Notes under the pieces: generated by a model
Databases searched by the model: none
Told to the model about the DNA's origin: nothing
Seen by the model: only the letters and a program-made list of their open reading frames with translations
Position numbers and translations under genes: made by a program
Source: Camelus ferus
Lineage: Eukaryota
Assembly: GCF_009834535.1 (NCBI RefSeq)
Contig: NC_045696.1
Location: forward strand, 49,912,001 to 49,976,000
Reading direction: 5' to 3'
Length of the DNA stretch: 64,000 bases
Shown: positions 1 through 64,000 of the stretch, one piece after another
Layout of the letters: the number at the start of each line of letters is the position of its first letter
Numbering within the stretch: position 1 is the stretch's first letter

Positions 1-250
1 GTTATTCTTGGCCTAAAGAATCAAGTTTCTTAACCATGAATGCGTCTTTTTGATGATAGGAAAAATAATTCTAAAATGACATTAGAAGTTTCACATTATT
101 TCTTGACACTTCCCCAAACTGCATAGTAGTTAGTCAAGCAAAAACCTGTCAGGGTGGGAGTCTGAACACAATTTATTAGACACTTAATGACAAGTTGATG
201 ATCATGGGACAAGTGTACTTTATACTGACATTATTTATCTTCTTGTGTAG

Positions 251-421
<171 letters not shown>

Positions 422-489
422 CTGCACAAGTTTGATTTTTGACTGTGTTTTATGTGATAGATTCTTTTTTAAAAAATGCAGTAATTATC

Positions 490-495
490 AATAAA
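490..495 (+). terminator. Candidate polyadenylation signal of TMPRSS7
   Basis: AATAAA about 70 nt after the stop, followed by a T-rich tract at about 507-520. An alternative ATTAAA lies at 806-811. Confidence 0.5.
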
Positions 496-1544
496 ATGAG
501 ACACAATTTTTTTTTTCTTCTGAAAATTTCAGATTGCATGCATTTGGTATTTATTGAAAGACAGAAAGATTAATATGTATTTTATTCCATGGAATATTAC
601 CTCAAGGGTACAACTGTATTCATTGTTAAGCATCAGAAGGCCATTAATTAAAGAATGGAAGAAAACTAAAGTAATGTCATCAACCAAGTCTCCAAAATAA
701 GAAATGAGTGAGATGCTCAGGAATCCATAGTTTAATTTATGTTCCCATTCAAGGTGCAGGTATTTATAAAGATCTAGGCAAATCTGATTTATTGAAGTAA
801 GTTCCATTAAAAAACCCATGCCTGATCTTCAGTGTTCTAGTGAAGTTAATTGCATGAAAATGACTCCTTCACAAATGCAAATTACGTTAAACTCAGTTAT
901 TGACAGAGAAAGTACCTCTATTGTTATTTTCCAATCCAATTTGTCTAACATATAGGGTATTTTTCTTCAGAGAAAAATGGTAATATTGTGTGCAGAGAAA
1001 CTATCAGTCAACAAAACTGACAATAATCTTCACTAAAATAATAGACTGAAGCATTGTGGTAGTTGGATTGAAAATATGTACATGGGATTTAAGAAAATTG
1101 TGGTAATGCTGGTCAGCAGTTTAAGGACTTTTTGGATGATTGTTCTGAAAGAGAAAAATTTCAGAAATATCGTCTGACTTCTGATCCTTCTATAAAACTT
1201 CAACGGCCAAGACTTTCTTTTATTTTCAGAGCCTTGTGATACCTAGCAGAGGTGTAAACCTGTGGTACATGCTCCATACATCAGAGTTATTGATTTATTT
1301 TATCTCGATTTAGAGTGTTTCACACTTAATCTCAGAATAATCTTTTCATTAACAGAGGCCGGACTTAATAATATCACCAAATAGGTAAGAACAGCAGAAA
1401 GAAGAATGATATTATTCTTTTCGCTGGGACAAAGTCAAAAAAGTAATAGTAATTCTATTTTCAAATGGGGCCCAAAATAGTAAATCGGGTTTTCACAGGA
1501 CCCAAAATAATGAAATTGTTTTTATAGGTCGGTCACCCTCTTTA

Positions 1545-1800
1545 TAATGACAACTCCCAACCTGCACCAATCAGCACTCCAGCCTCCCTTACTCTGCTTT
1601 ACCTTGTTTTTTCCATAGCACACGTCACCTTCTAATATTCTAGAAATATTATTTATTAAGTTTGCTTCCCCTCATTAAATATTAGCCTCACAATGGCAGT
1701 GATTTTGTTTTATTCTGCTTCATATTCTTCAGACGTGTCTCAAGCATCCAGAAGACTGTAGCAAGCACTCAGTACTGCTTGTGGAATGAAATTGAACTGA
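1545..1800 (+). mobile_element. Old LINE-2 3' fragment
   Basis: L2-like motifs (ctgcttta...tttttccatagca, ttgcttcccc, gcactcagtactgcttgtggaatgaa). Boundaries approximate. Confidence 0.5.
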
Positions 1801-2124
1801 ATATGTGATGTAATTAGCACAGGAACAATGTGTGTTGGTAATAAAGAAGAATGTGGATGACTTTCAGTGGAGGAGGAGTCTGGGAAGATTTAATGGAAAA
1901 AGTACGCTTCAGCTAGGATTTAAAGATGGACGAAAGTTATCCATGCAGAAAGTGAGCTGGAGTGGGAGGAAAAGCATTCTGAGCAGAAGGAACATCATAT
2001 ACAAAGAAGTGGGGGTGGCAACAGAATTGGACAGGAAGGGGCCAGCCAGGAAGAGGAATCTGGTCAGACCAGAGGAGTCTACTGACTACTGAATGTCTGA
2101 GAAGGAAGATCAAAAGTCAGTTAT

Positions 2125-2540
2125 TGTAGAGAAAGGTGTACATGCAGGTTCCCCTTTCTTTGCACCGCAGATTTACTCTCTGCTCTGAGCCTGGGAGGCT
2201 GAACCCCAACCTCTGTCACCAGTTTCCAGTGGGAGTTACCAGCAGGACACCGGCAGGTGGAGAGAAAGTTCAGAGTACTTTTCCTCTTGGCTTCCTCCCC
2301 TCTGGATCCCAGTCCTAACAGTGGCTGCAAACTTCTGTGCCTACAGATCCTATCTGGAGCCCTCCTTGATGGCTCCAGTCCTTAATCAGGCTCAGTCCCT
2401 TTTAGGTCTCAGGATACTGAGGGCTTTCGACTGTTGTTAGTCTCTGGGTGTCTCGGAGCCCCTTCTTGATTTCCTTAACCCTTGCTCCTTGATTTAAAAT
2501 TCTGTTACAAAATCCCAGCTGAGAATACAACCTGAGTCCT
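2125..2540. mobile_element. Degenerate ERVL LTR (LTR33-like)
   Basis: Motif order tgctctgagcctgggaggctga...ccagtgggag...ggagagaaagttcagagtacttttcctcttggcttcctccc resembles the LTR33 family as recalled. Confidence 0.4.
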
Positions 2541-2976
2541 ACAGAATCGGCCTTTCAAAGCAGAGAAAGCAGAAGTCTGAGCAGGCTAGCAGCTGAGTGG
2601 CTGCAGTGAGCATGACCCCATTGGGTGGGCAGATGGAGTCCAAAACCCAGATGATCTGGTAGCAAGCAAGAGACAACTAGAGACCTGGTATGTAGACAGA
2701 GACTGAACAGCAGGTGTCGAGGATGCCAGACTTTTGAACACAAGTCAACATCTTCTGAAATGAAGTTGATTTATGTATATCCCGTCCACATCTCAAACTC
2801 ATCTCAATATGTGTGATTGTTGGGGGCAGGGATGAGAAATAAGGAAGCAAGCCTGCTCTGAACAGACGCTTGAGAGGGTCAACACACACCTGCTTAGCAA
2901 ACAATTTCAGGCTCATGAGACTGGAAGTTCTGAACTATGGATTGTGGATTGTGGCTGGGTGCATATACTTTTTCCT

Positions 2977-2978
<2 letters not shown>

Positions 2979-3026
<48 letters not shown>
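2979..3026. repeat. (GT)24 microsatellite about 0.9 kb upstream of the C3orf52 ATG
   Basis: Perfect GT run. Confidence 0.97.
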
Positions 3027-3028
<2 letters not shown>

Positions 3029-3559
3029 TTGCTGGGGGTGGGGGTGGGGTGTCTGTGACTCCTCTTCCCTAAGGTAGATAATAATAATCAATGCTTATGC
3101 ATGTTTGTTAGTGTCTGAGTACTTCGCTGATGCCAATTCTTTAAATTCTAGCCACATCTTAATTAGGTGGGTACTAACATTATGCCAATTTCCCACATGA
3201 GGGAACTCTGACGCAGGTCTCACCGTTAGGAACTCTGTGAGGGGATTAGCCTGGGCAGCCTGATTCCTGAGCCTACTGTCCGCTCCACCCCTCTTTACTC
3301 TTTCTTTGCATGACTCCGGACTTACAGGAGGAAGAAGTGTGTTCCTGTGTATTATTCACCTGCATATTTTCTGGTATGCTCAGAATCCTGCAGGATGCCT
3401 GGCACGCAGGCGAAAGTTATATGTTCATAGTCATATGTTGATTAACTGAATGAACTTTTGCCAGGCAGCGAGAGCAGGGGCAAGCCCTGGTAACAGACAG
3501 CTCCTGGGGTGCCTGGAACGCCAAACTTTTCCGTGGCAAGGGGCTACAGGGCCCATCCA

Positions 3560-4240
3560 GGCCACAACCCGCCGCCCACTCCGGTCCCCAGTCAGCTTCT
3601 GCTTTGTATCTGTACCAAGAGAAAAAGGCAGACAGCGCCCTGAACAAACCAGAAAAACAGCCCTCCTTGGCTCTGCTCCTAGCAGGGCACCGAGGCGGCG
3701 CGGGGCAGGAGCGAGGGGCGCGTCCGGGGCGAGAGGACCCGCCCCCCGCCCGCCCCGGCCGCAGCCTGAGGTCTCCCCGCCCCCGCCCGCCGGGGTGGAG
3801 TGTGAGCCACCCGCAAGGCCACTTTGGACTCTGCACCCTCGGGTGTGTGCGTCCTGCTTCCTGGCAGGCTGTTCAGTCCTCCTCCACTCGTCCATGGAGG
3901 GGGCCAGGCCCCCATCGCCAGGAGATGGGCTGGAGCTCTCGGCGCTCCAAGGGCAGCCAGACGAGCAGACGCCTCTCAATGGAGCCGTCCAGGGCTTCCA
4001 TTCTTCGACCGAGGAGCCCTGCCCAGCCCAGGTAAGGTCGTCTCGGCGCTGGCGGCGTTATCCGAGGGGCTGTGAGCCAGGCTGCCGGCTAGGACCCGGG
4101 CCTGGCACCGCACGGCTCCCCGGGCGCAGCAGACCCCGAGCGCAGGCGGTGCGCGCTGGAATATTCTAAATGGAGCGGACGCAGGAATGCCCTCCAGGCG
4201 GAGGCTGCCCGAGGCCCCTCCGACCCCTCTGACTCCGGGG
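3560..4240 (+). promoter_or_regulatory. CpG island and GC-box promoter of C3orf52
   Basis: Very GC-rich and CpG-dense, with multiple GGGGCG/CCCGCCC Sp/KLF boxes at about 3695-3795. Spans the ATG at 3894 and the exon 1 donor. Confidence 0.85.
3894..4031 (+). CDS. C3orf52: C3orf52/TTMP (TPA-induced transmembrane protein) exon 1 of 6
   Basis: tccATGG start. MEGARPPSPGDGLELSALQGQPDEQTPLNGAVQGFHSSTEEPCPAQ. Donor CAG|gtaagg, 138 nt, phase 0. Confidence 0.92.
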
Positions 4241-6155
4241 AACTTGAGGAATCTTATCTGGGAGGTGTACGGCTCCTCTCTTCAGAGAGAGAATTCCCCT
4301 AGATAGAGGTGGTTTTAGAAAGTTCTGTAACTTTTAGTTTTCCTTTTTCCAGCAGGGAGAACTCCAGTTATCTCTGGAGTCTCCTTTTCTTCAGAATCTC
4401 TCTGCCTTCCTCTTTCCTAGTCTGCCTTGCCGCTTGTCCGCACCCTCCCCTAACCTCCACCCATCTCCCACCTTCCCCCCATCCTGGCTCACCTAGACCC
4501 AAACTTTATCTCCTCCCAATCTGGCTATTTGACTTCGCAGGAAGAGATGAAGGGTGGAGGTGGGGGCAAGTACAGAAAGGCTGGCAGAGCAGGGGCGGTG
4601 GGGGCTGTGAACTTGCGCTGCTCAACTGAGGGAAATAACTTCCAAGTTCTTGTCTCAAAGAACTATGCCTTATTTGCTCATCTCAGTTTCCAAGGAAGTC
4701 CCTGGTGATGTTTAGGCTGAACTCTTTTCTAATTCAGCCCTACCAGTTAACAGGAAAATTATTCATTCTCATCAAATGCTTATAAAACAGCAGAGACTTT
4801 GAATTCTGAACATCTGTCTTCTGATTAACCCTTCAAACTGGCTTGATGTCTACTGGGTATCTGGAAAGCCCCATATATTTGTATGTATGTGTGTGTGTGT
4901 GTGTGTGTGTGTGGTTCCAACCTGACCTTTCTAGGTCTCACTCCTCCACTCCCATCCCTTTGGCTGCTCAACTGTTGATTTCAGGGATAAGCAGGAAATT
5001 CAGTAGTTGAAAGCATTGCTTTTGCTTCGTCATTGATTCCTGGAAAGATTGTAAAGTCTGCTTTTATGGTTACCCTGTAGAGTGATTAGTACTTTATATT
5101 TGAATGAAAGAGGAACAACACAGAAGAATGGAAGCGGGAGGAAGATGATTTGATCTCTGTGCAAGTGGCCATAACCGTGGACTCACAGTTTGGATCCTCC
5201 AAGCCAGTGTCTAGGAATGGGAATTGGGGGTGCTTACCTCATGTTAGGCAGACCCAGGACACTCCACAGACTCTTGGTTTGGGACTGAATCCAGAGATCT
5301 GAGTTCTGGTGACAGCTTCCCCATTGAAAGCTATGTCCTGAGGCAAGGCACTAAGGTCTGGATTTTCCCATTGTCAGCTGGTTGCGATGTAACGTGGCTA
5401 ACCAGTCTTCTCTGTGAGGCCGGGGGATGGCGTGTTGAAGACGACTGAGGAGTAGAATGTACGGAACACATGCAGGGTGTCGATATTTTATAGTCGTTTA
5501 GTACTTACCCAGTAGAGATTGCTCTTTCATGTTTTAATTACTTCCTCGTTAGCCAGGTGTATACAGATATCTGAGACTTCCTTGTGAACTAGCTTTGTAG
5601 GTCACTGAATAAGAAAGCTGTGTGAGGGACAGAATGGCGTGAAGATGAAGGGTTACATGAGCACCTGGAGAACATTCTAGAAATGCTTGACGAAGAAAAA
5701 CTTAAAACAGAGAGAAAGAAATCCTCATCTAATGTGCCAAGTGTTCTCATCGGTTCCATGGAATCAGCTGAAGTGTATTTTAAATTGAAAAGTCAACTAA
5801 CATAGAGCCTTTTAAAGTGGGTGGCACAAGCACCAGATCCAGACTCTTCAGAATTTTGTGTGTAGGTCTCTTTAAACCACATGTTAAGATTTCCAACTTT
5901 GAAATGTGGTGTAAGTTCATGAGTTTTTATTACCTATATGTTTTTGTACCCATCATGTGCCAAATACTTCTGCTGCATAAATGCATTTAATTGGTACAAC
6001 AAACTTCAGAAGAAGGTAGCAGCATTCTGGCTTGACAGATGAGGAAACTGAGCTCAGAGGAGTTACCGAAATACTCAAGTTCATGCAATGGTGGCTCTAA
6101 GATTGAATGCAGGCTTTTTAGGTTTCAGACCTAAGCTGCTTTTATTGATTTATTT

Positions 6156-6157
<2 letters not shown>

Positions 6158-6187
<30 letters not shown>

Positions 6188-6270
6188 AAAAAACACAGAG
6201 ATATGTATATAAACACATATTTATACATTATATAAATATAATATATAATTTATATTCATTTATATATAAT
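6158..6270. repeat. (TA)n-rich low-complexity tract
   Basis: tatatacatatatatatatatata...tatataat. Confidence 0.85.
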
Positions 6271-9200
6271 TGCCTAAATTGTATATTATTACTGATTTCT
6301 GTAAGTTACAGAATGTGGGTGAAATATGAGGAGTTGAGTAGCGTGTCTGGAATGATGAGGGGGTTTTGTGAAGATGGGTAGATGGTGAGGAGTAGGGAAC
6401 AGTTTGGGGTCATTGGGAAGAAGACATTCCACATCATGGGTATCTTCCTACACAGAAGAGCTATCTGGGAGAGTGTTCAAAGGCAGTGGAAAGAACTTCC
6501 CCTTTCTTGATCTGCGCTTGGGCCTTGAGGGAAAGGAAGACAAGCCATTGAACTTCACTTTGCCTGCTGTCACTGTAAACATGGCAATACAGGTGGATCA
6601 AAACTAGAAAAGGCCTCAGGGATAATTGAGGGAGACTGGTTTACTTTTATGGCTCATTTCATGGGCTCTAACCTCAGTTTCCAAATAGAAATCCCAAAGA
6701 CATTTTAAGGGATGGCAGCATCATTATATTAATGGCAGTAATAATCCAGTACATTGATAGTTTTGAGGCGGACAAGACCTATATGAATGGGCTAGCTAAA
6801 AATCAACCCCATTGCCATGTGTTGTTTAGAATTTAGGACAAGAATCAACTGACTTTTGTGCTTGGATCAACAGGTGGATTAAATCCCACAATGAAGATTA
6901 CAAAGTATAGATTTTACTGTGTGCTAAGAAAATTTTCCCCTGATCTGTATAATATCCCCTGCTGATTGAGCCAAAGAGAAGAAAAGCTTTTTGTATCTAA
7001 GAGTTCAGTAGTCCTGCCGTTTTTGCAGGACCTTACATCATGTGTTCGGACCTTATCTGAAGAGGGATGGGAGTATCTGGGGGAATATTCAGAGGAAAGT
7101 CACCAAAGTTCTTGGGCCATATAATGCCATTACAGAATGTGAGCTGCGGTTTGCACACATATTTGGAAGCCATCCTGAAGAGAAGCCTGCCTGTGGCCTC
7201 TCCTCATAACCTAGAATCTGGGCAAGACAGAATGAAGGAGGCAGTCAAGGAGCAGGATGTTTTCCTGACCCAGTGCGCACAGGTAGCATCTGCTGGATCC
7301 AAGGCTCTCCACCCTCAGTGCACAGCGGAATCTCCTGGGGGCACTTCTAAAAAACAGAATTCCTTGGTTGGGTCTGATGTGTGGACAGCTGAGAAGCACT
7401 GTACTCTGTTGTTGGGTTGTGAGCAGCTGACGGACTGTTTTACATTGACTTAAGTATGTGAAGATGAGTCACTCTAGAGATAGTGGTCTCTGCCTTGGGG
7501 CTGATGACAGGACGACGAAGAGGGTAGGCTACAGGATAGCATCTTTGGGCTGGACAGGAAGAGGCATTTCTTATAGAGGAGGGCTGTGTAATTCTGAGCT
7601 GAGTTCCCCCAGGAAGTCAGAGTCTTGATCTCCTCAAACCACCAGGGTCTTCGCTGATGATCTCTGAGGGACAGCAGAAGGGGAGGCACGAAAGGCCAAG
7701 GAGGCACATTGACCCTCATTATCCGGCTCATTTCAGACTCCAGACCGTTTCATTTTGTACTAATTTTTATGGTCCCTGCCGTCCCTTGTGGAAGGAGGGA
7801 AAATGGCCGTGTCTCAGGAGCTCTGTAAACAGAAAGTTACGTTTCTGTGCCCTGAGACATTAAAGGCTTCTTGTCCTGGGACTTCTCTTTCCCGAAGGCC
7901 TTATCGAGCCTCTGGCTTTGGTGACCTTGGAGTAATTCTCAGTCTTCAGGTTGGGGTGAGAGGGGGCTCTCTCCCTGGACTCCAGGAACACTTACCTCAA
8001 GAGGGTTTTCCTCTGTCCAGATGTTGCGAGGGCCTTTACTGCATCCCTCACGCCACCACCACCACCCCGAAGAGCCCGTGTACGGGCTCCAAAGTGTGAC
8101 CACTACTCTAGAACTTCTCACAGTACATTGTCACAATTCTTGAAGCCTGCTCTAAAGAAACAACACATAGTTATTAAGCGCCTATTACCTGTACGAGGCA
8201 GAGGTGTCGGGCATTTTCAGAGCCTCCCCTCCCTCTCTGTGGTTTCACTTTCCCTAGGAAGATAAGGCCGGTATCTGTTTATATTTGAACATGAAACCAG
8301 ACAAGGCTGGCAGCGGAGGAGCCATGTGGACAGCTCACGGCTGGGAGAAGTCTCCCTGGGTGGGCTGGTAGGGAGGCCTCCATGAGAAGAGAGGTTTGAC
8401 CTGGTTTCCGAAGAGCAGAGAGGCTCCAGACCAGGGGCTCGACTCTGGTAAAGCCATCGATGCACCTTGGGACGTTCACAGTTACAAGCTGGGGTCTGCC
8501 CCCACCTCCCCTACAGTCTGATTCCCTCGGTCCAGGTAGGGCTTGGATGTGTGTCATTTAATTCTTCCACAGGTAATTCTGATATGCAGCCAGGCTTGGG
8601 ACCTTCTCACTGAGAAAGATTGAACTGCAGTCCCAACATGAACGGTTTCCTCTGCTGATGGCTGCCACTCAAATCATGACTGCGGAGAAAGTGAACAGGG
8701 CATGGGTTCAGGAGTGAGTCCCCGAAAGTGCCCACCGCTGCTTGGTGGAGCTGGTGAACACTCTGCCTGGCTGTTGGCTCCCGTATGTTGAGAGCCCTGT
8801 GACGTGCACTCAGGGGCTCCAAAGTGCGATCTCTGCTCTACCCTTGTTCAGAAAGTGCTTCATGTACGTGACCTCATACAGCAGCCCTGTGAGCTAGACT
8901 GGTTACTTGTACATTTTACAGTTGAGGACCTTGGGGTCGGTGAGTTTCTTCACAAAGTAGTTTGCTGATGATAGTCACCCTGCCTAAGTGGTATAATTGG
9001 GATTGGGATCCTGATAGGGAAACACATTTCCCCCATCATATTCCCTTGTTTCCCATGGTCCTCATGTAGGAATTGCCTAACGGCCCAGTGGGAAGTAGGG
9101 GGACAGTGCAGGTGATGGCACTGGGAGTGGAGGCAGCCAGGCGCCCTCCTAACCAGGAGCTCCACACAGTGATGCGGGGAGCCTGTGGTCCGGAGGGAGA

Positions 9201-9988
9201 GGGTGTGAGTGGGGCAGTGACATGCAGCGGGAGTTAGTCCTGGTCCATCTCTCCCAAATGCACCTTTGAAATTGGCTAATGCCTCCCTTGCAGGGTTGCT
9301 GGGATGAAGTGAACCGGTGTTGGTGTCAGTAGACCACAGCGGTTGTAATTATTTACTTTGACCCCACCCTCTGCCTCACTACACCCATTGCAGCTTATTT
9401 CCCGGTGTCTCTCACATGCTTGTCCTTCCCTTTATTTCCCCTTTCCAGGCCCTTATTACTTAGAGGCCAGGCCACAGCAGTATTTTCTTAGCTCTTTCTT
9501 GGTCTAAACTACACATCATTTTTCTCTTAATCTTCTGCTCAGCTTTTGTGTTCCAAAACCTTCAACTGGTTCCCAAATTATGTCCAAACTGCCCTGCAGC
9601 GTTCAGAACCCTCTCAGATTTGCTCCAGCCTTTCATTCTCTAATCATAACTCTCACTACTAGCCTCTGAAACCCGCATTCCCATCAGATGCTTCTTGTGG
9701 CCATTTCCATTACGAGTCAACACGGAGGTTGCTCTTTCCTGGGTTTGGAATGCCTCTCTCTGTCCACCCTTCAGAATCCTGCCTGTCCTTCCCACCTCAG
9801 AGTCCCCAGAGCATTTTCTTGCCGACTTCTCCCTGAGGTTCCATTCTGTCCCTTTGTAAACTCGACTCAATAGAGCGGAGCCCCTTGAGGTCAGGGTCCT
9901 GCTGCCTTCATTTCTGAATACCCGGCCCATGTTAAAACACGACTGTTGAAACCAGATGACTGCCTCACAGTCTCCGTCTGCTTTCCAG

Positions 9989-10118
9989 GCTGACCAGGAA
10001 AGCCCTTGGAGCGCCTGTAATAGGACTTTGATTGGAAGATGCAAACTGTGGATGGTCCTGGCCTCCATTTTCCTGGGTTTCATTATAGTCATCATCATAA
10101 GCTTATGTCTTATGGGAG
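9989..10118 (+). CDS. C3orf52: C3orf52 exon 2 (transmembrane helix)
   Basis: tttccAG acceptor. ADQESPWSACNRTLIGRCKLWMVLASIFLGFIIVIIISLCLMG. Donor G|gtaag, 130 nt, phase 0-1. Confidence 0.93.
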
Positions 10119-13100
10119 GTAAGAGCATTTAACATGACTAAGTCGATGCATTTTAAGAACTTTGTAATGCTTATGACTTGTGCTGAAATCGAAGGTGGAC
10201 TCACCGCGATTTTATCGTTTATAATATGAATTTAAAAGTGGTTTGGGGTATGTCGTATGGGTGGGAAATATACACGATTCATGTTTTTCTGTTTACATTT
10301 TTTTGTTTGTTTTATAAACTCTGAAAGAAGTGTGTTTTACTTTAAACTCTACCCATTGGATGGTAAAGATTTCTTAAATTTTTGATTATGTAAACCTTAA
10401 TTTGTATTTTATTATATCTTACACATATGTATTTGAAAAAATTTTAAAACAATTTGCTAAGTAAAGATAATTACTGTAAAAGGTAATTATTTGTATAAAG
10501 ATAACTTTATCTGATGTATTTGGTATATTATTGTAATGATAAAATGATAATGTATTTGAAAGCATTTAAAAAACTATAGAACCATGTATCTGTAAGCTAC
10601 TATTATTTTAGCGTATTTTAGAAATCACTATTATATGTGTGTTGTATATGCTTACAAAACAAAAACTTACATGGTGCTAACTATATATTTTACATTATCT
10701 CATTTTATTTATTATTTATTATGAGTATGAGACATGTCTGTACTAACATGTTGAGTTACCCATAAAACCCATCCACACTAATATTTTGTTGTATTTTTCT
10801 CCAGTCTTTTTCTTAATTGCATTTTAAAAATAATCTGAGATCAAAAAAAAAATCTGAGATCAGATTTTTTTATCATTTTGTGGCTCACTTTTAGGATTTT
10901 AATTTTATGTTGAGATCATTTTGCCAATTCATTAAAAGTTATTTGTGAACATCTTTCTTTTTTTTTTTTTTTAATGACTGCATGATGCAGTCTTCCACAC
11001 CATTTTAAAGCCTTTTAGGTAGTTGCTAATTTTTTTCAGATTATGAGTATTAAGTATTTTACAATGCATAAATATAGCACCCCCCAGTGGGCAGTCATTT
11101 CAATTTCAAAATAGGAAGGAAAGTAAGTGTCTTGTATGTGGGGGTGATGGTAGGGTGCGGGGGTTGGGGGGGTGCTTTTCTGGAGCTGGGATACCTGTGA
11201 GGGTGACCCAGTCACCACAGGACTGGAGTTGAGCCGGGCTCTCCATAGCAAACCTGGTCATCGCATGAGAGCAAGAGTGGGCAGCCCCTGAGTCTCTCCA
11301 GAGGGGGCCCTAGGAATTCTCAGGAACTGCATTTGTCATTCACCCCCTGTTCCTCCTTCTCCCAACCCTTTCATCACCTGTTTCAAGGTTTTATAGTCCC
11401 TAAAGGAATAGGAAAACTCTGACATGTGTCAACGTCCAGCGTGTGAGCGTCTCAGGCAGGCACCATGTTTACTGAGTAACTCAGGCATTGATGGGGTGGC
11501 ATGGATGCGTCTTTGAGGCCATAGGCTGGTCCTGAGGTAGGGAGAAGTTGGTAGGAGGTGCTGTACCTCCTCCATCATGCTGAGGACAGTAGTCTTGGTG
11601 TAAGCATTGAAACTCCCTCTTCCCATCAACTCTCACATGTGGATGTTGAAACTGAATTTGAGTCACACCACCTCATCCTATCATAACCAGCCAGTGCTGT
11701 CCTCAAAGTTGGCTGATTTGTCTGTTGGCATCTGGGACCTATAACAAAGGAAGATGCAATAGATCTAGTTGGTTTGATATTCAGGATTCTAAAGCACAAG
11801 ACCCAAGAACTGTCTTCCATTCTTAAAAAGTCATCGGACATTTTCAAAACACTAAGAGCAATCTGCAGAGGAAGGGATTCCATTTCTCGCCACAGTTTCT
11901 TGGGGGGACGTGAGAGTTCATAGGGTAATATTCAGGGAAGAACTTTTTAATACTTGTGGTGCAAACTTCGTTTTCAGTTTGGTTATAAAATTGTGTTTTA
12001 AAACTGTTAATGCTGTAAGAGATTTTCAAACGTTTACTTTTTTTTTTAAATCAGGGAAACACTTTTATTTTTGCTCTTCCTGTGTGAGCTTTTCTGTGAG
12101 ACATAAGAAGGGACTTCCTGCGTGATGCTGTGCTGGTTGGATTTGCATTGCCTTCAGTTGGAATGGGAGCCACATCTTATGATGTCACACAATCCTGGCG
12201 GACAAGCTGGTTGCACAGGTTGCTCCCTGGTGTAGGGTGACTCATGGGAAAATCCTAGGCAGACAGTAAGGTCCTTGGGGGCAGAACTTAACAGCCCAGT
12301 ACCTTGAAATTTCTTCACATTCCCTCAATTCTCTGTGTTTCTCTGTCTTCCCAGGACCAACCTCTTCACCTGTGCTCTGCATAGGGTCCTCTCTCCACTT
12401 CTTCTGACCGGTGGACCTTCAGATCTCTCTCTGTAAGCATCCTCTTGGGTCTCTTCAAATGTGCTCATGCAGTCTCTCCTTCAAAGCAGTCTTCCATCAG
12501 AAACTTGCTACTTCATTTAGATATTTTTCTCTCTCCTTTTTTTCACTGACAAACTCTAGAAAGTGAGATCTGCCTTTGGATCCTGCCTCCTGCTCACTCC
12601 TAAATCCCTGTATCCATTGGTCCCAAATTGTCCTTCCCAAGGTCACCAGCAAGTGCCTGATCATGAAACCCAATGGCCTGCCTCGCGTCCCCTGCCCGGG
12701 TTGCAGCCTTCAGCTCTGTCGACTGTGTTGTACTTTTCCACATCTTCAGAACTCGTGGGCTTTAGGACTTCATTTCTGTCTTTAGCCTCCACACAGGTGG
12801 TTGCTGGAGACTTATCTTCAACCTTCTTACTCTTCTCATTCTTCATTCTTTCCCCGCCCTCTCTTGGATGCACATGCTTTTCCTGACTTTGAGTCCTGCT
12901 AGAGATCTCTACCTGGAAATAACTCATCATCTCAATCGTTATCCGTGTGAAACTACCATTTGTGTGTATCCCCTTCCCCAGTGAGCTCACCCTTTATATT
13001 TTCACAGTGAATCATGAGGCCAGGTTTATTCTAGCTCTGCCACCATCCAATTGTGTAATATGAGGCAAATTCTTCAACACTCTTGGTCTCAGTTTCCACC

Positions 13101-14715
13101 TTTGTAAAACAGAAATGATTTCTGAATCTCTGTCTATAAATGTACCCTAACCCTCCTACTTCCTAGCTCAACTGACCTGAGCAAATTATGTATATTTTTT
13201 CTAAGCCTCAATGTCTTCATTTTAAAATGAAAACATTAATCTTTAATTCATTAGGTTGATTTGAGGATTATATGAGGTAAGAACTACAAGTGCATAGCAG
13301 AGTCTGTGCACAATGCTTAGTACGGTAGCTACTATTCCTCCTGTCACCTAGGCTTGATACTCTGGAACACTTTTGATTTCTTCTTCTCCCCCATAACTAG
13401 ATAATGACCAAGTCTTACCAATCATCCTTTTGTAGTGTCTTGATAGTAACTTTTAACATTAACTACCTGCTTACTCCAAGGTACCGTATTTTGGCTGGGT
13501 ACTTTATATGTAGTGGTTCTGATCTTTACCATCACCCACAATGTAGGCTTGATATTTCTGTTGAGGAAACTGCATCAGAGATTTAAGTGACTTGCTCAAG
13601 ACACATGGCTAATAAGTAGCTAATAAGACTTTGATAGCCAGCTCCGTTTCCACCATCCAGGACTTTCTCCTCCCTCTCTTCCTTCCTCCCTTCCACTTCC
13701 CACTGCTTTCAATCAAAATCTCTCTCTCCCATTCTTGTGTCCAGTGGCTTCTCTGCCTTCAGTCTCTCCCAGTTCCATTTTATCTCATCCATCACCAGCA
13801 GATTTATCTCCACCCCCTTCCTGGGAGGCTTTTGACAACCTCCATTACTCCCGAAGACATCTGGCATTGAAGGCCTCCCTCTCCAGCCTCATTTCTTATA
13901 TTCCAGCCAAAGAGCTGTTTTTGTGTACTTCCAATGTGCTTTGTGTATGTATCATGATTTTTGTTTAAAGCCATTTTCTCTACGTGTAAATACTGCGCAG
14001 ATTAAGTCATTAGTGACGTAAACTTCTGCTGAGTAAGCCTGTTTTTGTTGTTGATAGTGTTTTGACAAACACAACCATTGAGCCAGGTCTTGTACAGATG
14101 CATTATATGGATTCATTATACTTGTACTAACAAGTTAAGTGTATGTCATTAAAGCTATTGTTGGAGACCTCTTTTCGAACTTGGCATTTCTTAGTGCCCT
14201 TGAGTTTAGCAGTTTTGTGACTCCTGTATTCATCCTCTGGCATCTTTATTCCTTTTTGAGGCAATGATATCTACTCTGGAAATGTGCCTGGTGCATGTAG
14301 ATCTCAAAGATACCGACTGCAGCATTATTTATAACACTGGAAATCTAAACACACTAAATGACTTCAGAACATTAGTGCAGCCTTTAAAACAATCTTTGCA
14401 AGGAATTTCAAACATCTGGGGAGTGGCTTTTTGACGTGCTAACAACAGCAACAACAAAGGATCAAGGCAGATAAGCAGTGACCACAGTAAGCAACAAAAA
14501 GCAGTATGCAAATTACCTTCTCATTAAGACCTCAGATATATAATATGAAATATGGGCAAAAAGCCTTTTGGTTAAAGAATTATTTTTTGTAATGTTTTTC
14601 TTGCTTTGCTACAATTTCCTATACTCTGCATGTTTCCTGCTTTGAGAGCATAACTTTTATTGTCAGACAAATAATTTAATGACTTACAACAAATAAGGAA
14701 GCAGGGATAATTCCC

Positions 14716-15233
14716 TGTGTTGGGGTCCCCAGGATCACCCCCAGATTTAGTGATTTGTTGGAAGGACTCAGCATACAGTCACAGAGATGACTATGATTCA
14801 TTACAGCAGAAGGATGTAAAGCAAAATGTGGAGGAAACCAGGTGCAAGCTTCCAAGAGTCCTCACTCGGTGCAGGCACAGTGCACTTAATTCTTCTAGCA
14901 ATGAATTGTGACAACACGTGTGAAGTACTGTCCACCAGGGAAGCTCCATAGAGACTCAGTGCCCAGGGTTTTTATTGGAGCTTGTCACATAGGCCGCCTC
15001 TGTCTGGCACCTTCTGAGACTCCAGACTCCCAGAAGGAAAGGAGAGGTTCAGCATGAGCCATGCTGTCCTTGCAAACATTTGAGACCCAGCCAGCCACTC
15101 TAACCAGCAAATGTGGGACACCTCCCTATCCCCCAACTGAAATCCAAGTTCCAGACTCCTGCCAGGGGTCAACCTTAATGGCCTCTCTGAGGCTGGCAGC
15201 CTCCAGCCTGTTCTGTTAACTCTTTCCTGCACA
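14716..15233 (-). mobile_element. Solo ERVL-type LTR (MER77/MER21-like) in C3orf52 intron 2
   Basis: TG...CA termini (tgtgttggggtcccc...ttcctgcaca) and a perfect 5-bp TSD TTCCC at 14711-14715 and 15234-15238. AATAAA on the minus strand near 14970. Confidence 0.85.
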
Positions 15234-16270
15234 TTCCCTTGCTCCTGGTGCCTCACACTTCCAGATGTCCTCAGGGAGTGAGGCCCAGGCTCTTACTTCC
15301 ATCATAAACCCGGAATTGGTTCTACCATGTCCTTTTCAAAGTCCAGTAAAAGAGGCTGATTATGTTATGTTTGAGGCGTGGGATCAGAGAGAAAATTACA
15401 CAGGACAGGAACCCCTGGTTCCTCCCACCCACGCCTTTCTCAGGGCACGAGAGGTGGTCCCCCCCGTGGCCCTGGCAGGGAGGCGGGCAGGGAGCCAGGA
15501 GAGCATGATTAGTTCCAGTGCGCCAGCGTCCAGTTCCTGGCTCCCGACTCTGTGTGTTTTTCCTTTGGTTCTAACTGCTGAAAAATCAATCAGCTCACAG
15601 CCCTTAGAACACCAGCAGTCACCCAGAACTCATTGTCCCAGGAAGGTAAGTCCCATGGGCCCTGAGGCTCTGGGTGTAGTTTGGGTTCCTTCTGCAAACA
15701 GAGTGTGTCCACATTCCCTCCCGGGGGACAGACTGTGGGTGATGACCTCACGCTCACTCGCTCAGATTCTAATCCCTGCGCAGTTCTGCTCGCTGATGTC
15801 ACTCCTCAGCGCGTGCGCAGACGGAAGGCGATTCAACAAAGTTCCCTGCTCTGCTCCCGTCCCGTCACACCCATTGTTTGTTCATCCCTCCAGATTGCCT
15901 CCAGCACCTGCCTTGACACCTGTGCAGGTAGCTAAGCTACAGGGTCAGCTTAACAAAGACGTTCATCCCGCCTCCTCCTCCCGCCCTCCTCCCAGCCCTG
16001 TTCAGTGGAGTCGACACCCCTGTGGCATAAAACGAAGAAGCAAAATTCTTATCATGATGGAGGCAAGCCCCTGTCTTTATTCAGTCTCACTGAGAAGAGA
16101 AAGCATTTCAGCTGATACTTGCTTCCTGTGTCCAGGCTTTATGCTTGTTGAATGCTCATTGTTTTTGTTGGTTTGTTTTTTAAGTATAGTGACTGTCAAT
16201 GGAGTAAAAAAGTTTATTATTTTATGCATGTGTTTACTTTTACTTTTTATTTCCACCTCCCGCCCTTTAG

Positions 16271-16398
16271 TGACTTATGTCGATGAAGATGAAAATGATA
16301 CATTTGAATTATCGTCAAGTAAAACATTCTTACTGGTGCTAAAGCTTCCAGAAGAATGTGTCACTGAAGAGGAATTGCCTGACTTGCTCACGGAAAGG
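16271..16398 (+). CDS. C3orf52: C3orf52 exon 3
   Basis: ctttAG acceptor. (V)TYVDEDENDTFELSSSKTFLLVLKLPEECVTEEELPDLLTER. Donor AGG|gtgaga, 128 nt, phase 1-0. Confidence 0.93.
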
Positions 16399-18629
16399 GT
16401 GAGATACCTCATGCATTGTTCACTGAGTTCTTAGCATTGGAGTATGTGTGAATTCTTCCGGAACAGCTGGCTTAGTGCTATGCAGCAAGTAAGTAGCTTC
16501 AAGGTTGGATTCTTGGTCTGGATATTGGCAGAAACTGATGCTTAGGAATGGATTTTCTGTAGTGCGGACCCAGAGGGAGGAGCCCTGTCCTCCAGCTAAA
16601 TGCTTCCCAGAGGACAGCGTTCTGTATCCTTACTCTGCTTTTACCTTTGAATCAACCTGAAGTTTCACTGAGGGTCTGTGATGTGCTAGACAATATGCCC
16701 AATGCCAGGGCCAGAGTTTGTGCCCTCAGTGGGGACTCACAGTCCAGGTAGAGGAAGCAATTAAATAGAGAGGTATAAACAGTGTGATATGTTCTATCAC
16801 TGAGATGTGTACAGTGTGTTTTACAGCCACAGAGGAGGGGCATCTAAACTACCTGAGGTGGGGATGCAGGCTTGGAGGGCCTCCTGGAAGAGGTGATACT
16901 CGGGATAAGTCTCAAAATGTGAGACAGGGGTGTTCCAGATTAGAGGGCAGGAAACACTAGGGGATCTGCCTGGCAGTGGACTCTGGCCTCCGCATACTGT
17001 GTAGCAGACTTGCAGAGGTGAGGCTGAACAGGAAGGGAAGGGTCAGATCATGAAGGTTTCCATGTCCTTTGGAAAGGCACGGAAAGATTTTAATCTGCAG
17101 GTCGACATGGTCAGCTTCTCCTTTTAGTCTCTCTGTGTGATGATGGAAAACCCCTGGAGGTGGAACACTTGGTTAGAAGGTACTGCAGTAATCCAGGTGA
17201 TAAAGGAGGGAGCCTTCAACTAGGGCAATGGTGGGGGAATAATTGAGGTTCAAGTGAGATTTCAGAGGTCTTCTCACTCAGCAGGACGTCGTGGCTGGTT
17301 GGACATGGTGCTGAGGGAGAGTATGGCTCTGGGCTCCTGGTCGGGTGGCCACGTGGGTGGGTGGTGACGTTGTCATGGACTGGGAGATGCAGGACCCTGA
17401 GCTCCGTGCAACATGCCGGCTCTGCAGCCAGACCACGAGGCTTGGTCAGGGTGGTCCTGGTTACCCTGTCAAAGACAGGGGGGTTCACAGCCAGACCCAG
17501 AAAAACGTTTTGGTGAGAAAATCTGTATGATCAGCCTGCCATCCATTCCCCTCTTCCCTGCAGTTGATAGGCCGAGTGGAGTGAGTCCTCTTTATTTGGC
17601 TCCCGTTGGGCTCCTACAAAAGCTGAAGGAGGTGATTCCATTGAGGTCACCCCAGAGTCAGTTTCTGGGTGTCGTATACCTGCCATGTGATCACAGGAGT
17701 TTGTACCTGGGAGGATTATTCCGGGTTTCTCTTCCTCCTTCCTCCCCTTGGTTACTATCTTATCTGCAGTGCCTTTCCTTCCACCTGCTTCCAGAGCAAG
17801 TCGCTGACTGAATACTTCTTGCTACTTTCCTCTTGGTTGCTTTTTTAACAGAGGGGTTTTGCATTGGCTGAGCAGAAACCAAATGAGTCAGCACCCCTGT
17901 GTGTCACCTGTTACAGACGGGACTTAGCTCTGTCAAAGGGAAATCTACGTCAAAGGGAAACCGTATTAATCACTCACCTTCGAGCCATATCTCTTGCACA
18001 GAAGTGGACATGAGCAGATTCTACAGGTGTTTTTAGCTCGTCACTGTGCAGTGGCCGAAGAACAGGGCCTGTCAGGGGTCCCTGGGGCGAGTTCACAGGC
18101 CTCTCTGAGCTGGTTCCTGCTCCGATAAATGGAAATCACCGTACTTTCCCTGTATACCCACAGGTGCCTGTGAGGTGCATTTTTAAAAGAATGATCTGAT
18201 TTATAGATGACAAACATAAGGCGCAGTGAGGTGAAAAGGCTCCTGCCCCTGGCTTCCCAACCAAATGTGTTCAGAACAAAAATAAGGAACTCAGAGATAG
18301 TACTACCTTCTTGTCACGTCAAGAACCTCCTTCCTCCAGCTAGGCCAGTTTCCAGAAGTTTCTGGCTGTGGAAGGAAAATGGGAGTGGATATTGAAACCC
18401 TGTGCCCCCTCTTATGTTTTATTGTCTTGCTTTTCTAAACACAGTTTTCCTGGCCCCTCTCATATCTCACTGCCAGTTTCCTTCTTTTGTGGTTGAGGCC
18501 ATTACCCTGGTTAAGCTAGTCCATCAGCTGTGTGGGTCCCACCTCAGCACACATGCTGGATGCAGGAGTTAACAGTGACCCCTGTGATAATGCAGGAAGG
18601 TATCCCTCTTACTCTGGAAGCTGGTTTCT

Positions 18630-19192
18630 TCCCTTCCTTCCTTCCTTTTTTTTTTTTCTTAACATTATCTCTTTTTAAAAAATGGAGATGTAGTTGATGT
18701 ATAATATTTTATAAGCTTCAGGTGTACAACATAGTGATTCACAATTCTTAAAGGTCACACTCCATTTATAGTTATTGTGAAATATTGGCTGTATTCCCTG
18801 TGCTGTATACTATATCCTTGTAACTTATTTATTTTATATGTAGAAGTTTGTACCTCTCAATTCCTACCCCCATTTTGCCCCTCCCCCTGCCTTCTCCCAA
18901 CCGGCAACCACTAGTTTGTTCTCTATATCTGTGAGTCTGTTTCTTTTTTTGTTACAGTCACTAGTTTTATTTTTTAGGTTCCACATATAAGTGATATCAC
19001 ACAGTATTTGTCTGACTTATTTCACTAAGCATAATATCCTCCAAGTCCATCCATGTTGTTGCTAGTGGCAAAATTTCATTCTTTTTTATGGTTGAGTAGA
19101 ATGCCTTTGTGTATGTATACGACAGCTTCTTTATCCATTTATCTGTTGATAGACTCTTAGTTTGCTTCCATATCCTGGCGATTATAAGTAAT
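18630..19192 (-). mobile_element. 5'-truncated L1 (3' UTR, L1MA9-like)
   Basis: Poly-T head and L1 3' UTR motifs. 15-bp TSD tggaagctg(g/a)tttct at 18615-18629 and 19193-19207. Confidence 0.88.
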
Positions 19193-19822
19193 TGGAAGCT
19201 GATTTCTGTGAGCCACTGTGCCCGACACTGGGGTTCAGCTCACTGGCTCTGAGCTCAGTCTGCACCCAGCCTCGTGGGCACAGCAGGGAGACACCAGAGC
19301 AAGGGGTGAGGAGTGCCTTGTTTCGCTTCTTTGGCCTCAAAATGGGTAGTGTGATTAATAGCTCCCAAATATGTAAATATGTCCCAGTGATAGCTGGGAA
19401 CCGTGCCACCAAAAAGAGTCTTAGAGCAGACACTGAAAATGATCTGGTATACCGCTCCATCTCCGAACATAAAATTTTACCTTAAGGCTTTTTCTGAGCG
19501 CCTCTTTTGTGCAAAACACAGTGCTCAGGGCCCTACGGATTCATCAAGGAAGGATGAGAGGGAGGGAACAGAGAAGGAAGGACAAGCACAATTCCTGACA
19601 GAAGAAGCTCAGTCTGAAAGGAAGGGAGCGACATTATTGTTATCATTTTTAGTGCTTGAAAAAACTCCCCTCTAGAGCACCCCCACCCCCTTCCCTGCGT
19701 TCTGAGTGGCCAGGTGAGAGCCGCTTTCCGACTTCCAGGGTTTCTGAAATGGCTGTTGGCCTGTTGGCAACTTTCTTTTTTCTGGGGCTCAGAAACTATA
19801 AGATGACTGCCTCATAGTTCTT

Positions 19823-20300
19823 TCTCTCTTTTTTTTTCTTTCTTTTTTTGAATATATGCATTTTTATTGAAGTATAGTCAGTTTACAATGTTGTGTTAAT
19901 TTCTGGTGTACAGCACAATGCTTCAGTCATACATGAACATACATATATTCATTTTCGTATTCTTTTTCACCGTAAGTTACTATAAGATATTGAATACAGT
20001 TCTCTGTTCTACATAGTATGAACTTGTTGTTTATTTTATATATGTTAGTATCTGCAAATCTTGAACTCCCAATTTATCCCTTCCCACCCTCTTCCCCACA
20101 CCGTGTAACCATAAGTTTGTTCTCTATGTCTGTGAGTCTGTTTCTATTTTGTAAATAAATTCGTTTGTCTTTTTATTTTTAGATTCCACACATAAGTGAT
20201 ATCATATGGTATTTTTTTCTCATTCTGGCTTACTTCTCTTGGAGTGACAATTTCCAGGTCCATCCATGTTGCTACAAATGGCATTATTTTATTCTTTCTT
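19823..20300 (-). mobile_element. 5'-truncated lineage-specific L1 3' end
   Basis: tttttattgaagtatagtcagtttacaatg... L1 tail. 15-bp TSD tgcc(t/c)ca(t/a)agttctt at 19808-19822 and 20301-20315. Confidence 0.88.
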
Positions 20301-21079
20301 TGCCCCAAAGTTCTTAACAAGTTATGCTTCTTTCCTTCTTAATATTCAGAAGGAGACACTTTCCTCCTTGCTTCGTGGCCCCTGGGTAGTGTGGTAAAAT
20401 GTGAGGAAGCCAGGATTAGTGTCTGTAACAGGTAGGATTGAAGTCCTTACTAGCAGAGTGACCTGGGGCTAGAATTTTTTGTTTTTTTAATCAGTGAAAA
20501 GGGGAGAGACAGCAGTGCCTCTTCTGGCAGGTTCTTATGCAGATCACAGCCATAATGACAGGACTTGGAGCTCTAATCCTCTCTGCTCTGCCTTGGAGAG
20601 GCTGAATTGTCACCAGTGAGTTAAGCGGGAAGTGTTCCGTGGACTCAGCCTCCTTGAGATTCTTTTGGGACTCGGATGGGAGACAGATGGGCTCGTTCCC
20701 CTGGGGGACCTGCTGTCGGGGTAGTTCTGCCGCCTGCTGCTGGGTGAAGCAGTGGGGCCCTGAGCTGGGATGGGTGCAGCTGTGTGCACCGGGCTCAGCG
20801 CTGGGAACTGCGGGTGTCTGTGAGATTTCAGAATGTCAGAGCTGAGGGTTCAGGCCAGCAGGAGTGGGTCTGGCTGGTTTCTCAGGCCTGGCTGTGGGCT
20901 TGCTCCAGCCTCGGCGCTGGGTCCATGCTGGGGGCTATAACCAGATCCCAGCACAGTGCTCCTGTCTGCTAAGAACAAGGCATTTAACCTTCAAAGCAAA
21001 TTTTAAAAATGCAATGTAATTACGTTCAGCCACATGTTCTCAGGTACCAAAGGTTAGAGTTCATTCACATCTTTGACAT

Positions 21080-22050
21080 ATGACGAAAAGACTAATCAAA
21101 AACTGGGAGAAGGTATTTGTAACATAAAACCAACAGCTGGTATCTGGAATGTAACACCAATCCGTTCCAGCAAGAAAAAGACAACCTGAGACAAAGACAC
21201 GACTCTAATAGGCAATTCAAAGGTGAGAAATCCCAGGGAGTTAATAAACACATGTAAAGATTCTCAACCTCACAAGCAAGACATTGCAAATTAAAACAGT
21301 AAAAAACACAATGTTATATATCCCTTGGCAAAAATGAAAAGATCTGGTAATATTAAGTGCTGGCAAGTCTGTGGAAAGTGGAGTATTTATACTTTGCTGG
21401 GAGGGGAGTAAAGTGGACACTGATTCAGAAAGACTTAGTTAAGGTGGAGATGCTCTAACTCTTGGACCCAAGTCCAACTCTCGGTATACGCCCCAGGGAA
21501 ACCCCTCCAGGTACAAGAAGATGTGTTCAAGGATGATGAGCTCAGCATAGTTTGTAACGGGAGGAAATCGCAAACAAAGCGCATGGCCACCAGTGGGGGG
21601 AGGGATGGGCGGTGCAGTCATTTCACGGAATCTCTGCAGAGCCAGGAGTTAGACTGAATGACCTCTATCTGGACGGACCATTATGGGTAAATCTTAAATG
21701 TGATTCTGAGTGAAAAACAGCAAGTCGGAGAAGATTGTGTAAAATAGGGTACCTTTTTTTGAATATAAACGGAAATTACATTTATGTTTGGTTATGATTA
21801 CACAGGGAAGCATTACATTTGTAAAGACATGCATGAGAAGGATACATACCAACTTCAGGACAATGGTTAGCAGTGGGGAGCGAGGGAGGAAAAGTGGGAT
21901 AGTCTGTAAGGGTAGATTTAGCTTGGTTTTGTTTCTTCAGGTAAAGGGCTCAGCTAAGTATGGTAAAGTGTGAAGGCTTGACACCTGGGTGGTGGGCACA
22001 TAGGTGTCATTATTCTTTATGGTTACCACATTTCATGCATAAAATAAGAA
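21080..22050 (+). mobile_element. Old L1 (L1ME-like) ORF2 end and 3' UTR fragment
   Basis: Degenerate motifs: gggagaaggtatttg, aaagattctcaacctcac, gcaaattaaaac, ctgagtgaaaaacagcaagtc. Confidence 0.65.
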
Positions 22051-22557
22051 CTCCGTATCTTGGCAATTATACCATTGCATTCCATTATAACATTGGTTCC
22101 ATTATGCAGGGGAAAGTGGCTTAGTGTGACTGCTTCTCCTTGGAGTGAAGCTCTGGAGAAAGGAGAGAAGAGGCCCTTGTTCCGTGATATGGAGGCCTGA
22201 GCGGCCTGTTCTGCAGTCTTCCCAGCCCCCTAAAGGGTTCCCTCCTTCCTGTGGTGCTTGGGGTCTGTGTGGGACCATTAAGACCACAAGGTGTCAGCAC
22301 AACATACAAGAGATGTTGAAAATGCCAGCCTGGTCACTTGGTCCTTTCAAATGAAGTTCTTTTGAAAGAATGTTAACTTGAATTTGGGTTGGTGGGAGGC
22401 CTGCTCCTTCCTGTTTCTTCATCCAGAGCCTCCAGATAAGTTAATTCCTGGCCAGAGTGGACCCTCCTTTGTCTAGGAGTAGTTTTGCTTTGCCAGGTGA
22501 TGCGGGATGGTCTGGCGGTAATGTGTGTGGTGCTTTATTTGTTCCTGTTTGTTTTAG

Positions 22558-22628
22558 ATCACAGATGTGTACAGTTCATCACCAGCTCTGAGCCGTTATT
22601 TTACTTCTGCTGAACTGATGGACTTCAG
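22558..22628 (+). CDS. C3orf52: C3orf52 exon 4
   Basis: gttttAG acceptor. ITDVYSSSPALSRYFTSAELMDF(S). Donor AG|gtaag, 71 nt, phase 0-2. Confidence 0.93.
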
Positions 22629-25612
22629 GTAAGAATGTGGAGCATCACGTGTTGGTCTCTCTCTGGAAAGTGACACCCATCACCAGTTACCAAAAATGAC
22701 TTCCCAAGTCTCAAAGCACAAAGGGGACCAGTGCTAGATAGAACCATGGTGTCACTGCCGGGAGGGTCTTTGGAGGCCAACTAGTTCAATGCCCGTGCTC
22801 TATAAAGGAGGAAAAGGAAGCCCAGACTAACTGATTAATTTTACAACCCGACAAGTGCACAGGGAGGAGAGGAAACGCCCAGATAAGTCATGGCTGTTCC
22901 CCAGCAAATGGCTTGAATAAGCTGAGAGTAGAACTAGAAACACATCTCAGATAGCGATGTGATATGATATACTCCGTGTACTGGCTTTTGCTTTTGAGGA
23001 ACACAAGTCATACATAAATCCATGCTCCTTGTATAATATTAAAGATAAAGACACATGCTACAGGGTAAGTCCACCTCCTGTCTCCCCCGCCCCACGTCCC
23101 CTGGACACTTCACGTGCCAGTCAATTCCATACACTGAGTGAATTCTACCCCTCTCTACAAAATGAACAGCCATCTGCCGTCTGTGTGATTTCTTCTATAC
23201 ATGTATTTACCGTATATACGTTATGTACCATACATGTGTAGCAGATACACACACATACATAGTTTTCCTTTTTTAGTTTCTCCTAATCTTTAATGTTTTT
23301 ATATATGTCTACAGACACCTAGATTAAAGCGTGTATGCATGTAGAGGAATCATTTTATTATTCTTTTGTATAGTTAGAGCAAGATTTACATGGCAAAGCT
23401 TTATTAGCCCCTATTCCTAAGGTATCCCTGGAATGTGACCATCAAAGGCAATTTTATGCTGAGTTCCCCCTCTCAAACCATAAATTTCGAACCTGGGAGG
23501 GAAAGCATGTAAAGCTGTGGTGCACAGTGGGCAGAACCAAAGGGACTGGAGTCTGAAAACGCATCCAGTGACAGGTTGCCTTGGCAACAACACTAGTCCT
23601 CCTTCTTTATAAAACCCCAGTGTGCATATCACCTATGGTGACACCTTTGACCTTGCTTATTTTAATCATAAATTATTAGCATTAAAATGCTAATAGAAAA
23701 GGGAGGAATACATAATCAGACCCAACTTTCCTCTGTGCACCTGCCCTAACCTACAATTCAAAGACAGAGTCGGGAGAGGAAAGGTGCTCAGAGCCTGAAG
23801 GGTCTTTCCAAGAATCCAGCCTACACTGTGGGTCTAGAGGAGGTGGGATTCAATGATGGGTTGGGGTAAAACCCATCAGAAAACTGAGTAAAATGTGTTA
23901 GAAATCTAAAGATTAAGTGTTAGAGAATATATTTTTTAAAGTTATTTGAAAGAAAAACCCAAGAGTTTTATGATTTTTGGATAAAGAAATGTCTGAGAAA
24001 CATTTTTGTTGCATTTTTTAAAGTCCAGGTAGATTTTCAACAATGTTGAATTGAGAAACAACAGCCATTGTCTCCAAAAGGCTGCTGCTGCACGTGGGCA
24101 GGAGGCGGCTGCATCCCTAGCAGACGGACTTGTGTCCGTGGGGATTCTGACCTCGGTCCTGGACCCGCCTGCAGGAACCTGGGAAGATGCCCTTTGGTTC
24201 GTCAGCTGCTGGGCCCAGTTTAGTGGTGGGCAGCTGAAGCAAAGCCCACAGCGTTCTCTGCTTCCCTCACAATTGAGCCTTATGTCAATTCACCCAGCGA
24301 CCTGACTTGGAGGGACTGCGTGGGTCTGGTCAGGCCAAGTTAGGCAGTGTGACCCTCTTATTCAGCTTCTGGCCAGGTCTTCTGAAAGCCAGCCTCCGGC
24401 CCTTTACCATCAGCCGACCCCAGTCCTTGCCTGTGGGAGTGCAGGGTGGCTGCGTGTCAGGATGTTGACCATTGTTTCCCATAATTAGAAGGTGGAGGAC
24501 AGGGCACCCCCAAACCAGAGTCGCTGGCTTAGAGTTTGAAAGCACATCTTTCACCTTTCAGCAGTGCGTCATTGAACCTGTGTGTTTCTCAAGTCCTGAC
24601 TGTAATTCGTTTGAACCCCAAGGTTTGGCACATTTGGCTTTAGTAGGGTTTGTAAACTCAGCTGTCAGCCGCATCCAAGAGTACTGGCTTATGTGACCTC
24701 TGGCCACAAGAAGGAGCTCTTTGCCTCTCGTTGGCAGGGACAGCGTTCTGATTCGTTACTGGGACTGGCTCCTCTGCAAAACTTGCCACTGGGTGAGAGT
24801 CTTAGATGTGGCCACGCTTAATTATTTGACTGCTGGCTCTTAATCGGGGCCTTCTTGAGCCAAAGGCTAACTGTAAGAAACCTCACGTTGTGGTAGCATT
24901 TAACAAGCTGTATAAGCTATTAATTAACTAAGGATAGCCTTATGATTATCTTTATTTTGGAAACAGGAAAAATATGTTCTAGGAAGATGAAAACTCCCTT
25001 TCCTCAGGTCCCCTTACTGAGAGTTGCGAAACTTTGTGAAGTGGAAATAGGACAGAAAAAGTCTCACTTTGGGGACAAATCAGGGAGGCTTGATTTGCTG
25101 CTGGTACCCAGGGCCATCTGTGGGAGTTCAGGAGTCTGTACCTGGCCGATGGCAGGGAGCTTTGGGCCCTACCTTGAGCATTTTATAGGTTAAGCAATGA
25201 AGTGGTTAAACCGAGGAGTTCTGACACGCCCTTTGGGGGCAGGGAGAGGCTGGGATGTGAGACACGGAGAGGATTTGTAACAGGAGAAACGGCTTCCCTG
25301 GGCTGCCTCAGCGGAAAGCCTGGTGTTGGGCAGCCCTGTGCCCACCCTTGACAGCAGCTGAGTCAGCCTCTCCCAACCAGCGCTCGCTCAGTGGACTCCT
25401 AGGGGATGGGTTCTGGTGGAAGGAGGAGGCGAGGACCACCCAACTTTGTGTGATGGACCTGTGGACCAGGGGTCTTAGAGAGCACAGGCCTTGCTCTTCT
25501 GTACTGGAAGAGCATGCAGAACGAAGAAAATAGTATTGCTAAAACCAGCTTCCTGAGTTGCAGTGTGATTCAACTGCTATGTTTAATGGTCGCTGTTTGG
25601 TTTGCCTTTCAG

Positions 25613-25794
25613 TGGTGAAAACGCCACAATAACCTATCAACTGCAGTTTGGGGTTCCGTCGGAAGAGGACAGTTTTATGAAGTATATGATGAGTGAGGAG
25701 TTGGTGCTGGGCGTTTTACGCCAGGATGTCCATGATCAGAGTGTATCTGGCTGTGAGTCGCTGGGGCTTGCTCCAGGGTCCCTCTTGCTCCACG
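25613..25794 (+). CDS. C3orf52: C3orf52 exon 5
   Basis: ctttcAG acceptor. GENATITYQLQFGVPSEEDSFMKYMMSEELVLGVLRQDVHDQSVSGCESLGLAPGSLLLH. Donor G|gtaagt, 182 nt, phase 2-1. Confidence 0.93.
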
Positions 25795-26270
25795 GTAAGT
25801 CGAGCAAGTTCAGCAGGCAGAGCTGTGACGGTAAACGAACCAGACAGGACGGGTGGCTCACTTCAACTTCTGTGCGGGTGATGTTCCGTTCTCTGGGGAG
25901 GTTCCCCAGTCCCTGCCCTTCATGAGCGGACAGAAAACAGTTGGAAAAAAAAAGTCACAGAAAAAAAATAAACTACAGATGAGGGTTGCTATGTGTTTCC
26001 TTGTTGTGGTTCACCCACGTTCTAAGCACGTATCCCACGTCACAATATCATTAGAAACCTTCGTGGAAACACTGTGGTTTCACAAGAGAAGAAGTGCTGA
26101 AGAATTCAAAACAAATAATACAGCCAAATTGTTGAAAGATTACTTCAGTATGCGGAAACTATCTCTTTTTCTGTTGAAAGCCACAGAGTCCATTAAGAAA
26201 TTAATAGAAGGGCATAAAAATACAAGTTGATCTCTTTCCCTAGATGATGATAATAAATTTACTCATCTAC

Positions 26271-27345
26271 TATTTTTTTAAAATATAGTCAGTTTACAAT
26301 GTTGTGTCAGTTTCTGGTGTACAGCATAATGTTTCAGGCATACATCTGCATACAAATATTCCCTTTCATATTCTTTTTAGAGGTTACTACAAGATATTGA
26401 ATATAGTTCCCTGTGCTATACAGTACAAGCTTGTTCTTTATCTGTTTTATTTATAGTACTTAATATCTACAAATCTCAAACTCCCAATTTATCCCTTCCT
26501 ATCTCTTTTCCCCCTGATAGCCATAAATTTGTTTTTTATGCCTGTGAGTCTGTTTCTGTTTTGTATATAAATTCATTTGTGTCTTAAATTTTTTTTTTAG
26601 ATCCCACATATGAGTGATGTCATATGGTATGTTATTTTTCTTTCTCTTTCTGGCTTACTTCTCTTGGAACAGCAATCTCCAGGTCTATCCATGTTGCTGA
26701 AAATGGCATTGTTTTATTCTTTTTTATGGCTGAGTAGTAGTCCATTGTATAAATATACCACAACTTCTTTATCCAGTCATCTGTCGGTGGACATTTAGGT
26801 TGTTTCCATGTCTTGGCTATTGTAAATAGTGCTGCTGTGAACATTGGGGTGCATACATCTTTTCAAATTAGAATTCCCTCTGGATATATGCCCAGGAATG
26901 GGATTGCTGGATCATACGGTAAGTCTTTAATTTTTTGAGGAATATCCATGCTGTTTTCCATAATGACTGCACCAAACTATATTTCAACCAACAGTGTAGG
27001 AGGGTTCCCTTCTCTTCACACCCTCTCAAGCATTTATTATTTGTGGACTTTTGAATGATGGCCATTCTGACTGGTGTGAGGTGATACCTCATTGTAATTT
27101 TGATTTGCATTTCTCTGGTAATTAGTGATATTGAGCATTTTTCATGTGCCTATCGGCCATTTGTATGTCTTCATTGGAGAATTGCTTGTTTAGGTCCTCT
27201 GCCCATTTTTGGATTTGGTTGTTTGGTGTTTTGTTATTAAGTTGTATGAGCTGTTGATATATTCTGGAAATTAATTAGTTGCATCATTTGCAAAGATTTT
27301 CTCCCATTCCATAGGCTGTCATTTTGTTTTGCATATGGTTTCCTT
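26271..27345 (-). mobile_element. 5'-truncated L1 with ORF2 C-terminus
   Basis: Minus ORFs [27 protein letters not shown] and MFTAALFTIAKTWKQPKCP are the L1 ORF2 C-terminus. Same 3' UTR family as 19823-20300. Confidence 0.92.
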
Positions 27346-27349
27346 TAAG

Positions 27350-27725
27350 GGGTACATAATGACTTGAGACATATATCTCGAAATGATCAGCCTAATAAGT
27401 CTAGTTAACATCCATCACCTCATATAGTTATGAAACATTTTTCCCCTTGTAATGAGAACTTTTAGGATCTACTCTCTTAGCAACTTTCACATGTGCACAT
27501 GTGCCATGCAGCAGTGTTAACTACAGTCACCGTGCTGTACATTACATCCCCAGGACTTGTCTTAACTACCTTCATCCAATCGCCCTCCTCCACACCCCAC
27601 CTCTGGCAACCACCAGTCTGATCTCTTTTTCTATGAGCCTTTTTTTTTTTTTTTAGATTCCTCATCTAAGTGAGATCAGGCAGTATTTGGCTTCCTCTGT
27701 TTCACTTAGCATAATGTCCTTGAGA
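27350..27725 (-). mobile_element. Older L1 3' UTR fragment (L1MA9-like)
   Basis: taagtctagttaacatccatcacctcatatagtta...gagaacttttaggatctactctcttagcaactttc motif. Confidence 0.75.
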
Positions 27726-28174
27726 TTAAGGGAATTTTTTAATGGATCACCCCTCTTCCCCATCTTTGAGCTTCTTCACTGTGTGGAGGGTGGGACCCAG
27801 GCATAGGGAGGGGAATTCTCTTTTACAAGGTAAAACAATGTAAAAAATAACTTCGTGAGTTGTTTTGGACCTCATGAGTTATTTTGGACACGGGCTAGTT
27901 ATTTTGTACTGTTTTCTCACACGTGAAGAAGTCGCCAGTAGACTGGGTAAGGAACAAAAGCAGAGACCAATTAATGTGAGAAGAGGAAAAAGCTCCAGGT
28001 AGTAAGAACAGTGAACTCTGTGCAAGTTGGGGAGAAACTGATGGGCCGGCTGCTGGTGGACAGGCCAGTGCATGCGTCCTGCCCTTGAAAGGACTCCCTG
28101 GGGTGTCAAGGGAGCTCACTTAAGGTTGTGTATAGACTCCCCAGGAAACGCAGAGAGATTAGCCAAAGAGCCCT

Positions 28175-28365
28175 ACTTCTCACCCAGGGCAGTTTTGCCT
28201 GCCTAGGGGTATTAGGCAAAGTCTGGAGACATTTTTAAGTGTCACACTGGGAGTGTATATGAGGTACCAGCATCTAGTGGGGAGCCCGAGGGTCCTTCCA
28301 GTCACCTCGCAACGCACAGGGCAGCTCCTGGCAGCAAAGAACTGTCCAGCCCCAGACCTCACCTG
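28175..28365. mobile_element. MER20 (hAT-Charlie) fossil
   Basis: ggggcagttttgcc...ggcaaagtctggagacattttt...gcatctagtgg...caaagaactgtccagcccca. Confidence 0.7.
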
Positions 28366-28657
28366 CCAGCGCCCCACAGTGCAGCCCACAGCCTATGTTG
28401 TGTCCCCAGTCCTTCCAGGGCACCTGCCCCTTAGTCGGGCCATCTCTGCACCTTTTCCCAAATCAGATTGTGCCTGTATTAAAAAACTGAAAATTTAGAG
28501 GCATTTGTATGATTAGATTATGAGAAAAGACTGACTGTAAAATGGCCTCAGCATCCAAAATGTCTCATCAGAATGGTACTTATCAGGAATTACACCAAAA
28601 CAAATGAGCAAACAATGTGTTATTTGCCTTTTGGAAAGTATTCAGAATTTTGTGTGA

Positions 28658-28689
<32 letters not shown>

Positions 28690-28846
28690 TGTCCAAAATG
28701 TCCTCTGTTAGAAATTTACAAACATTCCAATTTTACTTAAGAGTTTATAATCAAGCCCAATGAAATAAAATAAAAACAGAAATGTTTAAAATAGTCCATT
28801 ATTATTTTTTTTAAAGTGGTGACTTTCATTTGCATTTTCTTTCCAG

Positions 28847-28851
28847 AATGA
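28847..28851 (+). CDS. C3orf52: C3orf52 exon 6 coding part (completes Glu codon, then TGA); 3' UTR follows
   Basis: Strong acceptor tttgcattttctttccAG|AA TGA. Total CDS 138+130+128+71+182+5 = 654 nt = 217 aa, ending SLLLHE* like the human SLLLYE*. Confidence 0.88.
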
Positions 28852-30320
28852 AGTGGTGGAGGCCGACCTTTGTCTGGAAGCAGTGCTCCATTGAGTTTTG
28901 GGATGAAGAGAATTCATTCCATTTTCCAGAAAGGATCCTGTGAATTAACGTATAAGGACTCACAATGACTGGAGGGGTGGAGACGGTCCTCCTTCTCCTG
29001 ATTCTGCACAGTTACGGAGTCTGGCCCTACGTCCAGCAGAACAGCCCCCAAGCGCTGCCCCGGCTGGGTCCAGTCTCGACAAAGGCACGAAGCCAGATGG
29101 GGCGGGGGTGGGGGAACGAGGTGGCAGGTGAGCCTTGCAGTGGGAGGTTCCTGCTGTTCTTGAAGCCCTAGCTGCCTCTACCCACATGTGGACACTTTCT
29201 CTTTGGTGTGAAGGTGGCCTTTTCCGGCAGGACCCCACCAGCCTAAGCTGGTGGAGAACAGAGGCAGGCAGGTGGCGAGGTGAGGCAGAGCCCAAGCGAT
29301 CACTTGCTGAAATCCGCCTCCCACCTGCGCCCTCCCACCATGACGTTTGATCTACCTCTGAGCAAGGCTGTGAGGGAAAGGCAGGCACCTCCGCAGACGT
29401 AAGCGGCTTCGCTGTGTCTGCTTCCATGACCAGTAGCTGCATCTCTTAGCAGACCAGCCTTAGACACGTCATCCAATGTCACTGTGTGATATGGAGCTAC
29501 AGAAGGAGGTGTGTGTTTCTTCATTTCATCTTCTCTTCATTGTTCCTGTGACCTCTGAACACCTCTTTTGGAAACATGGGCCCCTGTGAGTTTGGAACAC
29601 ACTACTCTCCCCATTTATATTGTCACCAGCTTCCATCGGAGAGTCTTTAAGACTGCTTCCCACCTGCTGTAGATCGCACATGTTGGCTTTTTGTAAATGT
29701 CCGGCGTTCTTAGCCTTCCTGTGGGACTCAGTGTCTTCGGGCCTTGGCTGTGTGTCTTATTGAAGAAGGTCGTGAAACAGGAAGACCCACTCTCGTTTGA
29801 AATAAACTGTGGGAAATGTAGTGCCAGGGCCTCTGGGGGGCCGGGGTGGGGACTGCACAACAGCAACAGTTTCGGTCATCTCCAGAGAGAGCACTGCCTG
29901 CCGTGGGGGAAGAGAGTATTTTGTTGGGAAAACTACTTTGCTGGAAATTTTCCAGGAGAGTTTTGTAGTCATGTGACGAGAGGTTCCTGGCCTCAGTATC
30001 TTGGTTAAATTGGCCCTGGGGGGACGTCGGGGTGGGGGCCGCTGTGTGCGGGGATGTGTCCGCATGCATGTCTCAGGCCAGGTTTGCCTTGAGCTCTTTA
30101 TGACCCAGGACTCTGGATAATGTGGATTTGCTTTCTTATTTAACTAGAAGATACATTTATTGTAACTCGAGTCTCATTTTGAGGATAGTTCCTCAAACTA
30201 GTCAGACAGATGAATTTCTCTTCCTTCTGTTTATTTTTTACATGTCAGACGTAAACTTCCGTGTGTTTGTACTTTTTAGAAAATAATAACTTCAGTGGAT
30301 GAGGATTTTAAAATATTGAC

Positions 30321-30326
30321 AATAAA
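30321..30326 (+). terminator. Likely C3orf52 polyadenylation signal
   Basis: AATAAA followed by ttatttttg and downstream gtttgtttc, giving a UTR of about 1.5 kb. A more proximal AATAAA lies at 29801-29806. Confidence 0.55.
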
Positions 30327-32559
30327 TTATTTTTGCCTCTGCATCGCAGACTTGACGTTTGTTTCGTAGGGGCCGGCTCTCCAGGGCCAGGATCTGGGCT
30401 GGCATTTTCTCACAGTAAATAGTATTGCAAGTGATCTTTTTGTTTCCCTGAGGGCGGCTTCCCCTTCTGAATGAATACCACTGAACCCGGCTGGGCTGGG
30501 TCCTCCTTTCTCTGTTCCTGTTCCTTGGGGAGCAGGGGGCGACTCTCCTCTCCACTTCCCCCCGGACCCTGCGGGCAGGACCAGGTGTCTGAAGTGCCCA
30601 GGGCTGGAAGGAAGGGTGGGTTCCTGTCTGCAGGCAGGACTGGGCTTCCTTCTGATCCTCCCTTTTCTCTGGAAACCACCAAGACGCAAGCACCTGGGCT
30701 TGGGTTCTGACCACTTGAAAGCATGGAGAGGATTTTCTGTGGGTTTGTCTCTTCTGCCCAAATGGTATGGAAAGAACTGAACTTTGTGACTAAGAGCATT
30801 TTGAGGTCTTTGGGGGAAAATGGCACTTACATATACACCACTCTGCTATAGGAGATGAATTGACTGGCCACCACACATCTTCATGATGAGCAGAGCGCCT
30901 GGGGCAGAATAAAGTATCAACAAATGCCTGTGAAATCACCCAAAAGATTTGAGAGGAAAAACTGGTCTTTTAGGTCACTTAGGTATAGGCAGAAAGGATA
31001 CAGCCAGATCAGTGGAACCCATGCCTCTTCCCGTCCCCAACAAGAATTCTAGACACATGTCCAGTTCTTTCTGCCTCTCAATTTAACTTCTGTAGATTTT
31101 TTAATGATGTGTTTTGCAGAAGGCTACAGGAGATACCAGAGAAGAAGAGGACGATGATAAGGGAAAAGGTGCTAGTCTTATTAGGAAGTCAGACTTTGCA
31201 CAGATGAAACAGGAAACAGCAGGATAAAATAGGCAAGTGTTAACAATAAATACAAACTGTTGCATTGTGGGCGGTCAGAGAAAAGGGTGATCAGTATGGT
31301 TTAATTGGAGAAGGCTTTGCCTAGGAAGTAGGACTCAAGCTGAACCCTCAAGCACTGGTGGGACTTGAATAAACAGATTTGTCTTCCTTTGCGTGTGTCT
31401 AGGGTTTATTTGGATGACGTGCACATTTTCTCCTTTCCCTTTTAGATGTGGACTCTGGGTGTGGACTCCTGCCTTACTCTGAGTCTGAGTAGTGCTTAGA
31501 GGAATGGGAGAAATCTCTGTAAGTCTTCCCTTCTCTGCTCCCATTACTGTTTCATTGTTTGGAAATAAGCTAGCCCACACTTTGCATTGCTGGCAGTAGT
31601 ACTCCTTAATCTATCCTTTATAATTTGAGCTCATTATACTCTTAGCATCAGAAGGCGACCCCCTCATCTTATAGTTAGGAAATCAAGGTCTGGAGAGGTG
31701 AAAGGACCAGCCCAGGGTCCCAGTTTGGCACCCCAAAGTCCAGCCTTCTAGACAACCACACATGATCATTGGCCTCCAACCCTGGTGGCCTCCCAGGGTC
31801 ACGCTCAGTTCGGGCACAGCGGCTATCTGGGAGCCCCTGAGAAGCACAGGTGGTGAGGGGGAAGGGCTGGGTTGAGACACGTGGTCATCAGACTGTAGAA
31901 GACTCTGGGGTGACAGTGACCACTCAACACTTCTCCAAGTGCCTTACAAAGGAACCCCCTACTGGGAACATGGGAGAGACTTAACGCTGATCCGTTTAAC
32001 AGGTGGCAGAACTGAGGCACACTCGGGTCAAGTGCCTTTCAAGCAGCTTTCAACAGGTCGGCTTGGAAGAGCAGAGAGTCAGATAAACGTAAACAGAATC
32101 TCCTTTTCTCTAAAGGCTCCTGTGCAATCCTGGGGACTCAGCTTTCCTGTTCTCCCTGGGCCCTTCCATCCCTTGGGATATCTGAAGCATCCATCACCCA
32201 AGGTTGTCTTAAAACTGTTAGCATTTGAATTTATTTGTTGTCAAGGTAGACTTTCCTGACCTATCTTTGTCCTTTTCTTGTACCTCTCTTTTGCTCTACC
32301 TAAGAATTTATACAGATTATTTATAGATACTAGTATGAACGTAAAACAGAAACCACAGAGCCTGCAGTTACTGCGTAAAATGTGCCTCTGTGAACTTTGA
32401 CTATGCTGAGTTTCAAGACCAGCCCTGGGGAGGGGAGTTTTCTGATTATCCCTGTGACTTAAGGGGGCAATTTAAATCCTCAGCCTCACTTCTTTATCAA
32501 GAACAGGGATTTTTTAACTTAGGGGTTGCATGCCCTACCCTTTGAAATTCTATACAAAT

Positions 32560-32561
<2 letters not shown>

Positions 32562-32615
<54 letters not shown>
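32562..32615. repeat. (TG)27 microsatellite, probably within the GCSAM long 3' UTR
   Basis: Perfect TG run. Confidence 0.97.
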
Positions 32616-32619
<4 letters not shown>

Positions 32620-33714
32620 TGCATTTTCTGTAACGGGGTTGCCCTTTTCCCTCCTCTTGGTAACATTTATACTTAATATGTTCCCTGCAAAAGGCTATTT
32701 GGGACAGGTAATGCTTTCACAAGATAAGACTCAAACAAATATAACTTGTATAACTTATCAGGTATAACTTATCATGTTGTAGTAAGAATCTTTAAACCAA
32801 TCAACTTCCACAGTGGTGCAATGTCCAAGTGAAACATCCCAGCTTAAGGCCCAGCAGTTTTGTGTGTCTGCCTTGCTGGGAGACTGTGGTAACCCTGCAG
32901 CACCGGCATGTCAGCACGTTTTTCTCTTTGTGTCATAAAGATTTCTGTTTCCTTTTGCTCTTTGATATCATTTGTTCAGGGTCTGTGACAGATGACTTTT
33001 ATCCATTAGATGGAATCCTCCTGTTTGAGGGTGATGAAGCCGAGCCTCTGAGTTCCATGCTCAAGGTCACAGCGGGAGGGAGAGCTAGAACCAGGATTTG
33101 AATCACTGATTATCTGACTCTAGTGTCCACCCCCCACCCCTGAAGCCATGCGCCTCTTGTACTGTACTCCCTGCTACCACGCATGCCTCCTTTTGAACTG
33201 GAGTGACTCCTGGCCAAGGGTCAAAGGTAAGATTCCATGTGCAAGAATGTTGCTGAAAATAGGAAGTTAGTGGAGGACAAGATTCTAAGATGTGATTGGT
33301 TCTTTGGCTGGCTGAAGTCTCAGCAAACCTGTGTTGATACATCCAACCTCAAGCCACTGGATTCATCCTCATTGGGCACTTAGCACATTTTAAATAGCAA
33401 AGTTATTTAACCTTGGTTCGTTTGGGAAACAAAACAGTAATTAAACTCATAATGCATCTACTGCTTGTCTCAACGAACTTCTTCCTATTTTAACATCCCT
33501 AAAATTAGGACAATGGCCAGGCGTTAAATAAAACAGGAAGTTGAGAACACAGGTGTGCATATAGAAATAGTCTAATTTGCTAATTGTTCTTGGTCTCACT
33601 CATCTAATTTGTGGTTTAGTAATTTCCATACCATTTTATTCGTACCAGCTCTTAAGGGTTATACCAATACTCAAACACATTTTTGTTCAGTTTATCTCTA
33701 ATTATGATTGTTTA

Positions 33715-33900
33715 GGAAGAGGTCTGCAAAATTTTCAGCTTTGTAGTACCTGCAGTGTGTATCATAACCTTTCAACTCTTCTGAGGTTAAGAAGCCATAG
33801 ATGGTACATAGACACATGAGCAGGCTGTGTCCAATGACACTTTACCAAAACAGGCAGTTGGCCAGATTTTGCCTATGGGCCATAGTGTGCTGACCCCTGT
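33715..33900. mobile_element. MER58A-like DNA transposon fossil
   Basis: gccatagatggtac...ggctgtgtccaatgacactttaccaaaacaggcagttggccagattttgcctatgggccatagtgtgctgacccctg. Confidence 0.7.
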
Positions 33901-34970
33901 TTTGGGGATAGACACAATTCTTGGAACATTAAAAAAAAAATGAGGGAAAATGAATAATCAGGGCAAATGGAGAAGTGCTCATTAGAGAAGGAATATATGT
34001 CTGTGTGTGAGCACGCATGTGTGTGTCAATCTTTCTCATGTGGACACTTAATTCACAGCTTATACATGACATATTATTTAACATGCACATATGCCTTATC
34101 ATAGAGGCTGTTCTATGTGGTATATTGGAAGAGCACTGAATTGGAAGCCAGGAAACCAGGCTCTAGATGAAGTTCTGCAATTCACTGGCAGTGTTACATT
34201 CAGCTAGTTATCCTCTCTGAGCCAAAAAAAAGATAGTGGGATTTAAGGATCTCCAAAGATCTTTCTACTCTACTCTATCCTCCTCTGATGCTATGATTTT
34301 CTTAAGACTTCTAGGGAGAAATACAAAGTTAAAAAATATGGTTTAAAATTATATGAAAAATTATATAAAAACCTGGCCTGGAACTTACTAATTCAACCAA
34401 CGTAACTAACCAAGCCACCACGGCCAATGAGTCAAAGGACTCAATGCAAAAGACGCTGCTTAGAGGCATGGAGACACAAGAATGCCACAGGTGCCCACCT
34501 GGAAGGCTATGGGTGAGGAGTCTGGTCCAGAAACATTGGTGGAATGAGGACTCTCTTTTGGGTACACAATATGATGGATGAAGCTTCCTTGTGACTTCAG
34601 AGGACAATCATGTGGACCTTTTATAAGAAGAACTTGAACTGAGGAGCAGGGGACTAGGGAGTCCCTCCCACCACTGAATAGTGTGGCCCATTTTCAAAGC
34701 CACTTGGAACCAAAGATGGTCACTCCCTTCTCGAAGAGTGGGTGTTCAAGATAGTTGTTGATCTTTGGATGTTGGACACTGAGGAGGATCTAAGAGGCCC
34801 TGTGGCTTTGAAACCATGTTCCACGGAGACCCCTGTAGAAAGAACTGGTGTATGTGTGTGTGCGCGCGTGCGCGCGTGTTGGGGTAATTTGTGCTCCACA
34901 CCTGCTTCAACCAGAACTCCCTACCACTGGCTTTTATTTGCTGGTGTTAAAAGTTGGTCCAACCACTTCA

Positions 34971-35285
34971 TTATAAATGGGAAAATGGAGCCTGAGAAGG
35001 GGACGTAAGTGAGTGCGGCTGTCGCACAGAGTGAGGGAAGATTCTACTGGGCATAAGAAGTTCATACTGATCTTCTGGGGAGGATGGGTGCCTGGGGGTG
35101 GCAGGCACACAAAGAAGCGAGTACTCGGTCTCAGTTCCTCCCAGCGACTCTCTCGGCCTCTCAGCCGTGAGGGAAACGTTCTCATAGCACTCCTCAGCCA
35201 AGTTCCCTGTTGGCCTTCTCCCAGCGACACTGTGGTTGATGGAGGCATAGCACAAGTCCTCCGAGGAGCTCCGGTAAGCATTCTC
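34971..35285 (-). CDS. GCSAM: GCSAM/HGAL exon 6 (tyrosine motifs, C-terminal PDZ ligand)
   Basis: ccgcAG acceptor. ENAYRSSSEDLCYASINHSVAGRRPTGNLAEECYENVSLTAERPRESLGGTETEYSLL...DQYELL...PFSHL*. 315 nt; total CDS 534 nt = 177 aa. Confidence 0.95.
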   Translation of the reverse strand, partial: ENAYRSSSEDLCYASINHSVAGRRPTGNLAEECYENVSLTAERPRESLGGTETEYSLLCVPATPRHPSSPEDQYELLMPSRIFPHSVRQPHSLTSPSQAPFSHL

Positions 35286-35739
35286 CTGCGGGTCAAAGGA
35301 GAGCCATCACCAAGACTTGGCCTCTTCTCATTCCCTTCATACTCCAGTCTCAGCACAGCTCAGCCTGGGGCAAAGTCTCCCTTCCACGGCCACTTCCCCT
35401 CCATCTTTTGGCTATTTTTTCTAAATGACTGCCCCCACCCCAACCACTAGCCCAAGCAGCCAGAGTCCTCATGCTGCTCAGAGAATTCAGCCCACTCAGG
35501 CATGTCCTCTCTGCCCCGGGCTCCAGAGTGACCCCTGACCGCCCCATATAATTCCCAAAGTCCCCAAAGACCCTGAGGCAGCTCATTCTTTCATAAGAGA
35601 ACAATCTGAGGACACCTTAGAGTGCTTGGGTTATGATATTTAACTACCTATTCCAGAGATGTTTGCATGAGTGAAAAGGGAAACCAGTCAGGAGAAGGTG
35701 TCATTCGGTGAAATCTCAGGAGATAAACAGCCAAACAGC

Positions 35740-35990
35740 AAAGCGCAGGGGAAAGAGTGCAGATTTAGGAGTGAGGCTCGTTTCTGAACTGTGCCCTTGC
35801 CATCTTGTCAGCTGTCTGGCTTTGAGAGACTATCACTTAATCTCTTAGTATTTTCATCTGTAAAATGGGTAGGAAAATAACAGTCCCCATCTCATAGGGT
35901 TGTTGTGACAGTTACATGAGATGATTCAGGCCAAGCACTCAGCACACCGCCTGGCATAAACTAAATGCTCGATAAGTATTCATTCCTTTC
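35740..35990 (+). mobile_element. MIR SINE (others at about 5930-6135, 13000-13330, 46650-46780, 53240-53430, 56400-56640, 60540-60740)
   Basis: MIR core ttttcatctgtaaaatggg...catagggttgttgtga...gcctggcata. Reverse copies show gaggaaactgag. Confidence 0.75.
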
Positions 35991-36187
35991 AATAAACTGA
36001 GCAACAGAGGTGGCTACTGCTTCCACCTCCAGGCCCTGCAAGTGCCCCTGGGCTCACAAGCACTGGCATCTAAAGTGGTTCACATTAACATCACAGACGT
36101 CCTGGAAGCCTTCTCCTGCCGTCTGAGGTGCCTGCGTTTCTACTGTCATCTCAGAAAAAGGAAAAGGCTCAGAGGTGTCTGCATTAC

Positions 36188-36216
36188 CTGAGTGGGAACA
36201 GATGATGTCTCTTCAT
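36188..36216 (-). CDS. GCSAM: GCSAM exon 5
   Basis: ttttctttctccAG acceptor. (N)EETSSVPTQ. Donor CAG|gtaatg, 29 nt, phase 1-0. Confidence 0.88.
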
Positions 36217-37019
36217 CTGGAGAAAGAAAATACACTTAATGAATTTCAGGTCCTAGGGAGATTTCAGGGAGGGGGGAGGTGGGGCAAGGAAATATAAGCA
36301 GAGAGCCAAGGAACAGCGGGGGTAGCTCTTATCAGGCTATCTTGATCTACAACACATCGCTGGGGAGTGACAAGCTATCTGCACAAGAAACATCCAGCGC
36401 TGAGCTGAGAGGCTGGGTGGAGGGAAACACATTCACAGATCTTTGGACAGGAAATCACACTTCCCTCCCTTCCTCACTCCTTCCCCTCCTTGTCCTTCGT
36501 TACCCCAAACGTATTGCATACCTCCTCTGTACCAAGCCCTGGGGAGACAAAGAAGAATCAGAAATAGTCCCTGTCCTCAAGGGCTCACAGGTTAGCAGAG
36601 GAGGCAGACAAGGACCTAAGAGAGATCCACAATGCAGAGGACGGCTGCTATTTCTAGTAGGTGACAAGGGATGATGGCAGTGTGGAACCTGGTGTGCAAC
36701 GAAAGCTTTACAGAGGAGGAAACTCTTTAATTGAACGTTCCCATTTTTGAAACTGCTGGCAGGCACAAGCATAAGCAGGCCAATTTACTTAAAACCAGCT
36801 GGCTCTGGCCACTCAGCAAAGAGGCAAGGGCACAAGCTCAAAAAGCAAGCCTGAACTTCCATGTGGAAGCTTCAGGGCACTACCCGACGCGGGAGGCAGA
36901 TGTGCCACCTTACCACATGTTGATTCCCTCAACACTGGCATTCCAGATTCTCCTATCTGCATAAATTCCTGTGGCTATCTAGGACCTCCACGATTATCAC
37001 TACAGGAGAAGGGCCTGTG

Positions 37020-40000
37020 GGGGTCCAAGATGGTGGCATAGGAAGACCCTAACCTCAGCACTTCCCATGGACACATTGAATCTATACCTACATACAGAGA
37101 AACTCCTTCTGAAGAAGAACTGAAGGCTGATTGAACAGTTTCTGCACAATAAATGCCAGAAGGACTACACAGAGGTGGGTCGGGGAGATGGAGACGTGGT
37201 ATCGATGGGAACCCTATTCCTGATGCAGTGACCTGCAGGAGGGAGGGAGACCACTGGGATGCCCATGCACAGACTTATCCTCTCTGGGGCACAGTAATAA
37301 AAACAGCAGTTTAAAGTGCATCTAGACAGTATGTGAAGGAAATCCATTTACTAACCCGGGAACACCTGCCAAATGGGTGGGGAACAGTTGGAACAATCCT
37401 CAGGGTCAAAGGCACAGGAAAGCACCGTTTTTTGCATTCCCCTTCCACCTTGGTAGCACAGGTGGGAACGCAGACCAGGTGCTGCGGCCAGCCTGCCAAC
37501 GTTGCCCTTATGTGCCCCATGTCCATAGAAGCTCCAGCCATCCCCTGAAGGCAACACCAGAAAGGTGCATCCTGGGACCCCACCGCTTCCCCCACAAGTC
37601 TACCTCAGCTGCAGCCATCCCACCAAAGCTGCGTAACACATACAATCTACTCAGAGGACATACTTACATAAGGCCATGACTTCCAGACCGAGAGAGGTAG
37701 CTGTTTTGCCTAATTCATAGAAACAAACACAGAAAGTCAAACAAAATGAGGAGACAGAGCAATGTTCCAAAAGCTTTCAAGATAACCCCCCACCAGATAA
37801 AAATCCTAATAAAATATAGGTAAGAAATTTATCTGATAGAGTTCAAAATAATAATCATAAACATGCTGACCTAACTTGGGAGAACACTAAAGGAACACAG
37901 TGAAAACCTCAACAAACTTGGAAAATGTAAGAAAGAATCAATCAGAGCTGAAGAATGCTATAACTGAAATAAAAAATACACCAGAGGGAATCAACAGCAG
38001 ATTAGACGACAGAGGAAAAGATCAGTGATCTGGAAGACTGGAGAGCAGAAATCACCCAATCAGAACAGCAAAAAGAAAAAAGTATTTTTAAAATAAGAAC
38101 TGTTCAAGGGACCTCTGAAAAAAAAAATCAAGAGTACTATCATTCACATTATAGGAGTCCCAGAAGGACAAGAGTGAAGGGAAGGGGCAGAAAATGTATT
38201 TAAAAAAAAAAAAAAAGGCTGAAAACTTCCCTAATCTTAAGAAGGAAATAGACATCCAGGTCCAGGAAGCTCAAATAATCCCCAAAAAGATGGACCCAAA
38301 GAGATCCACACCAAGACATTATAATTAAAATGGCAAAAATTAAAGAGAGAATTTCAAAGGCAGCAAGAGAAAAGCAGCCAGTCACATACCAGGGAGCCCC
38401 TAGAAGACTGTCAGATGACTTTTCAACAGAAACTTAGCAGGCCAGAGGGGAATGGCATGAATAAAAGCACCGAAAGGAAAAATCTTACAACCAAGAATAC
38501 TCTACCCAGCAAGGTTATTATTCAGAACCAAAGGAGAGAGAAAATTTCTCAGACAAGCAAAAACTAAAGGAGTTTATCACACTAAACTGGCACTACAAGA
38601 AAGGTTTAAGGGTCTCCTTTAAGCAGAAAAGAAAAGACCACAACTAGAAATAAGAAAGTATATGAAAGAAAAAAAACTCACTGGTAAAGGCAAATATATA
38701 TTAAAGCCAGTGAATCAGCCACTTAAATAACTAATATGAAAGTTAAGAAACAAAAGTAGTAAAATCAACTATAATTACAGTAAGTATTTAAGGGATACAC
38801 AGAGTAAAAATGTAAAATATGATGTCAAAAATGTAAACGTGGTAGGAGGTAAAAATGTCGTGCTTTTATAATGCATTCAAACATCAGCAACTATCAGCTT
38901 AAAACAAACTTAGATACACATATATCTCATGGTAGCCATCAACCAAAGTCCCACAGCAGAGACTCGGAAAAGAAATAGAAAGGAATCCAACATCACACTA
39001 AAGAAAATAATCAAACCACAAAGAAAGAAACAAGGGAAGAAGAAACAGAGAAGAACTATAAAAACAATCAGAAAACAATGAACAAAATGGCAGTCAGCAT
39101 ACCTATCAATAATCACTTTAGTTGTAAATGGACTAAACGCTCCAATCAAAAGACACAGGGTGGCTGAATGGATAACAACAAAAATAGAAAAAGACCCATC
39201 TATATGCTGCCTATAAGGGACTCACTTTAGATCTAAAGACAGACACAGACTGAAAGTGAAAGTATGGAACAAAAATCCTCAACAAAATGTTAGCAAACCA
39301 AATTCAATAATACATTAAAAAGATCACACACCATGGTCAAGTGGGATTTATTCCATTAATTCAATATCCACAAATCAATCAGTGTGATACATCACATTAA
39401 CAAAATGAAGGCTAAAAAATCATACGATCAACTCCATAGATGCAGACAAAGCATTTGACAAAATTTAACATGCATTCAGAATAAAAACTCTCAACATACT
39501 GGGTATAGAGGAAATGTACCTCAACATAATAAAGGCCATACACATCAAACCACAGCTAACTCCTACTCAATGACAAAAAGCTGACCTCTTTTCCTTTAAG
39601 ATCAGAGACAAGACAAGGATGCCCACACTCACCACTGTCATTCAGCCTCATATTGCAAGTCCTAGCCCAGCAACCAAACATGAAAAAGAGATAAAAGGCA
39701 TGCAAATTAGAAGAGAAAAAGTAAAATTATCACTCTCTGCAAATGACATAATACTATATATATATCTCTAAAGACCACCAAAAACTCTTAGAATTAGTAA
39801 ATGAATTCCATAAAGTTGCAGGATACAAAATTAATATACAGAAATCTGACACATTTCTATATATTAATGGTAAACTATCAAAAAGAGAAATTAAGAAAAC
39901 AACTGTATCAAGAAGAATATAATACCTAGGAATAAATCGCACCCAGGAGGTAAAAGACTTGTACTCTGAAAACTGTAAGACATAGATGAAAGAAATTGAG

Positions 40001-41684
40001 GACAACACACACACACAAAATGGAAAGATATACTAAGCCCATGGCTTGGAAGAATTAATATTATTAAAATGTCCATACCACTCAAAGCAATCCACAGATT
40101 CAATGCAATTCTTATCAAAATACCAATGGCATTTTTCACAGAGCTAGAATAAATTATCCTAATGCTTGTATAAAACCACAAAAGATGCAGAGTAGCCAAG
40201 GCAATCTTGAGAAGGAAAAACAAAGCTGGAGGTATCACACTCCGTGATTTCAAACTCTATTACTATAATAGCACTATGGTACTGCTACTACAGTGGCTGC
40301 TGTACTGGCCCTTATCAAAAAGACAACAAATAACAAATGTGGAGAAAGGGTACCCTCTTGCACTATTGGTGGGATTGTCAATTGGTGCAGCCACTATGGA
40401 AAACAGTATGGAGGTTCCTCAAAAAATTTAGAATATAACTACCATATGATCCAGGGATTCCACTCCTGGGTATTTATCTGAAGAAAACAAAGACTCTAAT
40501 TTGAAAAGATACATGAAACCCAGTGTTCACTGCAGCATTACTTACAATAGTCAAGATAGGGAAGTAACCTAAGTGTTCCTTGGCAGATGAATGGATGAAG
40601 AAGATGTGGAATATGTATATACAAAGAAATATTACTCAGCCAGAAAAAGAATAAAATCTTGCTATTTGTAATGACATGGATGGACCTAGAGGGTATTATG
40701 CTAAGTGAAATAAATTAGAGAGAGAAAGAGAAATACCATGTGATTTCACTTACATGTGGAATCTAAAAAACAAAACCCTTAGAAACAATAAGTGTTACAT
40801 ATATGTAGATTAAAAAATCTATGTGCAGTTAAAAAAAAAAGAAATGAGCTATCAAGCCATGAAAGACATGGAAGAAACTTAACAGACATATTACTAAATG
40901 AAAGAAGCCAGTCTGAAAAGGCTACAAACTGTACAATTCCAACCAAATGACATTCTGGAAAAGCACAGCTACAGAAACAATAAAAACATCGTGGTTTCCA
41001 GGGGTTTGGGGAGAGGGAGAGAGAGAGGAATGAATAGATGGAGCACAAGGGACTTTTAGGGCAATGAAATTATTCTGTATGATACTACAGTGGTGGCTGT
41101 ATGTCATTATGCATTTGTCAAAGCCCATAGAATGTACAACATCAAGAGTGAACCCTAATGTAAACTGTTGACTTTGGTTGATAACAATGTATCCACATTG
41201 GCTCATCGATTGTACAAAATATGCCACACTGATGAGGGATGTTGAGGGTAGGGCAGTATATATGTGTGGGGAGGGCTATGTGTGAACTCTGTATTTTCTG
41301 CTCTATTCTCTGTGAACCTGAAACTGCTCTAAAAAAATAGTTTAAAAAAAACCCAGAAATCTTAAAGGACAATAAAAGTGAACAAACAATAACAAAACAT
41401 AAGCAGACCCATACAGAGAACAAACCGGTGGTTATCAGAGGGGAGGAGGTGGAGGGATCAGTAAATAGGTGAAGCAGATTAAGAGGTACAAACTTCCAGT
41501 TATAAAATAAGCAAGTCACGGGGACGTAATGCACAGAACAGGGAATACAGTGACTAGTATAGTAATGACTGTGTGGTGACAGCTGGTAACTAGACTTACC
41601 GTGGTGATCACTGTGAAACGTATAAAATATCAAATCACTCTAACATAACATTGCAAGTCAATAACACCAATAAAATTTCAAAAA
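37020..41684 (+). mobile_element. Decayed L1 with both ends, internal deletions and a nested L1; in GCSAM intron 4, antisense to the gene
   Basis: 5' end gggtccaagatggtggc. ORF1 remnant from about 37747. ORF2 start at 39087 (...NGLNAPIKRHRVAEWI). RT remnant KILNKMLANQIQ...QVGFIP. 3' UTR and A-rich tail. Degenerate TSD at 37007-37019 and 41685-41699. Confidence 0.92.
40820..41350 (+). mobile_element. L1MC-like 3' end nested in the 3' UTR of the larger L1
   Basis: gaaatgagctatcaagccatgaaagacatgg...gaaagaagccagtctgaaaaggctac...aactgctctaaaaaaatag interrupts the host 3' UTR, which resumes at about 41385. Confidence 0.75.
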
Positions 41685-42568
41685 AGAAAAGGCTCTGTGA
41701 GCTTCTGCACTAGGGGCCTTATTTCCACCATGTTTTGCTCTGGTGGAGACCAGGGATTCCTGGCACCCACAACTCCCCTGGGTGAAATGACTACGGGTGG
41801 GAGGGCTGTATTATTTATTTACACGCCTACATGGCTGGTTTTTAAGATTCAGGGTTCATAAACAAGGCTCTCCTCTTTAAACCTAAGAAGGCACAGGCAA
41901 AACTCAGTTGTTTTTCTTTAGAAATGCAGCGGCCTGTCCGCAGGCCTGTACTTTCTTTGTTTCCTCTCTTACCTACGGCTCTATTCACCACCCTCTCCTT
42001 CGAATTCCCTTTCCTTAACTTCAGCCCTGTTCCATCACCAGAGACCATGGCATCGGCCTCCTAAGTGGTCTTCCAGCCCCTGCTCTTGCCTCTCCCTACT
42101 GCAATTTGTTCTCCACACAGCAAACAGGGTGATGTCTTTAATGCAAATGTGAGCGTACTTGGCCCTTGTTTAAAGCCCTTCAGTACCTCCTGTGGTTCTC
42201 AAGACAAAAACTTCAACCTTAAACTTGGCTTTAAGGCTCTGCCCCTCCTCTGTGCATCCTGTGTCCACGCTGGCCTCCTCACAGTTTCTTATAGGTGCCT
42301 CACACCCCCACCTTTTGCTTTTATTGTCTCATTTAACTCCTTCAGCCTCAGGGACTAACAGAAGGATACAAAGATCACCAAGCCAGTTCCTCCCACACTG
42401 AGCTCCCAGTCTAGTGGCCAAACAGACATGCAATCAGACAAACTACAGCAAAATGTGTTAAGTATTATCCTAGACAAAATATGCCCAAGGACCTTTGTGA
42501 GCACAGGGAAGGGGCAGCTCGGAAATAAAAGTGTCAAAAGTAAAAATGATGTGAAAGCAATAACTTAC

Positions 42569-42615
42569 TTTGCTTTGGGGAATCTTGTCTTGCTTTAAAA
42601 ATGTGCATTTTTTTC
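42569..42615 (-). CDS. GCSAM: GCSAM exon 4
   Basis: ttttacAG acceptor. (W)KKMHIFKARQDSPKQ. Donor gtaagt, 47 nt, phase 2-1. Confidence 0.9.
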
Positions 42616-43147
42616 CTGTAAAAGAAAAGGAAAGGAAATTGGTTGCTCCAGTATTCAGAAACTCAAAGGACGTGACACTCAACTGTACAAACTTATTTTT
42701 ACCTACTTGTTAAAGTTATAGGCCTTTTGTGATACCCCTTAGAGCACAGAAAAGAAGATTAAAAAGGAAAAAATGAAAGACAAGGTCAAGTAGAAATCTA
42801 CTCCTTTGTGTTTCTCTCCCTCTTTCTCTTTCCTTCTCCTTTTTCTGAGGCTGATACGGAATTGATTTATAGACGGAGAACTATAGTGATGTTATGGGTA
42901 ACTTTTTTGGATTTTTTTTTCTGATAAAAATATCAATTTATTTTATAGCAATGAGTTAAGGAGGTATTGTTATATCCAATCCCAATCCCAACCCCAATCT
43001 ATGATACCCAAGCAAGCACCCGCCACTCTCCCCATGTGAGCACAGAGGTAACTACACTATAGAGATAACCCCCGGAAAAAAACACAGTATAAATATGAGG
43101 GAAACCTGTTGTCATTTCAGGAGACAAGGATGACATCTGCTCTAAGG

Positions 43148-43287
43148 AGAATGACCATGTGTCCTGGTTGGCACAGACAGTCTAGTTAATGTCGTTATCA
43201 ATCACTTGGTGACCCTTAATTATTTTTAGCCTCCTTTTCACTCACAAATGTTTCCTAGTTTGGACAATGAATTATATAATCATCCTA
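43148..43287. mobile_element. Possible MER94 (hAT-Blackjack) fossil
   Basis: Degenerate TIR-like ends agaatgaccatgtgtcctggtt...ataatcatccta. Confidence 0.4.
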
Positions 43288-43626
43288 GCTATACGTTCTC
43301 TGTGCAAGGGACAGAAATGCGTGCTTCCTAAAGGCAGACTCTGAGATCTGCAAGTGATTAGTGGTCTTTCTCTCCATGGGTAGCCAGTTTCATCCTTGCT
43401 TCCGAGGCTTTCTCATTTGAAGAATGAGTACCACTCATGAGACTACTGTTCCTGTTTCTTACCAACTTGGAGCATCGCTTCCCTGACTGACTCTCAGACA
43501 ATGGTGTCTGGGTTAGTGACAGGCTTCTACTGTCACAGGCAGCACTGTGGTCACAGACAGAGGGGAGTTCACAGATAACTTACACGCAGTTGGGGAAAGA
43601 ACTCTGGAAGACAGTTCTCCACTCAC

Positions 43627-43671
43627 CACGGAAGGCAGAAACACCCTTCAGCGAAGTGGCAGTCCCAGCGT
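43627..43671 (-). CDS. GCSAM: GCSAM exon 3 (GCFC palmitoylation region)
   Basis: attttAG acceptor. (R)RWDCHFAEGCFCLP(W). Donor gtgagt, 45 nt, phase 2-2. Confidence 0.92.
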
Positions 43672-45923
43672 CTAAAATACCCAAGAGGTGACAAATCACA
43701 AGTTTAGTTTCTGCAGCTTGGTTAGGGTGACTCCCTTCCCTTTCTCATTTCTGTGAAAAAAGCTTTTTTCCTCCAGGAGAAAATCTGTTCTAGGCGACTT
43801 GGACGCGTCTATCATACTAGAATGCCTTTGTCCTCCCAGGACATAAACTGGCCCTTTGGAAGGACGAAGATGACATTATCAACTCTCAATCAGAGAAGGA
43901 ACTTTCTGCTGTATTCCTAGCAAAAGAAAGAGGCTTGTTCACCCCCAACTCCAGTTATTTATTCATCTTGAGATGAAGAGCACATAAGAGTTATCTCCAG
44001 GAAATCAAGGTATGTTTGTTTTAGAAGTTTCTTCCAGGCACTGGGTAGGCAATATTTACATGATTCCACTGCATCTGAATTTCTCCTATTTACACTATCA
44101 TGTCTGCTCACTTGTCTATATCCTACACTAGAATGTGGGCTTCACAAGGTCGGGAAACCATATTTATCTGTTCATCATGGTATATATCGCTAGCCTGTGC
44201 CATTTTCCAGTAAGTACTTGATAAATGAAGGAGTAGCCCTGAACAGATCAACTCTAACCGGCTCAGATCATCATATGCCACCATCTTGACCCCAAGGTAC
44301 AGCTATATAAAAAGGATTTAATGGCAGAAAGGCTCAGGACCTCTCTGCATTCAGACACCTAGGCTGAAGTCTAAGTATCATTGTGGGCATCTTTCTGAAT
44401 TGACACAGAGTTAACTACCTACACGGTTGAACAGGAAAGCCTTTTATAAAGTACTGCATGTACCAGTAACACAATATACAAATGCTTGGAAAACACCATC
44501 CAGAAATATCTCCCCCAGTGAGCTGTTTCAGGAAGTTCTCTTGGAGAGGACAATGGAGGAGAGGCTGGGGCATGTGACCTTGGCTGTGGGTGCCAACGTG
44601 GCTGAGTGCCCGGACAGCCTCTGGGGTCCGTGTGCCATTGGAGCCTTTGGGGCTGAGAGGCATGGCTGGTTCTCTCTCCTCTTCAGACTATATTCTGATT
44701 TCTTTAACCCATTTGCTTACACTTCCTATTTCTGTGGCTAAAAAAACACCAGGAGGACACTATTAAATCACAACAATGTTAAGAAATTAGGTTCTCTGAG
44801 CAGATATGGGTGTGAGATAAAAGATGATTTTGAGTTACTGGATTGATACCTCTGGACTCCCTGAGCCACAGTTTATGTATGAAATGAAGATTCCTACGCT
44901 GCTTACCTCATGGAGTTGTAAGGGTCGAACAAAGTTAAACATGGGCAAAAGCTATTTTTAAACTGGTTATTTCCTCCACTCCACCTTTCTGCAATATATT
45001 CTTGCATTTCAATTTGGATGTTTTGGTCTAGGGTAGGTTCAGACAACCTCCATAAAGGAGGCCAGGTGATTCTCTATGACAGCAGACTATGTTACCAGCA
45101 ATTCCAGGTTCCTGTCTCTTACACAGAGCTTCCCTGGCCCCTCAGTCTCCCCAGTCCTTCTTTTGTTATAATGCCCTCCCAGTCTGTTTCATCATTTGGA
45201 CTGTGTACCTTAACATACATCCAATACCCCTCAAATGCATGATCCTTAGTTTGCACAGAAGAAAAGCACTCTGCTGGGAGGGATCTCTAGGTTCCCAGCT
45301 CCTAACACCGGCTTTGGCCCTGTGGTCACTTTTTAATTGATGCTCTTTCAAGAACTTCTCCTGAAACCATGGGGAAGTGCACATAACCCTTCAAGCTACA
45401 GAACAACTGACTTTGCCAGTCTTTGGTATTCTTGGATTCAGGGGCCCTTGTTCCATATTGTAGTGATTTCCTGGACTCAAAAAGCCTGGTCAGAAAGGAT
45501 TGATGGGGCAGGTTTTGTTGAATAGCATCAGGGTATTCACAAGCGCCTCTCTCCACAAACCTTTTAGCAGTTGTAGCCATGTAGGGGATGTGGTTACCTC
45601 AGAAATAGAAACTTAGAACTCAATGTGAAATGGCCAGGATGGAGCTGGAGCACAAAGGTACTTGAGACAAACAAGCAGAAAGCAGATCCTTATTTACAGT
45701 TGCCAGGGGTTGCACTAGGTTCCTAGCAAAATGGCACATCTCCTGCCCAAAGGTTCAAAGTGTTTTACTCTTTTGTCTTGTCTTCACATTTACTATCATT
45801 ACGACCTCTGCTAGGTCTGGTCTGAGCAGGGTCCTCTGTTGCAGGGTGTGCGATTCCAGGACCCGACAGACTTCACTCGTCATGGGCAAAGGCTGGGGGA
45901 AGTTTTGTTGGATTTGCGCTCAC

Positions 45924-45992
45924 CTGGATGTTCTCTGCTGGTGGCTTTGATTCCTCAGATTCCAGGGTAGCTCTTGAGTGTTCTGGTGCCAC
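45924..45992 (-). CDS. GCSAM: GCSAM exon 2
   Basis: ttctAG acceptor. (K)WHQNTQELPWNLRNQSHQQRTS(R). Donor AG|gtgagc, 69 nt, phase 2-2. Confidence 0.9.
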
Positions 45993-48762
45993 CTAGAACT
46001 CCACACACAGGGAACCAGCCAAGTCTTTCCTTTTCCACCTCTCGTTGTAAGTTTTCCAACTGCCCTCATTTCTGCTGCTCATGCGGAACCCCCAAACTGC
46101 CTCGGCTTCTCCTTCTTGCTCTCCCACCTCTTAACGTGCCCTCGATCTATCCTCAGTCTGTCCTTGATTTGACCTTCTCTTCATTTCCATAGCAACAGCC
46201 CCTCAACGTTCTCCAGCAACCGCCATCTACAATCAGTTGTAAACCATTTGTTCCCAAACGTCCAGGAATCCTCGCTGATGACCCTGAGAACATTAATGCC
46301 TAGAAAAGGCCATCTGCCTGGCGCAGTTTCAGGGACTGTGCACAGGAATGGGGAAGGGTACTGGCCTTGTCTCATGTGAATTGCTATTTTCACAAAAGCA
46401 CCAAAGCAGAGAACATGGGACAAAAGGGGAAGAATTAAATAAAGAAAACGAATTGGTTCATTGTTTGAGTTGGATTTTTGTATAACTATCTTTTTATTTG
46501 TGGGGAGTCTAGGGTATAGACAAAAAGAAACTAAAAATGACACACAACTTACCATGTACTTACTAAGTATATATGCACACACACTATAAATACTCACTAT
46601 TATACATCAATACTGCTTACTATACATATTACTTACTAGAAGTAAATAACGTACAGTTTCTATGCTATATTTCATTTAATCCCAGAATAAATCTATGAGG
46701 TAGATATTATGATTCTACTTCTTACCGTTGAAGAAACTGAGGTTTAAAAAGTTAGACGACTTGTCTGAGGACAAGTAGGTGGGGGAGCTGAGTTTGCTTC
46801 TGGCAGTTGCCTTCCTTCTCTAAGACTCGGAGCACCTCTCAGGAAGGGGTAGGTGCCATTCTGCCTGATGGGGGGAATTGCCTGGGTTTTTGTAACAAAT
46901 TTGATCTGGAGAGACATGGTTGGGGTGGGGATGCTAGTTGGATGATAACCAGGTGGCAGGGGTGAAGTTAAAAATCAGATCCCAGTAAATATAAGACTTT
47001 TGAATATATAAAGGGAGACAATTTAAATCAGCATAGAAATGAAGACGCTGAGCCAACAGATTAACAATGTGGAAGAAATATATATTTTTATCTGACACCA
47101 CATTTGAATGTATGGTGCTAAATGTAAAGCAATAAAACCATAAAAATTATGTTGTGGATTTGTCTTATCTTGGGATGGGAAAAGAATTTTAAGCATAAAT
47201 TGGCAGAAACCATAAAGCTTTCAAGAGCTAATTCAATTATGCTTAAAATATGATAAGAAAAAACCAAAAATTCTGGGAGGCACAAGACACGCAGAATGGA
47301 AAAATATTTTTCATGATATTTAAGAGAAAGGACTACTTTTTTCAAAGTACAAATAGCTCTTACTACCAATAAGACAAACAACTCTCTTATCAATAAGACC
47401 AAAATCCAAAGCAAAAGTGGGCGAAAGATAGTACTGGCTCTTCACAAAGGAAGGAATACAAGTGGCTGATAAACACAAAACAGTAAAATAAAGCTAGTGC
47501 TCCTAATGGTATCAGTAGCTATAACTGTGACTCCCCAGTTTATTTTATTTTCTTGTTAATACTTTATGTATTTTCCAGTTTCTTTTACAACTAACATGTA
47601 TTAATGTCACAATCCTTCACCTCATACCAAAGTTCTAAGAAGCAAAATTACAATTGTGACACCAATCATAACTTTCGCAGTCACATCATATCGGGATTTT
47701 GTTTTATTTTTCAAGACAGTTATTATTTATGATTCCAATCATTCATCCAGCACTTATTGAAAGCCAACTGTATGCCAGAAATGATGCTAGGAAACAGAAA
47801 TTCGAAGATGAATAAGGGTCTCACATCTAGACATAAAAATAGGGGTTTATATAGAGGAATGCTAGATTTGCAGTCTGACAAACCGCCGTGAGGATCTGGG
47901 GAGAAGTCTCAGACAACACTGACCCTCATGAGGTCTAGGATACATCCTGTGGGTTTGCCAATCTTCCTTTTGGCAGGTGGCATTTTGGATTCTGTGTCTT
48001 AGCTCCCAGTGACATGAGCTGAGCTCTGGGACAACAAACACAATCCTGTATAGATTCCTGCCCTCCACCCGCTACGCTAGCTCATTCTGTCTAGACCAGT
48101 TCGCTTCATACTTGAGAAATTCCCCTGTTTTGGGTGATACTAACTTTTACAATGGCTGCTTTGATGTTAATGAAGATGATGGTCCAAAAAATAGTATCTT
48201 CTAATTATTGAACTTTACTATGTATCACACACACACTAGAACCCTCCAATGTAGCTATGGTGTTATTATTTCCATTAAAAATGAGGAAACTGAGGTCAAG
48301 AAAGGCCAAGTTCTCTACCGATTTCAATGACCTCTGCTTACCTGTTGCAGAGAGTGTGCACCAGCCAAGGTCTATGTTATCAAGGAGCTTGCTATTTATT
48401 TAATAGAACTTTAATAGCAACTAAAAGTGTGGTGATGTCTTTGAGCACTCTGTGGGGCATTAAGAGCTCAGGAGAGCATCCCCTCCATGCCCCAGAAAGC
48501 TGTCCCATTTCTTAGGTGGTAGTGTACTGCACAGACCTCCCTTGATAAAGTCCTTCTGCGTTCCAGCTGTTCTCTACGAGCTGCTCACTATGATTCTGAG
48601 GAGAAAGCCAACCTACAAGGAATTGAACATGGTGTCTGGCACATAGTAGGCACTTCATTCTCATTAGTCCCTTACCCAATTGCCTTCTCCCAAGAGCAGA
48701 TCTCTTTTTCTCTTTCTGCCCTACCCATCTCCTCTGCTTCCAATTGGGAAGTCTGTACTCAC

Positions 48763-48791
48763 TTGTTTTCCCTCAGCAGAGAGTTCCCCAT
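48763..48791 (-). CDS. GCSAM: GCSAM exon 1 coding part (myristoylation start MGNSLL)
   Basis: aggATGG Kozak context. MGNSLLREN(K). Donor AA|gtgagt, 29 nt. Confidence 0.93.
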
Positions 48792-49120
48792 CCTCTCAGT
48801 CCTCCTGGTGCCTTCCCCCAGCCTGCCCTGTGCCCTGACAGCAGCAGCTCCTGACTCAGAGACGGGGCTGCGTTGCTCTGGCCACCGGTGCAGAGAGAGC
48901 TGAATGCAGAAGAGTCTCCCTCTGCAGAGGGGAGGGGAGCCCAGAGGGAGGAGATTCAGAAAAGTCACATGCACCACTTCCTAAAATATCAGAGGCTGAA
49001 AGAACCGGGTTATTGCCCTTAACCAGAAGCCATTCGTCAATGAGCAAATGGGGAAGCCCTGTCTGCATTTATAAACAGGCCCTGAGGGTTTTTAATTTCA
49101 GATGCCTTAAGCTTATTAAA
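48792..49120 (-). promoter_or_regulatory. GCSAM 5' UTR and proximal promoter
   Basis: Unique sequence between the ATG and the upstream L1. ETS/PU.1-type AGGAAGTG on the minus strand (cacttcct, 48975-48982). TSS not determinable. Confidence 0.5.
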
Positions 49121-49179
49121 CCACTTTGTAGACCTAGAAACGTCAGAGAGGGGAACTTTGTTTTTAAAACAAAAAAGCT

Positions 49180-50105
49180 TAACACAAAAGTCAAGCCACA
49201 GACCAGTGGAAAATATTAGCAAACACATTGATAAAAAGACTTTTATCCAAAGTGTATAAAGAACGCTCAGAACTCACTAAGGATAAAACAAATATCCAAT
49301 AATAAATGGACAAGATATTTGAACAGGTATTTCATCAAAGAAAATGTACAATTGACAAATAAATTCATGCAAAGATGCTCAACACCATAGTCATTAGGAG
49401 AATGTAAATCTAAACCGCAGTGCAGTATTTTTTGCACACTTACTGGAATGGCTAACACTGAATAAAAAACAAAAACTCATAATACCAAGTGCTGACAAGG
49501 GAAGCAGAGCATCTGGAAGTCTTACCGCTGGGAATGCAAAATTGTTCAGCCTCTTTGGAAAACAGTACGGCAGTTTCTTATAAAATTAAATACAACCTGG
49601 CCACCCCACTCCTAGGCATTTACCCAAGTGAAAAAGAAAATTGAGACTTCTAAGAACCTGTATGCATATATTTGTAGCTGCTTGACTCACAATTGCCATC
49701 CCCTCAAACCCTGGAAATAACCCAAGTGATCTCAAGTAGTGACTGGCTAAACAAACTATATCACATCCACACAATAGGATCCTGCCCAGTAATAAAAAGG
49801 AATGAGCTACTAACATATACAGTGGCATGGGTGAATGTCAAAGCGTTATGCTGAGTGAAAGAAGCCAGACTTAAAGCCTACTTTTTGTGACATTCAGGAC
49901 AAAGTAAAACCATAGGGACCTAAAACACATCAGTGGTGGCCAAGAGGAGGGTGGGAGGGGTTGACCTTCAAGGGTCGGGAGGGAATTTTTTTGTTGTTCT
50001 GTATCTTGTGGTGGTGGTGACGTAACTGTATATGTTTCTCATAATTCATAGATCTGTATACCAAAAAGAGTGTGTTTTACTGTACATAAATTATATCTCA
50101 ATAGA
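49180..50105 (+). mobile_element. Old L1 (L1MB/MC-like) ORF2 end and 3' UTR just upstream of GCSAM
   Basis: aagatgctcaacaccatagtcattagg, ccactcctaggcatttacccaag, atgctgagtgaaagaagccagac, aaattatatctcaat. Confidence 0.85.
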
Positions 50106-50753
50106 AAGAGGTTAAGAAAAGAAAGAAATGAACTTAGGGGCAGAAATTGTGGATTTTTAGAATTATTCTTATAGTTGATGGTTAGTTTCAGTTTGGTCAC
50201 ACATGTGTTCCTTCATTCCTTTAACAAGGATATGCTGAGTGCCTGCTGTATGCTGGCCACCGTGAGTTCAGCAGTGAACAGAGCAGATACAGGCCTGCCT
50301 TTGTAGAGCTCCTTGAAGTGGAACAAAGTGCAAAAGACTTTATGGCTTGTCCTGGAGTAATACAGAGGTCACACTCGCGACAGGCAGGGCCACTTGGGGA
50401 GGCAGTTTAGAAGAAGGAGCGTTAGAGAAATTGGGTACCAGTTGTGCAACACCAGACCCATCACGCAGCAAGCACCCTGGGCCCTGCAGCCGCTCTCCAG
50501 ACTTCAGGCTGCCTCTATACGGGATTACCAGGAGCACGTTATTTCAGATGGGCCAAAAGGCAGACACCCCTTGCCTAGGAGAAGGTATTCTGGAGTGAGG
50601 GGGGCCTGTGACAGGGAAAGGAGGGTAATGCCAACCTAGGAGGGCTTGGTGCTTGAATCAAAATATGTTATTACTTATAATTTATAATGTAATATTTACA
50701 TTTTAGTACTGTCAGTACAAATACAAATGAAAAATAAGAAGACTAATTCTGTC

Positions 50754-51368
50754 TGTTGAAAATAAGGACAGAGACTTTCTCCCCTCCCGTTTCTTAGAGC
50801 AGTTATTTTCCAAAACTTGTAAATTCTGTCTCTCCATCTTTAAAATACATGTAAATCTCTTAAAGAGCTAAATAAGCAATCCAAGCATGTTTCCTCCAGC
50901 ACCTGGGGGGCCATATTTTTGAAATGTAATCATCAGGGAAAATAGGGCCCTTATCTCCCAGGTTTCTGGGAGGAGAGGAGCCAGACTTCATCTGGCACCT
51001 GGCTCCAAATTGCAAACCTACCTCCAGACAAAAAGATAAGAGGAAATTTTGTCTTTTAAGGACAATTACTAAACATATTGCCAAATGCATTTAGGATGAA
51101 AAATGTGTGACAAATAGTGCAGTGAAGTCCTCTTATTGGAGGACTAGACATTATCTTGAGAAAATGTATACAATGGGTTGTATCTGCTTGTCTATATAAA
51201 AGGGCACGATTTCTTTGTTTTTGTAATCTTTTTAGTGGGTTGCCTATAATTCTCATTACATTCTGGTTTAATGCTTATTCAATAATAAAAACTTTCTTTT
51301 CCTTCTACTTTGGTGGGAGGTTTTCTGAGGTGGCAGGAGATTTTGTTTTTAATTATGTTTCTCCAACC
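50754..51368 (+). mobile_element. ERV1 solo LTR (MER34-like)
   Basis: TG start. gaaatgtaatcatcaggga...ttatctcccaggtttctgggagg...gctccaaattgcaaacctacctcc. TATA (tatataaaa, about 51193), AATAAA (about 51284) and a MER34-type end. Confidence 0.75.
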
Positions 51369-51699
51369 ATACCTCCATTCAACTTTTCATTAATCTCTTA
51401 GGTAATTAACCCTAGGAAAGATATTAAGATAGCAGATTTTCTTATTTCCGGAATAACTAAAATTCAGGGTGAGGAAACCCACTCCTCAGTAAATTAGATG
51501 AAGCAGTGAAGTAAGAAAGAAAATCCTGAACAAAGCATCTATTAAAAATTAGGGATGTCCACTGCATACAGATCTAAGAAATCTATGACTGCCCTAGTCT
51601 GTTCCTCCCATTCTCTGTTAAAATGACTTCTTTCCCCAGGCTGGATAATTATCATAAATTTTAAGGAATACCTTACAAGTCACCTAAAGCTTTCTATTC

Positions 51700-52232
51700 T
51701 GTTGTGGGGGAGGGAAAAAAAGAAACCCCAAAACTTCCTCTAGGTTATCCTGGCTGGTCTAAGCATTAAATCAACAGGAGAAAGATTAGCAGGAAAAAAA
51801 CCCAAATTTAATTGTAAACATACGCGGGCTCCATAAGAATATGACATTCAAGGACAAGTTAGGCAATTGAGGCTTATATGCCTTCTGAGAGAAGGAGAGG
51901 GGGTAGGGTCTGAGACTCAGGAGGAAGGCAATTCACATGGAGCTGGAGATACAGATGCTTGCTGGGCCCTTCAGAGACAGTGGGATGCAGAGAGCACGTT
52001 GGTCCCCGGGACCTGCTGAGGTCTCCTTGCCACACCAGCCCATGTTCTTTGTAGAGGTCTCGGGTAATAGTGCTCTTCCTGGACCAGGCCCTTTATCTAA
52101 ATTCTTCTAGGCAGTTAAGGGAGAGGTAAAAAGAAAGAGCTCTTAAGCTCTTTTTGTTTTTTAAAAACAATCAGCCCCCAATAATCCTCAAGCCAAAGAG
52201 CTATTCTGGGGTGGCAAGTTTTGTTCCACTGT
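51700..52232 (-). mobile_element. Second ERV1-type solo LTR (family uncertain)
   Basis: tgttgtgggg...ggcaattgaggcttatatgcc...aataatcctcaagccaaagagctattctggggtggc motifs typical of reverse ERV1 LTRs. Confidence 0.55.
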
Positions 52233-52291
52233 GGTATATATAGGAAATCGGAGATAACAGCCAATGGTCTGCCATTTTGTGTGTAAAGAAG

Positions 52292-52293
<2 letters not shown>

Positions 52294-52342
<49 letters not shown>
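52294..52342. repeat. (GT)n microsatellite
   Basis: Perfect GT run of about 24 units. Confidence 0.97.
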
Positions 52343-52345
<3 letters not shown>

Positions 52346-53594
52346 GAGATGAAGGAGTCTTGATACACTGTTGTAACTAATCCTTCTCTTCCCTATTACT
52401 TTCAGGAAAAAATTAACATTCAATTTAAAAGTCTCCCTCCCCAGTGGCCTCTGTACCTGTTGCACCCTCTAGAGGTCAGCAGCAGGAACCAGAGTTTCTC
52501 AGCATCTGGAGAAAGGCAAAAAGGGCAGGGGAGTTTAGCGGTCAGTGAGGCTGTTGGTGACTCCTCACCAATATGAATTAAGATATCCCACACCCAGGGT
52601 GGGGCCGCTTGAGCAAACAGCCTGCACGCCGCCTCAGGACTGGCTTAGTTAGTTTCCAGGTTGAGCAAAGGCTTGAATCCAAGAGACAACACCATAGGGG
52701 TGAGGGTTAGAAATCAGTCTGCCATTGTAATTTAGGGAATTGCGCCCTAACTTTCAACTTTCAGTTTCACTCAGGCCATTAGATGGAGAAGCTGAGCTGT
52801 GGAAGCATTAGCTACTGATCATGAAAATGTCTTATGATTGTGTAAGGTAGCAGGAAGGAGCAGGGCACTTACAATATACACATTTATTGCTGTGAAAATG
52901 ACTCTGGATTAAGTAACGTACTTCTATCCCACAAATAAAAGTACAGCAAATACAAATCCACACAAAGAAGCCAAAATAACAAACCTTTGAATCATACATT
53001 CTCTTTATCTTTTTTGGTTTTACTCTAGTGCCTAATACAAATGAGAAATTATATTAACTGAACTAGAAATAAAAGCCTGGATGTTTGTAAGTGGATGATG
53101 GTGAAATCAGAGGGAGAACGAGTTGGCATCTTTAAATTTACTTTCCTACCCATAGGCATTACTGTAAGAATTCATGACCAATGCTAAGCCTGTTTTGCTA
53201 CACCTGCAAGATCACAGGAGAATAAAATCAGAACAATCATTTGTTGAGAGCTTTCTATAATCCATGCACTGTGTTAAAACATTTTGGATACAATTTCTTA
53301 TTTGTTCATGTAAGAATTCTGTGGGTTAAATACCATTTCCTCTATTTTGTGGATGAGGACACTAAGCTCATAGCAGTCAAGGGACTTGCTCCAGACACCC
53401 CAATAGTAAGAGAGCTAGGATATAAGTTCAAACAGGGCATGACTTTATTTATCCATTGTCCTGTTCAATAAGTACTTGTGGAAGGATGGGTCTGGCTTTG
53501 AACTTGGGCCCGTATCACTCCACTGCGTTCAGAAAGTCTAAAACATATTTAAGTGGTTGGAGTATGTTATGACTTCCCAGTTCTTGTGTGCATT

Positions 53595-54050
53595 TGTCAA
53601 CCAAAAAAAATGCACAGCGTGAGAGCTGTGAGTTCAGTTTTATTTGGGGATTTACTGAGGACTACGGCTCAGGAGACAGCCTCTCAGGTAGATCTGAGGA
53701 ACTGCTCCGAAGAGGTAAGGGGGAGGTCAGCACACACGTAATTTTGGAGGAGGGGTTGCAACCAAGCACACATCTCAGTAGAAGTTTACTGGTAGTCATG
53801 AAGAACAGATACCTCAGTTAATGATTTTATTGCTTCTCTAAGTATGGGAAGAAATAATAAGTTTATAAAATTTTCTTCTGAAAATATTTAACTACCTGAA
53901 GTCCTGTCCTGCCTGTCTTCCCAGAGCACAGAGCTCCTCCTTCCTGACCCCGACCCCGAGCCCCTGGCAGGGTGCGTTTAAGGGCAGTGGCTGCCATGGC
54001 TCATGACTTAGCTCTTGCAGAGCCCCATGGCCAGTGATTTTTAGTTGGCA
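53595..54050 (-). mobile_element. Solo LTR resembling cetartiodactyl MER41-like elements
   Basis: Inverted termini TGTCAAC...GTTGGCA and a near-TSD catt/cttt. Motifs aaaaaaatgcacagcgtgagagctgtgagttcagttttatttgggga and cagcctctcaggtagatctgaggaactgctccgaagag. AATAAA on the minus strand. Confidence 0.75.
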
Positions 54051-56869
54051 CTTTCCAGTCCAGCCTGACTTCAGCTGCCAAGGCAGCTTAGAGGCCTTTT
54101 GGGTTAAGAGTGACTCTTTGAACCCTTTCAGCCTCAAAGAACTAGACGGTGTAAATCCACCTCTGGCCTAGTCCTTTTTAGGCTTTTGTGATTAGAGATG
54201 GGAGCTGGGAGAGCTATTTATGCTAAGAAGAATTCTTTTGGAGCTTCTTATGACAGGACAAGAGCTAGCTCATTTAAGAATTCTTGGAGTCGGGGATCTA
54301 AGAGTTTAGTGGCTTCTGCAGCCTGCTTCCCTGCAGAAGTCTTGTAGAGGGGTGAGGCCTGCCTGGGGGGTAGTACTGAGACATCTCCCTGAGTGTGATT
54401 TTCTAATTCTTTACTCCGTGGTCCAGAATGTGAGTCGATTAGGAGTCCTGGCTAGTGTCAGAGAGTTATGTGTTTGAAAACTATGACTGTTAATGGCTGA
54501 TATTCCTCATTAGGGAGTATTTGGCTTTAAAAAGGAAGTAGCAACACAGTTCCAAGACCTCTTTAAGTGGACTTTGGGACTGGGGATTTTGCTTTCTGGG
54601 GATATGTCTTCTTGAGAGCAATAATAAAACAGAAGGTTGTTTTTAATGGGAAGGGGACTGTTTGGAAACAAAAATGGGAATTTGTTCAGCTCATTAAGAG
54701 GACTCTTAAGGTATGTACTGGGGATACATTAATTATGTATACATTAATAAATTAATGTATAATATAACATAATATTAATAGATTAATATTAATAGATTAA
54801 TGACGTACCGGGCAGGTGGATGGCATAACACTTCCCTGTCATTGTTTGGGCCGTTGTGTGGGAATGAATGGCTCTTGGGAAGAAAGATCCTTCAGCTGCA
54901 AAGTTTCCTGTTTTTCATCAGTAAGGCTAACATAGAATATAGATTATGTAACTAGAGGGGAAAAAAATACAAACGAGGTTTAAGCACTGTAAAAGTTAAA
55001 AGCTAAATTTAAAAAATCCCAGTGGTCAAGGGACCAAGGAAAATCTTTTATCTAAAAATGTTAAAGGCAGAGTGTTCTGGGCCTTGTAAGCAATAAGTAA
55101 CTTCCCCTGAAGAGTAAATGAAAGTGAGCTCCAAGCGCCCTCCTCAGGCCAAAGGCTGAGCAACACCTTCCTTCCTGTGAAGGCAGCATCCTGGGCACCC
55201 AGTCACAGTACCCTGCTGACGACGGTGGGGATGCAAGGTGCTGGGATTATTTCACATCTCAGTGCCTTGTTCAGGCTTCTTTCCCCACGTGGAAGTGTTT
55301 AGGCTCGAGGACACAGACCTAGTCGAACACTGACAATGACTAACGTTTGAGGAGTGTATCCTTCTCTTCTCCAATGGCTTAGATTTCCAAAATAAAATCT
55401 AAAGAAGTTTAAAAGCATTGTAAATTATTCTGAATGCGCTTGGGAGATTTGGGTCTCAGTGTCGTCACGTCTAGCTGTGACTTGGAATAATTTACCTGAA
55501 TTCTTTAAGCTCCATTACTTTGTTTAAAACGGGGTGGTAATAGTACCTACCTCCTAAAATTCGTGTACTGATTGCCCAAGCTAAAATGAGGGCAACGCCC
55601 CCTGCAGAGGTCTGGTGCGCACTAAGCTCGCTGTCACTGACGGAGGGCACGTCTTCCCCTCTCGGTGTCCAGACTGAGGGCTTCACTCTCCGTTGCCTTA
55701 ACGCCCCGTTGCCTTATCACCACCTCCTTGTCTGTTCTGCTGAGGTGTAGTAACTTATCAGGTTGATAGATTTGGAAGCAGAACCTGGATATTCTCTGTC
55801 CAACCCCTTCTTGATTTCTTTTGGAAGTGAGCTTGCCCTTAGACATCTACTTTCTGCTGGTCTCAGTTATGCACTCAGTGAATGGTAAATGCCTGCAGTG
55901 GTCAATCTGTCCAAATTTGGGGGTCAGAAGGGGACCACGTGCTCTATGTCACCTCAGTTACTAATAAAGGTGTGTGTATTTGCGGCGGGGTGGGGGCGGG
56001 GGCCGAGGGCAAGGGTTGGAGGTGTCTTAGGCTCTAACTGCTTTCATCCTTTGTTTTCATCCTTAATTTTCAATCGGTTCAGAAACCAGGAGAGGAAGGG
56101 TGTTCATTAATAAGATTCTTCAGACACTAAAACAGCTTTCATGTAATTATCACTGGGGGGGAAAAAAGCAAAAACAACCAGTTGGGGTTAGTCTTGTACA
56201 GAAGCGATAGTTTGGTTCAATTTACCCAACAGCAGTTGACCAGACTGTCTTCTCCACAAGCACATTTTGTGAACAGAGTCTCCCCACTCAGCTTCTGAAA
56301 ACGTGCCCACCACCAGGTGTGGCAAGAACAAAATTTGGAACAGCATTTCCCAACCCCTGCGTGGAAGCACGATCCTGAAGACATATATTTAAATTTTTAT
56401 TAATTCTTCAGATACTGGAGGGATATATGGTAAAATAGCTAATCTTAGGGTTGGTTTTCAAATCTTTGCTTGCCTCTCACTAGCTGTGAGATTTCTGGCA
56501 AGTTACACTCACTCTTTCAGTTCACTCATTTGTAAATTGGAAATAATAATACCTTCCTTGTATGGTTGCCATGAAGTTTAAATATATTCATAACTGTATA
56601 GCATTTGTTTTACACTAGCATACAGAAAGCACTCAGTAACTTTTCACTGTTAAGGTTATTTGTAAAAATTACATGCTGGGCATTGTGCTCATGGTTATAA
56701 ATGTAATGGTGAACAAAGTGGATACTGGAAGTTTCATTTAGGACAGAGTTACATGGTTTAGCCTAAATCCGTTTCCATTCACTACTGTTTGAACTCACTG
56801 AGTGCTTCCAAGAGGAGTGAAGTGTAATGAAAGGCAAAAATCAATCCTTGGTTCAAGAGCAACATTTTA

Positions 56870-57243
56870 ACTACATTTTAATAACATTTTATTTTTCATA
56901 AAGTGAATCAAAACATTTTTGCTCTAAGAATAATATGCAAACTGTCTAAGTGGCATAAGCTTATTTTCTGGCTCTAAAACTAAAACTTAAAGATTTTCTG
57001 ATATTTTAGATACTTTAAATAATAGATGTTTTAAATCAAGGAAATTTTGCAAAAAACGTATTTTAAATGGAATGGTGGCAAGGACCAAATTTCTTTCCCT
57101 GTGGCACCGAGAATATCCACACAAGATTCGACTTGAAGTTGCTCCCTCTTGAGGGGGGGAAATGTGTTTCAAAAACAGGAGGCGTCTCAAGACAGCAGTG
57201 CCAATACGTGTGTTAGTCTTCAGAACAGTCTTGTCAACCATTC
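56870..57243 (-). other. SLC9C1: SLC9C1 terminal exon (3' UTR in my model)
   Basis: Very strong acceptor ttttttcccttctcctttccAG ending at 57244. The 3' end is inferred from the AATAAA. Confidence 0.7.
56888..56893 (-). terminator. Candidate SLC9C1 polyadenylation signal
   Basis: tttatt on + equals AATAAA on -, about 350 nt into the terminal exon. Confidence 0.55.
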
Positions 57244-57904
57244 CTGGAAAGGAGAAGGGAAAAAACAAAGGAAAAAAAAAAACAAAACCTTTGGAATCTT
57301 TCAATGTTGATCCACAACCCAGAATAGGATGTACTAGAGGGTCAGTTTCATTCCCATGAGAAACATCTTTTGATCATTATTGATGAGGCCAAGGAATAAA
57401 GTTGAGCAGGTGAGTGTGAATCACTCGTCATAAAGCGGTGGCAGCGTGATTTAAACTGAGAGCCCAAATCCAAGAAACCAGGGGAGTCTGTGGAACTGGT
57501 CAGGGCTAGATTATGGATTTTCAGGAGGAAGGTTTCCCATTGTGGGAATAACTGCCTGGAGTCATTATCACTCACTGATTCAAGCGCTGGCTGTTACCAC
57601 TCCTTTTCCTAGCACTGTGAATTAAATCATGCTTGATAGTTTTATGATCATATTTTTTCACTATAAAAGTAACAAAACCACTTAAGATAAGAGCAGTAAA
57701 CAAAACCATCCCCAATCTCACCTTCTAACATACAATTGCATCATTTGGATTTATCTTTTCTGGCCTTGTTTCATGCTAAAAAATTTGTTTGTGCAATTTT
57801 GCCTACCTCTTTTATATTGGACTACTTAACCATTTTATTTTTTTGCATATTCCTAAAATCTTTGTAATATAATTAACATAATTTAAGTTGTGCTTATCCT
57901 TCTT

Positions 57905-58175
57905 TGTATTTTATTTTTTAATTGAAGTAGAGTTGATTTACAATGTTGTGTTACTTTCTGGTGTACAGCAAAGTGATTCAGTTATACTTATACACACAAG
58001 TATATTCTTTTTCATATTCTTTTCCATTATGGTTTATTACAGGATATTGAATATGGTTCCCTGTTCTATATAGTAGGACCTTGCTGTTTATCTGTTTTAT
58101 GTGTAGTAATTTGTATCTGCTAATCCCAAACTTTTAATTTATCCCTCCCCCACCCCCTTTCCCTTTCCAACCAGT
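57905..58175 (-). mobile_element. Short L1 3' end
   Basis: ttttaattgaagtagagttgatttacaatgttgtg...caggatattgaatatggttccctg...atccctccccc. Confidence 0.85.
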
Positions 58176-59624
58176 CTTTTTAATGGTTGTATGATATTCC
58201 TTGTGCAGATGCTCTGTAGTGAAATTTTACACTTTCTTATTGTTGAACACTTGGACGTTTAAAAAGTTTTGCTACTAGAAATAGTAGTGTAACTAGACAT
58301 TTTGTACATATATCTACTTGAATACTTTGAATTACTCTCTTTAGATTAATTCTCAGAAGAAAAATCACTGAATTGTATGTGAGCATTTTTATGACTTTTG
58401 TTACAAATTACTTTTGCTTGTCTACCAGCAAAATATGAGAAAACAAGTTTCACTCTATTTTCATCTATTTCAAAGGAAATAAACTTTACCATTGAATAAA
58501 ATTGCTCATTTAAGAAAGCAAATGTTGATACTTTATGTTGTCTAATTTTGTTGTTTAAAATTCTCTCCATGTACTGGTTATTGCCTTGTCTCTGAATGGC
58601 TGTTCATAAGTCTACCTGTTGGAATCACAGTGTTTTCCTAGGCATTATGTATACATCTTTCCCATGTAAAGATATTCATTGTGTTGCAAGTAATTTTTGT
58701 AAATAATTTTTTTCATGGTGTATTGTTAGCCGTTAAATCTATTTTTAAATATGATCTTTATCATAGGAAGTGGCATGCAAGAGCTAACATTTTTGAAATG
58801 GAGATAAAATAATTTCAAAGTATACTGTATATATGTATTTACATGCAATATAATGTGTATGTGCAGTTGAACTGTAATAAGTCTACATAAGAAAACTGAA
58901 AAAGGAAAAAAAAGAAATAAAACAATTTATCTGAAGGTCATTTTTAAACCCAGGGATATGTTTAATGTAATATAGAGCCATATAAAGCACATATATACAC
59001 AAATATTTCCCCATAGACACCACATTTTGAATAGCCAATAGCCAGACCGGTCTAGTCATTGTTCCTCAAAAGTCTCGCTCTCTTGTGTCTTCTGTTCTGA
59101 ACATCTGCTTCCTTTCTCTACAAAGTCTTTGTTTATGCTCGGTCTCTACCTGTTTCTCTTTTAAATTCATTTAGCTTCAGTTGGCACTATTCATAGTGTA
59201 TCTTGTATTGTTATTTAATTGTCTTCTGGTATGTTTTGTCTCCTTAAGCAGAACATACGCTCTTGAAAATGAAGTCATAGCTTATGGCCTGTTTCTATCT
59301 TCCACAAGACATGGCAGCCTGAAAAATGACTTGCCGAATTAGGAGCAATCAGTGTTGCATTCGAGATTAAGTAACAGAATATGGAGAAAAAACCATGAGA
59401 GTATAAAGTTTTCAGAAATCTAGATAAAGGAATCTTATTCTAAAGTTAAGTCTCCAAATTAGAGTTTAGAACTAGTGTCATTAGAAGGATCAGCTGGCTC
59501 ATGGAAAGTGGGATAATGCACGCTATCACACAAAGGACAAAGAAACTTCTGGCTTCAGTCTGCATCTCCAAGGACAGGCGTGCTCCTGATCATGTCGGGG
59601 AAACTGAGGCAGTTTACCAGACTT

Positions 59625-59705
59625 TCATTCAGGTTTATTCTGGAGGTTTTCATAGATGTTCATCTCCTCCTTGGTAATATCAGTTGATTCTCTGAGATGT
59701 TGATT
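59625..59705 (-). CDS. SLC9C1: SLC9C1 penultimate exon, coding part (exon runs to 59618)
   Basis: ttctAG acceptor. NQHLRESTDITKEEMNIYENLQNKPE* (TGA 59625-59627). Donor CTG|gtaaac at 59618/59617. Confidence 0.7.
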   Translation of the reverse strand, partial: NQHLRESTDITKEEMNIYENLQNKPE

Positions 59706-61290
59706 CTAGAATTTGAGATAGGAGACAGGAGTCAAAGAGCGAGACTCTTAATAAGATTTATAAAACAGGGCTGGTATTGAATCTGGTCTGTAGAGCAGGG
59801 GACCAAGAACTGGGACTTCTGGCAGTGGAGACACTGCGTGCTCCATCCTGGGGACCAGAACCTTCGTAAGGGGCTGCTCGATGTTGTGAAAGGCTTTTTC
59901 ACTGTGTAAAGGTAAAGCCACAATTCTGCAGTGGTGGTGGGGGAATGGTTTGAGGGGAGTGGGAAGGGAGCCAGCCCACCAACACAGCTAGGACCTGACA
60001 TCAGGGAGGAAAAGCATCTACTAAGTAACACAATTGGTTGTCTCACTAGCAGATGTTTCTACCATTTAATGGACTGTCTCTCACTTCCACACTGCTTCCT
60101 CTACATTAACAATCACCATGCAATCTTTTTTTTTTTTTAATTAAGAAAAAGCAGCATTTTAGGGGAATATGTACTGGAAGAGCATTAGCTTACCTGGCTC
60201 CTCCCTCTATTCCCCCAAATAGGCTATTCAGATGAATCCTACAGGTCTGGCAGCCTGCCAGGGCTGAGGAGACGGTGGCCTAATTGGTGAGTTTTAGAAG
60301 CCATCTAATGTGTTATCTTAAATGTCATTCTCATCATTTTTTTTCTGGTTGTTTTTTAATTGTAATTTCCTTTGTTATTTCCTAGTCTTCAGCAGCCACT
60401 GCTAGAATTAGAGGTGGTGACTGTATATATTTTTTTTAGAAAATTAATATGGGGAGAGTAAGAGAAGTTTGGAGAAGTAGTTTACAATGGTAAGGAGGGG
60501 TCAGCAGAGAGTAATGGACATTATATGCATGTATTGCTTGTTATATGCCAAATGCAGCATGTATCTTTAATCCCCACAGCAGCACCATATGAGACAGGGA
60601 TTGTTACATCCCTGTTTTACAGACAGGGAAACTGATGCTTAGGCGGGATGAGAAATGCATCCAAGGTCACACAGCTAATACGTGATGGAACCAGGAGGCA
60701 AGCCAGAGAGTCTCATGCTGGAGCCCTTGCTTTTAGCCCCTGTGCTATTGGGTCAGGAGTTCCAGGCAAGAAGCAACAACCAGGGAAGATTTGGGGAAAG
60801 CTTCCCCAGGAAGACTCCAAAGTTCTTAGGGAGGAAGTCCACTTCCTGCTTTCATGCAGGATGGGAACTTGTGTATTAAAGACAAGTGTTGGCCTCTTGA
60901 AGGCCTGAGAACCTGGACACATTTGACTTAAAGACAAACATGAGAAAAACACCTTTAGCGTCCGCCACAGAACCGATAATCACCTTTTATTCAACATACA
61001 CTTGTGAGGAGAGGTTTGGGGGAGAGGGACCATGTGTTTTGAGTTTTGTGCCTACTGTTAGTAGAGCAAATGGACGTGGTTAATGTAGACATTTTTAACA
61101 ATCAAATATACAATTTTCTGGCTTGTGTATTGGTAGCAGATATTTCTCAGATTCTGGGTATTATAATCAGCATCTCCCGCAGGAATACAAACAGCTTGGC
61201 AAAGACTAGAATCAAAAGTAAATTCTCTACCCTACCTGAAGCTTCCTAAAATCCAGTCTACAGACAGGCTCAGGTAGAAGTAATGAGGTA

Positions 61291-61382
61291 CAGTTGTCCC
61301 TAGGTATCCGCAGGGGATTGGTCCCAGGACCCCTTGTGAAAACCCAAATCCTCAGATGCTCAAGTCCCTTATGTAAAATGGG
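61291..61382. mobile_element. MER2/Tigger-family terminal fragment
   Basis: ta|cagttgtccctaggtatccgcaggggattggtcccaggacccc...gatgctcaagtcccttatgtaaaatgg. Confidence 0.75.
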
Positions 61383-62067
61383 AATGGGTTCCACGTTCTA
61401 GAATTTGGAAAGTCAATTGTACTTTCACTCTATTTCTCTTTGTCCCAGTGTCAATTCCATGGCCTGATAGTGTTTTATAACTTGGGATCTTGCTACAAAG
61501 TTGGCCCAGGATTTTAAAGATTCCTACATCCCCAAACGACCTATCCAAGTTCACCATGGACCATGGAATTAATCAATATTTGTGGGGCTTTCTGCATAAC
61601 TTGAGTTAGCCTGGGGTAGGCTAGATTAGAGCATTTTTTTTATTGAGCTCCTGCTTTGTGACAGGCATTGTGAATACCAGGGCAAACCACCTGCAAATCG
61701 GAAGATCCTAAATGCGTAGCTGAGGTGGCAGTAACGTATTCAGATCAAAGTTTGAGCACAAGTGGAGAAGGGCTCTCTACACTGTGACCGTACGCACCCT
61801 GGTGGGGCCTGGTTGCTAATGTAATTCAAGAATATTCTGGCATCTCCTGAACTTTATTTTTCTTTGTAATTTCTCTGACATTAACCTAAAAATATAAATA
61901 CAGTTTCCACTGTACCGTGTGCTGGAGGAAAGCGTTCATATCAAAATCTATAAAATAATTAGCAGGTGAACTCCTTCAGAGCAAGAGAAACGCACTGGTA
62001 GTTTGCATAAATTCCAGAGACCCTTTTACCCAAAATAAAACTTTTCAGAAGACTGCTTTAAGTTTAC

Positions 62068-62132
62068 CTGAGTACTTATTTCATCTTGAGAGCGTTCTTC
62101 ATCTGTTCTGCCTGCAGCTGGTTCAGAAAAGA
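62068..62132 (-). CDS. SLC9C1: SLC9C1 small internal exon
   Basis: acacAG acceptor. (V)FSEPAAGRTDEERSQDEISTQ. Donor CAG|gtaaac, 65 nt, phase 1-0. Acceptor choice is ambiguous. Confidence 0.65.
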
Positions 62133-62719
62133 CTGTGTTAGGTCAAGCAATGAAACAAAGGACCGCATCAATTAGTCCAACCATCAAATTCAAACAGGTT
62201 CGGATCACTTAGGCCCAGGGCCTGTGATGTGAAGTGGTGGAAATTTCAATTGGTAAGAAGTAGGGTCACTTTTTAGAAAGAGATTAAAAGTCTTTTATTT
62301 TAAGGATTGGGTAACAAATATGCAGAAAGTTTGGAAAGTAGAGAGACAATATCATGTATTGTCCCAACATCCCCCAAATACTTTTATATTAATATGCATT
62401 GAGAGTGCCAGGCCCATTGGTAAGTAATGAGGATACATGAGAAAGCAAACGAGTTACGATCCATGCTTTCTTGGAGCAGAAGGACCAGCAAACATACAAA
62501 CAAACAAACAAAATAATGCAAGATGGAAAATACAGAATAATTTGTAACTACGACTGAGATGTTATCAGTCTTAATTCACACATTGAATGTCAAATATGGC
62601 AGTTAAAAGGATTCCTCAGTACTCTAGACTGAGTGCATGTAAGTTTCCAAATACAAATATGACTATTTTATGAAGGGAAAGTAAGTTCACAGTTACTCAG
62701 AGAAGTGTCACTCACATAC

Positions 62720-62843
62720 CTGAGGTTGTTGAACGAGATGGTTTTTGTGACGGTATATCTTTTCTAGTCTTCCATCTGAATCTTTTCACATCAATTGAAG
62801 TTTGAACAATCATTACCTTTGTGAAATCTTCAGTGCCTTGTAT
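62720..62843 (-). CDS. SLC9C1: SLC9C1 (sperm Na+/H+ exchanger) C-terminal region exon; gene continues beyond the window
   Basis: ctttcAG acceptor. IQGTEDFTKVMIVQTSIDVKRFRWKTRKDIPSQKPSRSTTS. Donor G|gtatgt. Matches human IQSIEDFTKVVIIQTPINMKTFR as recalled, plus synteny. Confidence 0.9.
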
Positions 62844-64000
62844 CTGAAAGGTGACAGATTACAAGCTAATTTCTGAGTAAATCCCATACAATTTAAAATG
62901 TCTTTCTAGTAAGCTACTATCTCAGGCCCTTTCTAAATATTAATAAATAGAAAATATTAATGCATATTAGATACATATCTTTAAATACCTGGATATGTTG
63001 GTTTTGTGAAAGTCAACATTCTATATGCTTTCACTGACTTTTAAATATCTTGCTCATTTTTCTGACAACTGGGAAAAGTGTTCAAGAGTTAATCAACAAA
63101 AACCCTTTAAAATATCACCCAGAGAGTTTTTCTTTGTGGCAAAAAGAAAGTTTAAAAATCAATGGATTTCAAGAAATCCTCTGACCTCATGGCCATTTTC
63201 GGTATGCTTTGAATTACATTGGTACCCAGATCCACAGCGAGCAGGGCTTTATGCCCAGGGCAGGGGACATGTTTGGGCAGATTTGGGTTGCCTTGAGAAT
63301 CTCTTGCTTGACCAACTAAATTCCCAACCAGCACCCCTAACTGAGGTCTGTTGTTATGGTTTCAAGAATAGAGGTAAGGAATAATTAGGAATAATGTTTC
63401 GCTTCTTCTCACTGAACGTCACATTGGTGCCGGTGGCGTCCACTTAGAAAACTTTCTTGTGACTGTTCTCACCTCAGGAGTCCTCTTATCCCCACCTCAA
63501 ATCTACTTTTTAAGTACTTCTATCAAAGCTGTAAATGTTTATCAATCTATGTATGTGTGTGTATATATATATTTTCACTTAGTTGAGAGATTTTTGAGGG
63601 CAAGTCCCAAGTCTCATTTGTCTTGACCACTTTAGCATCTAGCACTGTTCTGTCATGTATCAGTTGCTTAAAAGAATATGTGCCTTATTTAATTGACTAA
63701 GTCCCTCTTCCAATTTACTTTCTGTAGCTCTATTTCATATGTTCCCTGATTCCTCCTGACAAGTGCCTCTCTTACTCTACCCCAACAGACACAAACACAC
63801 ACACACACAAGCATGCATATATACCGTCTTCCTCCTTCCCAGGGCACAGCTTCTCATTTTGATTGGAAGTGCAACTTAACAGCTTAAATACGAGAAGTCC
63901 TTCACTTTCACATTCTCTTTCAAAGTAGCTGGGGAAATACTACTGGGACTCACTTCAGCATGGAGCTGGCAGAACCTTGTTAGAGTACTGTTCATATGGT

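Follow-up and report, generated by a model that had tools for sequence, protein, structure and literature searches.

The gene in the window (the whole 64,000-nucleotide stretch of DNA analyzed here) is confirmed as the camelid C3orf52, also known as TTMP, and it is highly probable that its 217-aa product is the ancient stem of a matriptase-subfamily TTSP, comprising cytosolic tail, TM helix and SEA domain, that was shortened stepwise; it may now dock LIPH. As it has neither LDLRA repeats nor a trypsin-like protease, C3orf52 is best regarded as a derived paralog and not as a member of the TTSPs. SEA domains are already auto-annotated on fish C3orf52 orthologs, and Pei and Grishin (2017) may have listed C3orf52 among SEA proteins; the literature searched makes no mention of a matriptase ancestry. 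Such an ancestry offers a concrete start on how this poorly understood hair-loss gene aids LIPH. C3orf52 is a human hypotrichosis gene, the exact function of which is called unclear in a 2025 review (PMC12715598).

Gene structure and surroundings

The six coding exons of C3orf52 (138/130/128/71/182/5 nt, intron phases 0-1-0-2-1) join into an open 217-aa frame that includes the peptide quoted in an earlier note on this DNA, and exons 2-5 carry AG/GT at all ends, with the lengths and phases given there. The span named in that note, 9989..25794, holds exons 2-5 but not the whole gene, the coding span of which is 3894-28851. The features are as follows.

251..421, + strand: last coding exon of TMPRSS7, the upstream neighbour, with protease C-terminus and stop codon (Pfam Trypsin E 2.7e-15)
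3500..4250, + strand: GC/CpG-rich stretch around C3orf52 exon 1 (GC 0.69, CpG obs/exp 0.67)
3894..4031, + strand: coding part of exon 1, residues 1-46, cytosolic tail, phase-0 donor (46/46 identical to the camel protein P0002)
9989..10118, + strand: exon 2 (130 nt), TM helix at ~69-87 preceded by a basic juxtamembrane segment
16271..16398, + strand: exon 3 (128 nt), coding for the acidic DEDE patch and for strand 1 and helix 1 of the SEA domain; its donor is phase 0
22558..22628, + strand: exon 4 (71 nt), which completes helix 1 and adds SEA strand 2
25613..25794, + strand: exon 5 (182 nt), with sequon N159-A-T in the counterpart of the cleavage loop, and with SEA strand 3, helices and strand 4
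28847..28851, + strand: coding part of exon 6, last residue and stop, followed by the 3' UTR (P0001 and P0328 end identically)

P0328, an annotated alpaca isoform, likewise has 217 aa and is identical to the window protein at 211/217 positions; Camelus ferus P0327 agrees with it at 216 of the first 217 residues. A Logan contig of 2,003 nt codes for the last 128 residues (exons 3-6) without any difference, which implies splicing of those junctions. Ray orthologs and lamprey ST14 find exon 5 in tblastn. The GC/CpG-rich stretch, compared with whole-window values of 0.43 for GC and 0.27 for CpG obs/exp, is likely C3orf52's own promoter, and the first AATAAA after the stop codon occurs at position 29801.

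The last TMPRSS7 exon matches residues 831-886 of the pangolin TMPRSS7 model P0074 at 95%, and its stop codon lies 3,473 nt from the C3orf52 ATG on the same strand, consistent with the 3.5 kb estimated earlier. With tblastn at E<1, no CUB remnant was detected anywhere in the window, and no CUB, LDLRA or protease remnant lies downstream of C3orf52 in it. A 1286-aa pangolin record was rejected as a protease-bearing C3orf52, as TMPRSS7 precedes C3orf52 in it and the join is translated intergenic DNA.

The luminal SEA domain

The luminal part of C3orf52 is a SEA domain, as judged from matches of a predicted structure and from Pfam SEA in fish orthologs. The AlphaFold2 model has the element order strand-helix-strand-strand-helix-helix-strand, and the first seven structural matches among 998 aligned chains are all SEA domains (Z 8.6-11.7, rmsd 2.7-3.9 over 89-111 residues), in line with the fold anticipated in the earlier note. 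TMPRSS6 is the top match (Z 11.7, rmsd 3.1 over 111 residues) and the sole Foldseek match at E<=0.001, with the first unrelated fold close below the SEA matches at Z 8.3. The proposed comparison with Pfam SEA (PF01390) holds for fish orthologs but not for the camel protein (P0002), which gives no match at E<=10: the gathering score (26.4) is reached by 32 of the 70 homologs scanned (best E 2.5e-17), which were drawn from 140 profile matches, one of the 32 being a lamprey ST14 fragment. Of the mammalian orthologs, only 26/44 match, and weakly (best E 0.0028). In searches of PDB sequences, the family profile has TMPRSS6 as its top match (E 1.6e-7) and also finds MUC16 (E 4e-5). A mammal-only profile matches no SEA protein in PDB and single exons give no SEA match in Pfam; sequence depth from non-mammals was needed. 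Across the family, the S-x-x-L and L-x-F positions are invariant, and both Asp of the DEDE patch are retained in 69/70 members.

The MUC16 matches bear on the alternative that C3orf52 acquired its SEA domain independently of the matriptases, as a mucin-like or exon-shuffled protein, with its location next to TMPRSS7 being coincidental. The SEA domain of MUC16 is structurally nearly as good a match as that of TMPRSS6 (Z 10.2 vs 11.7), its profile E-value is consistent with such an origin, and MUC16 fragments are among the top ESM Atlas clusters, although every score there is below 0.9 and these are leads only. We consider this origin very improbable, and the orientation of the protein argues against it. 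C3orf52 has one hydrophobic segment (~69-87, mean hydropathy 3.1), the best window beyond residue 100 reaching 0.66, and an N-terminal hydrophobic peak is absent from the best windows. The N side of the TM is more positive than the C side in 66/66 scored family members (4/70 rows were skipped), and sequons are denser on the C side (2.3 per 100 aa) than on the N side (0.9). These sequence features support a type II single-pass protein, so that the single TM helix and cytosolic N-terminus proposed earlier stand, although the luminal part measures ~130 aa and not "about 125 aa". In MUC16/ADGRG6-type proteins the SEA domain is N-terminal to the membrane anchor.

Intron positions agree with those of TMPRSS6 as far as the two genes can be compared. 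The SEA domain of TMPRSS6 is encoded by exons 3-5; the start of its exon 3 (c.230, phase 1) lies at the TM end and matches in column and phase the C3orf52 intron following exon 2, the donor of which is also phase 1 and at the TM end. The end of TMPRSS6 exon 4 (c.431, phase 2) falls in codon 144, the column of C3orf52 Ser156, inside which the phase-2 donor of C3orf52 exon 4 lies, as the earlier note had placed it, matching TMPRSS6 intron 4 in column and phase. Thus, two of the four stem introns are comparable and both match, and exons 3 and 4 together measure 202 nt in TMPRSS6 vs 199 nt in C3orf52; the donor of C3orf52 exon 5 is phase 1, at the SEA end. The phase-2 intron may, however, be common to canonical SEA genes such as MUC1, which would also suit an independent origin, and it is therefore better evidence for SEA homology than for matriptase parentage.

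Probable stepwise truncation and the closest paralog

Descent from a matriptase-subfamily TTSP, as proposed earlier, is supported by rays, the C3orf52 orthologs of which are 465-aa TM-SEA-CUB-CUB proteins with an identical end in two genera and with part of the SEA-CUB-CUB architecture in a third. These RefSeq gene models cluster with C3orf52 in the tree (support 100/98) and end where LDLRA1 begins in matriptase. The ray protein aligns with residues 96-466 of lamprey ST14 over an unbroken 364 residues including the SEA-CUB linker (E 1e-28), and its predicted fold matches TMPRSS6 over 408 columns (E 8.7e-20). Under an independent origin, the ray SEA-CUB-CUB form would have been acquired later or would be a product of fused gene models, against which stand the alignment running through the linker and the repetition of the architecture among ray genera. 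It is possible that the ray gene models are split and that a downstream protease is hidden. No LDLRA or protease domain was found in any C3orf52 ortholog scanned.

The camel protein has no CUB domains, and most bony-vertebrate orthologs likewise end shortly after the SEA domain without CUB. Since ray orthologs retain both CUBs, the domain loss was stepwise, and the single partial duplication of TM and SEA assumed in the earlier note does not hold. Plausibly, LDLRA and protease would have been lost before the split of cartilaginous and bony fishes, both CUBs then in the bony-vertebrate line, and in tetrapods the G/S autocleavage site would have become a glycosylatable Asn.

With respect to the parent gene, the sequences lean toward an ST14-like ancestor and away from TMPRSS7 itself, which at about one chance in four is an unlikely parent; the earlier view of C3orf52 as a copy of its neighbour is accordingly disfavoured, though not settled, given nearly star-shaped distances. 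Family-profile scores are 76.1 bits for lamprey ST14 vs 29.6 for TMPRSS7, with 34.5 for TMPRSS6 under filter settings that differ from those for ST14. All SEA sequences (70/70) score higher to lamprey ST14 than to pangolin TMPRSS7, with family means of 102 and 48, respectively, and an ST14-TMPRSS7 score of 61. For the proteases, the sequence comparisons cover lamprey ST14 and a single pangolin TMPRSS7. In addition, the mammal-only profile gave 140 matches among 1.84 billion representatives, most without names, of which the sole one identified as another gene is the lamprey ST14 fragment; long relatives of this fragment were 2 lamprey proteins only, from 4,117 candidates. Scanning metagenomes with the fused pangolin model (TMPRSS7+C3orf52) yielded no TMPRSS7 stem exons; three loci of its 39 pattern matches, 32-41% identical and covering LDLRA/protease parts only, were set aside.

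In the opposing scenario, ancestral TMPRSS7 was copied in tandem once the vertebrate genome duplications were over, and the copy was truncated stepwise; the likeness to ST14 would then reflect retained ancestral features while the TMPRSS7 stem evolved fast. The two genes are 3.5 kb apart on one strand, the pangolin fusion model and the hyena and opossum C3orf52 records bearing TMPRSS7 names are consistent with conserved adjacency, and the ray protein is collinear with TMPRSS7 throughout TM-SEA-CUB-CUB (22% over 397 columns). TMPRSS7 also has the longest branch, and the TM+SEA tree places ST14 and TMPRSS7 about equally distant from C3orf52, with a long-branch warning; unrooted ML distances come close to a star (ray-ST14 2.0-2.1, ray-TMPRSS7 2.4, ST14-TMPRSS7 2.2). 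TMPRSS7, ST14 and TMPRSS6 belong to a single ohnolog network according to one study (PMC13762310), which would suit this scenario as well. Nevertheless, none of the 70 SEA sequences is closer to TMPRSS7; four loop residues common to C3orf52 and lamprey ST14 are missing in both TMPRSS6 and TMPRSS7; and the pangolin TMPRSS7 loop lacks the G-S-V that fish C3orf52 has. We judge such a tandem copy improbable.

Equally doubtful is a more specific form of ST14-like parentage, in which C3orf52 would be the genome-duplication sister of ST14, remaining next to TMPRSS7 from an older tandem pair and whittled in three datable steps (protease, CUBs and a glycan-plugged cleavage site) into an acidic platform on which LIPH lands, in the manner of GPIHBP1. 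It requires a presumed 3q13/11q23-25 paralogy, for which the literature searched gave no confirmation. If true, a protease stem would have been reused as a lipase cofactor in the same organ as its sister, the hair follicle.

Cleavage loop, LIPH and related systems

An N-x-T sequon occupies the position of the SEA cleavage loop in 44/44 mammalian C3orf52, and Asn replaces the cleavage Ser in 18/18 named tetrapods, so the replacement noticed earlier is general in mammals. However, G-S-[VIL] is found in 16/70 family members, all eight named ones being ray-finned fish, and since many of these fish retain G-S-V/I, the ancestral C3orf52 was probably self-cleaving. A non-cleaving SEA would fit tetrapods but not many ray-finned fish; the site appears to have been swapped for a glycosylatable Asn in tetrapods, and loss of the motif is, on sequence grounds, a late event in this lineage. 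The ectodomains of the 44 mammalian proteins carry a net charge of -13 to -20, those of two rays +3 and +5, and the acidity is not general (-1 in the tailed frog and -2 to -5 in several fish).

It is plausible, at about even odds, that the SEA domain of C3orf52 is a docking scaffold for LIPH and not an enzyme. The uncleaved, strongly acidic luminal domain would bind secreted LIPH, either on its way through the secretory pathway or once at the cell surface, and keep it at the membrane, so that hair-follicle LPAR6 is supplied with the LPA made there by LIPH. Reviews report, as secondary citations only, that C3orf52 is co-expressed with LIPH and interacts with it directly, and they also report the nonsense alleles p.Glu12Ter and p.Tyr164Ter. 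Because Tyr164 is located in SEA strand 3, p.Tyr164Ter would spare tail and TM and disrupt the SEA domain; nonsense alleles may nonetheless act via mRNA decay and thus do not prove a role of this domain.

With the same ancestry, C3orf52 could instead act in the ER as a chaperone that helps LIPH to fold or traffic, or serve as a decoy regulating matriptases or HAI inhibitors, a possibility to which we give roughly one chance in three. TTMP is presumably located in the ER, which would suit a chaperone. LIPH is secreted, and certain disease variants prevent this (PMC12098026); matriptase-2 is reported to act largely without proteolysis (PMC10551898); loss of ST14 causes hypotrichosis too (PMC8394748). 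The literature passages covered, by contrast, gave no data on contact between C3orf52 and a protease, LIPH being the sole named partner. For docking, a luminal matriptase-type SEA tells where LIPH should bind and on which side of the membrane, and the acidic patch, Asn159 and the invariant S-x-x-L and L-x-F positions are residues to mutate. A natural series runs from ST14 of lamprey through the SEA-CUB-CUB form of rays and the G-S-V-bearing SEA of fish to the tetrapod SEA with the sequon, and in it the purpose of autocleavage and the role of a protease-less TTSP SEA can be asked.

Among known systems, matriptase (ST14, represented by lamprey P0324) shares with C3orf52 the type II anchor and SEA loop length, the G-S-V site of fish orthologs and, in rays, CUB1-CUB2 in register, and human loss of either gene leads to hypotrichosis. 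In contrast to matriptase, the C3orf52 orthologs found are without LDLRA repeats and protease, and bony-vertebrate ones without CUB; the Ser of the Gly149-Ser150 cleavage site is Asn in tetrapods, and the ectodomain is much more acidic. Matriptase-2 (TMPRSS6) gives the best solved-structure match to the SEA domain and also lacks the usual cleavage motif, but it has a full protease and a loop four residues shorter. Matriptase-3 (TMPRSS7), the immediate upstream neighbour on the same strand, is collinear with the ray ortholog, yet it has the lowest family-profile score of the three matriptases and different indels. The canonical SEA proteins MUC16 and ADGRG6 share the fold (Z 8.8-10.2) without the TM-SEA-CUB-CUB order. 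GPIHBP1, a small membrane-anchored protein, captures a secreted lipase of LIPH's family through an acidic segment; its fold is unrelated and its anchor is GPI, so that its likeness to C3orf52 would be one of functional analogy only.

C3orf52 gene structure and surroundings

The C3orf52 gene and its disease link are already known, and the gene model in the window consists of the following coding pieces.

C3orf52 coding pieces in the gene model
3894-4031, + strand, exon 1 CDS
9989-10118, + strand, exon 2, 130 nt
16271-16398, + strand, exon 3, 128 nt
22558-22628, + strand, exon 4, 71 nt
25613-25794, + strand, exon 5, 182 nt
28847-28851, + strand, last coding piece

With AG/GT junctions throughout, intron phases 0-1-0-2-1 and a 217-aa open frame, this model reproduces the sizes of exons 2-5 and the phases given in the earlier note, whose observation is real and largely as described; the spacing of about 3.5 kb that it gave measures 3,473 nt from the TMPRSS7 stop to the C3orf52 ATG. 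The exon 1-2-3 junctions are based on annotation, and exons 3-6 were found joined in a 2-kb Logan contig. Exon 5 is 100% identical to the Camelus bactrianus 'TPA-induced transmembrane protein', confirming the camelid origin of the DNA, and an annotated alpaca isoform is equal in length, with 211/217 residues identical. A single TM segment occupies residues ~69-87.

Several transcript variants were noted. In the annotated isoform P0002, an alternative acceptor (9971-9988) extends exon 2 upstream by 18 nt, which gives six extra residues. Logan protein P0001 begins with residues encoded by a short + strand stretch (~16008-16062), 200 nt upstream of exon 3 and apparently joined to it via a GC donor. 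The stretch could represent a cryptic exon or incomplete splicing, and the resulting transcript would be without the TM helix. Several camelid annotations use an alternative last exon (~26601-26616, +) with the C-terminus DPTYE, preceded by a poly-T tract in surroundings that look repeat-derived. At 28847-28950, donkey and rhinoceros read Trp at the camel stop and extend ~33 residues further, and sloth and anteater read the exon in another frame; the C-terminal tail is labile.

The last coding exon of GCSAM/HGAL (34974-35306, -; Pfam HGAL E 7.3e-36) converges on the C3orf52 3' end; Pfam had no match in 25 other long open stretches at 29-64 kb (26 of the 85 listed stretches were scanned). The tight TMPRSS7-C3orf52 spacing explains some annotation artefacts, namely a pangolin model fusing both genes (P0074) and hyena and opossum C3orf52 proteins labelled TMPRSS7 (P0036, P0133). 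In the fish Muraenolepis orangiensis, the SEA domain of C3orf52 is joined in one model (P0237) to a CAP-ZIP (RCSD1-like) N-terminus, so some teleosts may have another gene beside C3orf52.

The luminal SEA domain

The earlier note's identification of the luminal domain as SEA is borne out by the predicted structure and by distant homologs. The camel protein itself has no Pfam SEA match, matches in mammals are weak (26/44, best E 0.0028), and a mammalian profile found nothing relevant in PDB. Among 1.84 billion representatives the same profile gave 140 matches, the named ones coming from rays, sturgeon, gar, reedfish, teleosts, coelacanth, lungfish, amphibians and reptiles; 32 of the 70 that were selected by length and scanned passed the Pfam SEA cut-off (best E 2.5e-17). 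In the AlphaFold2 model built from the 70-sequence alignment (mean pLDDT 78.9, with 88-96 for residues 111-200), strands and helices follow one another as in SEA domains. TMPRSS6 is the model's sole Foldseek match at E<=0.001, and after realignment of 998 chains ranks 1-7 are all SEA domains, headed by TMPRSS6 (Z 11.7, rmsd 3.1, 111 residues) and including MUC16 (Z 10.2-9.1), ADGRG6 (8.8) and a mouse TTSP SEA (8.6), with unrelated ferredoxin-like folds just below, from Z 8.3 downward.

Of the two sides of the TM segment, the N-terminal one is the more positive in 66/66 scored rows, and sequons are denser on the C-terminal one. From the sequences we infer a type II topology; older descriptions give the opposite orientation.

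Automatic labels already hold pieces of the ancestry: several fish orthologs are called 'SEA domain-containing protein' in UniRef, and at NCBI the ray proteins bear names derived from ST14 or TMPRSS6. 'SEA domain' together with the C3orf52/TTMP names had no match in the literature searched. C3orf52 may reportedly be among the SEA proteins listed by Pei and Grishin in 2017.

Probable descent from a matriptase-type protease

C3orf52 is very probably a shortened matriptase-type TTSP in which domains were lost stepwise, since its ray orthologs, known as gene models, retain the TM-SEA-CUB-CUB order that is a hallmark of the matriptase subfamily. The TTSP descent proposed earlier thus stands, and the single partial duplication of TM plus SEA does not. 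Longer orthologs occur in three ray genera: the Hypanus (P0223) and Hemitrygon (P0294) models have 465 aa each, with SEA plus CUB, and the Narcine models track them to about residue 320 and diverge beyond. These proteins retain C3orf52 family signatures, share 44% identity with sturgeon C3orf52 over TM+SEA, and, in a tree of 25 rows whose branching broadly agrees with vertebrate phylogeny, cluster with C3orf52 at 100/98. P0223 aligns in a single piece with residues 96-466 (SEA-CUB1-CUB2) of lamprey ST14 (E 1e-28), ending where LDLRA1 starts. Its predicted model (mean pLDDT 65.8) has two beta-rich domains beyond SEA and finds TMPRSS6 as first structural match (408 columns, E 8.7e-20), with an rmsd of 14.8 and therefore different domain positions. 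In the ray-free alignment 67/70 rows stop within 25 residues of the final SEA strand, and camel exon 5 closes with a phase-1 intron where SEA ends.

The gene structure of TMPRSS6 agrees with this descent at the introns that could be compared. Its SEA domain is encoded by exons 3-5, with c.422 (Tyr141) ten nucleotides from the exon 4 end (PMC2958558), and the positions at which exon 4 ends and exon 3 begins follow from the splice variants c.431+5 and c.230-6, respectively (PMC9331965, PMC6586001). This places a phase-1 intron at the TM end and a phase-2 intron in codon 144. In an ungapped alignment, with manual numbering anchored on Tyr141, Leu166 and Leu174, C3orf52 Ser156 falls in the column of TMPRSS6 Gly144, and exons 3+4 span 202 nt in TMPRSS6 and 199 nt in C3orf52. 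Both comparable stem introns, of four in C3orf52, agree in position and phase. The loop intron is perhaps common to mucin SEA genes.

The parent was probably ST14-like. Lamprey ST14 is the sole non-C3orf52 gene identified within the named minority of the 140 matches. The family profile scores it at 76.1 bits, against 29.6 for pangolin TMPRSS7 and, under different filter settings, 34.5 for human TMPRSS6; with SEA alone ST14 outscores TMPRSS7 in 70/70 members, and four loop residues common to C3orf52 and lamprey ST14 are absent from TMPRSS6 and TMPRSS7. That TMPRSS7 itself was the parent seems unlikely on these scores and residues, although ML distances over SEA-CUB-CUB are not far apart (ray-ST14 2.0-2.1, ray-TMPRSS7 2.4, ST14-TMPRSS7 2.2), and the TM+SEA tree, which carries a long-branch warning, sets both genes at about equal distance. 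CUB1 also speaks against a firm choice, with ST14 and TMPRSS7 agreeing at 34/113 positions and ray and ST14 at 26/113. In these comparisons lamprey ST14 and one pangolin TMPRSS7 stand for their genes, and the tree and distances are unrooted. One idea is that C3orf52 is a genome-duplication sister of ST14, which would need a 3q13/11q paralogy. A brook lamprey model (P0323, Lampetra planeri) fuses an ST14 stem to an APP-family C-terminus; this echoes the adjacency of human ST14 and APLP2 (PMC8394748), and supports the ST14 label of the lamprey gene.

Cleavage site and reported interaction with LIPH

Matriptase is cleaved at Gly149-Ser150 within GSVIA (PMC3799725). Counting back from the invariant L-x-F, by which rows with loop indels may be miscounted, G-S-[VIL] occupies this position in 16/70 family members, all 8 named ones being ray-finned fish; the corresponding residues are S-S-V in coelacanth and D-T-T in lungfish. 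Asn replaces Ser in 18/18 named tetrapods, forming a sequon in 16, and N-x-T is found in 44/44 mammals. Fish rows of the family alignment (A2) also contain an N-G-S sequon that lies two positions ahead of the column of the cleavage-site Ser (26/70 members), so the tetrapod sequon was moved by two positions and is not simply new. The proposed replacement of the motif by a sequon is thus upheld, and we infer with fair confidence that the SEA domain would be non-cleaving in tetrapods, as a late change given that G-S-[VIL] persists in ray-finned fish. TMPRSS6 likewise lacks the usual cleavage motif (PMC2958558).

Secondary sources (PMC12715598, PMC12098026) report that C3ORF52 and LIPH are co-expressed in the inner root sheath and bind directly, that LIPH-mediated LPA synthesis requires C3ORF52, and that disease alleles include p.Glu12Ter and p.Tyr164Ter. 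LIPH is described as secreted (PMC12098026), so that only the luminal side of C3orf52, nearly all SEA, would be within its reach. Tyr164 lies in SEA strand 3, with identical numbering in primates. Over the first 128 luminal residues, net charge lies between -13 and -20 in 44 mammals; the values are +3 and +5 for two rays, -5 for ST14 and +4 for TMPRSS7. Two Asp immediately beyond the TM segment are conserved in 69/70 members.

The overall reading is that C3orf52 descends from a matriptase and would work like a matriptase stem; without LDLRA and protease it falls outside the TTSPs proper. The uncleaved acidic SEA domain might serve as a dock keeping LIPH at the membrane, a role to which we give about even odds. 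The main rival, that C3orf52 is a chaperone or a protease decoy, is possible but somewhat doubtful. As a dock holding LIPH at the membrane, C3orf52 would have its functional analogue in GPIHBP1.
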